Source: a virus
Taxonomy: Duplodnaviria > Caudoviricetes
Length of the DNA stretch: 64,000 nt
Reading direction: 5' to 3' (one strand)
Virus record (IMG/VR): IMGVR_UViG_3300032218_003059
Location: 1 to 64,000 of that record
In this document: piece by piece, positions 1 to 64,000 of the stretch
Layout of the letters: every line of letters starts with the position of its first letter
Numbering within the stretch: position 1 is the stretch's first letter
The notes under the pieces: generated by a model
What the model saw: only the letters and a program-made list of their open reading frames with translations
The model's database searches: none
What the model was told of the DNA's origin: nothing
Program-made: the position numbers and the translations under genes

Positions 1-219
1 AACTCCTTTCTGTTTATCTTTATACTATAATACTAGCAGGGGGGTCTGACATATTGCAACAGATAAAAGGGTCAATTCGGACATATTAAAAAAATAGTTC
101 GTGAGATAGGTCACAATTGCTCTAATATGGTCGCACTATTTAGACAAAACGGACATTGATAATGTGTGAATGATACAAGATAAAAATATATTAACATTTT
201 ATGAAATCTGATATTACAG

Positions 220-246
220 TTGACTAGAATATATAACTGGTATAAT
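220..246 (+). promoter_or_regulatory. Sigma70-like promoter (extended -10) for the oxygenase cluster
   Basis: TGG-TATAAT at 238-246; TTGACT at 220-225 (15-nt spacer, suboptimal); AAGGAG RBS before GTG at 260. Confidence 0.55.
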
Positions 247-259
247 TTACTTAAGGAGC

Positions 260-1360
260 GTGAATATGGATTTTACAGGCTGGGAAAAGATAAACGAGGA
301 CGCATACGTTTATAGAAATTTTTATTCCGATGAACTTTGCGATATGGCATTTAAGCATTCTGAGCAGGCGCAGGAAGAAAATAGATATAAAGAAAACGCA
401 GACAATAAGGGGATCTTGCTATTGAGCGTTCCCATGATTCAAGAAATCATCGATCCAGTAGAAAAAATTTTTGAGGGTACAAAATATTATGTAGATAAAT
501 TTTTACATTGGTACTCGATACCTGGAAAGCCTTTTGGGATACATAGAGATGACGAAGCATATGATCCAAACCCAAATAAGAAAGCTTATGGCGGAGTAAT
601 ATATTTATCAAATATGGATGGTGGCATATTATACTATCCAGAAACAAATACCTGGATGCAACCACGCAAGGGGGATTTAGTAGTTCAGTCTTCTAAGGTT
701 TTGCATGGGGCAGAACATGCAGAGGGTTATAATAAAAGAACTATAACATTTGTTGTTTATGATTCAACAAAAGAAACAGAACATTTAGGCAAGGAATGGC
801 ATGCAAAGTATAGAGATGATACTATTCGAGAATCTACAGAATGGTTAAAGTCTGAAATAGGAAAACGTTGGCAAAATCAATGGGCTCGGTGGGGAGTTTT
901 AGAAAAAAAACAATATTTGTGGGAAAAAGAAATATTTGTATCTCACGCATGCATAAGCCTAGGGCATCTAAAAATTTTTGATAATCAAATTGCTAATGGT
1001 ACAAATAAAGTAGATCTTTCAATAAGAGAAGCTATATTAGAAAAAATAGGAGCTCTATTCGATGCAAAGTATAAGTTTGAAGGATTTTATGAAATTGAAA
1101 AGATATCTGTTAACACTAATGTAGAACTGCATGATGATAGTTTAGTCAACCAAGATAAAGATATAGTAATAAAATTATTCTTAAATGATAATTTTGAAAA
1201 TGGAGATATCTCTTTTCCAAAAATTGGAGTAAGCTGGAAACCAGTTCGTGGATCTATGATATGCTATCCAGCAAATTCAAAATTTGCTAATGAGATAAAA
1301 ACTGTTTTAAAAGATGATCAAAATTATTTATTCTCATTTGGTAAATTAATAGTCGACTAG
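260..1360 (+). CDS. Tandem two-domain 2OG-Fe(II) oxygenase (prolyl-4-hydroxylase-like); second domain degenerate
   Basis: Domain 1 has HRD, YLSNMDGG, VLHG and KRT; domain 2 has HDD and FLNDNFENG but N replaces the distal His and the 2OG-binding Arg; GTG start with RBS. Confidence 0.8.
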   Translation: MNMDFTGWEKINEDAYVYRNFYSDELCDMAFKHSEQAQEENRYKENADNKGILLLSVPMIQEIIDPVEKIFEGTKYYVDKFLHWYSIPGKPFGIHRDDEAYDPNPNKKAYGGVIYLSNMDGGILYYPETNTWMQPRKGDLVVQSSKVLHGAEHAEGYNKRTITFVVYDSTKETEHLGKEWHAKYRDDTIRESTEWLKSEIGKRWQNQWARWGVLEKKQYLWEKEIFVSHACISLGHLKIFDNQIANGTNKVDLSIREAILEKIGALFDAKYKFEGFYEIEKISVNTNVELHDDSLVNQDKDIVIKLFLNDNFENGDISFPKIGVSWKPVRGSMICYPANSKFANEIKTVLKDDQNYLFSFGKLIVD

Positions 1361-1368
1361 AATAACTA

Positions 1369-1398
1369 TTGACTTTCGAAAATAATAAATGTTACACT
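1369..1398 (+). promoter_or_regulatory. Sigma70-like promoter
   Basis: TTGACT-18 nt-TACACT with TG extension. Confidence 0.55.
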
Positions 1399-1590
1399 TG
1401 GGAAGGTTTCGGGGGGTTACACTAAGGAACTCAATATACCAAGTATTCTTGGGATTTGATCCAGACTCTCCCCTACTTTCCAAAAAGTTAAAATTTGGGG
1501 GGTAGGGGGGGTTTGCTAAAAAATCTAATGCCCAAGTATCCACTATAGTATATAATATATATAAGAGATAACTATGTCGAAAGGCGAAAA

Positions 1591-2487
1591 ATGAAACCAC
1601 AAATTTTAACTAAAGATGTTCTGTTATTTAAGAACGCAATTGAAGATCCACAAAAGTGGATGGATATAATTAATGCATCTAAAACAAACAACGATGAAGT
1701 CCTAGGAAACTGGGAGATATGGCCTCCATGGGGACTTGGATGCAAAGTGCAATCACATGAGGCGGGATTCAAAGAAGCTTCTGGAGATGGCAAATGGCTA
1801 ATTGAACAATCGCTAGATAAGTTCTGGGAAGCCTTAGCCTATTACAAAGATAATACTCTTAATGAAGACTACTTTGCTTCTTTTGGAGCATCAAAAGTAA
1901 TTCCAAAAAGCTGTGAGGAAGAATCTAAATATCCATTTAACCCATTTAACTGGCATCATGCTGATATAGCTGTATATGAGTCTATTGATACTCCTGCAGA
2001 CCGTCCTTTGTCCATGGAATGGCATGTTGATCGCAGAAATTGGTTTGGCGGACAAAGACATATGCTTACATTTAACTTGTATCCAAACGATGACTACATT
2101 GGTGGAGAAATCTCATTTATTGATATTGAAGGTGCAGAGAAAAAATTTGACTCAGAAGATAGAGAATATTATTTAGTAGACAAACCTATAAAATATAAAC
2201 CAGAAGCTGGAGATGCTTTACTATTTAGAACAGATGTATTTCATTCTGTTGAACAAGTTATAGGTAATAAGTTTTATGTTCGTCAATTTCTTACAGCTCC
2301 TTTTACTGAAGATTTTCATGAGGAAAGAAGAAAATTTGATAATGAAGAAGATTGGGTAGCTCATTTAGCTGCAATTGATAAAGAAGGTCTTAAGGGCTTC
2401 CCGTTCCAAATGCTGCTATATGATACTCTGGGACAAGTAAGTTGGCAGGATGTTGAAAGAAGAACAGTCTGCGTATTAAAAGATTAA
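1591..2487 (+). CDS. 2OG-Fe(II) oxygenase (P4H-like)
   Basis: HVD, YPNDDYIGGEISF, FHSV, FYVR motifs. Confidence 0.85.
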   Translation: MKPQILTKDVLLFKNAIEDPQKWMDIINASKTNNDEVLGNWEIWPPWGLGCKVQSHEAGFKEASGDGKWLIEQSLDKFWEALAYYKDNTLNEDYFASFGASKVIPKSCEEESKYPFNPFNWHHADIAVYESIDTPADRPLSMEWHVDRRNWFGGQRHMLTFNLYPNDDYIGGEISFIDIEGAEKKFDSEDREYYLVDKPIKYKPEAGDALLFRTDVFHSVEQVIGNKFYVRQFLTAPFTEDFHEERRKFDNEEDWVAHLAAIDKEGLKGFPFQMLLYDTLGQVSWQDVERRTVCVLKD

Positions 2488-2561
2488 AATGTCTTCTCTC
2501 GCCGACGCACTTTTCGCACTTTCACTAGATATAAGTCTAATATAGGCAGTATGACTATATT

Positions 2562-3077
2562 ATGAGTAATTTAATTAAAAAATATTTTAAAGATACAGAT
2601 ATCTTCGTCATAGAAAATTTTTTAAGCAATAAAGAGTTAGATTATTTTGAAAACAAAATTAAAAATGCAAAATGGGATATTGAGCAGCGCTGGTACCCAT
2701 GGAATTATAATGTTGAGCCAATTGATGAAGAAGTAACAAATAAAATTATTAATAGAATACAAAGTCTTTTTACACAAAAATATTATTGGATGGGATCTCA
2801 TATTATTCAAAGAATAAGAGATGGTAATGGGATGGATGAACATCTGGACAAATCCGATCTTCTAGAACAACAAAACTCAATGGGAGTTGCTATATATTTA
2901 AATGATAATTTTGAAGGTGGAGAAATATATTATCCAAATTTAAACATATCATATAAGCCATTACGTGGAGCTCTAATATGTCACCCAGGTACTATTGAAT
3001 ATACTCATGGAGTTAAAACAGTATCTGGCAATGATAGGTATATTCTTTCATCGTATGGACTTAAAGCGGTTGACTAG
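2562..3077 (+). CDS. 2OG-Fe(II) oxygenase (P4H-like)
   Basis: HLD, YLNDNFEGGEIYY, THGV, DRY motifs. Confidence 0.9.
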   Translation: MSNLIKKYFKDTDIFVIENFLSNKELDYFENKIKNAKWDIEQRWYPWNYNVEPIDEEVTNKIINRIQSLFTQKYYWMGSHIIQRIRDGNGMDEHLDKSDLLEQQNSMGVAIYLNDNFEGGEIYYPNLNISYKPLRGALICHPGTIEYTHGVKTVSGNDRYILSSYGLKAVD

Positions 3078-3082
3078 GATTA

Positions 3083-3091
3083 TGGTATACT
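3083..3091 (+). promoter_or_regulatory. Extended -10 promoter upstream of tRNA
   Basis: TGG-TATACT, 42 nt before the tRNA 5' end. Confidence 0.55.
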
Positions 3092-3133
3092 AATATCATG
3101 AATAAAAGCTGGAATCGAATACGCTAATCCCTA

Positions 3134-3208
3134 GGGGATATAGCTTAATCTGGTTAAAGCACTTGTCTTATATACAATAGATTCTGGGTTCAAATCCCAG
3201 TATCCCTA
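3134..3208 (+). tRNA. tRNA-Ile with UAU anticodon (CCA not encoded)
   Basis: Hand-folded cloverleaf: acceptor GGGGATA/TATCCCT, D stem GCTT/AAGC, anticodon loop CT-TAT-AT (TAT at 3169-3171), T arm CTGGG-TTCAAAT-CCCAG, discriminator A. Confidence 0.9.
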
Positions 3209-3221
3209 CTAAGGAGTTAAC

Positions 3222-3821
3222 ATGATAAGAAGAAGCCTAGCAGAAGGCATAATATACGTTGAAAACTTCCTGCCAGAAAATGAAATAAAAATACTTCAAG
3301 ATTTTTGTAAGTCTGATGAAGAGTGGGGATCAATTCCAAGTTGGGATTCAGAATCTTTATGGCAAAACAACACTAGGCATGTGGCATCTAGTAAAGAAGC
3401 TACAATGGCTTTATATAAAGTAAATATTGCTATGGGTGAATTGGTAAATTCTAAAACTTCAGTTCATAGACCAAATTACACTATAAATAGATTTACTCCT
3501 CAATCTAATCCAGCTATAGAGGGATCTACATTTTGGGATTCAGAAGAATGGTCAATGGGACCACATTATGATTCTGATTATGGTCCACCATTAAACGATC
3601 ATTCTGGAATAACTCATGGAGCATTATTTTATATTAACGATGACTATGAGGGTGGTGAGTTAGTATACACAGAAAAAAATATTATATTTAAACCTAAAGC
3701 CAATACATTAATAATTCATGGTGGTGCAAAAGAATTTACTCATGGTGTTAAAAAAGTTACATCTGGAGAAAGATATACCCTCTCTACTTTTGCATTCACT
3801 GCAGGAAGCATGTACGTATGA
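3222..3821 (+). CDS. 2OG-Fe(II) oxygenase (P4H-like)
   Basis: HYD, YINDDYEGGEL, THGV, ERY; AAGGAG RBS. Confidence 0.9.
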   Translation: MIRRSLAEGIIYVENFLPENEIKILQDFCKSDEEWGSIPSWDSESLWQNNTRHVASSKEATMALYKVNIAMGELVNSKTSVHRPNYTINRFTPQSNPAIEGSTFWDSEEWSMGPHYDSDYGPPLNDHSGITHGALFYINDDYEGGELVYTEKNIIFKPKANTLIIHGGAKEFTHGVKKVTSGERYTLSTFAFTAGSMYV

Positions 3822-4339
3822 AACCAAATGTAGTTGAAAAATTTTTAACTCCAGATGGTGCAATATTTTTAACTAATTATTTTAGACAGATGGAACCAGA
3901 AATAAGAAATCAAATTGGGTTTCACTGGGGAACAACAGATGCATCTAGATTAAATCTTAGTCAACCAATAATTCATGCAAGCATGCACAAAGCAATTCAC
4001 GATATTCAAAGTTTAATGGAAAATCATTTTAAATTAGGTCTAAAATTAAAAAGGTGTTTAGTTCAAACCATCTATACAGGAGGAGAAGTTGGAGAACATT
4101 GGGATGACTATTATGCCGAAGAGGAAGAAGGAATAGCTCAAAATGTTTATAGCGCTATTCTTTATTTAAGTAATGATTATGGTGGCGGAGAAATTAAATT
4201 TTCTAATTTAAATATTGAATTAAAACCAGATCCAGGAACATTAGTATTTTTTCCAGGTATTAAAGAATTTGAGCATGGAGTAAATCCAGTCCTATTCGGA
4301 GAAAGAACTAATTTTATATTATTCTTTAATAACATATGA
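3818..4339 (+). CDS. 2OG-Fe(II) oxygenase (P4H-like)
   Basis: HWD, YLSNDYGGGEI, EHGV, ERT. Confidence 0.9.
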   Translation: MKPNVVEKFLTPDGAIFLTNYFRQMEPEIRNQIGFHWGTTDASRLNLSQPIIHASMHKAIHDIQSLMENHFKLGLKLKRCLVQTIYTGGEVGEHWDDYYAEEEEGIAQNVYSAILYLSNDYGGGEIKFSNLNIELKPDPGTLVFFPGIKEFEHGVNPVLFGERTNFILFFNNI

Positions 4340-4608
4340 TAAAGCCAGAAATTGTACATGAGTTAACAAAAGAATTTAAAAATGCCAGATATAGAGAATG
4401 TAATTACTATATGGCTGATTCCCTACTTGCTACCACCGCCATAGAATGGGTCATAGAAAGGCTAGAAGGCCACTTAGCCGATTGTTTAAATGTTTCTGAT
4501 GGGTATTGTAACGTATGGTACTCAGATAGCCATACAGAATGTAAAAAGCTAATGTCCATATTATACGATTTAACAGCAAATAAGAAGTATGTAACTAAAT
4601 TAGGATGA
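4336..4608 (+). CDS. Hypothetical protein
   Basis: 90-aa ORF coupled (ATGA-type overlap) to the upstream gene. Confidence 0.65.
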   Translation: MIKPEIVHELTKEFKNARYRECNYYMADSLLATTAIEWVIERLEGHLADCLNVSDGYCNVWYSDSHTECKKLMSILYDLTANKKYVTKLG

Positions 4609-5433
4609 TTCTTCTTCTAGCTTTTTCTTATTGATTATTTTATGAGTATTATCGCAATAAGGAAAATCTGCTGACTCCCCACATATGCATTTCTTTTTGC
4701 AGAATGTAGTTTCTGGATAAACTGTGTTTACCCAGCTAATTATTTCTTCTCTTTCGTGCATATGTGGATGCTTGTCTGGATTAAATAATTCATATGTTCC
4801 AGGTGCATGCTCTAGTTCCATGCAAAAGTTTGAGTAAGCATATCTAGTTCCGCCAGTAATTTTTCTTACTCCGTGTTCCCAAGGATGAGTTGCTCCATGT
4901 ATAGCAAGATCTCCTGGACGGACATCTATCTCTAAACAATCTTCAAAGTCTCCAGGTCTTTGTTTTACAGACCCATCTTTTTCAATATTAGGATAAAATA
5001 TTTGTCCATTTTCATAATCTCCAAAATAGCTTACTAGGCCATGACTAAGCCTACAACATGTTGACCATCTATCTAATTGAGTTAGGTTATGCTCCATATT
5101 CATTCCTGGACTATCTGCGTGAACAAACATTCCTTCGTCTCCAGGTCTCATTACGTTAACAAAAAGTTGTGGATGAATATAGTGTTCTGGATATAAAGCC
5201 ATAGAAATTCTGTCCCAGATTGGTTTAAGCTCAATAATTAAAGGACTAGTCTTATTTTTATACCAGTCAATTGCTTGATCTTCAAACTTGAAAGCCTCTT
5301 GTTTATTTTCAAAACCAGCTTCATGTTCTTTCATCAAAGAAGTTATTTGTTTATTTTCTTCTTCTGTAACAAAATTACGCCAAATCCAAATTTGATCTGC
5401 AACCTGTTCAAAATTTTTATTATCTGTAAACAT
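4600..5433 (-). CDS. 2OG-Fe(II) oxygenase fused to a C-terminal CDGSH-type iron-sulfur motif
   Basis: HAD, EHGV, TRY; C-terminal CICGESADFPYCDNTH matches C-x-C-x2-S-x3-P-x-C-D-x-T-H. Confidence 0.8.
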   Translation of the reverse strand: MFTDNKNFEQVADQIWIWRNFVTEEENKQITSLMKEHEAGFENKQEAFKFEDQAIDWYKNKTSPLIIELKPIWDRISMALYPEHYIHPQLFVNVMRPGDEGMFVHADSPGMNMEHNLTQLDRWSTCCRLSHGLVSYFGDYENGQIFYPNIEKDGSVKQRPGDFEDCLEIDVRPGDLAIHGATHPWEHGVRKITGGTRYAYSNFCMELEHAPGTYELFNPDKHPHMHEREEIISWVNTVYPETTFCKKKCICGESADFPYCDNTHKIINKKKLEEESS

Positions 5434-5601
5434 TTAATCCCTAACTATTTTTTTAGATCTAATGATTTTTAATTTTTTTAAAATTGATTTAATTTTAGCT
5501 TCGATAGCTTGCTCGCATTGAGCAGCATGCCCTTCTTCCTTATAATGCTTTGTTTGAAAATAAGGGTTGCTCATTTGTTGTTTAAAATGATCTCTTGGCA
5601 T
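5434..5601 (-). CDS. Small hypothetical protein (55 aa, not in ORF track)
   Basis: Hand-translated MPRDHFKQQMSNPYF...KKIVRD; stop abuts next ATG; TGC-TATAAT ends 6 nt upstream of the start. Confidence 0.7.
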   Translation of the reverse strand: MPRDHFKQQMSNPYFQTKHYKEEGHAAQCEQAIEAKIKSILKKLKIIRSKKIVRD

Positions 5602-5615
5602 ATACCTATTATAGC

Positions 5616-5701
5616 AAAGATCCCAACCAGAGGCGGATCTGATTGGGATATGCTGCCATTAAAGGCAAAACATAAGGAGCAATAAATTGCTCGACTTATG
5701 T
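5616..5701 (-). ncRNA. Candidate structured small RNA (three hairpins)
   Basis: Consensus promoter places +1 at about 5701; hairpins at 5670-5701, 5654-5667 and 5620-5649; no ORF. Confidence 0.45.
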
Positions 5702-5708
5702 AATACTT

Positions 5709-5737
5709 AGTATAAACTTAACTTTATTTTAAGTCAA
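5709..5737 (-). promoter_or_regulatory. Near-consensus sigma70 promoter
   Basis: TTGACT (5737-5732)-17 nt-TATACT (5714-5709). Confidence 0.75.
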
Positions 5738-5739
5738 TA

Positions 5740-5937
5740 CTATGCGGTAGGTAAAATTACACCTTTATGAACTAGTGAATCATAAAGTCCAGCACACATT
5801 TGTCTGTACTGAGGTCCAACGTGAATCAAAAGCTTTTCAAGCTCAACTAAATCCTGTTTTGCTGCAACAGCTGCTTGTCGTTGCATTATATTTAATGATT
5901 CAACCATAATTTCTACTGCTTGTTCTTTAGTTGCCAT
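5740..5937 (-). CDS. Hypothetical protein
   Basis: ORF track 5740..5955; start moved to ATG 5937, which has a GGAG RBS. Confidence 0.65.
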   Translation of the reverse strand: MATKEQAVEIMVESLNIMQRQAAVAAKQDLVELEKLLIHVGPQYRQMCAGLYDSLVHKGVILPTA

Positions 5938-6142
5938 TTTGTTCTCCTGTTTCATTTGCTGTATAAGACGGGGTGGGTCCTAATAAATATCCCCTATCAT
6001 GATATTCTACCATTTTACTGATATCATCACTACCAACAATTTTATTTCCAATTAATGTTAATAGGTCATAAATTCTATGAAGCATAATATAATTAACCAT
6101 TGGTAAATTATCTTCTAAGTTATTACTTGTATTTTCATCCAT
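5927..6142 (-). CDS. Hypothetical protein
   Basis: 71-aa ORF overlapping neighbours in a coupled minus-strand operon. Confidence 0.7.
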   Translation of the reverse strand: MDENTSNNLEDNLPMVNYIMLHRIYDLLTLIGNKIVGSDDISKMVEYHDRGYLLGPTPSYTANETGEQNGN

Positions 6143-6347
6143 TTAATTTGTCCACTTCTGAGACTATTTTAGAATAAAGTGATATTCCTAATGTTTTTTC
6201 GTAATTGCATTGAATGCAATATAAATATATGTTATCTTCATTATCCAAATTAGGATAAAGAAGGCCCTGATCTGTTGGGCAAGCCAATTTAGATACAAGG
6301 CCTTCTTGTGATAATGCTATATATTTAGATACATATTGTATCCTCAT
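6135..6347 (-). CDS. Hypothetical protein, possible zinc-binding (CPTD...CIQC)
   Basis: 70-aa ORF with GAGG RBS; Cys pattern. Confidence 0.65.
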   Translation of the reverse strand: MRIQYVSKYIALSQEGLVSKLACPTDQGLLYPNLDNEDNIYLYCIQCNYEKTLGISLYSKIVSEVDKLNG

Positions 6348-6357
6348 TTATCCTCTT

Positions 6358-6909
6358 CTAACTGTTAGGAAATGACTTGAGCCATTTCTGCGCTGGTAGG
6401 TTTAAACCTTTCCAAGCTGACCAATCTTTTCCGCCATTGGTCATATGATACGTTATCTCTGCATTTATAGTTGGGTCAAATAATAGCACATTTGACTTTA
6501 AGTTAAATTTTTCTTTACGATCAGCGCCGAGGTTTCCCAACATGTTGATCTGAAAAATTCCATAGGAACTGTCTCCAGTTTTCCTGTTGCCATTGTATGC
6601 CATAGGTCGTCCGTTGGACTCCCTTTTGGCAATGGCCCAAGCCGTTTTAAGGGCTTTTCCTTCAAAGCCTGCTGCCCACAAAAGAGTTTTTAATTCTTTG
6701 TCTGACAGAGCCGTAGAAGGCTTGTAAACAGTATTGCTGTACTTCTCTAAGGTTTCTTTCTTAAGTTGTACTTCTGTCTTTGGTTTTACTAACAAAGCGT
6801 TTGCTGGTACCATAGTATTGTTTGTAAATAAAAATAATGTTACCATTACTATTACAGTTGTACTATGAACAAAATCGCTAAGCTTTTGTTTTATATTCTC
6901 CATTGGCAT
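6358..6909 (-). CDS. Lysozyme-like / lytic transglycosylase with N-terminal membrane anchor or signal
   Basis: Catalytic RES motif, YGIFQIN motif, terminal WSAW; hydrophobic N-terminal segment. Confidence 0.8.
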   Translation of the reverse strand: MPMENIKQKLSDFVHSTTVIVMVTLFLFTNNTMVPANALLVKPKTEVQLKKETLEKYSNTVYKPSTALSDKELKTLLWAAGFEGKALKTAWAIAKRESNGRPMAYNGNRKTGDSSYGIFQINMLGNLGADRKEKFNLKSNVLLFDPTINAEITYHMTNGGKDWSAWKGLNLPAQKWLKSFPNS

Positions 6910-6936
6910 TTCCTCCTTTAGAGATAACGAACTATA

Positions 6937-6966
6937 AGTTTAGCATTGTAAATAAGTTACTGTCAA
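6937..6966 (-). promoter_or_regulatory. Sigma70-like promoter
   Basis: TTGACA-18 nt-TAAACT with TG extension; AAGGAGG RBS downstream. Confidence 0.65.
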
Positions 6967-6988
6967 GTCAGTCAACCAGAAAGAAGCC

Positions 6989-7978
6989 ATGCAAATATCA
7001 TTTTTTACGCCTACCATTAATATGAAAAACAACAATGGGTATGGTTATGCTGGATTAAACATAGTAAACTCACTTAAAGAGCTGGGTCATGAAGTTCCAT
7101 ACTCTTATCCAAAAGCACCAATTCAATTAAATTTTGCACAGCCAGAACATTTTAAAATGCACAGAAGTCAATATCAAATTGGATATACTCCCTGGGAATC
7201 AACTGTGATTCCAGAAAGATGGAGAGATATGCTGAATCATTGCGATGAGATATGGACAACATCAGATTGGTGCGCCAATGTTTTTGAAGACAATGGGTAT
7301 AAAGATATTAAAGTTTACCCGCATGGAATATCTTCTGCATGGACACCTAAAAAAAGAATTGACGATGGTGTTATTAAATTTTTGCATATTGGAGAACCAG
7401 CTCCAAGAAAAGCTGGCCAAATGGTTCTTGACGCATTTTTATTTTTGTTTGCAAATAACCCTAAGTACTCTTTAACAATAAAAGCATATGGCTCAAATAC
7501 AACTAGAGTATATAACAATTATATAGATAAAAATATAATTGGTCTTCCTGAAAATATGTATCAAAATGTAAAAGTTATAACTGATAATTTAAACGAAGAA
7601 GAGCTCGTTAAGCTTTATCACGATCACGACGTTTTAGTTTACCCTAGCTATGGAGAAGGGTTTGGTTTTATACCACTCCAGGCACTTGCAACTGGAATGC
7701 CAACAATATGCACAGCTACCTGGGCACACTACAAAGAAAACTTAGGACCATTAGCTTTAAAATCTAATCTTATAGACTCACCCTGGCAACATCCTCACGA
7801 AGGAAAAGTTTATGAGCCAAACTATCTACATCTACTTGAGCTTATGAGAGATGTTGTTTATAATTTTAAATCTTATTCTTCTTATTATTTTACTCAATCA
7901 AAAAAAATACATCAAAGTTATAATTGGTTGCAGTTGACTGATAAAGCATTCTCACCAGTAATAAAAAAGTTTATTTAG
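6989..7978 (+). CDS. Glycosyltransferase, GT4 (GT-B fold)
   Basis: HIGEPAPRKAG and YPSYGEGFGFIPLQALATGMP motifs. Confidence 0.85.
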   Translation: MQISFFTPTINMKNNNGYGYAGLNIVNSLKELGHEVPYSYPKAPIQLNFAQPEHFKMHRSQYQIGYTPWESTVIPERWRDMLNHCDEIWTTSDWCANVFEDNGYKDIKVYPHGISSAWTPKKRIDDGVIKFLHIGEPAPRKAGQMVLDAFLFLFANNPKYSLTIKAYGSNTTRVYNNYIDKNIIGLPENMYQNVKVITDNLNEEELVKLYHDHDVLVYPSYGEGFGFIPLQALATGMPTICTATWAHYKENLGPLALKSNLIDSPWQHPHEGKVYEPNYLHLLELMRDVVYNFKSYSSYYFTQSKKIHQSYNWLQLTDKAFSPVIKKFI

Positions 7979-8068
7979 TACTAGACCGCTAACAAAAAGT
8001 TTGATACACTTAGACTTCATTCAAAATTTAATTAACTGCTCAAGGCGGAGAAAAGGTGTCACTAAAAA

Positions 8069-10003
8069 ATGTCAAAAACTATTGAAAACCCATACGAAAA
8101 CTTTATTGCATTGTCAAGATATGCAAAATGGGTTGAATCCGAAGGAAGAAGAGAAACCTGGGGAGAAACAGTAGATAGATATTTTGATTTCATGCTTAAT
8201 CATTTAAAAGAAGATTATAAGTATATACCTGATTCAAAATTAGTTGATGAATTAAAGCTAGCAGTTTTTAATAGAAACGTAATGCCATCAATGAGGTCAG
8301 TTATGACAGCAGGAGCAGCGCTTGAAAGAGACAATGTTGCTGGATACAATTGTTCATTTGTGCCAGTTGATTCCCCAAGATCATTTGATGAAACGATGTA
8401 CATACTTATGTGTGGTACAGGTGTAGGATTTTCTGTTGAATATAAATATATTAATAAGCTTCCTGCCGTCCCAGAATCTTTTGAAAAATCAACTACAGTA
8501 ATTACAGTAGAAGATTCAAAACAAGGTTGGGCAAAAGCATATCGTGAATTACTAGCATTACTTTGGTCAGGACAAATTCCAGCAATTGATGTTTCTAAAG
8601 TTCGTCCCGCAGGCGCAAGACTTAAAACAATGGGTGGACGTTCATCAGGACCACAACCACTCATTAATTTATTTGATTTTACAATTGCAAAGTTTAAAAA
8701 TGCTACAGGAAGAAACCTTAAACCAATTGAATGCCACGATATCATGTGCAAAATTGGTGAAGTAGTTGTTGTAGGCGGAGTTCGTCGATCAGCAATGATT
8801 TCCCTTTCTAACATTAACGATATCGAGATGGCACAGGCTAAGTCAGGCAACTGGTGGGAAGCCAATACACAACGTGCCTTGTCTAATAACTCTGTTGCGT
8901 ACTCACGCAAGCCAGACATGGAGCAATTTATTGCAGAATGGAAATCTCTATATGATTCAAAGTCAGGAGAACGAGGCATATACAATGTGGCCGCAGCTCA
9001 AGCCCAAGCAGCCAAGTATGGAAGAAGAGATCCAGATATACACTATGGAACTAACCCGTGCTCAGAGATTATCCTACGTCCTTATCAGTTTTGTAACCTT
9101 TCAGAAGTCGTACTACGTGAGAATGATACAAAAAAAGATATTGAACGCAAGGTAGAACTTGCAACCATCCTTGGAACGTGGCAGTCAACGCTTACAGACT
9201 TTAAATATCTTCGCAAGATCTGGAAAGACAATACAGAAGAAGAACGTCTACTAGGTGTTTCTCTAACTGGACAGTTCGGACACAAGTTTATGTCAGGTAA
9301 AGAAGACCTTGTTTCACTAGAAGCTTTCTTGATGACTCTTAGAGAATCAGCAAGAGCAAAGAATAAAGATGAGGCTGGGAAAATTGGGATTCCTGAGTCT
9401 GCCGCTATTACATGCGTGAAACCATCAGGAACAGTATCTCAATTGGTCGGGGTATCTTCAGGAATGCATGCTTGGCATTCTCCATATTACATTCGTACAG
9501 TTCGTGGCTCTAAAGGAGATCCAATTTCTACATTTTTAAAAGAAGTTGGTATTCCTGTAGAAGATGATGTAATGAAACCAAATGATACTTACGTATTTTC
9601 ATTTCCAGTAAAAGCACCAGATGGCGCAATTGTTAGAAATGATCTTACAGCAATTGATCATTTAAATATTTGGCTAGTTTATCAACGTGCATGGTGTGAG
9701 CATAAACCATCAATTACAGTTTCTGTAAAAGAAGAAGAATGGATGGAAGTGGGAGCCTGGGTATATAAACATTTTGATGAAGTATCTGGAATTTCTTTTT
9801 TACCTCATTCAGATCACACTTATAAGCAAGCTCCTTATCAAGAAGTTTCAAAAGAAGAATATGATTTGCTAGTTTTAAAAATGCCTAAAAATATTCGTTG
9901 GGAAGATCTTTCATTTTATGAAACAGAAGATGGAACTTCAACAAATGCAACGCTTGCTTGCAGCTCTGATGGTAATTGTGAACTCGTAGATATTTCTGCA
10001 TAA
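8069..10003 (+). CDS. nrdJ: Class II (adenosylcobalamin-dependent) ribonucleotide reductase, monomeric type
   Basis: YNCSF, GGVRRSA, TNPCSEI, CNLSEV, TCVKPSGTVSQL, C-terminal CSSDGNC redox pair. Confidence 0.95.
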   Translation: MSKTIENPYENFIALSRYAKWVESEGRRETWGETVDRYFDFMLNHLKEDYKYIPDSKLVDELKLAVFNRNVMPSMRSVMTAGAALERDNVAGYNCSFVPVDSPRSFDETMYILMCGTGVGFSVEYKYINKLPAVPESFEKSTTVITVEDSKQGWAKAYRELLALLWSGQIPAIDVSKVRPAGARLKTMGGRSSGPQPLINLFDFTIAKFKNATGRNLKPIECHDIMCKIGEVVVVGGVRRSAMISLSNINDIEMAQAKSGNWWEANTQRALSNNSVAYSRKPDMEQFIAEWKSLYDSKSGERGIYNVAAAQAQAAKYGRRDPDIHYGTNPCSEIILRPYQFCNLSEVVLRENDTKKDIERKVELATILGTWQSTLTDFKYLRKIWKDNTEEERLLGVSLTGQFGHKFMSGKEDLVSLEAFLMTLRESARAKNKDEAGKIGIPESAAITCVKPSGTVSQLVGVSSGMHAWHSPYYIRTVRGSKGDPISTFLKEVGIPVEDDVMKPNDTYVFSFPVKAPDGAIVRNDLTAIDHLNIWLVYQRAWCEHKPSITVSVKEEEWMEVGAWVYKHFDEVSGISFLPHSDHTYKQAPYQEVSKEEYDLLVLKMPKNIRWEDLSFYETEDGTSTNATLACSSDGNCELVDISA

Positions 10004-10938
10004 TGAAGATAGCTATTACAGGAGCAAGCGGCCTACTTGGGTCTAATTTAGCAAATTTTTATTCAGATAGAGGACATGATGTATATATACTTGTAAAAGA
10101 TGAATTTTACTCTGTTAACCTTAATGAAAATTTAAATAAAATATATGGAAATGTTTCAGTAAAGTCTGACGTAGACTACTTTGTACAAAAATCTTTGCCA
10201 GATTATTTTATACACTTAGCAGCACAGACACAGGCATACGATTCCCTTAAATATCCTTACAACACCTTTTATATAAATTTTGTTGGCACCCTTAATGTTT
10301 TAGAGTCTTTAAGAGAGTATAAAAAATGTAAATCTATAGTTATTGCTAGCAGCGATAAGGCCTACGGCGAACTTGATGGTATAGAGTACCTTGAGTCACA
10401 TAGACTAGACGGAATCTATCCTTATGATGCTTCTAAATCTGTCACCGATTTAGTTTCAAGGTCCTACAGAAGAACTTATGGAATGCCAATAGTTTCTACA
10501 AGAGCATGTAATATGTACGGAGTAGGAGACAGTAATTTTCAAAGGCTAATTCCTGGCATAGTCAAGGCATCAGTAGAGGATTCTGTTTTTGAAATAAGAA
10601 ATGGCGGAAAAGACGTTCGTGAGTATATTCACGTTCAAGACGTAGTTGAAGCTTATGACTATATTCTTAAATTTAATGAATCCCCACATGATATAGATTC
10701 TTTTAATATTTCTTCTGGAGAAAGGTATTCAACCTTAGATATATTTAATATGGTTGAAGTCTTAGTTGGAAAAAAGATTGATAATATAATTATAGACAGC
10801 GATAGTTTAGAAATAAAAAAACAGTTTATGAATTCCTCCCTTCTTAAAGAAAAAACAGGCTGGTTTTCAAGAAGAACTCTAGACTCTTCATTAAAAGAAG
10901 TAGTCGACTGGTATATTAAGCACTTGTCCATAATTTAA
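10003..10938 (+). CDS. NAD-dependent NDP-sugar epimerase/dehydratase (CDP-glucose 4,6-dehydratase-like)
   Basis: TGASGLLG, HLAAQ, SSDKAY, YDASK catalytic YxxxK. Confidence 0.88.
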   Translation: MKIAITGASGLLGSNLANFYSDRGHDVYILVKDEFYSVNLNENLNKIYGNVSVKSDVDYFVQKSLPDYFIHLAAQTQAYDSLKYPYNTFYINFVGTLNVLESLREYKKCKSIVIASSDKAYGELDGIEYLESHRLDGIYPYDASKSVTDLVSRSYRRTYGMPIVSTRACNMYGVGDSNFQRLIPGIVKASVEDSVFEIRNGGKDVREYIHVQDVVEAYDYILKFNESPHDIDSFNISSGERYSTLDIFNMVEVLVGKKIDNIIIDSDSLEIKKQFMNSSLLKEKTGWFSRRTLDSSLKEVVDWYIKHLSII

Positions 10939-10988
10939 TATAAGAGTATAATATATATAGGGCAAAGCCCCGTACTAAAAGGAGAAAT

Positions 10989-11189
10989 ATGAATACTTAT
11001 ACAGAACAAGCACTAGCAGCACTTGGAACTTATGGAAGAGCATTTTTGGCAGCCGCCACCGCTTTATACATGACTGGAAATACAAATCCAAAAGATTTAA
11101 TTGCAGCAGGAATATCTGCAGTTGCACCAGTAATCCTTAAAGCATTAAGCCCAAGCAATCACGAATACGGCTTTAAGTCACCTAAATAA
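10989..11189 (+). CDS. Putative holin
   Basis: 66 aa, two hydrophobic segments, charged C-terminus; resembles small actinophage holins; AAGGAG RBS. Confidence 0.6.
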   Translation: MNTYTEQALAALGTYGRAFLAAATALYMTGNTNPKDLIAAGISAVAPVILKALSPSNHEYGFKSPK

Positions 11190-11208
11190 ATAGCCTGACC
11201 TAGGACTG

Positions 11209-11238
11209 CTCCTGTGCTAAAATTGGCATAGGAGTTTT
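11209..11238 (+). terminator. Intrinsic terminator-like hairpin
   Basis: CTCCTGTGCTA-AAAT-TGGCATAGGAG followed by TTTT. Confidence 0.5.
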
Positions 11239-11259
11239 CCTATTTAGGAGTACTAGCAA

Positions 11260-11622
11260 ATGGCAGGACAGAACTTAGAATCAAAAAATTTTGAGGTAGA
11301 GCAAGGCACTACCTTTACTTTTCAGATTCAATATACTTTAGATGACGAAGTTACACCAATTGATATAACTGGCTCTTCGGCAAAAATGCAGGTGCGTGAT
11401 GTTACATCCGCATCAAAACTTGCATGTACTCTTACTTCACCCTCGGGTGGAATAGTTATAAATGGCCCACAAGGTCTTTTAACTATTAAGATGACTCCTA
11501 CTCAAACAAGCAAACTGTTTTATCCGAAATCAGCTTACGATGTTATGATTGTAGATTCCAATGGAAACAAGATCAAACTTCTTAAGGGATTTATGACATT
11601 GAGTAGATCGGTCACCGTCTAA
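11260..11622 (+). CDS. Virion-associated Ig-like protein (BppU N-terminal-like)
   Basis: VEQGTTF, DITGSSAKMQVR, YDVMI pattern typical of small phage Ig-like structural proteins. Confidence 0.55.
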   Translation: MAGQNLESKNFEVEQGTTFTFQIQYTLDDEVTPIDITGSSAKMQVRDVTSASKLACTLTSPSGGIVINGPQGLLTIKMTPTQTSKLFYPKSAYDVMIVDSNGNKIKLLKGFMTLSRSVTV

Positions 11623-12074
11623 TGACAGAAAAAGTAATAGTAAAAGAAACTAAAAATAAAGTAATAATATCTAGTCCTGGCCCACAAGGACCAAGAGGAA
11701 GAACTATTTTAAATGGTTCTGGAATCCCCTCTAGCAACCTTGGATTAGCTGGTGATTTTTACTATGATGTTGTTACAACAAGGTTCTACGGACCAAAGCC
11801 AAGTGATTTAACTTGGGCTGGTGCACAGAATTATATTTTAAACAATCCTCCTACAGATTTCTCACTTAGATATTCTTGGGAACTATCACAAGTCACTGGT
11901 CCTGTTGCGAACACATACAGCGTCATAATATTGCACAATTTGGGATTTTATCCAAACGTAACGGTAAAAACAAGCGCAGGGGATATACTAGAAACTGGTA
12001 TAGACTACAACAATATAAATCAAATTACACTGACAATGGCTCAACCATTTTCAGGGACAGCACATCTGTCTTAA
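11622..12074 (+). CDS. Fibre-associated virion protein
   Basis: GPQGPRG, GDFYYD motif, C-terminal HNLG-YPNVTV domain. Confidence 0.6.
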   Translation: MTEKVIVKETKNKVIISSPGPQGPRGRTILNGSGIPSSNLGLAGDFYYDVVTTRFYGPKPSDLTWAGAQNYILNNPPTDFSLRYSWELSQVTGPVANTYSVIILHNLGFYPNVTVKTSAGDILETGIDYNNINQITLTMAQPFSGTAHLS

Positions 12075-12089
12075 AAGGGAGAAGAAGAA

Positions 12090-13373
12090 ATGGCAAGAAA
12101 ATATGCGGTCAGCTTAGACCTTAATAAGAATGAGCTGTTAAATGCAAGAATTCAAAACTTAGGATCAGCACCATCAAATCCAGTCACTGGTCAAATTTAC
12201 TACAACAATGTTTCAAATGTACTATATTTCTATAATGGAATAGAGTGGATCCCAGCATCTGGATCTACAGAAGTAATTCAAGATGTTATAGGCGCATCTG
12301 TATTAGGTGGTACAGCACTTACAGCAACCTATGATGATGCAGCAGGAACCACAACAATAAAATTAAATAACACAGCAGTAACAGCTGGTTCATATGGATC
12401 AACTACTAAAATACCAACATTTACAGTAGATGCCCAGGGTCGCTTAACAGCAGCTGGAGAACAAGATGTAGCAACAAATCTTTCAATAGCTGGAGACACT
12501 GGAACAGATACAGTTAATTTATTAACTGATACATTAACAGTTTCTGGCGGAGAAGGAATTGATGTAGCAGTAACAAATAACACAATTACAGTATCTGCAG
12601 AAGATGCAACATATACAAACAAGGGCGTTGCATCATTTAGCTCAACTGATTTTACTGTTACAGGTGGAGCAGTATCTCTTAATAAAGATCCAGTAATAAC
12701 TCTCTCAGGAGATGTATCTGGTTCTGCAACAATGACCAACCTTGGCGACGTAACAATTACTACTACAATCCAACCAAATTCTGTTGCATTAGGTACAGAT
12801 ACAACTGGAAATTATGTAGCAACAATTGTTGGAACAGCTAATGAAATTGAAGTTACTGGCTCAGGATCAGAAACATCTGCAGTAACAATTGGTCTTCCAA
12901 ATGATGTTGAAATTACTGGAAACTTACAAGTAGGTGGAAACTTAAATGTAGTTGGAACTGTTAATGCTGTAAATACTACACAGATTAATATTCAAGACAA
13001 TAAAGTTAAGCTTAATAGCAATGCAACTGGTATTCCAGTAGCAGATGCTGGAATTTTAGTTGAGCGTGGAGATGAAGCAGATGCAGAAATTCTATGGAAT
13101 GAAACATCTAATGTTTGGCAGATTGGTCAAGTTGGTGGTAATTATCACAATATTGCAAGAAAGTATGCAACAACAATTGGTGATGGATCAGCAACATCAT
13201 ACACAGTAACACACAATTTAGCAACAAAAGATTTAACAGTTCAAATATTTGAAACTAATGCAGATTATAATCAGATAGAGGCAGATGTACAACATACATC
13301 AGACTCAACAGTTACTGTTAAATTTGCATCAGCTCCAACAGCTGGTGAATATAGAGTAGTAATCGTAGGATAA
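12090..13373 (+). CDS. Tail fibre-like protein
   Basis: T/G/V-rich; TAVTAGSY..TFTVDAQGRLT and VNTTQINIQDNKV fibre modules; C-terminal VTHNL domain. Confidence 0.75.
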   Translation: MARKYAVSLDLNKNELLNARIQNLGSAPSNPVTGQIYYNNVSNVLYFYNGIEWIPASGSTEVIQDVIGASVLGGTALTATYDDAAGTTTIKLNNTAVTAGSYGSTTKIPTFTVDAQGRLTAAGEQDVATNLSIAGDTGTDTVNLLTDTLTVSGGEGIDVAVTNNTITVSAEDATYTNKGVASFSSTDFTVTGGAVSLNKDPVITLSGDVSGSATMTNLGDVTITTTIQPNSVALGTDTTGNYVATIVGTANEIEVTGSGSETSAVTIGLPNDVEITGNLQVGGNLNVVGTVNAVNTTQINIQDNKVKLNSNATGIPVADAGILVERGDEADAEILWNETSNVWQIGQVGGNYHNIARKYATTIGDGSATSYTVTHNLATKDLTVQIFETNADYNQIEADVQHTSDSTVTVKFASAPTAGEYRVVIVG

Positions 13374-13374
13374 A

Positions 13375-13734
13375 ATGTCTAGAAAATTTAAGTCTTTACT
13401 TAATTTAACTACACTCCCTACCGACCCTTCTGGGTCGGTGGGCGATGTGTTTTTTAATACAACAGAAAAAGCCTTAAAGATTCACAATGGAATAGTTTGG
13501 GTTAATATTGCCAAAAGCGACGATCCAACTCCATTCTATATGCATACACATACATATGATGGTGATATCCATACTATAGACTTAGATAACCCTGTAAGAT
13601 TTAATGAACTAACTGGAAATGGAGTTCAGCCAACACTACCAATAGTAATTGGAGTAGATGGCGGAGCCCCAAATTCAAACCTTACCAATCCGACATTGCA
13701 TGATATGACACTGTTTGATTCGGGTGAATTATAA
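13375..13734 (+). CDS. Small fibre-associated protein
   Basis: GDVFFN...IHNGIVW module; C-terminal DGGAP...FDSG motif. Confidence 0.6.
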   Translation: MSRKFKSLLNLTTLPTDPSGSVGDVFFNTTEKALKIHNGIVWVNIAKSDDPTPFYMHTHTYDGDIHTIDLDNPVRFNELTGNGVQPTLPIVIGVDGGAPNSNLTNPTLHDMTLFDSGEL

Positions 13735-13785
13735 TATTCATACAGTATAATTAGCAAGTAATAACATTTTTTTGGAGGCCTAAAT

Positions 13786-14316
13786 ATGGCAACAAATTTT
13801 CCAACATCAGTAGATTCATTAATAAATCCAGGATCTACAGATTCTTTATCCGCTCCATCCCATTCAGATCAACACTCTAATGCAAATGATGCAATTGAAG
13901 CATTACAAGCAAAGGTTGGCGTTGATGGTTCAACAGATGTAAATTCAATTGACTATAAACTGTCACTACTTCAGGGAGAAAACGCTTCACAGGTATTAGG
14001 TCTTGAAGGAAACAATGATCTTACTGTTTATGGAATTGAAAATGCAACTAACCTAGACTCATTTGCTAAGGCAACTTGGAGAACAGTTCACTACAATATT
14101 CAAGTAACAAAAGGAACAGATGTTTATGCGTCAGACATCCTTGCCTCACATGATGGAACAAACATAATGATTTCAGAATCAAACATTATGTCAAACACAA
14201 ACACTAGCTTATTTAACTACGCTTTTGAAGAAAATTCAGGTATAATTAGTTTAAGAGTTACCCCTGTTTCTGGTTCAATCTCAGTCAGATTTATAAGAAC
14301 AGCAATTAAAGCATAA
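13786..14316 (+). CDS. Fibre-associated virion protein
   Basis: MATNFPTSVD...HSDQH..NDAIEALQAKVG N-terminus; C-terminal beta-rich domain shared with 14346..16037. Confidence 0.65.
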   Translation: MATNFPTSVDSLINPGSTDSLSAPSHSDQHSNANDAIEALQAKVGVDGSTDVNSIDYKLSLLQGENASQVLGLEGNNDLTVYGIENATNLDSFAKATWRTVHYNIQVTKGTDVYASDILASHDGTNIMISESNIMSNTNTSLFNYAFEENSGIISLRVTPVSGSISVRFIRTAIKA

Positions 14317-14345
14317 CAAAAAAAGCAACAAAAGGAGTCATATAA

Positions 14346-16037
14346 ATGGCAACAGTAAATAAAAATTTTAGAATTAAAAATGGCCTAATCGTTGAAGGTT
14401 CAACAGGTACAATCAATGGTCAAAATATACTTACAGAAACAGGTGGAGATAGTTATATACTTAACCTTGTTGGCGGAGCAACTCTTGTAAAATCTGTAGA
14501 ATCCACACAACTTGAAGTCAGTGGTGCAGGAAAGCTTTCCGTAAAGTCTGGCGTATTTGATCCAGCAGGAGCAGCTTCATCAGCACAATCTGCAGCAGCA
14601 ACAGATGCAACATCTAAGGTAGCGGCCGAAGCAACTGCTCGTGCAACAGCAGTCACAGCGGCAATAGCAACAGCAGCAGCTGACGCAACATCTAAAGCTA
14701 ATGCTGCACAGTCTGCAGCAGAAGCAACTGCAGCAGCTGACGCAACAAGTAAGGCAAACTCTGCAGCATCATCTGCAACAACAGCAGCAGCAACAGATGC
14801 AACTAATAAAGTAGCAGCAGAAGCAGCACTTAGAATTTCAGGAGATGCAGCTTCAGTTTCAACTGCAGCAGCAGATGCCACATCTAAGGCTAACGCAGCA
14901 CAGTCTGCAGCAATCTCTGCAGCAGCAACAGATGCAACAACTAAGGCAGCAACTGCTAAATCAGAAGCAATCTCTGCGGCAGCAGCGGATGCAACCACTA
15001 AGGCAGCAACCGCAAAGTCAGAGGCAATTTCTGCAGCAGCAGCAGATGCTACAACTAAAGCAGCAACTGCAAAGTCAGAAGCTATTACAGCAGCAGGATC
15101 AGCAGCAGCATCAGCAATTTCTTCAGCAATTTCAACTGAAGTTACAAATCGTAATACAGCAATTGCAGCAGCTATTGATGGAGTTGTAGACGGCGCTCCA
15201 GATCTTCTTAATACATTAAATGAATTAGCAGCAGCAATTAATGATGATTCTAATTACACAACAACTATTACAACTGCACTTGCAACAAAGGCTCCACTAG
15301 CTTCACCAGCACTTACTGGTACACCTACAGCCCCAACAGCAGCAGCAGGAACAAATACAACTCAGGTTGCAACAACTGCATACGCAAAAGCAGCAGCAGA
15401 TGCAGCACAGTCTGCAGCAGCAACTGATGCTACCTCAAAAGCCAATGCAGCACAGTCTGCAGCAATATCTGCAGCAGCAACTGATGCAACATCTAAAGCT
15501 AATGCTGCTCAAACCGCAGCAGCAGCCGATGCAACATCTAAGGTAGCAGCAGAAGCAGCCCTCAGAGTATCAGGTGATGCAGCTTCAGTAGCTACAGCAG
15601 CAGCTGATGCAACATCTAAGGCAAATGCAGCTCAAACAGCAGCGGAAGCAACTGCAGAAACGGCACGGAATGCAGTATTAAATGGAACTACAAAGTTTAC
15701 AGCAGTAAACGTAAATGATTTAGTTTCACAAAGAGCAGCTCAGGCAGTTCTTACTGGAATTGCAACAGCATCTTCTGTGATGTCATGGGCAAAAACAGAT
15801 TATCCAACAGCTAAACTATGGGTAAAGTTTGCAACAGCAACTCACTCACAGATTTCAGAAATTCTATTAACAACAGACTCATCAAATAACATAGCAATTA
15901 CAGATTTTGCTGAGACTGGCACTAATGGATCACTAGGAACAATTTCAGCTTCATACCTTTCAGGTAATATTGGAGTAGAAGTAAATACTGTTTATGCAAA
16001 TACAACAGTAACAGTGGTAGCAACATTAATTAAATAA
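14346..16037 (+). CDS. Ala-rich coiled-coil tail fibre protein
   Basis: 18-aa periodic ADATSKANAAQSAAISAA-type repeats; LNTLNELAAA and KAPLASPALTGTPTAPT fibre modules. Confidence 0.75.
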   Translation: MATVNKNFRIKNGLIVEGSTGTINGQNILTETGGDSYILNLVGGATLVKSVESTQLEVSGAGKLSVKSGVFDPAGAASSAQSAAATDATSKVAAEATARATAVTAAIATAAADATSKANAAQSAAEATAAADATSKANSAASSATTAAATDATNKVAAEAALRISGDAASVSTAAADATSKANAAQSAAISAAATDATTKAATAKSEAISAAAADATTKAATAKSEAISAAAADATTKAATAKSEAITAAGSAAASAISSAISTEVTNRNTAIAAAIDGVVDGAPDLLNTLNELAAAINDDSNYTTTITTALATKAPLASPALTGTPTAPTAAAGTNTTQVATTAYAKAAADAAQSAAATDATSKANAAQSAAISAAATDATSKANAAQTAAAADATSKVAAEAALRVSGDAASVATAAADATSKANAAQTAAEATAETARNAVLNGTTKFTAVNVNDLVSQRAAQAVLTGIATASSVMSWAKTDYPTAKLWVKFATATHSQISEILLTTDSSNNIAITDFAETGTNGSLGTISASYLSGNIGVEVNTVYANTTVTVVATLIK

Positions 16038-16104
16038 TTAAATAAAAGGTAAGGGGTCCTTTCAAAACCCCACCAAACAAAAATTAGGGGATATGTGAAC
16101 TTAA

Positions 16105-16455
16105 ATGGCAACAGTAAATAAAAATTTTAGAGTAAAAAATGGATTAAATGTGGCTGGTACAGCTACGTTTGATTCTAATATTGTCTTGGGAACAGCCCCT
16201 ATAACATTTGATTCAGCTACAGGAAGACTTCAAATACAAGTAAACGATGTATGGCTTCCTATTGCTGTAAAAGACGACATTCCAACATTAAGCTTTATGG
16301 ATATTGGACTTTCAATTGACTACAATGGTCAACCAACATATATAGTTCAAGCAAACGGAGTTACTCCTTCTGGAGAAAGCAAGTTTGTTCAAGGCGGAAC
16401 ACCATCAGACACAGAAGAGCCAAGCATGACTTTTGATTCTGGAGCTTTAGTTTAA
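16105..16455 (+). CDS. Small fibre-associated protein
   Basis: N-terminus nearly identical to 14346 gene (MATVNKNFR.KNGL); C-terminal GGTP...FDSG motif. Confidence 0.65.
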   Translation: MATVNKNFRVKNGLNVAGTATFDSNIVLGTAPITFDSATGRLQIQVNDVWLPIAVKDDIPTLSFMDIGLSIDYNGQPTYIVQANGVTPSGESKFVQGGTPSDTEEPSMTFDSGALV

Positions 16456-16466
16456 AAAGTAATAAA

Positions 16467-16475
16467 TGCTATAAT
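16467..16475 (+). promoter_or_regulatory. Extended -10 promoter
   Basis: TGC-TATAAT upstream of the long fibre gene. Confidence 0.5.
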
Positions 16476-16501
16476 AAAATAAATATAAAAGGGGTAATAA
16501 A

Positions 16502-19500
16502 ATGGCAACAGTAAGAATTCAAGTACGAAGAGGAACCGCTTCACAATGGACCTCAGCAAATCCAACTCTAGCAGCTGGTGAAATGGGTGTCGAGTCAGAC
16601 ACAAACTTATTTAAATTTGGTAATGGTTCTACAGCATGGGCTTCCCTTGCTTATGCCAACAACTCAGATGTAGCGATTGCAGAAATCTCACAAGATGCAA
16701 TTAATAGTGCGCTGAGCGTTGGTTCAGGCCTTACAAAAACATATGATGATGGTGCAAATACAATAGTAATTGCAGTTGCAGATTCATACTTTACAGAATT
16801 AGCACAAGATGCAGTAAACAATGCATTTGTGCCAGGCGACGGAATAGCAAAATCATACAATGATGCTTCAAATACAATCACAGTATCTGTGGTAGATTCA
16901 TATATAACTGAGCTTGCACAAGATTCAGTTAACACAGCAATTATTGCTGGAGACGGTATTGCAAAGGTATACAATGATGCAGCTAATACTTTAACATTAG
17001 ATGCAGATATAGTAGCATCTGGCGGATTAAAGATTGATAATACAAAACTCACAGTAGATACAGATGTTGTAGTTACTAAATTAGCTGAGCAGACAATGAG
17101 CAGCAAAACTCTCACAAATCCAAAAATTAATGGTGGAGTTGCAGTAACAGTAAGCGGAGCACAAATAAACTATTTAACTGGATTAACAAAGAATATTAAT
17201 ATCAGCTATGCAGATGTTTTAAATGATGCAAATGACTATACAGATTCAGCAATTGGAACTCTAGGCAATACAGTAACTTCTGGTTACATACCACTTGCAC
17301 AGCTTGGGCAGGTAGATGGAGTTGCTACATTAAACAGCATTGGTAAAGTTCCAATGTCACAAATTAGCCTTATTGATCCAGCTTTAACTGGAAATGCAAC
17401 AGCAGAAAATCTTACAATAAGTGGAGATTTAGTATTTAATGGTACAGCTACAACAATTAACTCTACAAATCTTAATATTACAGACCCACTTGTTTACTTA
17501 GCAAAAGATAATCCAGCAAACAGTAGAGACCTTGGTATAGTTTCATCATTTACATCTGGTGGAACTTATCAGCATACAGGTATTGTTCGTGATCACACAG
17601 CAAATAAATGGGTATTCTTTAAAGGCGTTACAGATGAGCCAACAACAACAGTAAACTTAGCACAGGGATCCCTTGATGCACTTGCAGTTGGAGCTTTAAC
17701 TGCTACATCTCTGGACCTTGGCTCAGTTTCAAATACAGAAATTGGATATTTAGATGGAGTTACTTCACCAATTCAAACTCAGTTTAATGCAAAAGCTCCA
17801 CTAGCTTCTCCTACATTTACAGGAGTTGTAACTCTTCCATCACAAACAGTTACATCAGCAATGATTGCGGACGGAACAATTTCTACAGGAGATCTTGCAG
17901 ATGCAGCTGTTACAGCTAACAAACTTGCTTCAGATGCAGTTTCAACTGTAAAGATTTTAGATTCAAATGTAACAACAGCTAAAATTGCAGATCTTGCAGT
18001 TGTAGCTGGGAAAATTGCAGATGGGGCCGTAGTTGCTGGTAAATATGGCGCTGGCTCAATCGTAACAACAGATTTAGCAGACGGATCAGTTACTTCAGCA
18101 AAAATTGCTAATGGAGCAATTGCAAATATTGACATTGATGCAGCAGCAGCAATTGATTGGACAAAGCTTGCAATATCATCAACAGTTTCTGCAACAGAAT
18201 TAGGATATGTTGATGGAGTAACTTCAGCAATTCAAACACAAATTGATACAAAGCTTGCAAAAGCTGGCGGAGAAATGACAGGAGACTTAACACTTCGTGG
18301 CAATCCAACAACTAACAACATGGCTGCTACAAAAAACTATGTAGACTCATTAGTTTCTGCTGAAACAACAAATAGAGGAACTGCAATTACAGCAGAATCA
18401 ACAGCTCGTGGCACAGCAATTACAACAGCAGTTTCAACACATGCTGCACTTACAGCCTCACATGGAGTAACTGGTGCAATAGTTGGAACAGACAATACAC
18501 AGACACTTACAAATAAAACTTTAACATCACCAGTTATTAATACCCCAACTGGTATTACAAAGTCAGATGTTGGTCTTGCAAATGTTGATAATACAACAGA
18601 TGCAAATAAGCCAGTATCTTCAGCAACAACAACAGCGCTTGCGCTTAAAGCAAACCTTGCTGGACCAACATTTACTGGAACAGTTTCTGGTATTACCAAG
18701 TCAATGGTTGGGCTAGGATCAGTTGATAATACAGCAGATGCAGACAAGCCACTATCTACTGCAGATATAGCAGCACTTGCTCTAAAGGCTCCACTTGCAT
18801 CACCAGCACTTACAGGAGTACCAACTGCGCCAACCGCAGCAGCAGCTAATAATACAACACAGGTTGCTACTACAGCATACGCAGATCGTGCAGCATCAAA
18901 TGCAGCAGCAGCACTAGTTGCATCAGCACCAGCAGCATTAGACACACTTAACGAGTTAGCTACCGCACTTGGAAATGATGCATCATTCTCAACAACAATG
19001 ACAAATGCATTGGCTGCAAAAGCACCGCTTGCTTCACCAACATTTACAGGCACAGTAACTCTTCCATCTGGAACAGTAACTTCAGGAATGATTCTTGATG
19101 GAACTATTTTAGATGCAGACATAAATGCTTCAGCAGCAATTGCTCAGTCTAAGATTTCAGGACTTTCAACAAGCCTTGGATTAAAGGCTAACCTAGCAGA
19201 TCCTACATTTACTGGAACAGTAACAGTGGGCGCAGCAGGTGTAGCATTTACAGATGGTACACAAACAAAGGAAGGTGTTCCATCACGGACAACAATTCTT
19301 TCAAAGACAGCAGACTATACACTTTCAGCACTTACTGAACGTGATAATATGATTGAAATGAACTCAGGTTCAGCTACAGTGTTATATGTTCCAACAGATG
19401 CTTCTGTAAACTATCCAATTGGAACAACAATAGATATACTTAGAGTAGGTTCTGGAGCAGTTTCAGTAGCTGCTGTAACATCAGGAACTACAACAATTAA

Positions 19501-19600
19501 CGCTACACCAGGATTGAAGCTTCGTGCACAATGGTCATCTGCAACTCTCATGAAGAGAGCAGCAAATAACTGGGTGCTTCTCGGCGACTTGATGGCGTAA
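16502..19600 (+). CDS. Long tail fibre protein with Mtd N-terminal-like domain
   Basis: RIQVRRGTASQWTSANPTLAAGEMGVESDT N-terminus; repeated KAPLASPTFTG modules; C-terminal WVLLGDL domain. Confidence 0.8.
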   Translation: MATVRIQVRRGTASQWTSANPTLAAGEMGVESDTNLFKFGNGSTAWASLAYANNSDVAIAEISQDAINSALSVGSGLTKTYDDGANTIVIAVADSYFTELAQDAVNNAFVPGDGIAKSYNDASNTITVSVVDSYITELAQDSVNTAIIAGDGIAKVYNDAANTLTLDADIVASGGLKIDNTKLTVDTDVVVTKLAEQTMSSKTLTNPKINGGVAVTVSGAQINYLTGLTKNINISYADVLNDANDYTDSAIGTLGNTVTSGYIPLAQLGQVDGVATLNSIGKVPMSQISLIDPALTGNATAENLTISGDLVFNGTATTINSTNLNITDPLVYLAKDNPANSRDLGIVSSFTSGGTYQHTGIVRDHTANKWVFFKGVTDEPTTTVNLAQGSLDALAVGALTATSLDLGSVSNTEIGYLDGVTSPIQTQFNAKAPLASPTFTGVVTLPSQTVTSAMIADGTISTGDLADAAVTANKLASDAVSTVKILDSNVTTAKIADLAVVAGKIADGAVVAGKYGAGSIVTTDLADGSVTSAKIANGAIANIDIDAAAAIDWTKLAISSTVSATELGYVDGVTSAIQTQIDTKLAKAGGEMTGDLTLRGNPTTNNMAATKNYVDSLVSAETTNRGTAITAESTARGTAITTAVSTHAALTASHGVTGAIVGTDNTQTLTNKTLTSPVINTPTGITKSDVGLANVDNTTDANKPVSSATTTALALKANLAGPTFTGTVSGITKSMVGLGSVDNTADADKPLSTADIAALALKAPLASPALTGVPTAPTAAAANNTTQVATTAYADRAASNAAAALVASAPAALDTLNELATALGNDASFSTTMTNALAAKAPLASPTFTGTVTLPSGTVTSGMILDGTILDADINASAAIAQSKISGLSTSLGLKANLADPTFTGTVTVGAAGVAFTDGTQTKEGVPSRTTILSKTADYTLSALTERDNMIEMNSGSATVLYVPTDASVNYPIGTTIDILRVGSGAVSVAAVTSGTTTINATPGLKLRAQWSSATLMKRAANNWVLLGDLMA

Positions 19601-19621
19601 TAGGAAAATAGGAGATAAAAA

Positions 19622-21004
19622 ATGGCAAATAAAAAGATAGGTATTAAATCATCAGCCCAGGACAACTTCCTAGAGCCTAAAGCTGTAACAGGTTTTACAG
19701 CAACAGCAGTCAACGGTGGAGCATTTGGAAATGGGTCTGTGTCACTTTCATGGACCCTTCCATCTGATTCACCAGCCGCAACTCTTTATAGCGTTACTTC
19801 AAGTCCCGCTACAACTACACAGACAACATCAGACACAAGCCTTTCTTTTACAGGATTATCTGGAGGAACAGCTTATACATTTACAATAGTTCCTTCAAAT
19901 GCTGTTGGAAATGGTCTATCTACAACATCAGCATCAGCAACTCCAACAACAATTCCCTCAGCTCCAACAAATGTTGCAGTAACATCAACATCTGCTGGTG
20001 TAGATAACTTGACATGGACAGCATCTAATGACGGAGGATCAGGAATAACAGGATACTCTTGGGCTTCATCTGATTCAAAGGCTGGTTCTGTTGGAAACGT
20101 AACTTCCGCAAATATTAATCAAGAACAAGGAACTGCACAGACATACACAGTTTATGCAACAAATGCTAATGGTAACTCATTAACATCAGCAGCATCAAAC
20201 TCTGTTACTACTTTCTTCTCACCACCTTCCTTCTTCTCGCCTCCAGGGTTCTTCTCGCCCCCAGGGTTCTTTGCGCCTCCAGGGTTCTTCGCACCTCCAG
20301 GGTTCTTCTCGCCTCCAGGGTTCTTTGCACCTCCAGGGTTCTTCTCTCCTCCAGGGTTCTTCGCACCTCCAGGGTTCTTCGCACCTCCAGGGTTCTTCTC
20401 GCCTCCAGGGTTCTTCTCGCCTCCAGGGTTCTTCGCACCACCATCATTCTTTACTCCACCATACTTCTGCATTGCTGAAAATACACCAGTATTAACAGAC
20501 GGCGGATATAAGATGGCAAAAGATATACAGGTTGGAGATAACTTAATGACAGTTAAGTTTGACGATATGCCAGTTGGAGATCTTGAATGTATACTGGGAG
20601 AAATTACAGATAACTGTAATACAATATTCAAATCATGGTCATCAGAAACTTTGGACGGGCTAGAATACGTTTCATCTAAAGTAACAGATATATTTGAAAG
20701 CATAGATAAAGATATAGTTATATTTAATAATGATATTACTACAGCCTTATCAACAGTTGAGCTAGCATTAGTTTATACTAATGGTAAGCATTCATTAAAA
20801 GAAGCTTCTGAAATATCTGTAGGAGATTATATTGTAACTTACAATGGTCAAATTAATAATACTCTAGTAACATCTGTTGAATTAGGAGACAAAGCAAATG
20901 CCTACTTATTCTACAGAGAAGGTAATAATATGATTATTACTGGTGGACCAATGGTCGTAAATGGCTGTCCACTATCATCAATGTCCTCATTGATTTCTAA
21001 CTAA
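19622..21004 (+). CDS. FN3-domain virion protein with FFxPPx repeat and C-terminal Hint-like domain
   Basis: Two FN3-like domains (VSLSWT..YTFTIVPSNAVG; DNLTWT..YTVYATNANG), 14 hexapeptide repeats, then CIAENTPVLT...IQVGD Hint block. Confidence 0.8.
   Translation: MANKKIGIKSSAQDNFLEPKAVTGFTATAVNGGAFGNGSVSLSWTLPSDSPAATLYSVTSSPATTTQTTSDTSLSFTGLSGGTAYTFTIVPSNAVGNGLSTTSASATPTTIPSAPTNVAVTSTSAGVDNLTWTASNDGGSGITGYSWASSDSKAGSVGNVTSANINQEQGTAQTYTVYATNANGNSLTSAASNSVTTFFSPPSFFSPPGFFSPPGFFAPPGFFAPPGFFSPPGFFAPPGFFSPPGFFAPPGFFAPPGFFSPPGFFSPPGFFAPPSFFTPPYFCIAENTPVLTDGGYKMAKDIQVGDNLMTVKFDDMPVGDLECILGEITDNCNTIFKSWSSETLDGLEYVSSKVTDIFESIDKDIVIFNNDITTALSTVELALVYTNGKHSLKEASEISVGDYIVTYNGQINNTLVTSVELGDKANAYLFYREGNNMIITGGPMVVNGCPLSSMSSLISN
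20213..20464 (+). repeat. 14 x 18-bp in-frame tandem repeat encoding FF[S/A/T]PP[G/S/Y]
   Basis: Directly counted; unit TTCTTC(T/G)CNCCTCCAGGG. Confidence 0.95.
20468..20962 (+). other. Degenerate Hint (intein/Hedgehog-like) domain
   Basis: Starts with Cys; block A CIAENTPV...IQVGD, ISVGDYI; block B TVEL lacks His; ends GPMVVN instead of VHN. Confidence 0.65.
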
Positions 21005-21024
21005 TTAAATGCTATAGTGGACTT

Positions 21025-21666
21025 ATGTACACAAGCAAGCAAGAGATATTCCCTGGAATGTGGAAATATTCAAATGTTTTTACTGAAGACTTAGATCTAG
21101 TAAATAGAATTGAATATGAAACATCCCAGGGAAATGTCTTTTGGGAAAGAGCTTCAGTTGGACTTGATGCTGTAGAAAATAGCTACAGATTCTGCTCCGT
21201 TTTAAAAATGGATGAATTTGGAGAATCACACCCTTTATATAAAGATATATATCAAGTACAAAAAGAATGTGTAGATGACTATAATTATATGCATAATTTA
21301 GATATAAATTTTTGGGAATGGACTAACATAGTAAAATATGTTCCAAATGAATATTTTAATGAGCATTCGGATCATGGATGGTCTTATGTATCTACAGTAT
21401 CTCTCGTTGGATATCCAAATGATGATTATACTGGTGGCTCTTTATATTTCCCAAAATTAAATTTAAATGTTGTTCCAGAAGCTGGCGACTTATTAATATT
21501 TCCCTCAAGCTACCTATTTTCTCATGTAGCTATGCCAGTTATAACGGGAACAAAGTATTGTTTTGCAACCATGCTTGACTATAATGATGATGCTCATTCT
21601 AGAGAGTATGATGAGTATATAGTAAGAAAATATAATAATGAAAAGAGAGCCTATAATGTTACCTAA
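21025..21666 (+). CDS. 2OG-Fe(II) oxygenase (P4H-like)
   Basis: HSDHG, YPNDDYTGG, FPSSYLFSH, TKY; TGC-TATAGT ends 6 nt upstream (leaderless-type). Confidence 0.9.
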   Translation: MYTSKQEIFPGMWKYSNVFTEDLDLVNRIEYETSQGNVFWERASVGLDAVENSYRFCSVLKMDEFGESHPLYKDIYQVQKECVDDYNYMHNLDINFWEWTNIVKYVPNEYFNEHSDHGWSYVSTVSLVGYPNDDYTGGSLYFPKLNLNVVPEAGDLLIFPSSYLFSHVAMPVITGTKYCFATMLDYNDDAHSREYDEYIVRKYNNEKRAYNVT

Positions 21667-22357
21667 TGCAGAGTTTATATACCCAGGAATTTTAGTATAC
21701 AGAGACGTTTATACAAAGGACATGGACCTTGTTAATAGACTTGAAGAGTCTTTATCAAGCGATCCAAATGCTGAGGGTATAGGGTACTCTGATGCACCAC
21801 ATGCAAAATATAAATGGAAGCAGGCTACAACTGGATATAGCAATAATGATTTAAAATACAGAGATTGCTATGATTTTAAAATTAAAAAGAACATATTTGA
21901 TGACACTGGTAAAAGCAAAGAGCAACTTAAGCTAGAAAAAATATGGGAAGATGCAAAGCAGGCACAGGTAGGTCCAGTTCAAGACTACTCTCAGATGTTT
22001 AACCTTGCCCCACTAACATATTGGGAATCTTTTAACTTTGTTAAATATGGTAAAGATCAGCACTTTCAAGTACATTCCGATCATGGCTATTCTTATATTT
22101 CAGTATTATCTTCAGTAGGATATCCTAATGACGACTATGAAGGCGGAGAATTATTTTTTGATAAGATAGGCGTAACAATAAAACCAAAAGCAGGCGATTT
22201 ATATCTGTTTCCATCTTCTTATATATATTCTCATGCAGCACTTCCAGTAAAAAGCGGAGTAAAATATTCAATAGTAACGATGCTTGATTATCATGAAGCT
22301 CCACATACACCTGACTATCGTGAGATAGAAGAAAGGTATAAGTTAATTCGTGATTAA
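21638..22357 (+). CDS. 2OG-Fe(II) oxygenase (P4H-like)
   Basis: HSDHG, YPNDDYEGGEL, FPSSYIYSH, VKY. Confidence 0.9.
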   Translation: MKREPIMLPNAEFIYPGILVYRDVYTKDMDLVNRLEESLSSDPNAEGIGYSDAPHAKYKWKQATTGYSNNDLKYRDCYDFKIKKNIFDDTGKSKEQLKLEKIWEDAKQAQVGPVQDYSQMFNLAPLTYWESFNFVKYGKDQHFQVHSDHGYSYISVLSSVGYPNDDYEGGELFFDKIGVTIKPKAGDLYLFPSSYIYSHAALPVKSGVKYSIVTMLDYHEAPHTPDYREIEERYKLIRD

Positions 22358-23069
22358 TTTTGAAGTATATAAAGATGACGGACCAGTTGCTAACATAGAG
22401 CCCCTTTCAGCAAAAAGAGATTGGATGGAGGCTACATTTGATAAGCATGCATATAGATGCTTACCCGTAACTTTAACCAATCAGTTAGGCTGGGCCATAT
22501 CTTTTCCAGAAGATATAACATTTATGTGGGACGGACAAATATCTACTTCTGGAGAGCATATTAAAGTTTTAGCTGGAGAAAAGTATATTCAAACAGGAAG
22601 AGGGCAAGCTACCGTAAGCTTTGAAACAGGTCTAGTTTTTAGAACACCAGAAAACTATAGCCTTTTAACATACAATGTTCCAAACATGTTTATGGAAGGA
22701 GTTTCTCCATATACTACAATAATAAGCTCATCCTTTTTTGAAGGACCACTTCCAGTTGCTTGGAAAATCACAAAAGCATTTGTACCAATAACAATAAAAG
22801 CTAATCAGCCAGTAGCTGCTGTATTTCCAATATCTCTTGCTAATATTCAAGGATCTACGTTAATAATAAAAAATATAAAAGATTTGATTAGGGTTAAAAG
22901 AGATATTCCTTTAGATTTAGATGAAGCAGTAAAGTCAGCTGCAGATGCCGCCGCTAATGGCGGGTGGACAGATTATTACAGAAATGCAATAGACTATATG
23001 GGAAACAAACTTGGAAGACATGAAGCTAAGTCTTTAAAATTATTAGTTAAAGATGAGTCAAATGAATAA
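22350..23069 (+). CDS. DUF6065-like protein
   Basis: RDWM...AYRCLPVTLTNQLGW..P...WDG signature recalled for DUF6065; GTG start. Confidence 0.65.
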   Translation: MINFEVYKDDGPVANIEPLSAKRDWMEATFDKHAYRCLPVTLTNQLGWAISFPEDITFMWDGQISTSGEHIKVLAGEKYIQTGRGQATVSFETGLVFRTPENYSLLTYNVPNMFMEGVSPYTTIISSSFFEGPLPVAWKITKAFVPITIKANQPVAAVFPISLANIQGSTLIIKNIKDLIRVKRDIPLDLDEAVKSAADAAANGGWTDYYRNAIDYMGNKLGRHEAKSLKLLVKDESNE

Positions 23070-23775
23070 GATTAGTTTTTGGTCAAATAGGCCAGCGAAT
23101 AACGATACCACAATCCCCGTAACTGCTAAAAAAGTTATGCCTCAGTGGTTTTTAGATGCTAAAAAATATTGGAAAAATGAAGAAGGAAAAGAATACATAA
23201 TTGCAGAAGGAGAAAAAGGTCTTGGGTTCAAGGCTTGTCCAGCTCTTTTAGATTTATTTAATTGTGGATACATGTTAGTTACTCCATGTGATGTTGTAGT
23301 TTATATGCAAGAAGGAAAAAAATTAATTGTTTCTTCACCAGAATTTCCAGATTTTTGTGAGGCTAGACCTTATATGAATGAATTTAGTTATCCTTATGGA
23401 TACGCAACAGATTCATTTCATTGGTTTCCAAGCTGGGGATTTGATTTGCCAAAAGGGTATAGCGCACTTGTTGTTCACCCTTTAAATAGATACGATTTAC
23501 CATTTTTAACAACAAACGGTATAATTGATAGTGATAAGTATGGTTCACCAGGATTGATGCCATTTTTTATTAGAGAAGATTTTACAGGGGTGATCCCAAA
23601 AGGAACACCGTTTGCACAAATAATTCCTTTTAAAAGAGAAGACTGGAAAGCCGAATATGATTTTATTGAATTAAACGATATGATTAAAAAGCACGAAGAG
23701 ACTGTAAATAAATATAGAGTCCCCTTTGGTGGGATTTATAAAAGATATACTTGGGTTCAAAAGAAGTACGAATAG
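23053..23775 (+). CDS. Conserved phage hypothetical protein, DUF6065-related
   Basis: KACPA...GYML.TPCD, PKGYS..HPLNR.DLPF, GTPFAQIIPFKREDW. Confidence 0.6.
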   Translation: MSQMNKISFWSNRPANNDTTIPVTAKKVMPQWFLDAKKYWKNEEGKEYIIAEGEKGLGFKACPALLDLFNCGYMLVTPCDVVVYMQEGKKLIVSSPEFPDFCEARPYMNEFSYPYGYATDSFHWFPSWGFDLPKGYSALVVHPLNRYDLPFLTTNGIIDSDKYGSPGLMPFFIREDFTGVIPKGTPFAQIIPFKREDWKAEYDFIELNDMIKKHEETVNKYRVPFGGIYKRYTWVQKKYE

Positions 23776-23784
23776 GGGATAAAA

Positions 23785-24477
23785 ATGGATAGAGAATTAA
23801 CTTACAAAGAAGACATTAGAACATCTAGAGAATCAATAACTCCTTCAGGTTATTTTGGCGGATGCAAAGAAAATATTGTAGAAATAGAAAACTTTTTAAC
23901 CGAAGAAGAGTGTGACTTCCTTATACTTTTTGCCAAGGGGAACACAGTTTGGGATGTAACTAAATCGGCAGTTAATGAAAATGGCAATGTTATTTATGAT
24001 GCAGATGTGTGGAAAGATCGTGTTGCAACAAGAAAGTCTTTAGACGAGTCAAATCCTTTAGTTTCTCCAATGCTAGAAAAAATAATTGAAAGATTAAAGC
24101 CAGTAATAGAAAAACATTTTAATGTTGAAGTAAATCCAACTGGTCCATGTATAGTTCGATGGCCAGAAGGAAGTATGCAATGGCCACATGCAGATAAAGA
24201 GCTTCATGAGGGACCAGATGCTGGAACTCCAAATAACTTTCCGTGGTATGACCTAGGAACGGTATTTTATTTAAACGATGATTACGAAGGCGGAAGATTG
24301 CATTTTCCAAGACAAGAAATTGCTTTTAAACCAAAAAAGAGAGCCGTATATTTTTTCCCAGGAGATTTAAATTACATCCATGGAGTAGACGTCATAACAA
24401 GTGGCGTCAGATACACCTCACCTTGGTTCTGGACAATAACAAAGCTAAATGAAAAGGAAGTTACTGTAAATGAATAA
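23785..24477 (+). CDS. 2OG-Fe(II) oxygenase (P4H-like)
   Basis: HAD, YLNDDYEGG, IHGV, VRY. Confidence 0.9.
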   Translation: MDRELTYKEDIRTSRESITPSGYFGGCKENIVEIENFLTEEECDFLILFAKGNTVWDVTKSAVNENGNVIYDADVWKDRVATRKSLDESNPLVSPMLEKIIERLKPVIEKHFNVEVNPTGPCIVRWPEGSMQWPHADKELHEGPDAGTPNNFPWYDLGTVFYLNDDYEGGRLHFPRQEIAFKPKKRAVYFFPGDLNYIHGVDVITSGVRYTSPWFWTITKLNEKEVTVNE

Positions 24478-25258
24478 AATAGAATTACACCCTAAAGTAA
24501 TGGTCTATAGAGACTTAATAAAAAATGTGCCAAAAGTTTTTAAAGCTATAACTGATTCACATGATAATTCAGGAGAAAATTATTTTAATCCATGGACAGA
24601 CTGGAGTAAGTTTGGCATTTATGCAAGTGTCAAGGGGGACCACGAGATAGTTGGTAGACTAGGATCAGATCCAGTATTTGATAATGAATATGAAATTGTT
24701 CAAGAAGTAGAAAATGCTTACAAAGTAGCAATTGATGATTATGTAAAAACTTATGACATTCAATTACCAGAAAATAGCAGATTAAATTCTTCTTCATTTT
24801 GCAGATACCACGAGGGCGTAGATGTGCTTGAGAATGATTTAACTATGCAATATCATACTGACTACAAGCAGTCAGAAAAAGAAATGCCAGGCAATCACTT
24901 CTTTATTACATGCACTACTTACATAAACGATAATTACACTGGCGGAGAAATAGAGTTTTATATTGATGGAAAGTTTATAACACATAAGCCAGTTGCTGGA
25001 GATATTATGGTATTCCCATCAGTAGAGCCTTACTACCATGGAGTAAAAACAATTACTTCTGGATATAAGTATTTAATTAGAAATTTTATAACATATAGAT
25101 ATCCAGGATCTAAAGAGTGGCTAGAAAACCAAATAGAATTTGGGGCTGTTCGCTGGGCAAAGATGGAAGCAGAAAGAATTGAAAAAGCTAGATTTAATGG
25201 AAACATTATTATAAAAAATGGTCAGGTTGTATCTGGGCCAGGTATGGAGTCAATGTAA
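24470..25258 (+). CDS. 2OG-Fe(II) oxygenase (P4H-like)
   Basis: HTD, YINDNYTGGEI, YHGV, KYLIR. Confidence 0.9.
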   Translation: MNKIELHPKVMVYRDLIKNVPKVFKAITDSHDNSGENYFNPWTDWSKFGIYASVKGDHEIVGRLGSDPVFDNEYEIVQEVENAYKVAIDDYVKTYDIQLPENSRLNSSSFCRYHEGVDVLENDLTMQYHTDYKQSEKEMPGNHFFITCTTYINDNYTGGEIEFYIDGKFITHKPVAGDIMVFPSVEPYYHGVKTITSGYKYLIRNFITYRYPGSKEWLENQIEFGAVRWAKMEAERIEKARFNGNIIIKNGQVVSGPGMESM

Positions 25259-25260
25259 TT

Positions 25261-25971
25261 ATGGACATAGTTAAACTAAAAGAAGATGCATTTATTGTAA
25301 ATAACTTTTTAACTTCAGAAGAGTGCGAGTCTGTTATAAAGTACTTTGATGCCATAACTGCAGCTGGTGTTTTAGATTGGAATCAGATATCTTTCTTTGG
25401 TTCTTTTGCAATGGGATATTGGCCAACAGATGAAAACCTTCTTCAGTTTAATTTACCAGCAAATTATTTTAATTTAGTTAAGAAAAAAATTCAAGATGCT
25501 GGAGAGATGTTGTTTGAAAGAGAGTTTAACGAGGTTAGCTTTCACGCACAGAAATGGGTAGACGGAGCATTTGCAGCTTTTCACTCAGATAATTCTGACG
25601 AACACGGAAATCCAAATGCTTTTCATAAAAGTAAATATGCTGCGTTTATATATTTAAACGACAACTTTGATGGAGGTCTTCTTAACTTCAAGCATGATGA
25701 TGTTACTGTAAAGCCCGCTATTGGCATGCTAGCCTTTTTTAAAGGTGGATATATGAACGAGCATGAAGTAACCACAGTAAAGGGCGGAGATAGATATACA
25801 ATAGGATCTTTTTGGGATAATGCAGATGAAGTATATGATGAAGAAACTATTAAAAAATGGGAAGATGAATTAAAGCAAACAAGAGCTCTTCAAGAAGAGC
25901 AATATAAAGAATGGGACGAGAACGTAAAACAAGGTCAAATTCCTCAATATAAGGGGAAGTATGATTATTAA
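25261..25971 (+). CDS. 2OG-Fe(II) oxygenase (P4H-like)
   Basis: HSD, YLNDNFDGG, EHEV, DRY. Confidence 0.9.
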   Translation: MDIVKLKEDAFIVNNFLTSEECESVIKYFDAITAAGVLDWNQISFFGSFAMGYWPTDENLLQFNLPANYFNLVKKKIQDAGEMLFEREFNEVSFHAQKWVDGAFAAFHSDNSDEHGNPNAFHKSKYAAFIYLNDNFDGGLLNFKHDDVTVKPAIGMLAFFKGGYMNEHEVTTVKGGDRYTIGSFWDNADEVYDEETIKKWEDELKQTRALQEEQYKEWDENVKQGQIPQYKGKYDY

Positions 25972-26548
25972 TAAGTTACATGATAATATCTATTACTATG
26001 AAAGAGCAATCAATAATCCTAAAGAGCTTTTAAAGCATCTAGATAAAAATGTTTGGGAGAGGTGGATGTCTTCCGATGGTGGAGAATTTTATGGCCACTC
26101 CCAAGGAGCTATGTTTGGAAGCGAAGAAATAGGATCCACAATAAATGAAAAAAATGGAATGATATTAAAGGAGATTTTTAACTCCGCTATTTTTGCTGCA
26201 AACAATTATTCAGATGCAACAGGAATTGATATTGGTTATCTTCCACCATTCTTTGCATTTAAAAAATATAATACTGGTATTGGAATGGGCCCACATGTTG
26301 ATAAATATAGTGGAAAAGATAAAAAGTCTACGCTATCAATGGTCATATATTTAAATGACGATTCCGAAGGCGGAGAGATAGAGTTTGCTAATCAAGGAAT
26401 ATTATTAAAGCCAAAGGCTGGCAGCATAATTGTATTCCCTCCTGGGAAACCCTACATGCATGAGTCTAAAAAAGTAACAGAGGGAAATAAATATATGATC
26501 CCGCTATTCTTTTTTAAAGATAAAAAGCCAAGAGCCAGCAAAAAATGA
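25961..26548 (+). CDS. 2OG-Fe(II) oxygenase (P4H-like)
   Basis: HVD, YLNDDSEGGEI, MHES, NKY. Confidence 0.88.
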   Translation: MIINKLHDNIYYYERAINNPKELLKHLDKNVWERWMSSDGGEFYGHSQGAMFGSEEIGSTINEKNGMILKEIFNSAIFAANNYSDATGIDIGYLPPFFAFKKYNTGIGMGPHVDKYSGKDKKSTLSMVIYLNDDSEGGEIEFANQGILLKPKAGSIIVFPPGKPYMHESKKVTEGNKYMIPLFFFKDKKPRASKK

Positions 26549-28188
26549 GCTATCTATTAAAAGCAATTAAAGATCATCCAATAGCCTTCTGGCCTTTAGA
26601 TGAGTCTTCTGGCCTAATTGCTTACGATATCTCTCCGTGTGGGAATAACGCTACATATACTGGCTCTTTATCAACATCTAGAATGCCTTTAGTTTCTGGA
26701 GGGCAATATGGAACTAAAATTGATTCAACGCATTATATATCTTATTCAGTTAACAATGATTATCAAGGAACTTCAATAGGCGGTAGTTTTGCAAAGCAGG
26801 ATTATTCTGATAATGATTTTACCCTAGAATGTTGGTACTACCCACTCAAGCTCGACTCAACATATCAGGTAATATTTGGAGACTCAAATCAATGCTCCAT
26901 TCAGGCAAACAATTCAAATATTCAGTTTCATGTACACGATGAAATTATTCAGTATACAATTCCTAATCAAAAAAAGAATACACATATTGTTGCTACCTAT
27001 CATCCAGGAAGAATGTCTTTATATGTTGATGGCAAACTAGCTGTTTCTAAATCCATGTCAGACTTTAAGTTTTTAAATGAATCTCTTACAATTCAATCTA
27101 AAGCAACTGGATCATCTTCTTTTTTAATTGACGCTCCAGCAATATATAGATACGAGTTAACTGATACAACAATACTAGATCACTATAATAGCAATATCTC
27201 AATTGAGCCAATTCACATAGTTACACCAGATGGCGGAAGCCTAATAGAATTCTATGATAATAATATTGCAACAAAATTTAAATACCTTTATCCCTCAAGC
27301 AAACCCTGGCAGGAATTAGTTGCCGACGGACTAGTATACAATTCAGACCAGGATTCTTTGCAAATGAGATATGTTTCTGAGGGAGGGACAAAAGAAGTAG
27401 AAGTAGTAGAATTTATAAGTATTCCAATAGATATATATAATATAGCCTCAATAAATAAAATTCAATGGATATCAAGTTTAGGAATTTCAGTATATATTAG
27501 TTATGATGGAGAGACCTATACAGAATGTATAAATGGTAAAGCAAACCAAATAACCTCAAACGATTTTTATCTAAAGATTAAATTTACATCCTCAAATGCA
27601 TCTGAATTTATTCCATCGATATCCTCACTTGCAATAAAGCTTATGTCTTCAGACCTGACAATGTATTCAAAAAATACAGGAACATATGTCGACAATTTTA
27701 TTAGCTCATCAATTTTGGACAAATATCCAGTTATGCAAAGAAATTCCCAGAGCGGTGTATTTTGCAGCAGTTCTGGAACTTTTGACATTCATCAAAATTT
27801 TCCTGTAAATTCAATTGAGTTTTTGTATACCCCATACTTAGTATCTGGAACAAGATCTGCCTCTTTCCCAGCTGGCAATATATACGTAAACGGTATATTA
27901 AAAACAGGATCTAATATGTCAGATTTATTTAATGTTGGAGAAATGCACCATGTTGTCATAAATACTTCTGCTATATCAAGCCTTTTAAATTTTAATGCCA
28001 GCGGTAATTCAGCGCTATTTCAGCATATAGCTTTGTACGCTAACCAGCTTAACGCTGGAAAGATATTAAATCATTATAACCTATACATCGGGAGACCCTC
28101 AATATCTGTGTCAGAATCGTCTTTCTCTGTGACAGAAAACCTTTTTAAAGCATATAATAATAACTGGATGGTTATTCAAAACTCATAA
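26545..28188 (+). CDS. LamG/concanavalin A-like domain virion protein
   Basis: AFWPLDESSG, FTLECW, HIVATY, LYVDG, IDAPAIY motifs. Confidence 0.75.
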   Translation: MSYLLKAIKDHPIAFWPLDESSGLIAYDISPCGNNATYTGSLSTSRMPLVSGGQYGTKIDSTHYISYSVNNDYQGTSIGGSFAKQDYSDNDFTLECWYYPLKLDSTYQVIFGDSNQCSIQANNSNIQFHVHDEIIQYTIPNQKKNTHIVATYHPGRMSLYVDGKLAVSKSMSDFKFLNESLTIQSKATGSSSFLIDAPAIYRYELTDTTILDHYNSNISIEPIHIVTPDGGSLIEFYDNNIATKFKYLYPSSKPWQELVADGLVYNSDQDSLQMRYVSEGGTKEVEVVEFISIPIDIYNIASINKIQWISSLGISVYISYDGETYTECINGKANQITSNDFYLKIKFTSSNASEFIPSISSLAIKLMSSDLTMYSKNTGTYVDNFISSSILDKYPVMQRNSQSGVFCSSSGTFDIHQNFPVNSIEFLYTPYLVSGTRSASFPAGNIYVNGILKTGSNMSDLFNVGEMHHVVINTSAISSLLNFNASGNSALFQHIALYANQLNAGKILNHYNLYIGRPSISVSESSFSVTENLFKAYNNNWMVIQNS

Positions 28189-28243
28189 TTTGTCACATAG
28201 ATGGACAATCTATGGACTTATACAGCAAAGAATGGTAAAATAA

Positions 28244-28585
28244 ATGTCTATGGATATTAAAAGAATTGATCAGTCGGTTGTTGAAGAAACACGCTTAGGT
28301 ATATATGTGTGGGAAATGCCAGACGGCAGATGGATTGGAGATGATGATGGTAACTTCTTATCAGTCACATCAACCAAAGGAAACAAGTCAAAGATCGATG
28401 CTTTGGTTAGAGAAGTTAGCTCGTATGGTATATACGAGGGCGCACCCAAGTTTCTTTCAGGAAGACGCAAAATCGATGACGAAGAGTTTGAATATCAAAA
28501 GCAAAGATTAAACTGGGGATTAACTCCAGACCCGCTAGACATTGGCGTATATAAAGATAATATTAAAAACGGGGGAAAGCCATAA
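28244..28585 (+). CDS. Conserved hypothetical protein upstream of portal
   Basis: 113-aa ORF coupled to portal; TGG-TAAAAT at 28233-28241. Confidence 0.75.
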   Translation: MSMDIKRIDQSVVEETRLGIYVWEMPDGRWIGDDDGNFLSVTSTKGNKSKIDALVREVSSYGIYEGAPKFLSGRRKIDDEEFEYQKQRLNWGLTPDPLDIGVYKDNIKNGGKP

Positions 28586-30174
28586 TGGAACACATGGATG
28601 ATAATGAACAAATTTTAGATATAGAAGTTAAGAATTCTTCTGACACATGGACAGATTTTGTTAAGTCCTCAACTCCAACAGTTTCCTCAGATCCATTTGA
28701 TATTGAAGTTAATGAAATTAAAAAACTTAATGGCCTAGGCTCATCATTTAAAAGAAAAGTTTCAAGAGAATTTAGTAAGTCATTTACAGGAAAAGACGGA
28801 GCTCAAACACAACAGAACTTAATGGCTCAGGCTATTACTGGTTACGCCATGTTTGATTTAGTAATGCCACCATTTAACCTAGACTACCTTTCAAAAATTT
28901 ATGAACTATCAACATATAACTATTCTGCAATTAATGCAAAGGTTGCTAATATTGTTGGACTAGGATATAGTTTTACAGAAACAAGAAAAACTAACGAAGC
29001 TCTTGATGGAATAACAAGCCCAGAGCAATTAGATCGTGCACGTAAAAAGATTAATAGACTCAAGCAAGATGTACAGCTATGGCTTGACTCTACAAATGAT
29101 GAAGATACATTTACAGAAACTTTAGTTAAAGTATATACAGATTTAGAAACAACTGGAAATGGATATATTGAAATTGGTAGAACTGTAGCAGGGGACATTG
29201 GCTATATTGGGCATATCCCAGCAAAAACAATGCGTGTTCGTAGAATGCGTGATGGATTCATGCAGCTTCTATATGGCAAGGTTGTATTCTTTAGAAACTT
29301 TGGAGATCAAGAAACTCCTAATCCAATCACAGACGGAACAGATAGACCAAATGAAGTTATTCATTTAAAGAAATATACACCAATGAATAATTACTACGGA
29401 ATTGCAGATATTGCTGCAGCTCAAAATGCTTTAGCTGGTAACGAATTTGCTGGCAAGTATAACCTTGATTATTTTGAAAACAAAGCGGTACCAAGATATA
29501 TAATTACGGTAAAGGGAGCAAAGCTTTCTCCAGAAGCAGAAAGAAAACTTCTTGAATTTTTTCAGGTTGGCCTTAAGGGAAAGAATCACAGATCCTTATA
29601 TATTCCCCTTCCAGCCGATACACCAGATTCAAAGGTTGATTTTAAAATGGAGCCAATTGAGGCTGGCACACAAGAAGGTTCATTTAATATTTATCGTCAG
29701 GCAAATAGAGATGAAATACTTTTGGCCCATAGAGTCCCTATTTCAAAAATTGGAATTCCAGCAGGCATAAACCTTGCAGCAGCTAGAGATGCAGATAAAA
29801 CATTTAGAGAGCAGGTCTGTAAGCCAGCCCAGGATATTTTGGCTAAAAAAATTAATAGAATTATTGAAGAAAAAACAGATGCTTTAATAATTAAATTTAA
29901 TGAACTTACACTTACAGATGAAGATACCCAATCTAAAATTGATGAAAGATATCTTAGAATGCAGGTAATTACTCCTAATGAAGTTCGAGTAAGAAAAGGC
30001 ATGGTTCCAATTGACGGAGGAGACGAAGTTGTAGAATTAAAGCCACAAGCAGCAGCAGAGCAATCTGCTCAGGCTGGAAATACTAGAGCAAGAACTCAGG
30101 CAAGAGATGCAAATTCCCCAGATAAATCTGGAGAGGCTCGCCAACCAAAAGGTGAAGGTAGAGTAACGGCCTAA
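28585..30174 (+). CDS. Portal protein
   Basis: DLETTGNGYIEI, HIPAKTMRVR, YYGI, HRVP, ITPNEVR portal motifs; position. Confidence 0.9.
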   Translation: MEHMDDNEQILDIEVKNSSDTWTDFVKSSTPTVSSDPFDIEVNEIKKLNGLGSSFKRKVSREFSKSFTGKDGAQTQQNLMAQAITGYAMFDLVMPPFNLDYLSKIYELSTYNYSAINAKVANIVGLGYSFTETRKTNEALDGITSPEQLDRARKKINRLKQDVQLWLDSTNDEDTFTETLVKVYTDLETTGNGYIEIGRTVAGDIGYIGHIPAKTMRVRRMRDGFMQLLYGKVVFFRNFGDQETPNPITDGTDRPNEVIHLKKYTPMNNYYGIADIAAAQNALAGNEFAGKYNLDYFENKAVPRYIITVKGAKLSPEAERKLLEFFQVGLKGKNHRSLYIPLPADTPDSKVDFKMEPIEAGTQEGSFNIYRQANRDEILLAHRVPISKIGIPAGINLAAARDADKTFREQVCKPAQDILAKKINRIIEEKTDALIIKFNELTLTDEDTQSKIDERYLRMQVITPNEVRVRKGMVPIDGGDEVVELKPQAAAEQSAQAGNTRARTQARDANSPDKSGEARQPKGEGRVTA

Positions 30175-30192
30175 TTATTAGGCAACCACTAT

Positions 30193-30221
30193 TTGCCTTT
30201 TTAGATATAAAGCCCTAAAAT
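30193..30221 (+). promoter_or_regulatory. Sigma70-like promoter for protease/capsid genes
   Basis: TTGCCT-17 nt-TAAAAT; same boxes and spacing at 35797-35825; ATG 7 nt downstream. Confidence 0.7.
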
Positions 30222-30228
30222 TAAGCAT

Positions 30229-31518
30229 ATGAATATCGAAAAGTCTATCTGGTTTTCAGAGGGCGATAACATCGCTCTTTCAGTTCCGTTTACTAAAGTA
30301 AACAGAGAAAAAAGAACTGTGTCTGGATTCGCAACATTAGACAATCTAGATCAAACTGGCGATGTAGTAACAGCAGAAGCAAGCACAAAAGCATTTGAAG
30401 GTTTCCGTGGAAACATAAGAGAAATGCACGGATCGCTTGCTGTTGGTAAAATGATTTCTTTTAAGCCAGAAACATACTATGATCCAATTTCAAAAAATTT
30501 TTATAATGGCGTTTATGTAGATGTATATGTTTCAAAGGGTGCACAGGATACTTGGGAAAAAGTTCTTGATGGTACTCTTTCTGGTTTTTCAATCGGCGGT
30601 AAGATATTAGAAACAGATAATGAAGTAAATAAGTCAACAGGCGAATCAGTACGTTTTATTAAAAATTATGAGCTTATAGAATTGTCAATAGTTGATTCAC
30701 CAGCTAACGAGCTGTGCAATGTTTTGTCAGTACAAAAGGTTAATGGCAAAATGGTATTTAAAGGAATTGCAGCAAACGTAAAGACAGAAAATATTTTTTA
30801 TTGTGAAGAAAGTGATTCAGTTTTTATCTCAGAAAACAAAACATTTGATTCACCAATTACAGGAAAGCCAGCAGAATTAATTGGATGGGTCGAAAGCTCA
30901 GATGTTAATAAAGCTAAAGAAATAGATAAAATTCTTGATTTTTTTAAGAAATCAAGATTACCGTTAACTGAAAATCAAATGATTGTAAAGCATGTTAACG
31001 CAGAAGGAGGTAATGAAATGTCAGATATCCAAAATGACGTAGCAGTTGAAGAGACTGTTGTAGAAAATACAGTTGCTGCTGAAGAGGCACCAGCTGAGGC
31101 TCCTGCTGTTGATACAGTAGAAGCTTCTGATGAAACATTGGAGAAGGCAGCCGACGTATCTGAAGTTGAGGTTAATGAACCCGATTTTGCAAAGATGCTT
31201 GGCGATCTTAAAGGATTTTTATCAGAAACTCTAGACAAGTCTGCAGCAATTAGCGCAGAAAAAGTTGAAGAGATTAAGACATCTGTAGATGCATTTAGCA
31301 AGTCAATTGATGCACGTATTACAGATATAGAGAACCAGCACAAGGCTTTAGCGGAGTCATTCGCAGCTACTGTTGATACAGTAGAAAAGCGTGTTGACGC
31401 AGTTGAGTCAGAAACTGCAATTAAGAAGTCCTTTGATCTTGGCGGATCACAGGAAGTTATAAAAAAATCAAAATGGTCAGGAGCTTTCCTCGGTTCCGTA
31501 TCAGAATTAATTAACTAA
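30229..31518 (+). CDS. Prohead (HK97-type) protease with C-terminal scaffold-like region
   Basis: VSGFAT, DQTGD, REMH, LSGFSIGG, ELSIVDSPAN; acidic coiled-coil tail. Confidence 0.9.
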   Translation: MNIEKSIWFSEGDNIALSVPFTKVNREKRTVSGFATLDNLDQTGDVVTAEASTKAFEGFRGNIREMHGSLAVGKMISFKPETYYDPISKNFYNGVYVDVYVSKGAQDTWEKVLDGTLSGFSIGGKILETDNEVNKSTGESVRFIKNYELIELSIVDSPANELCNVLSVQKVNGKMVFKGIAANVKTENIFYCEESDSVFISENKTFDSPITGKPAELIGWVESSDVNKAKEIDKILDFFKKSRLPLTENQMIVKHVNAEGGNEMSDIQNDVAVEETVVENTVAAEEAPAEAPAVDTVEASDETLEKAADVSEVEVNEPDFAKMLGDLKGFLSETLDKSAAISAEKVEEIKTSVDAFSKSIDARITDIENQHKALAESFAATVDTVEKRVDAVESETAIKKSFDLGGSQEVIKKSKWSGAFLGSVSELIN

Positions 31519-31535
31519 GGTAGGTGAAATAAACA

Positions 31536-32588
31536 ATGAGTAATGAACTATTAGAAAAGAGCATCGCAGCTGGTACAACAGCTACAGGTACTTTCAGTTC
31601 TACATCTGGTGGATCAGGTATCCACACCGCATCAGAAAATGGTAACGGTGGTTTACTAAACCCAGAGCAATCTGCTCGATTCTTAGATTATATGTTCGAC
31701 GCAACCGTAATAGGCAAGGTCGCACGTACAGTCCGTATGAAGGCAGACACAACAGAGATTGATCGTATGTCAATTGGTGAGAAGCTTGTAAAGCTTGCAT
31801 CAGAAGGCGACAACACAAACAGCGGAAATGCTGCAGTGACATTCTCAAAGATTTCTTTGACAACAAAGAAGCTTCGTCTTGATTGGGAACTCTCAACAGA
31901 GTCTCTAGAAGACAACATCGAAGGTGCAGATCTTGAAGATCATATTGCACGTATGATGGCAACACAGGCAGGTAATGATATTGAAGATCTAGTCCTTAAC
32001 GGAGATACTTCACTATCTGGAGACCTGCTTTACAAGGCATTTGATGGTGCAGTTAAAAAGGCAAAGGCTGGCGGTCACGTAGTTGATGCAGCTGGTGCGA
32101 ATATCACTCGTGCAGTATTTAACTCAGCTCTTAAGGCACTTCCACGTAAGTACAAGCAGCGTCGTACAGACCTTCGCTTCCTATCAGGTTCAAACTTGAT
32201 TCAGGATTACTTATACGCAACATCACAGAACATCCAGAATGTTAACCCACAGGACATTGCTTCAGGCATCATCCGTGGAGACGTTCCTGTTCTAGGTGGT
32301 CCAGCAGGTTATGTAGCTCCATACGCATTTGGTATTCCAATCGTTGAAGTTCCATTGCTTCCAGAAACACAGGCTGGTGACTATTCAGGTCACGCAGGCT
32401 CACACGGTGATATACACTTGACATTCCCAAATAACGTAGTTATTGGTATCAAGCGTGATGTAACTGTTTATCGTTTTTTCTGGCCAAAGAAGGACTCAAT
32501 TGAGTACACAATGTATACTCGTGTTGGCGTCCAGATTGAACAAGCAGATGCTTGGGTCGTTGTAAAGAACGTCAAGGTTGCTTCATAA
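31536..32588 (+). CDS. Major capsid protein (HK97 fold)
   Basis: GGLLNPEQ, ELSTESLEDNIEG, DIEDLVLNGD; follows protease; followed by terminator. Confidence 0.92.
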   Translation: MSNELLEKSIAAGTTATGTFSSTSGGSGIHTASENGNGGLLNPEQSARFLDYMFDATVIGKVARTVRMKADTTEIDRMSIGEKLVKLASEGDNTNSGNAAVTFSKISLTTKKLRLDWELSTESLEDNIEGADLEDHIARMMATQAGNDIEDLVLNGDTSLSGDLLYKAFDGAVKKAKAGGHVVDAAGANITRAVFNSALKALPRKYKQRRTDLRFLSGSNLIQDYLYATSQNIQNVNPQDIASGIIRGDVPVLGGPAGYVAPYAFGIPIVEVPLLPETQAGDYSGHAGSHGDIHLTFPNNVVIGIKRDVTVYRFFWPKKDSIEYTMYTRVGVQIEQADAWVVVKNVKVAS

Positions 32589-32603
32589 TTTAGAAATAAC
32601 CTT

Positions 32604-32638
32604 AAAGGCCCCCATATTTTATATGGGGGCTTTTCATT
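32604..32638 (+). terminator. Intrinsic terminator
   Basis: GCCCCCATAT-TTT-ATATGGGGGC then TTTTCATT. Confidence 0.85.
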
Positions 32639-32685
32639 TTAATTTACTAATGCTATAATTAATAGACTAGAAAAAGGAGATCTTT

Positions 32686-33084
32686 ATGTCATTTGAGACA
32701 CTAAAAGTATCAGAATTAAAAAAAGTCGCTGAAGATTTTGGCGTAGATTTAGAAGAGTCTAAAAGCAAAAAAGATATAATTGCAGCGTTAGCTGAAGAAG
32801 GTGTAAGCTGGGGAGTCTATGAAAAGACTATTCAAATCCTAGAAGAAGCAGAAGATGAAACAATGGAAATTCTTCCAAAATTTGATCCAAAGAAAGAGCA
32901 GCCCAAAGATTCAGTTTTGGTTAGAATGACTAGAGCTAATTTTAGATATGATATTATGGGTCATACTTTCACAAAAGACCATCCGTTTGCCGTAATGAGC
33001 GAATCAGATGCTCAAGCAATATTTGACAAGGAGGACGGTTTTAGAGTAGCAACACCTAAAGAAGCACAGGAGTTCTACCACTAA
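32686..33084 (+). CDS. Protein with N-terminal Rho-N/HeH-like domain
   Basis: LKVSELKKVAEDFGV...KKDII helix-extension-helix pattern. Confidence 0.6.
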   Translation: MSFETLKVSELKKVAEDFGVDLEESKSKKDIIAALAEEGVSWGVYEKTIQILEEAEDETMEILPKFDPKKEQPKDSVLVRMTRANFRYDIMGHTFTKDHPFAVMSESDAQAIFDKEDGFRVATPKEAQEFYH

Positions 33085-33096
33085 AGCTATTAATAA

Positions 33097-34089
33097 ATGG
33101 CAGAAATATATATTGATTATGCATCACCAATTAAAACAAAAATTTTTTGGGGTGGTGAAATAACAAATGTTAATGACCTATATCCTGTCGAAGTAACAGT
33201 TTGGGATATAACAGAAGACCCAACAGTTGACCCATTAGTAGACCCATCTATTCCTATTTATGAGGGAGAGGCTCAAAAAGTTGAAACGGATGATGGTACT
33301 TATCAAATTACTCTTCCGTTAGATTTATGTAATAGGGCAAAAGAATTAAGAATACGCTGGGATTATAAAATTGATGATAATCAAGCTGGTCACTATACAA
33401 ATATGAGTATAGTAAAGCCTTATGTAGGATTAGCAGAAGTCTATGAGGACCTTGGATTTGGAACAGATTATGGAGATCCAAATCACAAAACTTACCATGA
33501 GTTACAAATGGCTGAAAAATATGCACGTAAAATGATTGAAAATTTTTGCAATCAAGTTTTTTATCCATATAATGATTTTCAAATTGTTTATGGTGCTGGT
33601 ACTAATTTAGTTCCATTGCCATTTAAACTTTTAGAACTACATGAACTTTATGAAAATGATATTAAGGTTATAGATAGAGTTAATAATATAAATAACTGGG
33701 TATATAATCCAATGCCAGTTGAATCAGGGTTTGGATTAAGAGTAGATCAATCTACAGCATATGACGATGTTGTTTATGTTGCTAACGGCGTAGTTCCTCC
33801 AACAGTAAATGATTGGGGTTTTGGCGGAGCATTTAAAAGAGGTTATAGATATCGCATTCAAGGTAAATATGGCTGGAAAGATGTACCAGACAATGTTGAA
33901 GAAGCATGTATTATATTGATGAAAGATTTTTTTTCAAAAGATATTGCTTGGAGAAATAAATATCTTAAAAATATTCAAACATTTGATTGGCAGTTTGAAT
34001 TTACTGGTGATGCATATAGAGGAACTGGAAACTATTATGTAGACCAGCTGCTTGCACCATATGTGATCAATGGTATGGTTGTAATCTAA
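33097..34089 (+). CDS. Head-tail adaptor/connector protein
   Basis: ARKMIENFCNQ.F, YGWKDVPDNVEEACIILM; position after capsid. Confidence 0.7.
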   Translation: MAEIYIDYASPIKTKIFWGGEITNVNDLYPVEVTVWDITEDPTVDPLVDPSIPIYEGEAQKVETDDGTYQITLPLDLCNRAKELRIRWDYKIDDNQAGHYTNMSIVKPYVGLAEVYEDLGFGTDYGDPNHKTYHELQMAEKYARKMIENFCNQVFYPYNDFQIVYGAGTNLVPLPFKLLELHELYENDIKVIDRVNNINNWVYNPMPVESGFGLRVDQSTAYDDVVYVANGVVPPTVNDWGFGGAFKRGYRYRIQGKYGWKDVPDNVEEACIILMKDFFSKDIAWRNKYLKNIQTFDWQFEFTGDAYRGTGNYYVDQLLAPYVINGMVVI

Positions 34090-34514
34090 TGTCATTAATA
34101 GTTGGAGCCATATTGGCAATGACTGCAGACGTATATAGACAGTCAAATATACAAGATCCAGAAACTGGCCACCTTCAAAAAACATGGACATATTATAAAA
34201 CAATTGATTGCCTTGCAAAAGGAGTAATTTCTAACTCAACAACAAGAAAAGGAAATGCTCAAATTTTTGATAATACTTATGCAGATGTTCAAATGCTTGA
34301 AATTAGAACAAAAGAAAAATTAACCATTAAAGAAAAAATAACAAATATTAAAGATTCACAAGGAAATAACATATGGACAGAGCTTGATATTCCATATGAT
34401 ACACCTACAGTATTTGAAGTAATAGGCACAACCCCCTTAACAGACCCTTTTGGCACTACGCTTGCTTTTAACTCAACAGTTAAAAGATCGGAGAACCAGG
34501 TAATTGGCGAATAA
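34089..34514 (+). CDS. Head-closure/stopper protein
   Basis: Size, position and beta-rich sequence. Confidence 0.55.
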   Translation: MSLIVGAILAMTADVYRQSNIQDPETGHLQKTWTYYKTIDCLAKGVISNSTTRKGNAQIFDNTYADVQMLEIRTKEKLTIKEKITNIKDSQGNNIWTELDIPYDTPTVFEVIGTTPLTDPFGTTLAFNSTVKRSENQVIGE

Positions 34515-35292
34515 CGTAGCTTTAGTTAATGCCACTTCAACACTAGAAAGATTTATGGTTGATGGTAAAAAAACTGGCATGCTTAAAGAAAGCCTTACCG
34601 CACAAATATCTGCAGCAATATTTTATCAGTCTACAGTAATATCTAAGCTAGAAACAAATAAAGCATTTCATAATACATTTAGTAAAATAATATTTGATCA
34701 AATAGAAAAAGACTTTGGTTCATATGTAGATGCACAAGCAAGAACAAAGCCTAAATCTTTACACCATGTTTATGAATGGCAAAAAACTGGAAATATGGAT
34801 GCAAGATTATTTAAGTTAAATAAACTTCCAACTCAAGGACTTGGCGTAAGCTTAGTTTTTGAATTTCTTCCATCTAAATCAGCAGTGCCTTCAACTAGAG
34901 CTAAAAGAAGATATGTGTTTACAAACAAAGCTAAGATTATGGAAGAAGGAATTCCAGTTGTAGTCTCTCCAAAATTTGCTGAGAGGATCGTATTTGATAC
35001 TGGGTTAGGATATACTGTATTTATGCCCAAAGGAGCTTCTGTGACTATCAGGAGGCCTGGTGGGGTTGCTGCAAAGCAGTCCTTTGAAATGGCGTATAAG
35101 AGATTTTTTACAACAGCTCTAGTAAGCGAATCAATAAAAAGATCTGGATTTCAGCAAATATTTAATATGAAGGTTGGTAAGGCACTTAGCCTTCCAGCAC
35201 AAATTAAAAAGGTTAAGTATTCATTTTCCCCAGGCGGGTTAGTACTAGAGTCAGAGCTTGCTTTAAACAAAGCATTTGGAGGATTATTATGA
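34504..35292 (+). CDS. Neck/tail completion protein (putative)
   Basis: Position between stopper and terminator genes; LHHVYEW motif; TTG start. Confidence 0.5.
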   Translation: MANNVALVNATSTLERFMVDGKKTGMLKESLTAQISAAIFYQSTVISKLETNKAFHNTFSKIIFDQIEKDFGSYVDAQARTKPKSLHHVYEWQKTGNMDARLFKLNKLPTQGLGVSLVFEFLPSKSAVPSTRAKRRYVFTNKAKIMEEGIPVVVSPKFAERIVFDTGLGYTVFMPKGASVTIRRPGGVAAKQSFEMAYKRFFTTALVSESIKRSGFQQIFNMKVGKALSLPAQIKKVKYSFSPGGLVLESELALNKAFGGLL

Positions 35293-35795
35293 CAGTAAAC
35301 TATAAACTAGATGCAATGCTAGAGATAAGAAAATTTTTATGGCAAGAACTTGTGTCAGCTGGGATATTTGATCCAGAGCAGTATGCCTTAGACGGTGGTG
35401 GAACAACAAATCCTATATTGCCAGTCCAACAACCAGCAGATATGAATCAATTATTCAATGGCAAAAAACATATTATCTATGACAAGATAAACATGTCCTA
35501 TGAAGACAACTGGATGATATGCAATGATCAAATTCTATTTACTATATATTCTACACAGATATCAGAAATCAATGAAATCACAAACTTTATGATAGATTTA
35601 TTTAGAAGAATGGATGATTCAGCCAAAGACGTTAATGGAAGCCTAGGAATATCCACGGCCTTTAAATTCTTTAGCACATATATAGTAGACATATCACCCA
35701 CTACGCCATCAAAAGAAATGTCTGGATTCTACTCCTCAGACATAATACTTCAGGCCAAATACTCCAGATTTGTGGAAAATGGTAGGTATATCTAG
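35289..35795 (+). CDS. Tail terminator protein (putative)
   Basis: Size and position immediately before major tail protein. Confidence 0.55.
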   Translation: MTVNYKLDAMLEIRKFLWQELVSAGIFDPEQYALDGGGTTNPILPVQQPADMNQLFNGKKHIIYDKINMSYEDNWMICNDQILFTIYSTQISEINEITNFMIDLFRRMDDSAKDVNGSLGISTAFKFFSTYIVDISPTTPSKEMSGFYSSDIILQAKYSRFVENGRYI

Positions 35796-35796
35796 T

Positions 35797-35825
35797 TTGC
35801 CTTATGGGGCATTATACACTAAAAT
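35797..35825 (+). promoter_or_regulatory. Sigma70-like promoter for major tail gene
   Basis: TTGCCT-17 nt-TAAAAT. Confidence 0.7.
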
Positions 35826-35902
35826 TAGACTTAGAGGAAAGGCCTAGCCAGCCAAATTATTTTACAATTAAATATCAAGATTTAATATAGGAGGTTTAAA
35901 CT

Positions 35903-36598
35903 ATGGCAATACAAGCCACAGGAAATGCAAAGAATATTCTAGTTGGTGCTTCACCACTGTTTCTTTCAACAAAAGATTCAACATCAGCAACATACAAAGA
36001 AAATGCTGAGCCTGGTAGCGCAGACGGAGTTGCGTTTGTTTCAGGTACATCATATACAACAACACTTAACGCAGTTGATCTATCAACAGCTAAATACCGT
36101 AACGTAGGTTACACAAATAACGGTCTTCAGATTACTTATAACCCAACATACGGTTCAGTAACAGTAGATCAGCTTCTAGATACAGCAAAGCTGTTCAAGG
36201 AGTCAATGGAAGTTATGATTGCAACAGAAATGGCAGAAGGTACTCTTGAGAACGTTCTTGCAGTATTTGGTCAGGGAACATCAACTCTTTCAGCAGCATT
36301 AACAAACTCTGCAACATCAACACAGACATTAGGTTTAGAAGCTGGTGCCCTTGGTGTAGCTCCAACAGAGCGTCAGCTAATTGCTGTCGGACAAGCACCA
36401 ACAACAGTTGGCGCTTCAACAGAGCGTGTTTATTATGCTCGTCGTGTACTTTCAGTACAGCAGTCACAATTCTCACTTGCACGTAATAATGCAACCACAT
36501 TCCCAGTCACATTCCGCTTGCTTCCATCAGGAGACACAGCGTATGCAGGACAGGAATACGGTAAGATTATTGACCGTGTTTTGACAGTTACAGCATAA
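35903..36598 (+). CDS. Major tail (tube) protein
   Basis: VGYTNNGLQITY, VDQLLD, TFPVTFRLLP; AGGAGG RBS; terminator follows. Confidence 0.85.
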   Translation: MAIQATGNAKNILVGASPLFLSTKDSTSATYKENAEPGSADGVAFVSGTSYTTTLNAVDLSTAKYRNVGYTNNGLQITYNPTYGSVTVDQLLDTAKLFKESMEVMIATEMAEGTLENVLAVFGQGTSTLSAALTNSATSTQTLGLEAGALGVAPTERQLIAVGQAPTTVGASTERVYYARRVLSVQQSQFSLARNNATTFPVTFRLLPSGDTAYAGQEYGKIIDRVLTVTA

Positions 36599-36612
36599 TT
36601 TAATTAAATTAA

Positions 36613-36647
36613 GAAACCCCCCCCAGAAATGGGGGGGTTTTCTGTTT
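36613..36647 (+). terminator. Intrinsic terminator
   Basis: CCCCCCCA-GAAA-TGGGGGGG then TTTTCTGTTT. Confidence 0.85.
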
Positions 36648-36674
36648 GTAAGAGTAAAACCATTATGTTATAAT
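36646..36674 (+). promoter_or_regulatory. Sigma70-like promoter for chaperone/TMP genes
   Basis: TTGTAA-17 nt-TATAAT with TG extension. Confidence 0.6.
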
Positions 36675-36703
36675 AATTAAGACTAGATCCTAGGAGGATT
36701 AAA

Positions 36704-37036
36704 TTGGCAACAACAGTATATGATGTAGAAAAAATTAAACTACAAAACGGTGTAGAGGTAGAGCTTAAACCTCTTACAATTAAAGAGCTAAGAAAGTTTA
36801 TGATAGTTATTCAAAAGACAGCAGAAGTTTCCACAGAAGATGAAACCCTCACATTACTTATTGATGCATGTGCAGTTGCTTTAGAAAAGCAATTACCAGA
36901 ATTGGTAAAAGATCGTGATGCATTTGAAGATGTTTTGGACGTTCCAACCATTAACCGCATTTTAGAAATTTGTGGAGGAATTAAGATGGACGACCCAAAC
37001 CAACTAGCAGCGACGGTTCTGGCTGGTCAGAACTAG
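36704..37036 (+). CDS. Tail assembly chaperone (gpG analogue)
   Basis: Between MTP and TMP; TTG start with AGGAGG RBS. Confidence 0.85.
   Translation: MATTVYDVEKIKLQNGVEVELKPLTIKELRKFMIVIQKTAEVSTEDETLTLLIDACAVALEKQLPELVKDRDAFEDVLDVPTINRILEICGGIKMDDPNQLAATVLAGQN
36994..37000 (+). promoter_or_regulatory. -1 programmed frameshift slippery site C CCA AAC
   Basis: In-frame X XXY YYZ heptamer; -1 frame open from here to 37362. Confidence 0.85.
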
Positions 37037-37362
37037 ATCTTGCTGCATTAGAGGGAGATGTATTTCTCCTTGGACATTGGAAGAATTACCAGGAACTAGA
37101 AGAAAATCTTTCAATGCCAGAGTTAGTACAAACATTAAAGTCTATGCAACAAAAAGAAATGAATCAAAGAAAGTTTACAGCGGGACTTAAAGGCATAAAC
37201 TTAGATGAAGAAGCAAAAGAAAGTAGCAGTACTTTTGAAGATGTACAAAGAAGAGCTTTAGGTATAGAAACATCAGGAGATGATGTTGTTTCATTACAAG
37301 GGGCGTTTGCCTCACAGGCAGGCTTTGGAATTGGAGAAGGTCTAGGCTATTCAAAGGAGTAA
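37000..37362 (+). CDS. Tail assembly chaperone frameshift extension (gpT analogue; fused product about 219 aa)
   Basis: -1 frame reads PTSSDGSGWSELDLAALEG...MPELVQ and is in frame with ORF 37114..37362. Confidence 0.8.
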   Translation, partial: PTSSDGSGWSELDLAALEGDVFLLGHWKNYQELEENLSMPELVQTLKSMQQKEMNQRKFTAGLKGINLDEEAKESSSTFEDVQRRALGIETSGDDVVSLQGAFASQAGFGIGEGLGYSKE

Positions 37363-37372
37363 CATATAAGTA

Positions 37373-40300
37373 ATGTCTAATGAAAATGTAGTAATGAATT
37401 TAACCGCTAATGCGGATTTTTCTAATCTAGTAACAAGCGTTAATAGAGTTACTGCCTCACTTGCAAAAATGCAAGAGCAAATTGGTGCAAGCAATAGAAT
37501 TTTAACTGGACAAATTGCAGCAACTAATAAAGCATTTTCTGATACATTACGACAAACAGGACAATTTGGTACACACTTTGTAACCTTAAATGATGATGTT
37601 GCAAAATTTGGCAATCAATTAGATAAAGGTCAATTAAAGCTTAGAGATTATTACGGTGCATGGCAACAGCATGCAAAAACGTCTGGCGGATTAGTTAGAG
37701 ACCTAGCAGCACAGCAAGTACAATTACAGAATGCTATATTGCAACCCTTGGGCAAAAATGCTCAAGGGCTAATGCAATTTAATGTACAGGTTCCAAAAGG
37801 CTTAGATGTTGTAAAAAATAAAACAGCTCTAGCATCTCAAGAGCTAAAGATCATGAATAAGGTTATGCAAGAAGGCGCTAATCAGATGATTAACTGGGGT
37901 AAAAATACTCAGTGGGCAGGTCGTCAATTAACAGTAGGATTAACAATACCATTAGCAGCATTTGGCGCAGCAGCAGCAAAAGCATTTAGAGAAGCAGATG
38001 CAGAACTAGTTCGTTTAACAAAAGTTTATGGTGGAGTAGCTGCAACATCTCAAGCAGACCTTAGTAAAATTAGAAAAGAAGTGTCTGCAACTGCAACTAG
38101 TTTAGCAAAACAATATGGTGCTTCATATAAAGATACTATTTCATTAGCTGCAGATTTAGCTGCTACTGGAAAAGAAGGAAATGATTTATTAAAAGCTACG
38201 GCACAAGCAACAAGACTTATGGTTCTTGGTGAAGTAGATAGACAACAAGCAATGAAAACAACATTAACATTGCAAAATACTTTCAAAGAAAATACCAGCC
38301 AATTAGCAGAATCTATAAATTTTCTTAACGCAGTTGAAAACCAAACTTCCCTTACACTTCAAGATTTAACTGAAGCAATTCCAAAAGCTGGTCCAGTAAT
38401 AAAAGCACTTGGTGGAAGTGTAAAAGATTTAGCCCTTTATTTAACAGCAATGAAAGAAGGAGGAATTGGCGCAGCAGAAGGAGCAAATGCAATTAAATCA
38501 GCTTTTGCTTCTCTTATTAATCCAACAGCTAAAGCTACAAATTTATTTAAGAGCTTTGGAATAGATTTACAAGGAATGGTTAAAAAGAATACAGGCAATA
38601 CAACTGCCATGATTCTTGATTTACAATCTGCATTAAATAAATTAGATCCTTTATCAAAATCTAAAGCAATTGAACAACTTTTTGGTAAATTTCAATTTGC
38701 TAGAATGACAGCGCTTATTGATAATTTAGGAAAACAGGGATCACAATCATTAAGGGTATTAGATTTATTAAAACAATCAACAGGAGACATTGCAGCGATT
38801 GCAGACCGAGAATTAAAACAGGTTACCGAATCAGCCTCTGGTAAATATAAAAGGGCTGTAGAAGGCCTTAAAGCCGATCTAGCAGGCATTGGAGATCAGT
38901 TCTTAAAGATACAAACTTTCTTTATTAATGTAACAGATAAAATTATTAGATTTGTAAATATATTGCCTGGACCAGTAAAAACAATTCTTACTTTGTTAAC
39001 TGGATTAACTGCAATTGCAGGTCCTCTTATTATGCTTGTTGGTGTAATGGCAAACTTTATTGGATATATAATAAAAGGAGCATTTCATTTTAAAGCATTA
39101 TTTAAATCAGGGGAAGGCTGGAGAATGCTTACTCCAGAGATCCTTGCAGCTCAAAAAGCTGGATCTTTAATTGAAAAAACATTTTATAGCGATGCAAAAG
39201 CAGCACTATCTTTAGCTGAAGCTTTATCAGTATTAGAAGGTGGATATTCATCATTACAATCAAAGATGAACGCAGGTGCAATAACAGTACAGCCTGCAAT
39301 ATCTACAATTGCAGGCTCACCGATTTTAGCAGGAACTGGAGCGGGATCAAGAGTAGTTGATCCTAGAAATCCATTAGTAGGACAACAGGGAACTAGAGCA
39401 TCTGCACATATTAACCCATTACGTGGAAGAACACAAGAACAAATTGCAGCATCTACAATATTTGGATTTGTTCCAGGCCCAATTCCAGTAAATAATGCAC
39501 TTAAAGATACTCCACAAATGTATGCCAATGGAGATCTTCCTAATATACCAGGGCTTACAACTTCACCAAGTAAGCATGGTCCAGTTTCTTCTGGAATAGT
39601 TGCATCAGAAGCAACAAAATTTCAAACTTTAATGGGCACAATGTCAATGATGAGCAAAACAGAAGTTGCAGCAATGAAAAAAGAAATTCAAACTACTGGA
39701 ACAGTAAGTACAGAATTTATGACAGCATATTCTTCATTATTGCCAGAAATTACGTCTATATCTCAGAAAGCAGTAACTTCTTCAGCAGCAATTGTTTCTC
39801 AAGTTCAATCTGGAGAAATGCAATTATCTGCAGCTAAAGAAAAATTAATTCAGCTTAATTATGAAATTGAAGCAGCGATGGGTGCTGCAACTCAAGGTGT
39901 TGCAGCCTCACTTGGAAGAACTGCTAATTTAACAACAGTTCCAGGAATTGATCAGCCAGTAATTGATCCAAAAGGTAAGTCTAATATGAGACAGCTATTT
40001 GGAAAAGGAAATGCTTCATGGATGGACAAACTTGCAGGGGTATTTGGAATTAAAACTTGGGGAGCAAGTTATTCAACACATACAACAATACCAAAAAGAT
40101 TAAATTCAGGTGGAGCAGTTTATAATCCAAATAAAGATGGAAATATTGTTCCTGGAGACACATCAATAAATTATGATACAGTTCCAGCAATGCTACAGTC
40201 TGGCGGTTTTATATTAAATCAAACAGCATCAAAAAACAATCCAGATCTAGTACAATTAGCTAAAAACAAATATGCATCTGGCGGATCAGTTGTACCAGCA

Positions 40301-43300
40301 TTATTAACTGCAGGAGAAACTTATTTTCCTCCTGAATTAGCATCTCAAATGATGCCAACACTTAATATTGCAAATAGTGGAACAAAAGTTCAATTAAGAG
40401 CATTAGGTGGTTTAATATCACCAAAAAAAGGAAACTACGGTTTAATTCCTTCAGCTTCAATTGTAGAAAAAATGATAGCTTCATTGGCTAAAAATGAATA
40501 TGCAGCAAGATGGTTAAAAGATTATAATTCTAAACCATATGCATCAAATGGAGTTATAAGAGGTTCTGCAGAAAGCATTTATAAACTACTTGGTATTACA
40601 CCTAAAGATAATGAATCATTTAATCAATTTGGTCATATGATCAGAACTTCAAAAACAAAAACTTCAGTCATTCCTGGTTTTGTTGCTAAACCCCCTACTG
40701 CTGTTTATGGAAAAAAAGCTGATTTTATTGGCTTTAATAAATCTCTTAGTGGAAATGGAATATCAGATAAAAATATTCGTAAGTTTATAGAAAGTTTATT
40801 AGCTGGAGGCAGTGGATCAATAACTGGATCATCTTCTCAGTTTGTTGAAGCACTTACAAAGAATAATATTTTAGATAATGTTATAGCTAAAGAAATTAAT
40901 CAAAAAATACAATCTGAATATGTAAGAGAATTATTTAGAATGAAAAGAAGAGGGGTTACAGTAACAGATGAAAATAACCCATACTTTAATGTTTCTAATT
41001 CTATAATAAAACAATATTCTGAAAAAGTTCCACATTTAGATAATTTATGGAACCAGTTTAATTTAAAAAATTCGGCAGTAAATCCACATTATTTATCTGA
41101 AATGAATAGCCCTGCAAAACGTGGCCCTGGAAGTATTGGTGTAAATGATATAACTTTAAGCAATCCAGCTAATGGAATGGGAATTAATGTTGGCAAATTA
41201 ATTGGTTCTGAAGGTACAGCAGTGTATCATTCAAATAATCCAGTATGGCAAGAGTCATTGCTTCCAAAATCAAGAATGGGAATAATAACAAAAAATTGGC
41301 CTAAAAAACAACAATTTTATCCAATGGGAAGACAATATACATTAGGTAATCAAGACCCTTTACATGGCCCACTTCAAATTGGTAAGTCCATGCAGATGCA
41401 GCATAGTGCTGGATATGATCCATATGCAGCTAAGAGCGTATATTACTCAGACAACTTTGGTAGATTAAATATAATGGATGCATTTCTTACAGGAACACAA
41501 AAAGAACGTGGAATGTATGCAACAGCACAATACATGGGCGGGAACCTTGGAGTAATGTCACAAATGGAGCGTTTAGGCAACCACCCACTTGGACCAATAG
41601 CTGCAATGAAATCATTACAAAAGAAATTTACTGGAAAACTTTATCGTGGAATCATGTTGGGAAAAACTCAAAATGCCGTCCCAGCAGATATAGAAAAAGC
41701 AATCATAGAAGCAAGAACTACTGGAAACCTTGAAGGTTTATTGGGTAGAGAATTTATAATGAGAAGATCTTCCTGGAGTCAAAAAGAAAATATTGCACAA
41801 TATTTTTCTCCTGGTCATGGTGTAAATCCAGAATCTATTTTATTTGAAGCAAATGTTAAAAATAGAAATGTTTTGCCTTCATCACAACTTTTTCCAAACA
41901 AAGCATTTCAAGCCCCTTATGGACAATCATGGAACAAAACAAAATTTGGTAGCGGAGCGCAATCAGAACAAGAATCAATATTTGGCGGAAAATTTAAAAT
42001 AGTTGGAATGCAAGGCGGTAAGGTACAGCTTGAAACAGTTGTTGATGCAGCTCGTGAAATGGGTGGGCCAGTAAATTCTGGAAGACCTTACCTTGTTGGA
42101 GAAAAAGGTCCAGAGCTATTTGTTCCAAAACATGATGGTGGGATAATTTCTCATTACGCACTAGGAGGAATGGTTTCTTCTGGAAAAAATACATATGGTT
42201 TAAGTCCAGCAAAAGCAATGGTGGGCAAAAATATTGCGGGACTTGCGGCTTGGATACTAGGTCCAATGTTATTGCAAAAAATGGGCGTAAGTTCAGGAAT
42301 TACAAATGGTTTGATGACAGCTGGCTTTGCAGGTCAAGCAGCCTATTCAATGCATTCACAATATAAAGCTTTTAAAGGAGCTGGTCAAGGAGCTGAAATA
42401 GTTGGCGATGTTGCAAAAGCAGAGGGAGCAGTAAGCAAACTTGCACCAAGATTTGCACAGCTTGCTGGAGCCGCTTCAAAAGCAGCAGGCCCAATAGGAT
42501 TGGTATTTACAGCAATACAAGCCTACAGTTTCTTAGAAGAAAAAAAACGACATTCTCAAGAAGTATTTGCAACCTCATTTGGACTTTCTGCAAAAGCAGC
42601 TAAAGAAGCTGGAATACAGATACAAAATCTTGACGCTCAATTAAAAGCTTCATCAGATGCAGCGGGAGCAACTAAAACAAAAGCAGCATTATTATTTTCA
42701 CAAGATAGCGCTGGAATCAAAGGCTTATCGTTAACAGTAGGACAGCTTAAATCACTTGAAACATCAGTAAAGAAAACAATGCCTACATATATGGAAGCAT
42801 TTAAAAAAATGACTGGAAAAGAAATTCTTACAGGTGCAGCTAATATCAAAGCGCAATGGGTGGCAATGGGAATGAGCATACAAGATGCAAATTCTAAAAT
42901 ATACACACTTGTTAAATTAACTCATGGCTCACAAGCTGCATTAAATGCAATAACATCTAGCGCATTTACAAAAATTACAGATAAAGCATCTGCTTCAGAA
43001 TATGCAATAAAACTTGTTGGGCAAGCAATTAAAAATATTAATAATGTTGGTGCAGCTGGAGCTGCAAATGCATTAGATACTTTCTTTCAAATTCAAACAG
43101 CAAAACTACAAGCACTTCAACAAAAAGCAGCAAAAGATGGTAAAGGTACACCTTACAGCAGTTCATACTCAGATACAATGTCTAGCTATACAAAAAGTGG
43201 TTATGGCGATATTAAAATAACAAGAGATATAATAACAGAGCTTTCAAAAACTCAACCCATACTTGCAAGCATACTTAATGCTACAGATACAATTGGCTCA

Positions 43301-44941
43301 TCTTTAAGTAAATGGATAATTGCATCAAGCGGCTCAATAACTAATCTTAGCAAAATTTCTACACTTACAGCAGGTCAAGCAAATACAGTTGCTCAAGCAA
43401 TAGTTGCAGTTCAAGATGGAGCAAACAAAGCATTATCTAACGACAAGCTTGCAGGAGCTGCAGAAAAAAGAATAATAACTACTCAAGCCGCTTTAAATAA
43501 AGCAAGTGTGGCATCTGCAGGAATGACAGTTGTAGACCAAATATCTTCTAAAAAAAGAATTAAATATTTAGAAGATGAAATTAAAAAAATTAATGAAGCA
43601 GCTTCAGCTCGCAAAAAAGCCATGGAGCAACAACAGTTAGATGCAGATACTTTAACTCAAATACAAAAGAAACAATTGGAGTACCAGCAAGCCCTTGCTT
43701 CTGGAGATCAGTCTGCTGCAGCTCAAGCTCAACTAGATATACAACAGCTTTCACAAAATAGGCAAACAGACACTGCAAAAAATTCAATAGACATTGCTGC
43801 AGCAAATAAAACTGGTCCTTTACAACAAGAGATAGATGCCATTAACGCTTCTCTCACCGCATCGGCAGATGCACAAACATTAGCTGCAGATTCAATGACT
43901 AATCTTTCAAAAAGTTTAGATGATCTAATATCTAAAGATTTATCACTTAAATCCTCTTTGCAAAAAGCTATTGAAGATAAAAGAATTTTTGGTACAGATT
44001 CTAAAACATTTAAAGAAGATATTAAAGTTATGCTAGATGACTATGCAGCATTAACTGGACTAAAAAAATCAACTTCTGGAGTTTATACGGATGCAAAAGG
44101 AAATGTCATAACAGCAGAAGGATTATATGCTTCATTAGAAAAAGCAACGCTAGATAATATCAATGTTGCTGGGAAAACAGTAATTGTAACAGCTGCTGGA
44201 GAAATATTAACTGGTAAAAATTTAACGGGTGGAGATCCTTTAATAGGACTTCCAGCAAAACAAAAAGCTGCAATTACAGCAAACGAAAAAAAACCTTTGG
44301 ATCAACAAGATCCAAATATTCCACATCCAACAGCAGTTGGTAAAAATGGTCCTATAACTGGAATGCCAAAACCAGGACTTAAAAATAAAAACCTTGGTCC
44401 AGCTACAGGCGCAGAACCAAAAGCACAAACAATAGGGGACTATATATATGCTGGAAATGGAATGGTTGTACTTAAATCAGATCCATCACAAGTTGTAGGT
44501 CAGTGGTATACATATACTGCAGCAGGCAGAGTTGCATATGCTCAAGGAGGATTAGTAAATCATTATGGAAATGGTGGATCAATCAGAGGTCTTGGAACCA
44601 GCATATCAGATTCAATTCCTGCATATCTTTCAAATGGAGAGTATGTAGTAAAAGCAGCTGCTGTTAAAAAATATGGCGTACCTACCTTTGACGCATTAAA
44701 TTCACAAAAGTTTAATATTCCTTCTGTTGTAAGTAGTTCAAATTCCATGTATAATAACAATTCAGCTGGCTCTGTTATCTATTTAACTCAAAATATTACA
44801 GCAGCAGATGGAATGGATACAGAATTATTGTCAATGAGAATTGTTGACATGGCAAAGAAAGCCATAAGCGCAGATGTAAAAGTTTCTTCATCAAAAATGG
44901 GTGGGACTAAAGAGTTTGGAAGCAGGGTGATGAACACATGA
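37373..44941 (+). CDS. Tape measure protein (2522 aa) with internal cargo domains
   Basis: TP901-type core (WAGRQLTVGLTIP, NAVENQTSL), follows chaperones; repeated xxGGxV motifs; internal ART-like domain. Confidence 0.93.
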   Translation: MSNENVVMNLTANADFSNLVTSVNRVTASLAKMQEQIGASNRILTGQIAATNKAFSDTLRQTGQFGTHFVTLNDDVAKFGNQLDKGQLKLRDYYGAWQQHAKTSGGLVRDLAAQQVQLQNAILQPLGKNAQGLMQFNVQVPKGLDVVKNKTALASQELKIMNKVMQEGANQMINWGKNTQWAGRQLTVGLTIPLAAFGAAAAKAFREADAELVRLTKVYGGVAATSQADLSKIRKEVSATATSLAKQYGASYKDTISLAADLAATGKEGNDLLKATAQATRLMVLGEVDRQQAMKTTLTLQNTFKENTSQLAESINFLNAVENQTSLTLQDLTEAIPKAGPVIKALGGSVKDLALYLTAMKEGGIGAAEGANAIKSAFASLINPTAKATNLFKSFGIDLQGMVKKNTGNTTAMILDLQSALNKLDPLSKSKAIEQLFGKFQFARMTALIDNLGKQGSQSLRVLDLLKQSTGDIAAIADRELKQVTESASGKYKRAVEGLKADLAGIGDQFLKIQTFFINVTDKIIRFVNILPGPVKTILTLLTGLTAIAGPLIMLVGVMANFIGYIIKGAFHFKALFKSGEGWRMLTPEILAAQKAGSLIEKTFYSDAKAALSLAEALSVLEGGYSSLQSKMNAGAITVQPAISTIAGSPILAGTGAGSRVVDPRNPLVGQQGTRASAHINPLRGRTQEQIAASTIFGFVPGPIPVNNALKDTPQMYANGDLPNIPGLTTSPSKHGPVSSGIVASEATKFQTLMGTMSMMSKTEVAAMKKEIQTTGTVSTEFMTAYSSLLPEITSISQKAVTSSAAIVSQVQSGEMQLSAAKEKLIQLNYEIEAAMGAATQGVAASLGRTANLTTVPGIDQPVIDPKGKSNMRQLFGKGNASWMDKLAGVFGIKTWGASYSTHTTIPKRLNSGGAVYNPNKDGNIVPGDTSINYDTVPAMLQSGGFILNQTASKNNPDLVQLAKNKYASGGSVVPALLTAGETYFPPELASQMMPTLNIANSGTKVQLRALGGLISPKKGNYGLIPSASIVEKMIASLAKNEYAARWLKDYNSKPYASNGVIRGSAESIYKLLGITPKDNESFNQFGHMIRTSKTKTSVIPGFVAKPPTAVYGKKADFIGFNKSLSGNGISDKNIRKFIESLLAGGSGSITGSSSQFVEALTKNNILDNVIAKEINQKIQSEYVRELFRMKRRGVTVTDENNPYFNVSNSIIKQYSEKVPHLDNLWNQFNLKNSAVNPHYLSEMNSPAKRGPGSIGVNDITLSNPANGMGINVGKLIGSEGTAVYHSNNPVWQESLLPKSRMGIITKNWPKKQQFYPMGRQYTLGNQDPLHGPLQIGKSMQMQHSAGYDPYAAKSVYYSDNFGRLNIMDAFLTGTQKERGMYATAQYMGGNLGVMSQMERLGNHPLGPIAAMKSLQKKFTGKLYRGIMLGKTQNAVPADIEKAIIEARTTGNLEGLLGREFIMRRSSWSQKENIAQYFSPGHGVNPESILFEANVKNRNVLPSSQLFPNKAFQAPYGQSWNKTKFGSGAQSEQESIFGGKFKIVGMQGGKVQLETVVDAAREMGGPVNSGRPYLVGEKGPELFVPKHDGGIISHYALGGMVSSGKNTYGLSPAKAMVGKNIAGLAAWILGPMLLQKMGVSSGITNGLMTAGFAGQAAYSMHSQYKAFKGAGQGAEIVGDVAKAEGAVSKLAPRFAQLAGAASKAAGPIGLVFTAIQAYSFLEEKKRHSQEVFATSFGLSAKAAKEAGIQIQNLDAQLKASSDAAGATKTKAALLFSQDSAGIKGLSLTVGQLKSLETSVKKTMPTYMEAFKKMTGKEILTGAANIKAQWVAMGMSIQDANSKIYTLVKLTHGSQAALNAITSSAFTKITDKASASEYAIKLVGQAIKNINNVGAAGAANALDTFFQIQTAKLQALQQKAAKDGKGTPYSSSYSDTMSSYTKSGYGDIKITRDIITELSKTQPILASILNATDTIGSSLSKWIIASSGSITNLSKISTLTAGQANTVAQAIVAVQDGANKALSNDKLAGAAEKRIITTQAALNKASVASAGMTVVDQISSKKRIKYLEDEIKKINEAASARKKAMEQQQLDADTLTQIQKKQLEYQQALASGDQSAAAQAQLDIQQLSQNRQTDTAKNSIDIAAANKTGPLQQEIDAINASLTASADAQTLAADSMTNLSKSLDDLISKDLSLKSSLQKAIEDKRIFGTDSKTFKEDIKVMLDDYAALTGLKKSTSGVYTDAKGNVITAEGLYASLEKATLDNINVAGKTVIVTAAGEILTGKNLTGGDPLIGLPAKQKAAITANEKKPLDQQDPNIPHPTAVGKNGPITGMPKPGLKNKNLGPATGAEPKAQTIGDYIYAGNGMVVLKSDPSQVVGQWYTYTAAGRVAYAQGGLVNHYGNGGSIRGLGTSISDSIPAYLSNGEYVVKAAAVKKYGVPTFDALNSQKFNIPSVVSSSNSMYNNNSAGSVIYLTQNITAADGMDTELLSMRIVDMAKKAISADVKVSSSKMGGTKEFGSRVMNT
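41500..42045 (+). other. ADP-ribosyltransferase-like domain (R-S-E clade) within TMP
   Basis: KLYRG (R1425), SSWS (S1467), SEQES (E1532-x-E1534) in canonical order; boundaries approximate. Confidence 0.7.
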
Positions 44942-45396
44942 ACATGACACTACCAATTGGAGCCCTGTTATATTTATATGACGGAACAGCCTGGAGTCAA
45001 ATGTCTGAGCATAATAGGCAGCCAGTCGCCATAGGGTTTAATAGAATTGAAAAAACTCAAAGAATGAGCAACGGATCTTTGCGTAAATATTTTATTGCAG
45101 ACAAGAAAACATTTAGCTTTTCTTGGTCACAACTTCCATCATATTCTTCTATGACAGTAGACGGAGGATACGGCGCCCTAGACCTTAAATCATTTTATGA
45201 GGGTGCAAATGGCAGGGGAACATTTAAAATAAAAATAAAATATCATGGAGACTCTCATATAGAGGGCGCTGGAGAAATAGAAGTTTGTTTTACTTCAGCA
45301 AGCTTTGAAATGCAAAAAAGAAATTTAAAAAATACAGGGCGGGAAACAGTAAGTCAACAACTTTGGAATGTAACAATCGGCCTGGAAGAGGTGTAA
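44938..45396 (+). CDS. Distal tail (Dit)-like protein
   Basis: Immediately after TMP; RMSNGSLRKYFIADK..FSFSWSQLP. Confidence 0.65.
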   Translation: MNMTLPIGALLYLYDGTAWSQMSEHNRQPVAIGFNRIEKTQRMSNGSLRKYFIADKKTFSFSWSQLPSYSSMTVDGGYGALDLKSFYEGANGRGTFKIKIKYHGDSHIEGAGEIEVCFTSASFEMQKRNLKNTGRETVSQQLWNVTIGLEEV

Positions 45397-45397
45397 A

Positions 45398-47641
45398 TTG
45401 ATAACTGCACCATCAGGTCTACAAAATATATTTTATAATAATACATCCGTGCAAACTGCAGCAGGCTGCTACATTGAATACAACATGAACAGCCTAATCC
45501 CAAACATAAGCGTATCTTCTTCTAAGCCTGATACAAAATACTTTCATGTATTTACATTAGATTCAATAATCAAGCCATTTAGACCAAGCAAGTCTGGAAT
45601 TAAATATACTACATTGGCCCCTCTAGATGAGCCAAAAGTTTCAACTACTACAGACTTTACAAGATACCCATCAAATAAATCTGTTATATATCCATCAACA
45701 GCGCCAAGAAGATATATGCCAGGAATGGATAGTGTTTATAAATATTATCTTACGGAAATTGGTGGAGATCTAAATGCTAAAGTAAAGTACGTACAGTTTT
45801 CAAATACAATTAAAAGTGCTTATGCTACTGGAGAATATATACAATATGAAACATCCGCACCACACGGATTTACTATTGGTCTCACCGTCTCTGTTTCTGG
45901 ATTTACAAATACATTATTGAACTGCTCCTCTTTGGAAATACTAGATGTTCCATCTGAAACTACATTTAAAGTCACAAAGGCGACGGAGGTTGTAAAAAAA
46001 GTTACAGCAACAGCAACGGCTACGCTTTCAAAGTCTACAAAATACGCCATTGGAAATAAAATAATTGCAACATTTAATAAGGATCACTACCTTCCATCCA
46101 CATGCAATATAACAATAAAGATAAAAAATGCAGTCTCTGGTCAGGCAGACACCACAACATCAAAGACCAGCCTTTCTATACCTGCATCTGGATGCCTGGC
46201 ACTTTACTTTGACGGGTCTTCATGGAGCGCCACAGCTCCATCTGAGCCACTTTCATTTGGCACTGGTCAATATATCTCAGAAATATCTATAGACGCTACA
46301 GGAGCCTCTGGTAAATTTATAGGGCTAATCGAGTTTGCCCTAATATACACAAAAGATATAAGTCCAGATGTAGTCTCATTTAGTGAGACAAAGGATTCTT
46401 CATCTGACAATATGAGCATCCTGCCAGTTGGAACGGTAACCTCTAATAACCTATCAATTGATTTAGTTAATTATTCTGCGAATGCTTCGGCCTACGTCCC
46501 CTATGATTTAACAATGGACTTAGATATATCAAAGATTTATTTATATAAAAATGTTAAATTAACTCCTTATATAAAATTTTATGATGCCTCTGGGCCAATC
46601 ATAAAAGCGGGGGAGCCAAATAATTATTATAAAATATCTCCTGGCTCTTATTATATATCAGACTATAAGATAGGCACATATGGAGAAGTATCAATTAATG
46701 CACTGGATGCTGGTAAATATTTAACAGAAAAAATTGCACCAGACATGCTATTGGAAAATTATCCAGCAACAGGAGTAATCAGATCACTCCTAGATTCAGT
46801 AGGATTTGTTGATTACAATATAAATGTTTTAACTACAGATTCAAAAGTTACAGATACATCTATCCCATTTTTATCTTCGTGGTGGACAGATGGATCAAAG
46901 ACCGTATGGCAATGCATTCAAGAGATATGCCAAGACATGCAAATCAACGCTATATTTGATTCAAATAATATACTGCAATTTTATACTAGAGAATATATGT
47001 ACAGCACATCTAAAAGCATTGACTGGAATTTTTACTATGAAAAAAATGGATCAGCCCTGCCGAATATAGTTTCCTTTGATCAGCAACAAATACCTTCCGC
47101 AAACCAAGTTAAAGTTAAATGGTCTACCCCATTATCTTCTAGATACACTGGATCTTCCAGCGCACTTTGGACATCTCCAATTACATTCTTATCTGCTGGA
47201 GGACTTCTAGCATCAATTGCAGCAGACTCTTCACCAGAAAATACAACACTGATGATAACGTTGGATACAATAGATAAATATTCAACCAATCAATCATTAT
47301 ATTCTTTTTCTGGATACGTATTAATTGACTCTGAAATTATAGAATATGATGCGATACAATATAAGTGTGATTTAGAAACTCCATATGATGGTCAGTCTAC
47401 AATTTATCCATGGATGCAATCTCAAGCGGATATAGCAAAGTACAGATCACTTTCTAAATCTGGATATTCTGATTCTAAAAAACCAGATGAAACTGCATAC
47501 TTTAAACCAACTGGCAAGTATCGTGTTAAAAAAAGAGGTGCGCTTGGAACAACGCCAGCCGCACATAATGCAAATGGTAACCTTACAGACCTTAAAGCAA
47601 AAGGCTGGACATCAGTTGGAATTACCTGGAAGGAGAAATAA
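45398..47641 (+). CDS. Minor tail / hub protein
   Basis: Tail-tip position; VWQCIQEICQD..AIFDSNNILQF hub-like motif; TTG start. Confidence 0.6.
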   Translation: MITAPSGLQNIFYNNTSVQTAAGCYIEYNMNSLIPNISVSSSKPDTKYFHVFTLDSIIKPFRPSKSGIKYTTLAPLDEPKVSTTTDFTRYPSNKSVIYPSTAPRRYMPGMDSVYKYYLTEIGGDLNAKVKYVQFSNTIKSAYATGEYIQYETSAPHGFTIGLTVSVSGFTNTLLNCSSLEILDVPSETTFKVTKATEVVKKVTATATATLSKSTKYAIGNKIIATFNKDHYLPSTCNITIKIKNAVSGQADTTTSKTSLSIPASGCLALYFDGSSWSATAPSEPLSFGTGQYISEISIDATGASGKFIGLIEFALIYTKDISPDVVSFSETKDSSSDNMSILPVGTVTSNNLSIDLVNYSANASAYVPYDLTMDLDISKIYLYKNVKLTPYIKFYDASGPIIKAGEPNNYYKISPGSYYISDYKIGTYGEVSINALDAGKYLTEKIAPDMLLENYPATGVIRSLLDSVGFVDYNINVLTTDSKVTDTSIPFLSSWWTDGSKTVWQCIQEICQDMQINAIFDSNNILQFYTREYMYSTSKSIDWNFYYEKNGSALPNIVSFDQQQIPSANQVKVKWSTPLSSRYTGSSSALWTSPITFLSAGGLLASIAADSSPENTTLMITLDTIDKYSTNQSLYSFSGYVLIDSEIIEYDAIQYKCDLETPYDGQSTIYPWMQSQADIAKYRSLSKSGYSDSKKPDETAYFKPTGKYRVKKRGALGTTPAAHNANGNLTDLKAKGWTSVGITWKEK

Positions 47642-49401
47642 TGCCAATAGCACCAGAAATAATGATGATTGATGGCACAAGAGATCCAGGTTCAGTAATA
47701 GATATGATGTATGCTCCTTCAGGAGCTCAATCAAATGATCTTACATCTGTTACAATTGATTTTACAGTCGCCACATATGACCTTAGAATAACTTCTTATA
47801 AAGTTACAACTACTCAATATCAAAGCAACTTTATAACTGAGATAACTTCAAAGGTTAATACTTATACCTCTAAGCCAATGACAGTAACTGGCCTTACCCC
47901 AGGAGGATATTATACATTTAAGATAGAGGCATATAACAATTCAACAAAAAGTGATATATCTTCTACTTTTGCAATGCACTTAGCTGATTCAACTTCAGCC
48001 TCAGTTGGAGTTACTGGAAATACAGATGCATCTGCAGCTGGCAATCCATCGGCTGGCTCATCAAATCCTTCTGCAGCTTCTGAAGCCCCAGGCACCTCTT
48101 TTCTTGCCCTAGCTGGAGTTACAAGCAATACTAAGGCAAGCTTATTTTACAAATCTTTTTCTGCCATAAACTCTACTTTAGGAACTAGTACATACTATCC
48201 AGGACTACCAAGTTATATCACGGATGCAATAACTTCTTACACATCAAAATACTACGGCATTGGTACAAGCATAATGCTGGACAATTCTTTTGATAATACA
48301 AGCCAGTCTGCAGGCCTAGGAATATTTGTAGATAATGCTGGTGGAGACGGATACTACTTTGTTTTAGAAAGCACTGCATCTGCCGCAACATTAGATAAAA
48401 GAGCTTTTAGAGTATTAAAGGTTAAAGGTTCTCAGGTTATGGAGCTCCCATCTTCACAAGCTGACGGTAGCCTTATTGACGGAGTTATTGGAGGACTAGA
48501 GTATAGGATTGATGTAAAGGCTAAAGTTAATTCTACATCAATTGATATGGTAATAAATATTAATGGATTCCAAGTACTTTGCTCTGACAACATAGATATT
48601 CAAACAGCAGCTGGTAAAAAAGGAATAACTCAGATACTGCCTCCAACTAGTAACATAGGGGTTATATGCTTTAAAGGCAATGCGGCATTTGATTATGTTT
48701 ATGGGGCCAATATAACTGAGCAGCAATTTAATGATTACACATACAATGCAAACTTTTATCAGGGGCAATTCTCAAACGATTTCTTGGTACAGATGTTTGG
48801 AGACCTTCAATATAATGCACAGACAAACCTAGATAATGTTAAGTCTGATTCCTACGAAGAGTTTGGAACTACAGTAAGAGAGATATTAAAGACTGATATC
48901 AAATTTGACTCTCGCCCTTCATTTCCAATAAGCCCATCTACTGGATTAAATAAACTTGCCAAGATAGTTGCCAGCAAAGTTACAAACTTCGGAGCAACAA
49001 TATATACTCTAAACAATTCCTCTTCTACAATACCTCTTTCAGATGGAAGTACAAATACATTTTGGGTGTACGGTAACACACTTGGCCAATCTGGAGATTT
49101 AGAATATCTTACAGATGATGATGACTTTACGGCAAAAGAGCAGGTATCAATTAATACCATGTGGATTCAAAATATTAATGACGTTAAGTCTCTAGCTAAA
49201 TGGATAAAGTCAAGGGTTATTAACAGAGGCAGATCAATAAACTTAACATGTTTTGGAAATCCTCTTATAGTTCCAGGAGATGTTATTGGAATAAAATATG
49301 GTCTAAAAGGCCTACTAGGAACAGAAAAATTTATAGTTACATCAGTAACACAGACATATAACGACGGCCTAGAAACGGAGATATCCTGCAGGACCTTTTA
49401 G
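47641..49401 (+). CDS. Minor tail protein with FN3-like domain
   Basis: VTGLTPGGYYTFKIEAYN; C-terminal GNPLIVPGDVI hub motif. Confidence 0.65.
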   Translation: MPIAPEIMMIDGTRDPGSVIDMMYAPSGAQSNDLTSVTIDFTVATYDLRITSYKVTTTQYQSNFITEITSKVNTYTSKPMTVTGLTPGGYYTFKIEAYNNSTKSDISSTFAMHLADSTSASVGVTGNTDASAAGNPSAGSSNPSAASEAPGTSFLALAGVTSNTKASLFYKSFSAINSTLGTSTYYPGLPSYITDAITSYTSKYYGIGTSIMLDNSFDNTSQSAGLGIFVDNAGGDGYYFVLESTASAATLDKRAFRVLKVKGSQVMELPSSQADGSLIDGVIGGLEYRIDVKAKVNSTSIDMVININGFQVLCSDNIDIQTAAGKKGITQILPPTSNIGVICFKGNAAFDYVYGANITEQQFNDYTYNANFYQGQFSNDFLVQMFGDLQYNAQTNLDNVKSDSYEEFGTTVREILKTDIKFDSRPSFPISPSTGLNKLAKIVASKVTNFGATIYTLNNSSSTIPLSDGSTNTFWVYGNTLGQSGDLEYLTDDDDFTAKEQVSINTMWIQNINDVKSLAKWIKSRVINRGRSINLTCFGNPLIVPGDVIGIKYGLKGLLGTEKFIVTSVTQTYNDGLETEISCRTF

Positions 49402-49424
49402 GGACTAAATGATATAATGTAAAT

Positions 49425-49799
49425 ATGACAAATAATAGAGTACCCGCAGCCAATATTACTAGAGGAACAACTCCAGTAATTGCGTCTGACGACGAAGCTT
49501 TATTATATGTAAATCCAAATGAAGTTTTAATTAAAGACCCAACAGATCCAAGTAAATACCTTAGAAGATCACCGTATGGAAACGGAGCAGGCTCAGGTAA
49601 TAACTGGACTAATTTTCAAGGCGGGTCTGGAGATTGCCCAACGCTCTCAGATATTATTAGTGTAAACATAGTAAAGTATTATGATTCAGTTACTAAAATG
49701 CCAAAAGCAAAGGCAATAATAAAGGTAAGAAATTCAAGCGAGTATGCTACAGAAGTTATGGGGGTTGATGCTAGGATTTACGATCCTACTAACGAATAA
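49425..49799 (+). CDS. Hypothetical (minor tail) protein
   Basis: Coupled to next gene; TGA-TATAAT ends 6 nt upstream (leaderless-type). Confidence 0.6.
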   Translation: MTNNRVPAANITRGTTPVIASDDEALLYVNPNEVLIKDPTDPSKYLRRSPYGNGAGSGNNWTNFQGGSGDCPTLSDIISVNIVKYYDSVTKMPKAKAIIKVRNSSEYATEVMGVDARIYDPTNE

Positions 49800-50713
49800 T
49801 GATTAAAGGTACATATATTTTATATCAAGACGGAAAAGAAATAATGCGTCAAGATAACGTCATAACTAAATTTGGTAAGAGATTTATTACAGAGTTTATT
49901 GCTGGAAACATCCCTAATGCTAAAAAAGATATAGCTATTGGAATAACTTCTGCAGCTGCAACATATGACGATACTAGGCTTGGATTTGAATTTTATAGAT
50001 TCCCAGTAAGTTTTGGAAGCACAAATATTCAAACAGTTAGCGGAACTACAACTTATGGCGTTATATATAAGGGAACAATTCCACAGGACGTAGCTGGAAC
50101 AGTAACAGAGCTTGGTCTGTATCCATCAACAAGATCTTCTTCTAATAATTATGATAGCAAGTTTATTTCAGACTTCGCATCACCATTGCTTTGGCTTGAT
50201 GCAGACGGATACAACCCTCCAGTTGATTACAGTAATGCAAAAATTGGAGACAATGTTTTAAAAATTCAATCGGGTAAAGAATATTTTTATTCCCCTGGAA
50301 ATTTTGACATGTCTGGGTATAGTTCTAATGATAGCTTAAAGATTGCTTATCATAAGTACGGAACTAATTTAAGCGGAGTAAAGGTAAATTTCTATACTTC
50401 AAACTCAGACTATTACTCATATACATTTTCATCTGGATCAGTAGGATATAATATAAGCTCAGATGTGCTCCTATCTTCATTGTATGCAGCACCAGTTGGA
50501 TCACCAAATAAAGCTCAAATAAATAAAATTGGAGTAACTGCAATATCTAATAATGCATCATTAGCATACGCAGGCCTTGATGGACTAAGAATAAATGATG
50601 AAGATACGTTTGATCCAACAATGGGATTAATAAGTCGTGCAGTTATAACAGAATTTACTAAACAAGTTGGTCAACCAATAGACATTGAATATAGATTAAA
50701 TTTAGGTTTCTAA
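49799..50713 (+). CDS. Minor tail protein
   Basis: NVITKFGKRFI, LGFEFYRFPV, ELGLYP, IEYRL motifs. Confidence 0.6.
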   Translation: MIKGTYILYQDGKEIMRQDNVITKFGKRFITEFIAGNIPNAKKDIAIGITSAAATYDDTRLGFEFYRFPVSFGSTNIQTVSGTTTYGVIYKGTIPQDVAGTVTELGLYPSTRSSSNNYDSKFISDFASPLLWLDADGYNPPVDYSNAKIGDNVLKIQSGKEYFYSPGNFDMSGYSSNDSLKIAYHKYGTNLSGVKVNFYTSNSDYYSYTFSSGSVGYNISSDVLLSSLYAAPVGSPNKAQINKIGVTAISNNASLAYAGLDGLRINDEDTFDPTMGLISRAVITEFTKQVGQPIDIEYRLNLGF

Positions 50714-50714
50714 T

Positions 50715-52835
50715 ATGGCTTATCAAGATCTACTAAAAGATACGACTGCTCCAGATCCTTCAGATAAGGATGCGTTTCTTGTAACCGTAGTAGATTTAAA
50801 TCCAGACAAAGTTTATCCATTACAATTCAGGTGGAAGTATAAAGATGGTTCGTATGGACAAGACTGGTCCCCCGCATATGATATCTACACTGGAGACGAG
50901 CAAATTGTTTTAAAGCCATACTTCCCCATAACAAATGTTGACGGAGGATCAGGGTACATATCAGTAACTTGGGACGGCAGAGATTCAAACCTAGTTGATA
51001 TGGAATGGTTTGATAGAGTAGACATTTTAATTAAAGATCATTCATCAAATGCAAAAGCAGTATTTGGAGATGGAACAAATGCAGTAGCATTTTTCAAATC
51101 AAAAGGAACCAAAACAATAACAGCCCCAGCTGGGAAATATATAGTAAAGCTTAGAACTGTTGGAAAATCAGGTAAGTTTTCTGATTCAGTTCCAGTAGGT
51201 GTAAATGATTATTTAGTTACAGTTACATCTGGACTAACTATTGAAGATCCAACTCTTCCAGTAGGACTTAGCGTATCAACTGTACCATTTGGAGTAGCAG
51301 TAAATTGGAGTGGTGCATATAACGCATCTTCATTCTTTGGATTTCAATCTATTAATATCTATGCATCGGCTACAGATTTTGGGGCAACAACAACTTCAAC
51401 AAATATAACAAACTCAAAATTAGTTGGAACAATGTCAGTAAATGACAGCGCAAACAAAATAACAGTAGGACTTGATGCATTAAGAACAGCTCTTGGATTG
51501 ACAGCAAATAAAGACTGCTATACAACAAACACTTATTTTTATTATATAGCAACAAATTTAAATGGACTTAAATATAAAGTTAGTGGAGCAGAAGTTTATA
51601 CTAGAATTAGTGCTACTCCAATCAAAGCAACTCAAGCAAACTTTATTGATTTAGAAAATGGAACAATTTCAATTGAGAACCTAGTTGCTGGAAATGGATC
51701 ATTTACTTCATGGCTTAGAACAGGAGTTGCTGGTGCAGCAAGAATTGAATTATCTTCTACAACAGTTCCAGCAAATGATGCGGGAGGATATTTAGTTGTT
51801 CCTGGTTTAACTGTATATAACAGCGCAGGAAATCCAGAGTTTCAAGCAGATTTAAATGGTAATGTTAGCTTAGGTGGTTATACAAAAACAACACTAGATG
51901 CAATAAAAACAAAAGGCGATACAACCGCAGCAACTTTAATTTTAGTTTCAAATGCCGCACAAACTGCATCCGACCTTGCGGGTACAAAAAATAAAGTGTT
52001 TGTACAAGCCTCTGTACCATCCGCAGTAGCAGCAGGAGATGTTTGGCTTAATACATATGCTGGAACAGTAGGTGGATATTTAGGAAACTATACTACTTAT
52101 GTAGCAACCGCCGTAGGGACTGGCTCCTGGGTGCCAGCATCCGTAGCTGATGCAAAAGCCGCACTTGGAAAAATTATAGGTTTTAATTCAAATGGAGATT
52201 TATTTAGTAAGGATCTTCAATTAGAATCTGGCAAAGGATCTATATATTCAAATAAATCTGCATATTCAAATGATGCAGACAGCGGATGGTATCTAGGATA
52301 TATTCCAAATACTACATATGCAGCACTAGCCCTTGGCTCAAGTTCAACTGGTTTAATTAAATGGGATCCAAATGCTGGGCTAAGGTTAACTGGTGACATT
52401 GCTTCTACTGCAAATATTTCTGGAGGTACAGTTAAAGCAACTGGCAACTACGGAGCAATACGGCTATCAAGTTCAACAGAATCAACAATAGATTTTTTAA
52501 ATACAAGCTCAACGGTAACTGGACAATTGAGATCATATGATAATGGAAATTCTCTTGTTTTGCAATACGGAACTGGAAGGTATAACGGATTTGGATCTAA
52601 ACCAGCTAGCACTGGAGTTATAGATTTATCTGCTTCAACAACAAGCGTTGGGCACGTTAATTCTTCAGGTGTTTTTAGCTCTGGATTTATATCATCACAA
52701 AATGGTCAAACTGTTTTGGCTGGATACTGGACAGCTCCAGATACATCGTTATCAACAACTTCTTTAAAAAATATTATTGCACAATCAACTCAACCGTCGG
52801 TGATGTTAACTGGAACAGTATGGCTACAGGTGTAA
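50715..52835 (+). CDS. Tail-tip / central fibre protein with FN3-like domains
   Basis: YPLQFRW, beta-rich G/S/T composition, GDVWLNT module. Confidence 0.65.
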   Translation: MAYQDLLKDTTAPDPSDKDAFLVTVVDLNPDKVYPLQFRWKYKDGSYGQDWSPAYDIYTGDEQIVLKPYFPITNVDGGSGYISVTWDGRDSNLVDMEWFDRVDILIKDHSSNAKAVFGDGTNAVAFFKSKGTKTITAPAGKYIVKLRTVGKSGKFSDSVPVGVNDYLVTVTSGLTIEDPTLPVGLSVSTVPFGVAVNWSGAYNASSFFGFQSINIYASATDFGATTTSTNITNSKLVGTMSVNDSANKITVGLDALRTALGLTANKDCYTTNTYFYYIATNLNGLKYKVSGAEVYTRISATPIKATQANFIDLENGTISIENLVAGNGSFTSWLRTGVAGAARIELSSTTVPANDAGGYLVVPGLTVYNSAGNPEFQADLNGNVSLGGYTKTTLDAIKTKGDTTAATLILVSNAAQTASDLAGTKNKVFVQASVPSAVAAGDVWLNTYAGTVGGYLGNYTTYVATAVGTGSWVPASVADAKAALGKIIGFNSNGDLFSKDLQLESGKGSIYSNKSAYSNDADSGWYLGYIPNTTYAALALGSSSTGLIKWDPNAGLRLTGDIASTANISGGTVKATGNYGAIRLSSSTESTIDFLNTSSTVTGQLRSYDNGNSLVLQYGTGRYNGFGSKPASTGVIDLSASTTSVGHVNSSGVFSSGFISSQNGQTVLAGYWTAPDTSLSTTSLKNIIAQSTQPSVMLTGTVWLQV

Positions 52836-52838
52836 TAA

Positions 52839-55800
52839 ATGGCCAACAATTCAAGCATATACAATGGATCATCCTGGGTTAAATTAAAAGCAATAAAAAT
52901 TTATAATGGCGGATGGCAGACAGTTAAAAAAGGTTTTATTTATACTGGAACAGCATGGGCTAGATTTTGGCCATCAGCTGGACCATATACAACAACATCT
53001 CCAAGTATACGAATAGACTCATATACTGGAAAATCTGTTGGCTCTGTAATTCAAATGGGCCCAAGACTAAGCAGCATAGAAGACAATACTCCGCCACTTA
53101 CAATTCCAGATGGATTATCTGGTGCTACATATTTGTGGGGGCAAGATGGTGTTTGGGCAAATAATACTAATGCTGTAATTAATAGATATTTTTATTACAA
53201 TTCATCAAATGATTTTACTAATGCATCTGCAATAAATGGTGTAACTGATAAGCTATCAAATACTAGCGGAACAATAGATTCATATGACGCAAAATATTTA
53301 TGGTATTACGTTACACAAACTACAGATGCAATGGGAGAGGACCAAAGCGAGTCATTGTATTTAATTAAACAAAGGCCAGCACCACCAATATCTTTTTTAA
53401 TAGATACCTCTACAGATCCAACAGTTGGCAAACCAGTAACAGTTAACTATTCTTTAAACACGGATTGGTATAGAAATGCAAAACTTAGTTTAAGCTATAT
53501 AGAATGGTTTGCAGAAACTACATTAAATCCAACATACTCATCTCCAGCCCAAACAGATTATTTGTCTGCAAATAGCGGTTCAAAAACATTTACTCCAACA
53601 GAAGCAGAAAAAGATAAGTATATATTTGCAAGAATAACAATAGCAAATTCATACTCAGATTATTATGGAAGTTCTTATGTAAGAACAGCGGAAGACTATA
53701 ATATTAAAAAGGTTGGCGCAGCGCAGCTCGCACCTAACTCAGGAACTGTATCAGTATCTCCATCAACTGGAACCGCTGGAACTACAACATATATTCCTAT
53801 ACCAGCAGGATGGAAGGGTCCTCCTGATATATTTACCTACACCTATTCATGGAGAATATTAAAGCCAAACTTACAATATCAAGAAGTAGGAACAGGATCG
53901 ACATTTGCTCCAGCGTTAAACTTCAATACTGCGTATCCAAACTTTGAAACTCGCTTATTTTGGACAGTATCAAATGGAATAGCTCCAGATGCAACTGGTA
54001 GTACAGGATTTACTGTAAATAATGCATTAATTACAAGAACACTTTCGTTTAGCGCTAATGGAGGCACAGGTGCTCCTGCAGCACAAACTGGTACAGACAA
54101 TGGATCTGGAGCAACCATTACAATAACAAACTCAATTCCAACACGAGACGGGTACAGATTTTTATATTGGAATACTTCTCCATCAGACATGGGAGGAACA
54201 ACATATGCACCTGGAAATAGTATTACTCTTAATACAGATGTAACTCTTTACGCAATGTGGAGTCTAATTTTAGTTGCTCCATACGGCGGAAGCACATCAG
54301 TTGATCCAACTTCTGGAGTATCTGGAACTCTATTTAGAGCAAGTACAAGCGGCTGGTCTGGCACTCCAAATTCATTTACCTATTCTTTTTCCTGGCAAGG
54401 CCTGTCAACATCAAACTACAATTATGTAGAACTAGGAACAGGATCTACATTTTATTCTTTTGGAATAAATCTAAACACCTACCTTGCATTTAGAGTTGTT
54501 GCAACTGCAACAAATGCCGCTGGATCTAGCTCAGCTCCTGCAGATTTTTCAATAACAATTCCATCATATACTAGAACACTTTCCTTTAGCGCAAACGGTG
54601 GAGTAAGCGCACCAGCAGCACAAACTGGCACAGACAATGGATCTGGAGCAACCATTACAATTACTACATCCACTCCAACTCGGTCTGGGTACAGATTTTT
54701 ATATTGGAATACTTCTCCATCAGACATGGGAGGAACAACATATAGTCCTGGAAATAATATTACTATAAGTTCAGATGTGACTCTATATGCAATATGGAGC
54801 CTGGTCCTTGTTCCGCCAAGTGGTGGGAGCACATCAGTTTCTCCAACTTCTGGAACCGTTGGTACAACATATACAGTAAGCACCTCTGGTTGGAGTGGAA
54901 CGCCAAATTCATTTACTTATGCATATTCCTGGCAAGGTTTATCGACTACGGGATACAATTATGTACAACTAGGAACAGGATCTACATTTAATTCTTCTGG
55001 AATAAACGTGGCAAACTACCTTGATTTCAGGGTTGTAGCAACAATTACAAATGCTGCTGGTTCTGTTCAAGATACAGCATACTTCTCAGTAACAGCTGCT
55101 ATAAATACAATTGCAACAATTGCTACACAGAATACAATTGCAACAATTGCTACACAGAATACAATTGCAACTCAGAATACAATTGCTACACAGAATACAA
55201 TTGCAACTCAAAATACAATTGCTACACAGAATACAATTGCTACACAGAATACAATTGCTACAATTGCTACACAGAATACAATTGCTACAATTGCTACACA
55301 GAACACAATTGCTACAATTGCTACACAGAACACAATTGCTACAATTGCTACAATTGCTACACAGAATACAATTGCAACTCAAAATACAATTGCTACACAG
55401 AATACAATTGCTACAATTGCTACACAGAATACAATTGCTACAATTGCAACTCAGAATACAATTGCTACAGGTGGAGGAGGTTGCTTTGTTTACGGCACTG
55501 AAATTCAAATGGCAGACGGAAGCTGGAAGAATATGGAAGACCTATATATTGGAGATCAAGTTATGGGTATAGATATTCCTACAGTCCCTTATGAGGATAG
55601 TATGGGATTTGACTATATTCCAACATGGACATCTACAGATGTTTCTGGTACAATAAAATCTGTAGCTACTGTTATAAATGTAGATAACAGATCATTTGAT
55701 AGCTATTATTTAATTAATAATCAAGTAAAGGTTACATATGAGCATAACGTATTGGTTCAACAAGATGGAATATGGAAATTTATCATGGTTGAAGATATTA

Positions 55801-55970
55801 ATGTTGGAGACAATATAATGAACGAAAACCTTGAAATAGTTCCAGTTTTATCAAAAGAATTAATAAATGAAACAGTAAATACTACATCAATAAATATTGA
55901 CGATATTGATGTTTATACCGTAAGGGGCATGGTTGCCCACAATATAACAAGTAAGGCGGGGGCCAATTGA
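52839..55970 (+). CDS. Fibre/adhesin-like virion protein: Ig-like and InlB B-repeat-like domains, (X-X-Thr)41 repeat, C-terminal Hint domain
   Basis: Two RTLSFSANGG...PTR.GYRFLYWNT...TLYA.W (Listeria-Bacteroides repeat-like) modules; IAT/QNT repeat; GGGG-CFVYGT...TYEH...VAHN. Confidence 0.85.
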   Translation: MANNSSIYNGSSWVKLKAIKIYNGGWQTVKKGFIYTGTAWARFWPSAGPYTTTSPSIRIDSYTGKSVGSVIQMGPRLSSIEDNTPPLTIPDGLSGATYLWGQDGVWANNTNAVINRYFYYNSSNDFTNASAINGVTDKLSNTSGTIDSYDAKYLWYYVTQTTDAMGEDQSESLYLIKQRPAPPISFLIDTSTDPTVGKPVTVNYSLNTDWYRNAKLSLSYIEWFAETTLNPTYSSPAQTDYLSANSGSKTFTPTEAEKDKYIFARITIANSYSDYYGSSYVRTAEDYNIKKVGAAQLAPNSGTVSVSPSTGTAGTTTYIPIPAGWKGPPDIFTYTYSWRILKPNLQYQEVGTGSTFAPALNFNTAYPNFETRLFWTVSNGIAPDATGSTGFTVNNALITRTLSFSANGGTGAPAAQTGTDNGSGATITITNSIPTRDGYRFLYWNTSPSDMGGTTYAPGNSITLNTDVTLYAMWSLILVAPYGGSTSVDPTSGVSGTLFRASTSGWSGTPNSFTYSFSWQGLSTSNYNYVELGTGSTFYSFGINLNTYLAFRVVATATNAAGSSSAPADFSITIPSYTRTLSFSANGGVSAPAAQTGTDNGSGATITITTSTPTRSGYRFLYWNTSPSDMGGTTYSPGNNITISSDVTLYAIWSLVLVPPSGGSTSVSPTSGTVGTTYTVSTSGWSGTPNSFTYAYSWQGLSTTGYNYVQLGTGSTFNSSGINVANYLDFRVVATITNAAGSVQDTAYFSVTAAINTIATIATQNTIATIATQNTIATQNTIATQNTIATQNTIATQNTIATQNTIATIATQNTIATIATQNTIATIATQNTIATIATIATQNTIATQNTIATQNTIATIATQNTIATIATQNTIATGGGGCFVYGTEIQMADGSWKNMEDLYIGDQVMGIDIPTVPYEDSMGFDYIPTWTSTDVSGTIKSVATVINVDNRSFDSYYLINNQVKVTYEHNVLVQQDGIWKFIMVEDINVGDNIMNENLEIVPVLSKELINETVNTTSINIDDIDVYTVRGMVAHNITSKAGAN
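54036..55100 (+). repeat. Tandem duplication, period 537 bp (179 aa)
   Basis: AGAACACTTTC..TTTAGCGC.AA at 54036 and 54573, with long near-identical stretches. Confidence 0.85.
55101..55469 (+). repeat. 41 in-frame 9-bp units encoding X-X-Thr (25 IAT, 15 QNT, 1 INT)
   Basis: Directly counted; 369 bp. Confidence 0.95.
55482..55943 (+). other. Hint (intein/Hedgehog-like) domain, 154 aa
   Basis: Cys1 CFVYGTEIQMADG, block B TYEH, INVGD, terminal VAHN; +1 residue is Ile followed by a short tail. Confidence 0.88.
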
Positions 55971-56566
55971 ATTCGCCCAGTAATATGATAAAACAAGTAC
56001 TTAGCGATAAATTAGTAATATATCAAAATGCTATACCAAACCCAAAAGAACTTATAAAAGAGTTTGAAAACACTTTAACAGAATTTAATCAGTCATGGAA
56101 AAAATCAGTTATAAATGATTTTGAGTATAATAGCGATCTAAGATCGTGCACAATATTCTCACTTTTTGTTAATGACTCTGATGATGCAGAATGGGCTAAA
56201 GCAAAAGTAAGCTTAAATCAAAAAATTAATAAATTTGTTTCCGAAGCATTTTTAGACTATTGCAAAACTTATGAGTACAAGGTAAAAAATAAAGAGCCTT
56301 GGGAAATATGTAGATATGAAGAAACTCAAAAACTAGTTTGGCATACAGACGATGGGCCAACACACCCATGCGATGTATCTTTTGTAATTTATTTTAATGA
56401 TGATTACGAGGGCGGAGAAATTCAATTTAAAGAGCATTTAGATGGTTATCCTTATAAGCCACCAGCTGGCAGCATAATAATATTTCCATCAAAATCAACA
56501 CACATTCATAGGGTGATACCAATTACAAAAGGAATAAAGTATGCTGCAATTAGCTTCGCCAAATAA
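55967..56566 (+). CDS. 2OG-Fe(II) oxygenase (P4H-like)
   Basis: HTDDG, YFNDDYEGGEI, IHRV, IKY; true start may be ATG 55985. Confidence 0.9.
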   Translation: MNSPSNMIKQVLSDKLVIYQNAIPNPKELIKEFENTLTEFNQSWKKSVINDFEYNSDLRSCTIFSLFVNDSDDAEWAKAKVSLNQKINKFVSEAFLDYCKTYEYKVKNKEPWEICRYEETQKLVWHTDDGPTHPCDVSFVIYFNDDYEGGEIQFKEHLDGYPYKPPAGSIIIFPSKSTHIHRVIPITKGIKYAAISFAK

Positions 56567-57143
56567 AATATACGAAGGAATTTTGGTTTACAATAATTCT
56601 AACGGAGCTGATATTCTTTTACAAAGCATTGAAGATCTTTTAACAAACTCTACTGATGCAAGATGGAGTCCTTCTAGAATTATAAAGTCTAAAGAAGAAG
56701 GTTATGTCGTAGATAAATCTATAAGAGATAATTTATATTTTTGGCTAAACTACAGTTTAGATTATGAAAAAGAAACAAAGTCAAAAATGATGAAGATTAG
56801 CTCTATGATAGACACTGCAATTATTCCATCATTAAATGACTATCAAAATAAATACAGTGTTCAAATTAAAACCAGAGATCCATATGAGCTTTTAAAGTAC
56901 TATGAAAACAATCATCTATCCTCTCATACAGATGATGGCGGAGCCAACCACTCTAGAGTATCTTTGTTATTTTATATAAACGATGATTACGAGGGCGGAG
57001 ACATAGTGTTTGATTATTTAAATATATCATATTCTCCTAATATAGGAGACATAATAATATTCCCTTCTTCGTACATATATAGACATCACGTAAATAAGGT
57101 TACGAAAGGTATCCGTTACTGCATTGCGGATTTTATGGCATAA
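56541..57143 (+). CDS. 2OG-Fe(II) oxygenase (P4H-like)
   Basis: HTDDG, YINDDYEGGDI, FPSSYIYRH, IRY. Confidence 0.9.
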   Translation: MLQLASPNKIYEGILVYNNSNGADILLQSIEDLLTNSTDARWSPSRIIKSKEEGYVVDKSIRDNLYFWLNYSLDYEKETKSKMMKISSMIDTAIIPSLNDYQNKYSVQIKTRDPYELLKYYENNHLSSHTDDGGANHSRVSLLFYINDDYEGGDIVFDYLNISYSPNIGDIIIFPSSYIYRHHVNKVTKGIRYCIADFMA

Positions 57144-57682
57144 TGAAAAGTAGAAAGATTTTCCCAGGCGTATTTGCCTATTCTGATTTTTTTGATGATC
57201 CTATGGAAATTTTTAGCAATGTGGAAGACATGGGTGGGTGGCACCCAGCAGAAGCTGGTGCATATGGCGAAGGCCCTTCTATAGTCGAGGAGAGAAGACG
57301 TGGGCTAATGTATAATCTACAAAGAGATCCCAATGTAAAAAAAATAACTGCAATGTCATTAGAGGCAATTAAACATTATAAATCTTTTTATGGATTAAAT
57401 TTAAAAAATCTAGAGGGCTGGTGCCTACTAAAGTATAGAGAAGGTGATTTTTTTTCTGCACATACAGATGACTCTCACGACTTCCCTAGACAAATATCTA
57501 TGGTTTACTACGCAAATGATGACTACGAAGGAGGTGAACTAGAGTTTATATTTTTTAATAATTTAAAGATTAAGCCAAACGCTGGCGAGCTAGTTATATT
57601 TCCATCTAACTACTTATTTGTTCATAAGGTAAATCCAATAACCAAGGGTGAAAAATATGCTGCAACATCGTTTGCCTATTGA
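57143..57682 (+). CDS. 2OG-Fe(II) oxygenase (P4H-like)
   Basis: HTDDS, YANDDYEGGEL, FPSNYLFVH, EKY. Confidence 0.9.
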   Translation: MKSRKIFPGVFAYSDFFDDPMEIFSNVEDMGGWHPAEAGAYGEGPSIVEERRRGLMYNLQRDPNVKKITAMSLEAIKHYKSFYGLNLKNLEGWCLLKYREGDFFSAHTDDSHDFPRQISMVYYANDDYEGGELEFIFFNNLKIKPNAGELVIFPSNYLFVHKVNPITKGEKYAATSFAY

Positions 57683-58640
57683 TAAAAAAATATTTATCTC
57701 AATACCTTCATATGAAGATGAGCTATTGTTAGAAACAATTAATGACGCATTATTAAAGGCAAAGAATGCTTCAAGGCTTACATTTGGCGTTGCCCTGCAA
57801 TATAAAAAAATTGATAAACCAGACCTATCTTTTTTAGGAAATCAATTAAAATTAATAGAATATGATGTTGACAGCAGGCCAGGGATAATCGAGATAAGAA
57901 AAAATATAGCGGATTTAATTGAAGACGAGGAGTACTTTCTTGGCATAGATGCTCACACCCTTTTTGCCCAAAACTGGGATCAACAATATATAGATGATCA
58001 CCAGATGCTAATTGAAAAAAATGGTAATAGTAAAGTTTGCATTGCATCTAGAATTAATGGATCTGAGTCTGATTTTAAAAAAGATTTATATTCAGAATAT
58101 TTAGATACTAGATGGATTTTAGATATAAACAAAAATAACGTATATGAAACTTGGTGGGACTGGCCAGTAGATGTCAAAAATAGGCTTTATGATACTCCAG
58201 AGTATGTAAAAAGATACTTTGTTTCTGCAAACAACTGGTTTACAACTTCAGAGTTTTTTATAAACAACCTGTTTTGGTGTTTCAATAAAACGGTATATGA
58301 AGAACCACAGATATCCCTATCATTATTTTTAAATAACTACGATGTATACCTGCCAACAAGCAAGGTGCTTGTCATAGCTAATCCAAAATCACAGACAACA
58401 AATAGGGAAAATAAAATTCATTGGCAAAACCCTAGTCATAAAAATTGGAATCACGACAGCATAGAGGTAGTCAGAGAAGTATTTAAGTTATTCTATACTG
58501 GCAAAAGCAATATATTTAGTCTGAATAGGCCAGATGATATATATAAATGGTGGAATGCAATCGGCTTATACGAAAAAGCCAAAGAGGTATCCGATAGGCT
58601 TAAAACTCTGCATTTAGATAGGACATACTACTTAGACTAG
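57648..58640 (+). CDS. GT-A glycosyltransferase resembling Skp1-hydroxyproline / polypeptide GlcNAc transferases (GT60-like)
   Basis: IFISIPSYED...LTFGVALQ and YFLGIDAHTLFAQNWD (DxH) match recalled Gnt1-family motifs; start may be TTG 57672. Confidence 0.72.
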   Translation: MKNMLQHRLPIDKKIFISIPSYEDELLLETINDALLKAKNASRLTFGVALQYKKIDKPDLSFLGNQLKLIEYDVDSRPGIIEIRKNIADLIEDEEYFLGIDAHTLFAQNWDQQYIDDHQMLIEKNGNSKVCIASRINGSESDFKKDLYSEYLDTRWILDINKNNVYETWWDWPVDVKNRLYDTPEYVKRYFVSANNWFTTSEFFINNLFWCFNKTVYEEPQISLSLFLNNYDVYLPTSKVLVIANPKSQTTNRENKIHWQNPSHKNWNHDSIEVVREVFKLFYTGKSNIFSLNRPDDIYKWWNAIGLYEKAKEVSDRLKTLHLDRTYYLD

Positions 58641-58700
58641 ATTTGAGGTATTTTAATCAAATGCTGATTATGGTATAATATAAAAGGAGGAAATACAATA

Positions 58701-58910
58701 ATGCTAACAAATGAAGAAAAGATGAATATGATAGACCAGCATAAGAAGAACATTGAGTTCGCCCTGTATGGTCTTAAGTTAGACCTGCTAGAAATAAAGG
58801 CTACTACTCCAACAGATGCTGAAGCAATTAATTCAGTGCAATCTAGAATTGATATGCTAGATGCAAAGACTGCAGCTCTAACCGAAGAAGCAGCAACCCT
58901 AACAGAATAG
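58701..58910 (+). CDS. Small coiled-coil hypothetical protein
   Basis: AAGGAGG RBS; TGG-TATAAT at 58671-58679. Confidence 0.75.
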   Translation: MLTNEEKMNMIDQHKKNIEFALYGLKLDLLEIKATTPTDAEAINSVQSRIDMLDAKTAALTEEAATLTE

Positions 58911-58917
58911 AGTTAAA

Positions 58918-59097
58918 ATGGATAAAGCAGAACTAGTAGTTGCTGCTCTACAACAAAGAATTGGCGAGCTCGTAACAAACTACGAGACGCAAATTGCTAT
59001 GCTTCGTGCAGAGATCACGATATTAGTCGAAGAAAGGCAAAGCAAAGATGAAGCTATTCAAGCATACTCCGAGCACCTTGATAACATTACCAACTAA
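58918..59097 (+). CDS. Small coiled-coil hypothetical protein (59 aa, not in ORF track)
   Basis: Hand-translated MDKAELVVAALQQRIGELVTNYETQIAMLRAEIT...DNITN. Confidence 0.65.
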   Translation: MDKAELVVAALQQRIGELVTNYETQIAMLRAEITILVEERQSKDEAIQAYSEHLDNITN

Positions 59098-59443
59098 TTT
59101 CCCATCAGGAATTGCTGTTAAAACAGATAAGGCAGTATATTGGATTAAAGATGGTAAGCGATTTAAGCTTATTTCAGATAGGGCTGCAAAATCCTGGGCA
59201 TTCACAACCGTAAACGCAACTGAAGCATCTATGCCAAACACTAAAGTTGCTGGCAGCCTTGGATTTAGAGACGGTACATTGATAAAGAACATAGCAGATG
59301 GTAAAATGTATTTGATATCTCAAAATAAAAAAAGGCATATTGTCAGCCCAGACGTATTTGATAAGTTTGGTTTAGATAGAAGCAAAATGATAGAGGTAAG
59401 TGCAGCAGAAATTGCAGCACATGAACTAGGAGAAGATTTATAA
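59048..59443 (+). CDS. Hypothetical protein with internal two-fold repeat
   Basis: G...K.....Y.I...K(R/K).. module occurs twice. Confidence 0.7.
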   Translation: MKLFKHTPSTLITLPTNFPSGIAVKTDKAVYWIKDGKRFKLISDRAAKSWAFTTVNATEASMPNTKVAGSLGFRDGTLIKNIADGKMYLISQNKKRHIVSPDVFDKFGLDRSKMIEVSAAEIAAHELGEDL

Positions 59444-59871
59444 TGGCAGACTTTACACCAGTAGTATTTAATGATGGGCAGCCATTAGATTTAGATCAGC
59501 TTAGAAAAATGGCAACAAACCTTCAGGCAATGTATACTCAAATAAACAATGTCTATGCAGCATTAACAAATGGTCAAAGTGGCAACACTGCAACTCTTCC
59601 AATAGTAGATGCAAACTACGTAACATTTTCAGATGGATTAAAAAAAGGAACAAACGGTCCCAAAAGCTTTGCTTTTTCTGTTAAATTCCCAGGCAACAAT
59701 CCATATGTAATTGCCACGATCTCAACTAATCTAGGATCAACTTTGGCCTCAGCATACGTAACAACAGATGCAAATAATAAATATAATGTGTATATTAACT
59801 CAAGCGCAGTAGTAACATCTCCAGTAACAGTAAACTGGATGGCGTTTGCTCCAAAAATTATTACTGTATAG
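59443..59871 (+). CDS. Hypothetical virion protein (fibre C-terminal-like)
   Basis: FNDGQPLD N-terminus; FSVKFP..P.VIAT...VNWMA beta domain. Confidence 0.6.
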   Translation: MADFTPVVFNDGQPLDLDQLRKMATNLQAMYTQINNVYAALTNGQSGNTATLPIVDANYVTFSDGLKKGTNGPKSFAFSVKFPGNNPYVIATISTNLGSTLASAYVTTDANNKYNVYINSSAVVTSPVTVNWMAFAPKIITV

Positions 59872-59910
59872 TTGACAACATAAATCAATATGTTACAATT
59901 ATATTGTAAC
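59872..59910 (+). promoter_or_regulatory. Promoter with overlapping palindromic operator
   Basis: TTGACA-16 nt-TACAAT (TG extension); perfect inverted repeat GTTACAAT-TAT-ATTGTAAC at 59892-59910. Confidence 0.65.
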
Positions 59911-59913
59911 CAC

Positions 59914-59938
59914 AAAGTCACGTACCCGTGACTTTTTT
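59914..59938 (+). terminator. Intrinsic terminator
   Basis: AAAGTCACG-TACC-CGTGACTTT followed by TTT. Confidence 0.75.
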
Positions 59939-59955
59939 CGTATTAAGGTATATTA

Positions 59956-60756
59956 ATGAGTAACGATTTAAAGTGGATGCTTTCATCCGACCAGCAGTTT
60001 CCGTATCAAGATGATAAGATGATTGCTTTGTGGTTTAAGGTAATGAAATGGTTTAAGCCAGATGTAGTTGATTATCTTGGAGATACCGACGATCAAGCTT
60101 GCTATAGCAAGTATACGGAGGGAAGATCAGCAGAATTTTTAAATTACCACAAGACAGAAAGTGGAGACTTAATTGTTCCAATGATGCGACATGAAGCAAA
60201 GGGCGCCAGAGATTTTTATGCCAAGACAAGAGAGATGCTCCCAGACGCACAATTGTTTTCAGCTTTAGGTAATCATGACATAAGAGTATTTAATTATGTT
60301 GATGCAAAACTTCCAGACTATATTAGCGAAGTAACCCCAGAATCTTTATGGAGTTTAGATTCATTAGGCTATGAATATATTTATTATGATAGTTTGCCAA
60401 AGCGTCGTTTTGGCGATGTGCATGTTCATCATGGAATATCAATTGCCGCAACTGGCTCTGTAAGAAAAGATATGGAAGACCTACAGGTTTCTTTGATTAG
60501 AGGTCACTCACACAGAATTGCTTCGCACATGGTAACATATGAACTTAGAAATAATGGCGAAGGAGAAACCCTTCGTGGATATGAAATTGGTCACATGTGT
60601 GATGAAAAGGGGCCAGGGATGAAGTATAGCCAACACCACGATTGGCAAAAAGGATTTGCTGTTGCACATATTGTAAATGACTATCCTCACATTCAAATGA
60701 TTCACGTTTCCCCAGAGTACTCTTGCGTGGTAGACGGAAAGGTATTTACCTTATAA
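59956..60756 (+). CDS. Calcineurin-like metallophosphoesterase
   Basis: SSDQQ, LGDTDD, GNHD, VHHG, GHSH motifs. Confidence 0.88.
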   Translation: MSNDLKWMLSSDQQFPYQDDKMIALWFKVMKWFKPDVVDYLGDTDDQACYSKYTEGRSAEFLNYHKTESGDLIVPMMRHEAKGARDFYAKTREMLPDAQLFSALGNHDIRVFNYVDAKLPDYISEVTPESLWSLDSLGYEYIYYDSLPKRRFGDVHVHHGISIAATGSVRKDMEDLQVSLIRGHSHRIASHMVTYELRNNGEGETLRGYEIGHMCDEKGPGMKYSQHHDWQKGFAVAHIVNDYPHIQMIHVSPEYSCVVDGKVFTL

Positions 60757-60941
60757 TGACTTGTACTAAATGTAATGGTAGAGTTTTTATAGATAGAGTA
60801 TTCTCTCAAAAACTTCACATGGAATTGTTTTGCGTTATGTGCGGAAGACGATGGATGATTAATAAAGAAACGAATAGGTTGGCTAAATGGCTAGAATTAA
60901 AAGAAATGCAGCACGAAAAAAGTTTCTTTATTTCTTCTTAA
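60756..60941 (+). CDS. Zinc-ribbon protein
   Basis: CTKC...CVMC; start moved from 60723 to ATG 60756 (TAATG coupling). Confidence 0.7.
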   Translation: MTCTKCNGRVFIDRVFSQKLHMELFCVMCGRRWMINKETNRLAKWLELKEMQHEKSFFISS

Positions 60942-61369
60942 ACAAGAAGCTACATAAGGTTCTTAGATCATCTCACGCAAAAGATGAGCTTGTTGCATGG
61001 TGCTATTCTGATAAAAAAAGAGTTTTATATTCTTATTCTCAAGTTAATAAGTATATGGAAAATGCATACTCAATGGTTCAAGTTGGCAAAATATTAAATA
61101 GGCACAAAATAACTATAGAGGATTACATACTTGACGGCAAAATAAAAGAGCCAGAAAGGTTGTATCCAATTGGTAATCCTTCTAGCAAGTGGTCTAAGTA
61201 TATGTTTAGCGAATCTGATATATATGACCTTCATGAATTTATATTAGATTCAGGATACTCTATTGCCACGCCATCAAAAGCTGAATTAGTTGCTATTCTC
61301 AAAACCAACTTAATATTGTATACTAAGACAGAAGACGGCAAGTTTGTTCCAGTATGGAAGGCTGAATAA
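60887..61369 (+). CDS. Putative DNA-binding protein (HTH-like)
   Basis: YSMVQVGKILNRHKITIEDYI helix-turn-helix-like segment. Confidence 0.55.
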   Translation: MARIKRNAARKKFLYFFLNKKLHKVLRSSHAKDELVAWCYSDKKRVLYSYSQVNKYMENAYSMVQVGKILNRHKITIEDYILDGKIKEPERLYPIGNPSSKWSKYMFSESDIYDLHEFILDSGYSIATPSKAELVAILKTNLILYTKTEDGKFVPVWKAE

Positions 61370-61482
61370 TGGAAAAAGGCAAAGTTGTTGTATGTGATAT
61401 TTGCAAGAAGCAGATTGAGGTTCGTTGGGGGTACTTTGCCAACGAGACATTAACTAGACATAAGAAGGCGGAACATAAATGA
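61369..61482 (+). CDS. 37-aa C2H2-type zinc-finger microprotein (not in ORF track)
   Basis: MEKGKVVVCDICKKQIEVRWGYFANETLTRHKKAEHK; coupled to both neighbours (TAATG, ATGA). Confidence 0.7.
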   Translation: MEKGKVVVCDICKKQIEVRWGYFANETLTRHKKAEHK

Positions 61483-61685
61483 CAGGCACTAGAGTCAACG
61501 TAGATCTTTCATTTACTAGAAATCTTGGTAATTATGAAAGTATTAAAATTAATATTGGAGTTCAGGACGATGTTCGACCAGGAGAAAATGTTGACTCCGC
61601 CACAGAGAGAGTCTATGCTTTTGTAGAGGGCAAGCTTATTGCAAAAACACGTGAGGTAGAAGAAGAGCTAAAGCGTGGCAAGTGA
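61479..61685 (+). CDS. Conserved phage hypothetical protein
   Basis: RVNVDLSFTRNLGNYESIKINIG motif. Confidence 0.7.
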   Translation: MTGTRVNVDLSFTRNLGNYESIKINIGVQDDVRPGENVDSATERVYAFVEGKLIAKTREVEEELKRGK

Positions 61686-61998
61686 GAAGCAACCTTATAT
61701 ACTAATTAGCTTGTATCAGTCTTTATACAAAGATAAGTACGGACGTGTTCCAACAATAAATAAGTTTCGTGAAAAGTGGGCGATGCAAGACGTCATAGAT
61801 AGCGTAGGATTTGATAGGGCTAAAGAGCTGCTTGAGTATTATTTTGCCTTAAATAAAAATGGCCATCCCCTTCAGTTCTTCTTTTACAACTTTGACAAAA
61901 TGGATTCTATTAAGGTAGAATCTGATAAAGATAAAGAAAAAAGAAAGTTGCTATTAGAGCAGACTAAAAAATTGGTAGAGCAAGGCGGAATAGAGTGA
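61675..61998 (+). CDS. Hypothetical protein upstream of helicase (possible loader)
   Basis: Coupled to dnaB-like gene; GTG start. Confidence 0.6.
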   Translation: MASEKQPYILISLYQSLYKDKYGRVPTINKFREKWAMQDVIDSVGFDRAKELLEYYFALNKNGHPLQFFFYNFDKMDSIKVESDKDKEKRKLLLEQTKKLVEQGGIE

Positions 61999-63242
61999 AT
62001 ACAGAAGCAACATTAATATCTGCTGTATGTAAGAATAAAGACATTAGCACACTGCTAGCAGATAACGTAGACGATCTATTTACCTCACATAAAGATATTT
62101 GGGAAGGGCTAAAGTCTTATTACTATAAGTTTAAGGCTGTCCCAGAAGTTGGAATTCTTCAAGAAAGATTCTCCGACTTTGAGCCAGATGCAAATGCAAA
62201 TGCTCAAACTGGATACTACTTAGATAAACTTAAAAACGAATTTCTATCTAATAAGCTTAAGAATATAATCCTTAAAAGCGGTTCTGCTTTAAAGGAAGAT
62301 GCAGCCTCTAGAGTTTTAGAGCAGATGCAAAGTCAGCTAGCATCTTTAAGTAGATTTACAAATAATGTTCGTGACTTAGATATTACTGATGCAGAATCTG
62401 CAATTAGGCACATGGAGCTTCTTAGAGTTCGTTCGGCTGAAATGGGTGGATCCCCAGGAATTAAAACTGGGTTTGAGGCAATTGATTTAGCTTATCCAAC
62501 TGGAATGGCGCCAGGACATTTAATTGTTGCTATTGGTTGGCCAGGCCGTGGTAAGACATGGTTCACATCCTACCTTGCATGCAAGGCATGGGAGCAAGGC
62601 TTTAAGCCAATGATTGTATCACTTGAAATGTCTCCAGAAAATATGCGTGACCGTATCTATACGATGCTCGGCTCTGGTTTGTTTAAAGCCTCTGATTTTT
62701 CTAAAGGAGACATTAACATTGATGACTTTAGATCATGGTCCACAAAAAAGTTTGCAGATAAGAATAGTTTTATTCTTATTTCAAATGAGGGTAACACCGA
62801 AGTTACACCAGCAACTATTCAGGGGAAAATTGATCAGCACAAGCCAGACCTAGTTATCTTAGATTACCATCAACTATTTAATGATAACAAAAGAAGCAAC
62901 TCGGAAGTTGAAAGAAATAGAAATGTGTCACGTGAGTTTAAGATGCTTGCCGTCTCAAATAACATTCCTATTATTGATATTACTGCAGCAACTGCAGACG
63001 ATGTATCCGATCAGGATAATCCACCTATGATGAGCCAGGTTGCTTGGTCTAAAGCTATTGAGTATGATGCTGATATGGCTATGGCTGTACACAGATACCC
63101 AGGAACAAATATGATTGAAATTGTATCAAGAAAGAATAGACACGGACATGAGTTTGGATTGTATCTAGACTGGGATATCAATCGAGGTATCGTTAAAGAA
63201 ATTTATGAGAATCCTTTCCAGAATGACTCACAAAAGAATTAA
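61995..63242 (+). CDS. dnaB: DnaB-like replicative helicase
   Basis: Walker A GWPGRGKT, SLEM, Walker B ILDYHQL, IEYDAD, KNRHG. Confidence 0.92.
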   Translation: MNTEATLISAVCKNKDISTLLADNVDDLFTSHKDIWEGLKSYYYKFKAVPEVGILQERFSDFEPDANANAQTGYYLDKLKNEFLSNKLKNIILKSGSALKEDAASRVLEQMQSQLASLSRFTNNVRDLDITDAESAIRHMELLRVRSAEMGGSPGIKTGFEAIDLAYPTGMAPGHLIVAIGWPGRGKTWFTSYLACKAWEQGFKPMIVSLEMSPENMRDRIYTMLGSGLFKASDFSKGDINIDDFRSWSTKKFADKNSFILISNEGNTEVTPATIQGKIDQHKPDLVILDYHQLFNDNKRSNSEVERNRNVSREFKMLAVSNNIPIIDITAATADDVSDQDNPPMMSQVAWSKAIEYDADMAMAVHRYPGTNMIEIVSRKNRHGHEFGLYLDWDINRGIVKEIYENPFQNDSQKN

Positions 63243-63522
63243 ACGATTTCAAATTGATGTACAGTTTCATGACAATGCACAGCTAATTAGCTTAAGGCCA
63301 CAGTATGAAAACTTATTGACTCATGACATGAGATCTAAAGGATACATCAGGGTACTTGACATGGACCCTGCATTTTCGGTAGAATTCAATGGTGAAACAT
63401 GGAAGTTCTTAATGACACTTCACGGTATATATGTAGGAAAGAAGAAGGCATGGCAATTAGAGGGTACAACACAAAGCAGATTGATACCACGCAGTATGCC
63501 CCAGCACATATCAAGTCTATAG
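63205..63522 (+). CDS. Hypothetical protein
   Basis: 105-aa ORF between helicase and primase; start may be 63223. Confidence 0.65.
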   Translation: MRILSRMTHKRIKRFQIDVQFHDNAQLISLRPQYENLLTHDMRSKGYIRVLDMDPAFSVEFNGETWKFLMTLHGIYVGKKKAWQLEGTTQSRLIPRSMPQHISSL

Positions 63523-64000
63523 TAAAATCTATAGGACTTGAAATTGTTGGTGAGACTAATAATGATTTTCTATGTTACTGCCCATTTCATTCCAATAGAC
63601 ACACATCAAGCTTTAGCGTAAGCCGTGAAAAGGGAGCATTCATATGCTTTAATCCTTCATGCGGAGAATCTGGAACATTAATAGATTTAATTAAAAGAGT
63701 AATGAATAAAAATGATTTTCAAGCCATGAGATTTATATCTACTAAAGAATCAGAAGCTCTTGATAACTTTGATGAATTGCTTTCAGAAGCAATGGAAGTT
63801 AAGCCAGACTTTGAAGAGTTTGATACTGAGATATTGGGAAAGCTTCACTCTGGAATTAAAGAGTCTGAAAAAGCAAAAGCGTATTTAAAATCCAGAGGAA
63901 TTAACGATGAGTCTATTAATCATTTTGAATTAGGTTATTCAGAATCTTTAGATATGGTTGTTACCCCAGTACATAGTCCAGACGGAACACCAATTGGAAT
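63450..64000 (+). CDS. dnaG: DNA primase (DnaG-like), N-terminal part, truncated by window end
   Basis: Hand-translated CHC2 zinc finger CPFHSNRHTSSF...CFNPSCG and YLKSRGI...FELGY. Confidence 0.88.
   Translation, partial: MAIRGYNTKQIDTTQYAPAHIKSIVKSIGLEIVGETNNDFLCYCPFHSNRHTSSFSVSREKGAFICFNPSCGESGTLIDLIKRVMNKNDFQAMRFISTKESEALDNFDELLSEAMEVKPDFEEFDTEILGKLHSGIKESEKAKAYLKSRGINDESINHFELGYSESLDMVVTPVHSPDGTPIG

Follow-up and report, generated by a model that had tools for sequence, protein, structure and literature searches.

A block of five consecutive plus-strand genes in the 64,000-nucleotide stretch of Caudoviricetes DNA analysed here (the window, part of an 86-kb phage record) encodes a fibre protein, three 2OG-Fe(II) oxygenases (OxA, OxB and OxC) and a glycosyltransferase (GT), and we give an even chance to the idea that it is a fibre-tailoring cassette, in which a GT60-like enzyme glycosylates a repeat of the fibre and the oxygenases modify the same tract. 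The consecutive genes between 52839 and 58640 overlap at every junction by 1 to 26 nt, with 26 nt shared by the end of OxC and the start of the GT, and this layout is best explained by a translationally coupled unit that runs fibre protein, OxA, OxB, OxC and, last, GT. Tape-measure and minor tail genes precede the fibre gene, and the GT lies inside the late tail operon, where an earlier note on this DNA had placed it. Late in infection, in the host cytoplasm, the GT would use a UDP-HexNAc (GlcNAc, by family analogy), in a Mn2+-dependent manner through D98-x-H100, to attach O-linked sugars to the repeat of the neighbouring upstream fibre protein. The P4H-fold oxygenases would act on that tract as well, and together the enzymes would give a virion appendage a densely decorated stalk resembling mucin or an antifreeze glycoprotein. 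Both the donor and the acceptor are what we infer here, and synteny alone does not identify the modified protein.

The plus-strand open reading frame at 57648-58640 encodes 330 aa from a GTG codon, and the likely start is the ATG at 57657, which gives a protein of 327 aa (57657..58640), since this is the length both of a database protein with 100% identity and of an orthologue with 70%; AAGGGTG lies about 8 nt 5' of this ATG. The motifs pointed out in the earlier note are all present, preceded by three PF13640 ORFs: in the 327-aa numbering, IFISIPSYED occupies residues 12-21 (window 57690-57719), GVALQ residues 44-48, IDAH residues 97-100 and WD residues 107-108. D98-A-H100 (57948..57956, plus strand) is a DxH motif typical of GT27 and GT60, and presumably, from family knowledge, has a metal/UDP-sugar role. 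It is invariant, together with K11, I12, F13, S15, I16, P17, Y19, E20, D21, W107 and D108, among 13 homologues of 41-70% identity, and D98, H100, W107 and D108 are (nearly) invariant in 65 sequences with identities down to about 22% (at least 90% for the DxH motif); judged by this conservation, the motifs are not chance resemblances.

By its profile matches, the protein is a true member of the PF11397/GT60 family, which bears out the Gnt1-like assignment of the earlier note. PF11397 ('GlcNAc') is the only Pfam match in the 327 aa and reaches 50.3 bits (E 3.2e-13) against a curated gathering score of 21 bits, a modest match that spans 2-48 and 94-268 of the 352 model positions; a six-frame search of the genome again brought the GT above the cut-off, the domain is present in 13 of 13 close homologues, and the protein matches phrog_24687, a glycosyltransferase. 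The GT is a bare catalytic domain: it lacks the C-terminal ricin-type lectin domain whose absence separates GT60 from GT27 (PMC8724618). Membership of GT27 by sequence was rejected: phmmer and profile searches of the PDB, including all solved GT27 enzymes, gave no sequence match, the lectin domain is absent, and the fold alone is similar.

That fold is predicted to be GT-A, including its N-terminal beta-strand motif, with the Thr/Ser-directed polypeptide GalNAc-transferases as nearest relatives. For the AF2 model (pLDDT 81.8), both Foldseek (E 3e-9) and VIA (Z 18-19 over 255-283 residues) gave ppGalNAc-T2, T10 and T12 as best matches, the alignment being with their catalytic domains only, and polypeptide GalNAc-transferases account for all of the best 27 structural matches. 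GT-A neighbours of the model span Z 16-19, and RmlT and TarP, GT-A enzymes with non-protein acceptors, reach Z 16-17 together with TarS, a small margin below the ppGalNAc-transferases.

All three oxygenases are, as far as their residues tell, intact PF13640 2OG oxygenases that keep the HxD...H triad and the basic residue: H107, D109 and H161 are invariant in the PF13640 oxygenases, and K or R stands at the G-x-[KR]-Y position; the fold is a double-stranded beta-helix nearest to P4H/PHD enzymes. OxA (55967..56566, plus strand; Pfam 48 bits) forms a 100/99 tree clade with its counterpart in locus L006 and is also in the gene list of L145, its orthologues having been seen only at loci with Asn-containing repeats (the window, L006 and L145). 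OxB (56541..57143, plus strand; 45 bits; invariant H, D, H and R) forms a 100/99 clade with L006, L001, L004 and L009, and its orthologues adjoin the GT in five lineages. OxC (57143..57682, plus strand; 60.5 bits; tree clade 93/92) is predicted to have a prolyl-hydroxylase-like fold (AF2 pLDDT 89): Foldseek gave PHD2 as best match, third in rank was 6t8m, a prolyl hydroxylase of Dictyostelium (24% identity), and the top set also includes 4iw3, 5c5t and 2jig, with the P. putida P4H and the PBCV-1 prolyl 4-hydroxylase vCPH among the top matches (TM 0.71-0.79).

These structural results bear on a reading that we hold to be very unlikely, namely that the GT serves a non-protein acceptor, be it a host wall polymer, a sugar chain or phage DNA that the oxygenases have hydroxylated, and that its location among the tail genes is a coincidence. 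The prophage enzyme TarP acts on a host wall polymer, and TarP, TarS and RmlT are the very neighbours at Z 16-17; relatives of the GT often sit with a carbamoyltransferase, other GTs and methyltransferases, and most phage PF11397 genes adjoin neither oxygenases nor repeat proteins. Against these points stand the 27 best structural matches and the upstream repeat protein kept in at least five lineages, and all the characterised GT60 members that we know of act on polypeptides. In the TET/JBP plus glucosyltransferase logic, DNA is first hydroxylated and then glycosylated; OxB does give a Tet_JBP match in Pfam, below threshold at E 0.011, but the oxygenases belong to PF13640 and have a prolyl-hydroxylase fold, and DNA hypermodification of this kind was rejected.

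The candidate substrate of the cassette is the product of the gene that opens the block. The fibre/appendage protein (52839..55970, plus strand; 1043 aa) carries Flg_new (Listeria-Bacteroides repeat; E 3e-23) and Ig-like domains, a Thr-tripeptide repeat and a C-terminal Hint domain (Hint-type matches at residues 873-997), and its L006 homologue, of 1210 aa, has the same domain layout. A script count gives (X-X-Thr)41 at 55101..55469 (Tandem Repeats Finder, 55104-55469), made of 25 IAT, 15 QNT and 1 INT triplets, with Thr at every third residue. The Hint domain (55482..55967; Pfam Hom_end_hint/Hint/Intein_splicing) begins at Cys882, right after GGGG, and the junction GGG/CF[VA]YGT, where the slash marks the fibre-Hint boundary, is common to the window, L006 and L145. 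The repeat contains no Pro, the 46 Pro residues of the protein all lying elsewhere, and a prolyl-hydroxylase reading therefore cannot apply to it.

Within the fibre-tailoring reading we lean, though not strongly, towards the hydroxyl groups of the 41 Thr residues themselves as sugar acceptors, over hydroxyls that the oxygenases would make, in which case the oxygenases would add a second, independent modification. Three observations argue for Thr: (i) it occupies 41 of 41 third positions in a repeat without Pro; (ii) GT60 includes Thr-directed mucin-type enzymes (PMC8724618), as it also does Ser/Thr-directed pp-alpha-GlcNAc transferases (PMC8724618, PMC6939170); and (iii) in loci L007 and L008, the GT, 67% identical to that of the window, adjoins a Ser/Thr/Tyr-rich fibre, and we saw no oxygenase in the visible 1.3-1.9 kb upstream or 10 kb downstream of it.

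The phage record has 14 PF13640 matches in its 86 kb, so the closeness of GT and oxygenases in a single genome is weak evidence, and the case for the pairing is comparative. Across at least five lineages of divergent uncultured phages, OxB and OxC orthologues have been inherited along with the GT, with well-supported oxygenase clades in the tree, and on these grounds the oxygenase-GT pairing is real. An IAT-type repeat precedes the cassette in every GT-clade locus with upstream DNA visible (the window, L145, L006, L001-5, L143/144 and L010). The pairing is not a general property of phage PF11397 enzymes: in an IMG/VR survey of 80 further phage loci with PF11397, just 3 have an oxygenase within 1 kb, about what oxygenase density predicts, and the idea that every such GT is coupled to oxygenases was rejected. 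Domain fusions of GT and oxygenase occur in 12 of 150 top family representatives, bacterial proteins among them, and in a chlorophyte (green-algal) protein cluster. Two things speak against the fibre-repeat model: the tight coupling and the fusions are explained more simply if an oxygenase makes the acceptor, and at L020 and L014 a related GT and two oxygenases accompany DUF6065-like genes, with a repeat protein not visible.

The earlier note had gone further and seen here a counterpart of the Skp1 pathway of Dictyostelium and Toxoplasma, in which PhyA and then Gnt1 (CAZy GT60, PF11397) act in succession. Of that likeness, the family, the P4H fold, the linkage and the fusions stand, and the Skp1/Hyp acceptor is not supported; the adjoining repeat is Pro-free. 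Skp1 is a eukaryotic protein, and the sole PF01466 match in the 86-kb record scores 16.3 bits where the cut-off is 22.3; a Gnt1 in the strict sense, with Hyp of Skp1 as acceptor, was rejected. A looser form, in which the GT glycosylates only a hydroxyl that one or more oxygenases have put in place, is in our view somewhat unlikely; its acceptor could be Hyp outside the repeat, Hyp in a distant FFxPPG protein, or hydroxy-Ile or hydroxy-Asn in the repeat. The fold of OxC, nearest to prolyl hydroxylases including 6t8m, the joint inheritance of OxB, OxC and GT, the overlap of the OxC stop with the GT start and the bacterial and chlorophyte fusions are all consistent with it, and Gnt1 of GT60 is Hyp-specific (PMC6939170). 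On the other side are the Pro-free conserved repeat next door, the L007/L008 GT without adjacent oxygenases and the 3 of 80 loci, and for Ile hydroxylation followed by glycosylation on peptides we know of no precedent. Nothing here shows that the GT transfers sugar to an oxygenase-made hydroxyl, which the earlier note had put forward as a possible acceptor, and the conserved partner of the GT is a Thr repeat.

Hyp in the distant PPG repeat had been named as one such acceptor, and this part is not supported. The FFxPPG-repeat protein (19622..21004, plus strand; Hint-like C-terminus in translation) lies 35 kb upstream and belongs to a separate cassette, 31 kb from that of the GT, with six oxygenase-family ORFs of its own at 21025-26548 (four above the PF13640 cut-off, the first two assigned by tree) and no GT among them. 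Those first two are a sister clade of OxC, and the presence of such paralogues behind a PPG-repeat gene favours an oxygenase-made acceptor; in the related loci we looked for a PPG repeat and saw none, and by these comparisons the FFxPPG repeat is outside the conserved fibre-oxygenase-GT block.

A further variant, to our minds quite unlikely, has OxB and OxC, joined by OxA at loci with Asn/Gln in the repeat, hydroxylating not Pro but the side chains of Ile (and Asn/Gln) in the Pro-free Ile-Ala-Thr tract, with the GT then glycosylating Thr, the new hydroxyls or both. If it were true, phage fibres would bear an antifreeze-glycoprotein-like, hyper-modified polyproline-II-type stalk; neither this protein modification nor such a structural element is known to have been described for viruses or bacteria.

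The fibre-tailoring cassette, as we propose it, has similarities with several known systems and also differences from each: (i) The Skp1 pathway shares with it the Pfam family of the GT, a PHD/PhyA-like hydroxylase (6t8m at rank 3, 24% identity) genetically paired with a GlcNAc-transferase-family enzyme, and a cytoplasmic site (predicted for the phage), whereas the phage has no Skp1, three oxygenases instead of one, a conserved candidate substrate in the form of a virion-fibre Thr repeat devoid of Pro, a close relative (L007/L008) with no neighbouring oxygenases and a Pfam match that is modest (50 bits). (ii) With mucin-type initiation by the GT60 pp-alpha-GlcNAc transferases of T. cruzi and Dictyostelium and the GT27 pp-GalNAc transferases, the phage GT has in common its family (GT60), its nearest solved fold (GT27, Z 18-19) and the DxH motif and, as in GT60, it has no ricin-type lectin domain (PMC8724618); unlike them, it would work in the bacterial cytoplasm and not the Golgi, on an Ile-Ala-Thr and Gln-Asn-Thr repeat instead of a Pro/Ser/Thr-rich one, it comes coupled with oxygenases and a Hint domain, and it has no sequence-level match to solved GT27 enzymes. 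(iii) Vertebrate antifreeze glycoproteins are (Ala-Ala-Thr)n chains with every Thr glycosylated, and the candidate acceptor of the phage is likewise a dense period-three Thr array. (iv) The collagen enzymes human LH3 and Mimivirus L230 offer a parallel in that a 2OG oxygenase of the same superfamily, viral in the latter, and a GT-A transferase tailor a repetitive structural protein, as proposed here; both are among the weak sequence matches of OxA and OxC, the LH3 GT domain is a structural neighbour of the phage GT (Z 16), and vCPH of PBCV-1 is a top structural match of OxC. However, the phage genes are separate and not one bifunctional chain, the GT family differs, the host is a bacterium, and no Lys or Gly-X-Y collagen repeat adjoins the cassette. 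(v) In mycobacteriophages, phage-encoded GTs have been shown experimentally to decorate capsid and tail-tube C-termini in the host cytoplasm. Modification of a phage's own structural proteins by its own GTs is what we propose here from sequence, but the GT families differ, and theirs come without oxygenases and without a tripeptide-repeat substrate.

If the proposal is right, phage fibre stalks are densely O-glycosylated and hydroxylated by a eukaryote-like GT60 enzyme and P4H-fold oxygenases, which would extend mucin-, antifreeze-glycoprotein- or Skp1-type chemistry to bacterial viruses and would partly explain the large unexplained 2OG oxygenase expansions in aquatic phage genomes. The cassette would also be a compact, co-expressible set of enzymes and substrate bearing on the acceptor choice of GT60, between Thr and an enzyme-made hydroxyl. 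We found no paper connecting phage P4H-like enzymes to a GT60/PF11397 enzyme.

The cassette had no blastn match in 50,697 phage records, and tblastn with the GT and P0024 found jumbo Xanthomonas phages alone (22-23% identity), with no oxygenase within 5 kb of the matches; a scan of IMG/VR with the 13-homologue GT alignment gave no match, and one of JGI metagenomes gave just three loci. This genome lacks a helper, a Zn-ribbon protein (DUF6171-like), that is conserved in the cassettes of relatives. The end of the GT's late operon is marked by the strongest terminator-like hairpin of the region (59914..59935, plus strand; a 9-bp stem followed by a T run), and an 11/12 promoter match lies at 59872-59899.

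The gene at 57657-58640 (+) encodes a 327-aa putative glycosyltransferase (GT) that, as an earlier note on this DNA had anticipated, scores 50.3 bits (cut-off 21) with the Pfam profile PF11397, 'GlcNAc', to which CAZy GT60 corresponds, and also matches the PHROGs glycosyltransferase family phrog_24687; on sequence, we assign it to the PF11397/GT60-like family. The open reading frame spans 57648-58640 (+), and we placed the start at the ATG at 57657, which has an AAGGGTG stretch on its 5' side, because 327 aa is the length of a database protein with 100% identity and likewise of an orthologue at 70% identity. The motifs singled out in the earlier note, IFISIPSYED (residues 12-21), GVALQ (44-48) and IDAH...WD (97-108), are all present in the translation, and I12, F13, S15, I16, P17, Y19, E20, D21, D98, H100, W107 and D108 do not vary across 13 aligned homologues (41-70% identity); D98, H100, W107 and D108 are (nearly) invariant in a 65-sequence alignment reaching down to ~22% identity. 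Judging by these alignments, the motifs are the family's conserved core.

Neither phmmer nor a profile search matched the GT to any PDB sequence. Its AlphaFold2 model, built from a 13-sequence alignment (pLDDT 81.8), has a GT-A fold, and its best 27 solved structural neighbours are all GT27 polypeptide GalNAc-transferases (Foldseek E ~3e-9; VIA-align Z 17.5-19.1 over 255-283 residues), a modest margin given that the next neighbours, RmlT, B4GALNT1 and TarP, reach Z 16-17. The protein consists of the catalytic domain alone, which is what sets GT60 apart from GT27 (PMC8724618). Since the enzymes of GT60 include Gnt1, which is Hyp-specific, as well as pp-alpha-GlcNAc transferases from T. cruzi and Dictyostelium that target Ser/Thr (PMC6939170, PMC8724618), membership of the family does not decide the acceptor. 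The GT is not Gnt1 sensu stricto: no Skp1 was found in the phage record, and a dependence on hydroxylation is at most putative.

The window, with a G+C content of ~35%, makes up the initial 64 kb of an 86,241-bp record of an uncultured virus in IMG/VR (80% complete by CheckV estimate). Upstream of the GT lie portal and protease genes, the gene for a tape measure of 2522 aa, and genes for minor tail proteins and a tail protein; the next two, at 50715-52835 and 52839-55970, encode large fibre-like proteins. All gene junctions in 52839-58640 overlap, by 1 to 26 nt, and the sole strong terminator (59914-59935) lies 3' of a gp53-like small fibre gene, with a near-consensus promoter after it; the GT is thus a late, tail-operon gene. 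The three genes before it, previously described as P4H-like, are indeed all PF13640 2OG-Fe(II) oxygenases, OxA (55967-56566, +), OxB (56541-57143, +) and OxC (57143-57682, +), with the HxD...H triad intact and K/R kept at the 2OG-binding position. The structures nearest to the OxC model (pLDDT 89) are prolyl hydroxylases, namely PHD2, Dictyostelium 6t8m (rank 3, 24% identity), P. putida P4H, PBCV-1 vCPH and Chlamydomonas P4H (TM-scores 0.71-0.79), and the oxygenases' sequence matches to solved structures (PiuC, B. anthracis P4H, LH3/Mimivirus L230) are weak, so the description seems fair at the level of the predicted fold.

We compared contigs that encode a homologue of the GT (41-70% identity). 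(i) The order OxA-OxB-OxC-GT recurs in L145 (70%) and L006 (43%). (ii) In the WhiB/CHAP/SPP1-portal phages L001-5, L143/144, L009/10 and L011, OxB-OxC are separated from the GT by an 83-aa gene and a 267-287-aa oxygenase, in that order, and a JmjC/cupin-like gene lies 3' of the GT in L001-5, L143, L009/10 and L011. (iii) A maximum-likelihood tree of 35 oxygenases places the OxB orthologues (support 100/99) and the OxC orthologues (93/92) in cross-lineage clades without the phage's other paralogues, which indicates that OxB, OxC and the GT are co-inherited. (iv) GTs of ~30% identity in L020, L014, L013, L070, L095 and L029 also lie near oxygenases, of other clades. (v) Of 2,937 relatives obtained from 1.84 billion representatives by profile search, the best 150 include 12 in which an oxygenase domain is fused to PF11397 (one domain or several), often with AhpC/TSA too, and a chlorophyte cluster with a PF11397-PF13640 fusion is listed in the ESM Atlas. 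One such bacterial fusion, a protein of 2461 aa (L019 10001-17386), joins two PF13640 domains to AhpC/TSA and several PF11397 domains; its gene lies in a chromosomal context among housekeeping genes (tRNA synthetases, Tat, SurE), and it can be seen as a cell-encoded equivalent of the phage cassette. By these comparisons, the pairing is conserved, but in some clades only. A general coupling rule was ruled against by 80 IMG/VR loci fetched via the DYFLQIDSH motif, in which an oxygenase lay within 1 kb of the PF11397 GT in three and within 3 kb in eight, about as expected from oxygenase density. In L007/L008 (67%), the closest GT relative beyond the window's immediate kin, a Ser/Thr/Tyr-rich fibre and three small genes precede the GT, and no oxygenase was found in 10 kb downstream or in the upstream stretch that the contigs cover (1.3-1.9 kb).

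The second fibre-like gene encodes a 1043-aa protein with 41 tripeptides (25 IAT, 15 QNT, 1 INT; 55101-55469) that place Thr at each third position and contain no Pro, followed by GGGG and a Cys-initiated Hint domain. Its L006 homologue combines (TIN/TIA)n with Hint, and actinophage-like lineages carry, ~700 bp upstream of OxB, a 324-328-aa FN3 protein with (IAT/IAI)n and a Cys-rich tail. An Ile-Ala-Thr-type repeat is present at all GT-clade loci with visible upstream DNA except L007/L008, where the oxygenases are likewise missing; L070 shows this architecture too, its repeat being (PFSFT)n and its GT a more distant one. A large share of the relatives are on short contigs ending within the repeat: L143, L144, L145 and L010 start exactly there (L145 within TIATQN...GGG|CFVYGT, L143 and L010 within (IAT/IAI)n). 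Because the repeat breaks assemblies, such cassettes and their substrates can be expected to lie apart in databases in many cases. The post-repeat module (window 55482-55967 and 20450-21004; L001 6092-7066; L004 6031-7017; L070 6363-7028 (-)) is the Hint domain in the window, L006 and L145 and a short Cys-rich tail (e.g. ...CGPSGCCGG...C..C..) in the actinophage-like contigs and L070; either might process or anchor the repeat's C-terminus.

Our functional statements all derive from sequence, predicted structure and synteny, which support a fibre-tailoring cassette whose substrate would be the repeat of the upstream fibre protein. We favour a GT that would glycosylate the Thr residues directly, because Thr recurs with perfect periodicity, Pro is absent and L007/L008 retain the GT without adjacent oxygenases. 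The earlier note had proposed a hydroxylate-then-glycosylate pathway. Its GT60-family transferase, its oxygenases and their linkage stand, and this genetic coupling, together with the domain fusions, would suit a GT acting on an oxygenase-made hydroxyl; we nevertheless consider such an acceptor rather unlikely, since L007/L008 show no oxygenase next to the GT and, for a prolyl hydroxyl, the conserved adjoining repeat offers no Pro. A non-protein acceptor is a less likely reading, and to us an improbable one. Hyp in a distant FFxPPG repeat gained no support as acceptor: the gene for that protein (19622-21004, +) is the first of another cassette, in which six oxygenases but no GT are encoded, the first two oxygenases forming a sister clade of OxC in the tree, and no PPG repeat was seen in related loci. 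Upstream of it, the 19-residue repeats of further large ORFs (14346-16037 and 16502-19600; TRF period 57) are rich in Ala and Thr, and these ORFs possibly encode extra appendage proteins.

Only the three loci with Asn-containing repeats (QNT or TIN units) have OxA orthologues: the window (55967-56566), L006 (8257-8838) and L145 (533-1114). The four Ile/Ala/Thr-only lineages lack OxA and have instead the 267-287-aa oxygenase, and all four also have the JmjC/cupin-like gene. A link between OxA and Asn-containing repeats is a lead that covers just two phylogenetic groups and is confounded by phylogeny.

Judging by its genes, the cassette would work like the PhyA/Gnt1 pathway or, alternatively, like mucin/AFGP initiation; it differs from the former in that the phage record lacks Skp1. 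Mimivirus L230 and, for the hydroxylase step, PBCV-1 vCPH are viral precedents for hydroxylase-plus-GT tailoring, and we found no description of the present cassette in the literature.

A second PF11397 GT (82732-83847 of the full record; 86 bits) shares 32% identity with the first over the N-terminal 105 residues. Its region (81069-84958, equal to L146 9170-13059), outside the window, encodes an AhpC/TSA peroxiredoxin, an AhpD-like CMD protein, an HNH endonuclease, a ferritin/Dps-like protein and a short-chain dehydrogenase; as bacterial fusions join the same PF11397, AhpC/TSA and PF13640 domains, this may reflect housekeeping of peroxide and iron to cope with the oxygenase load. In many uncultured phages, a ~75-145-aa protein, a DUF6171-like Zn-ribbon (80-107 aa, C..C...C..C.C) and DUF6065-like proteins recur between fibre and GT/oxygenase genes (L070 1-7833 (-), together with the (PFSFT)n repeat; L029 3063-7863 (-); L001 7103-7754; L008 1152-1645); the Zn-ribbon is absent from the window phage's genome. 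Carbamoyltransferase genes, of which none was found in the window, are repeatedly located a few kb or less from PF11397 GT genes. In L009 (6288-7712), L143 (5890-7326) and L020 (282-1715) they are NodU/CmcH-type according to Pfam; in Xanthomonas phage Xoo-sp13 (L021 6390-8687) the identification comes from the record annotation, and in L095 (7692-9116 (-)) from our reading of the ORF. Their presence suggests carbamoylated sugars in some lineages.
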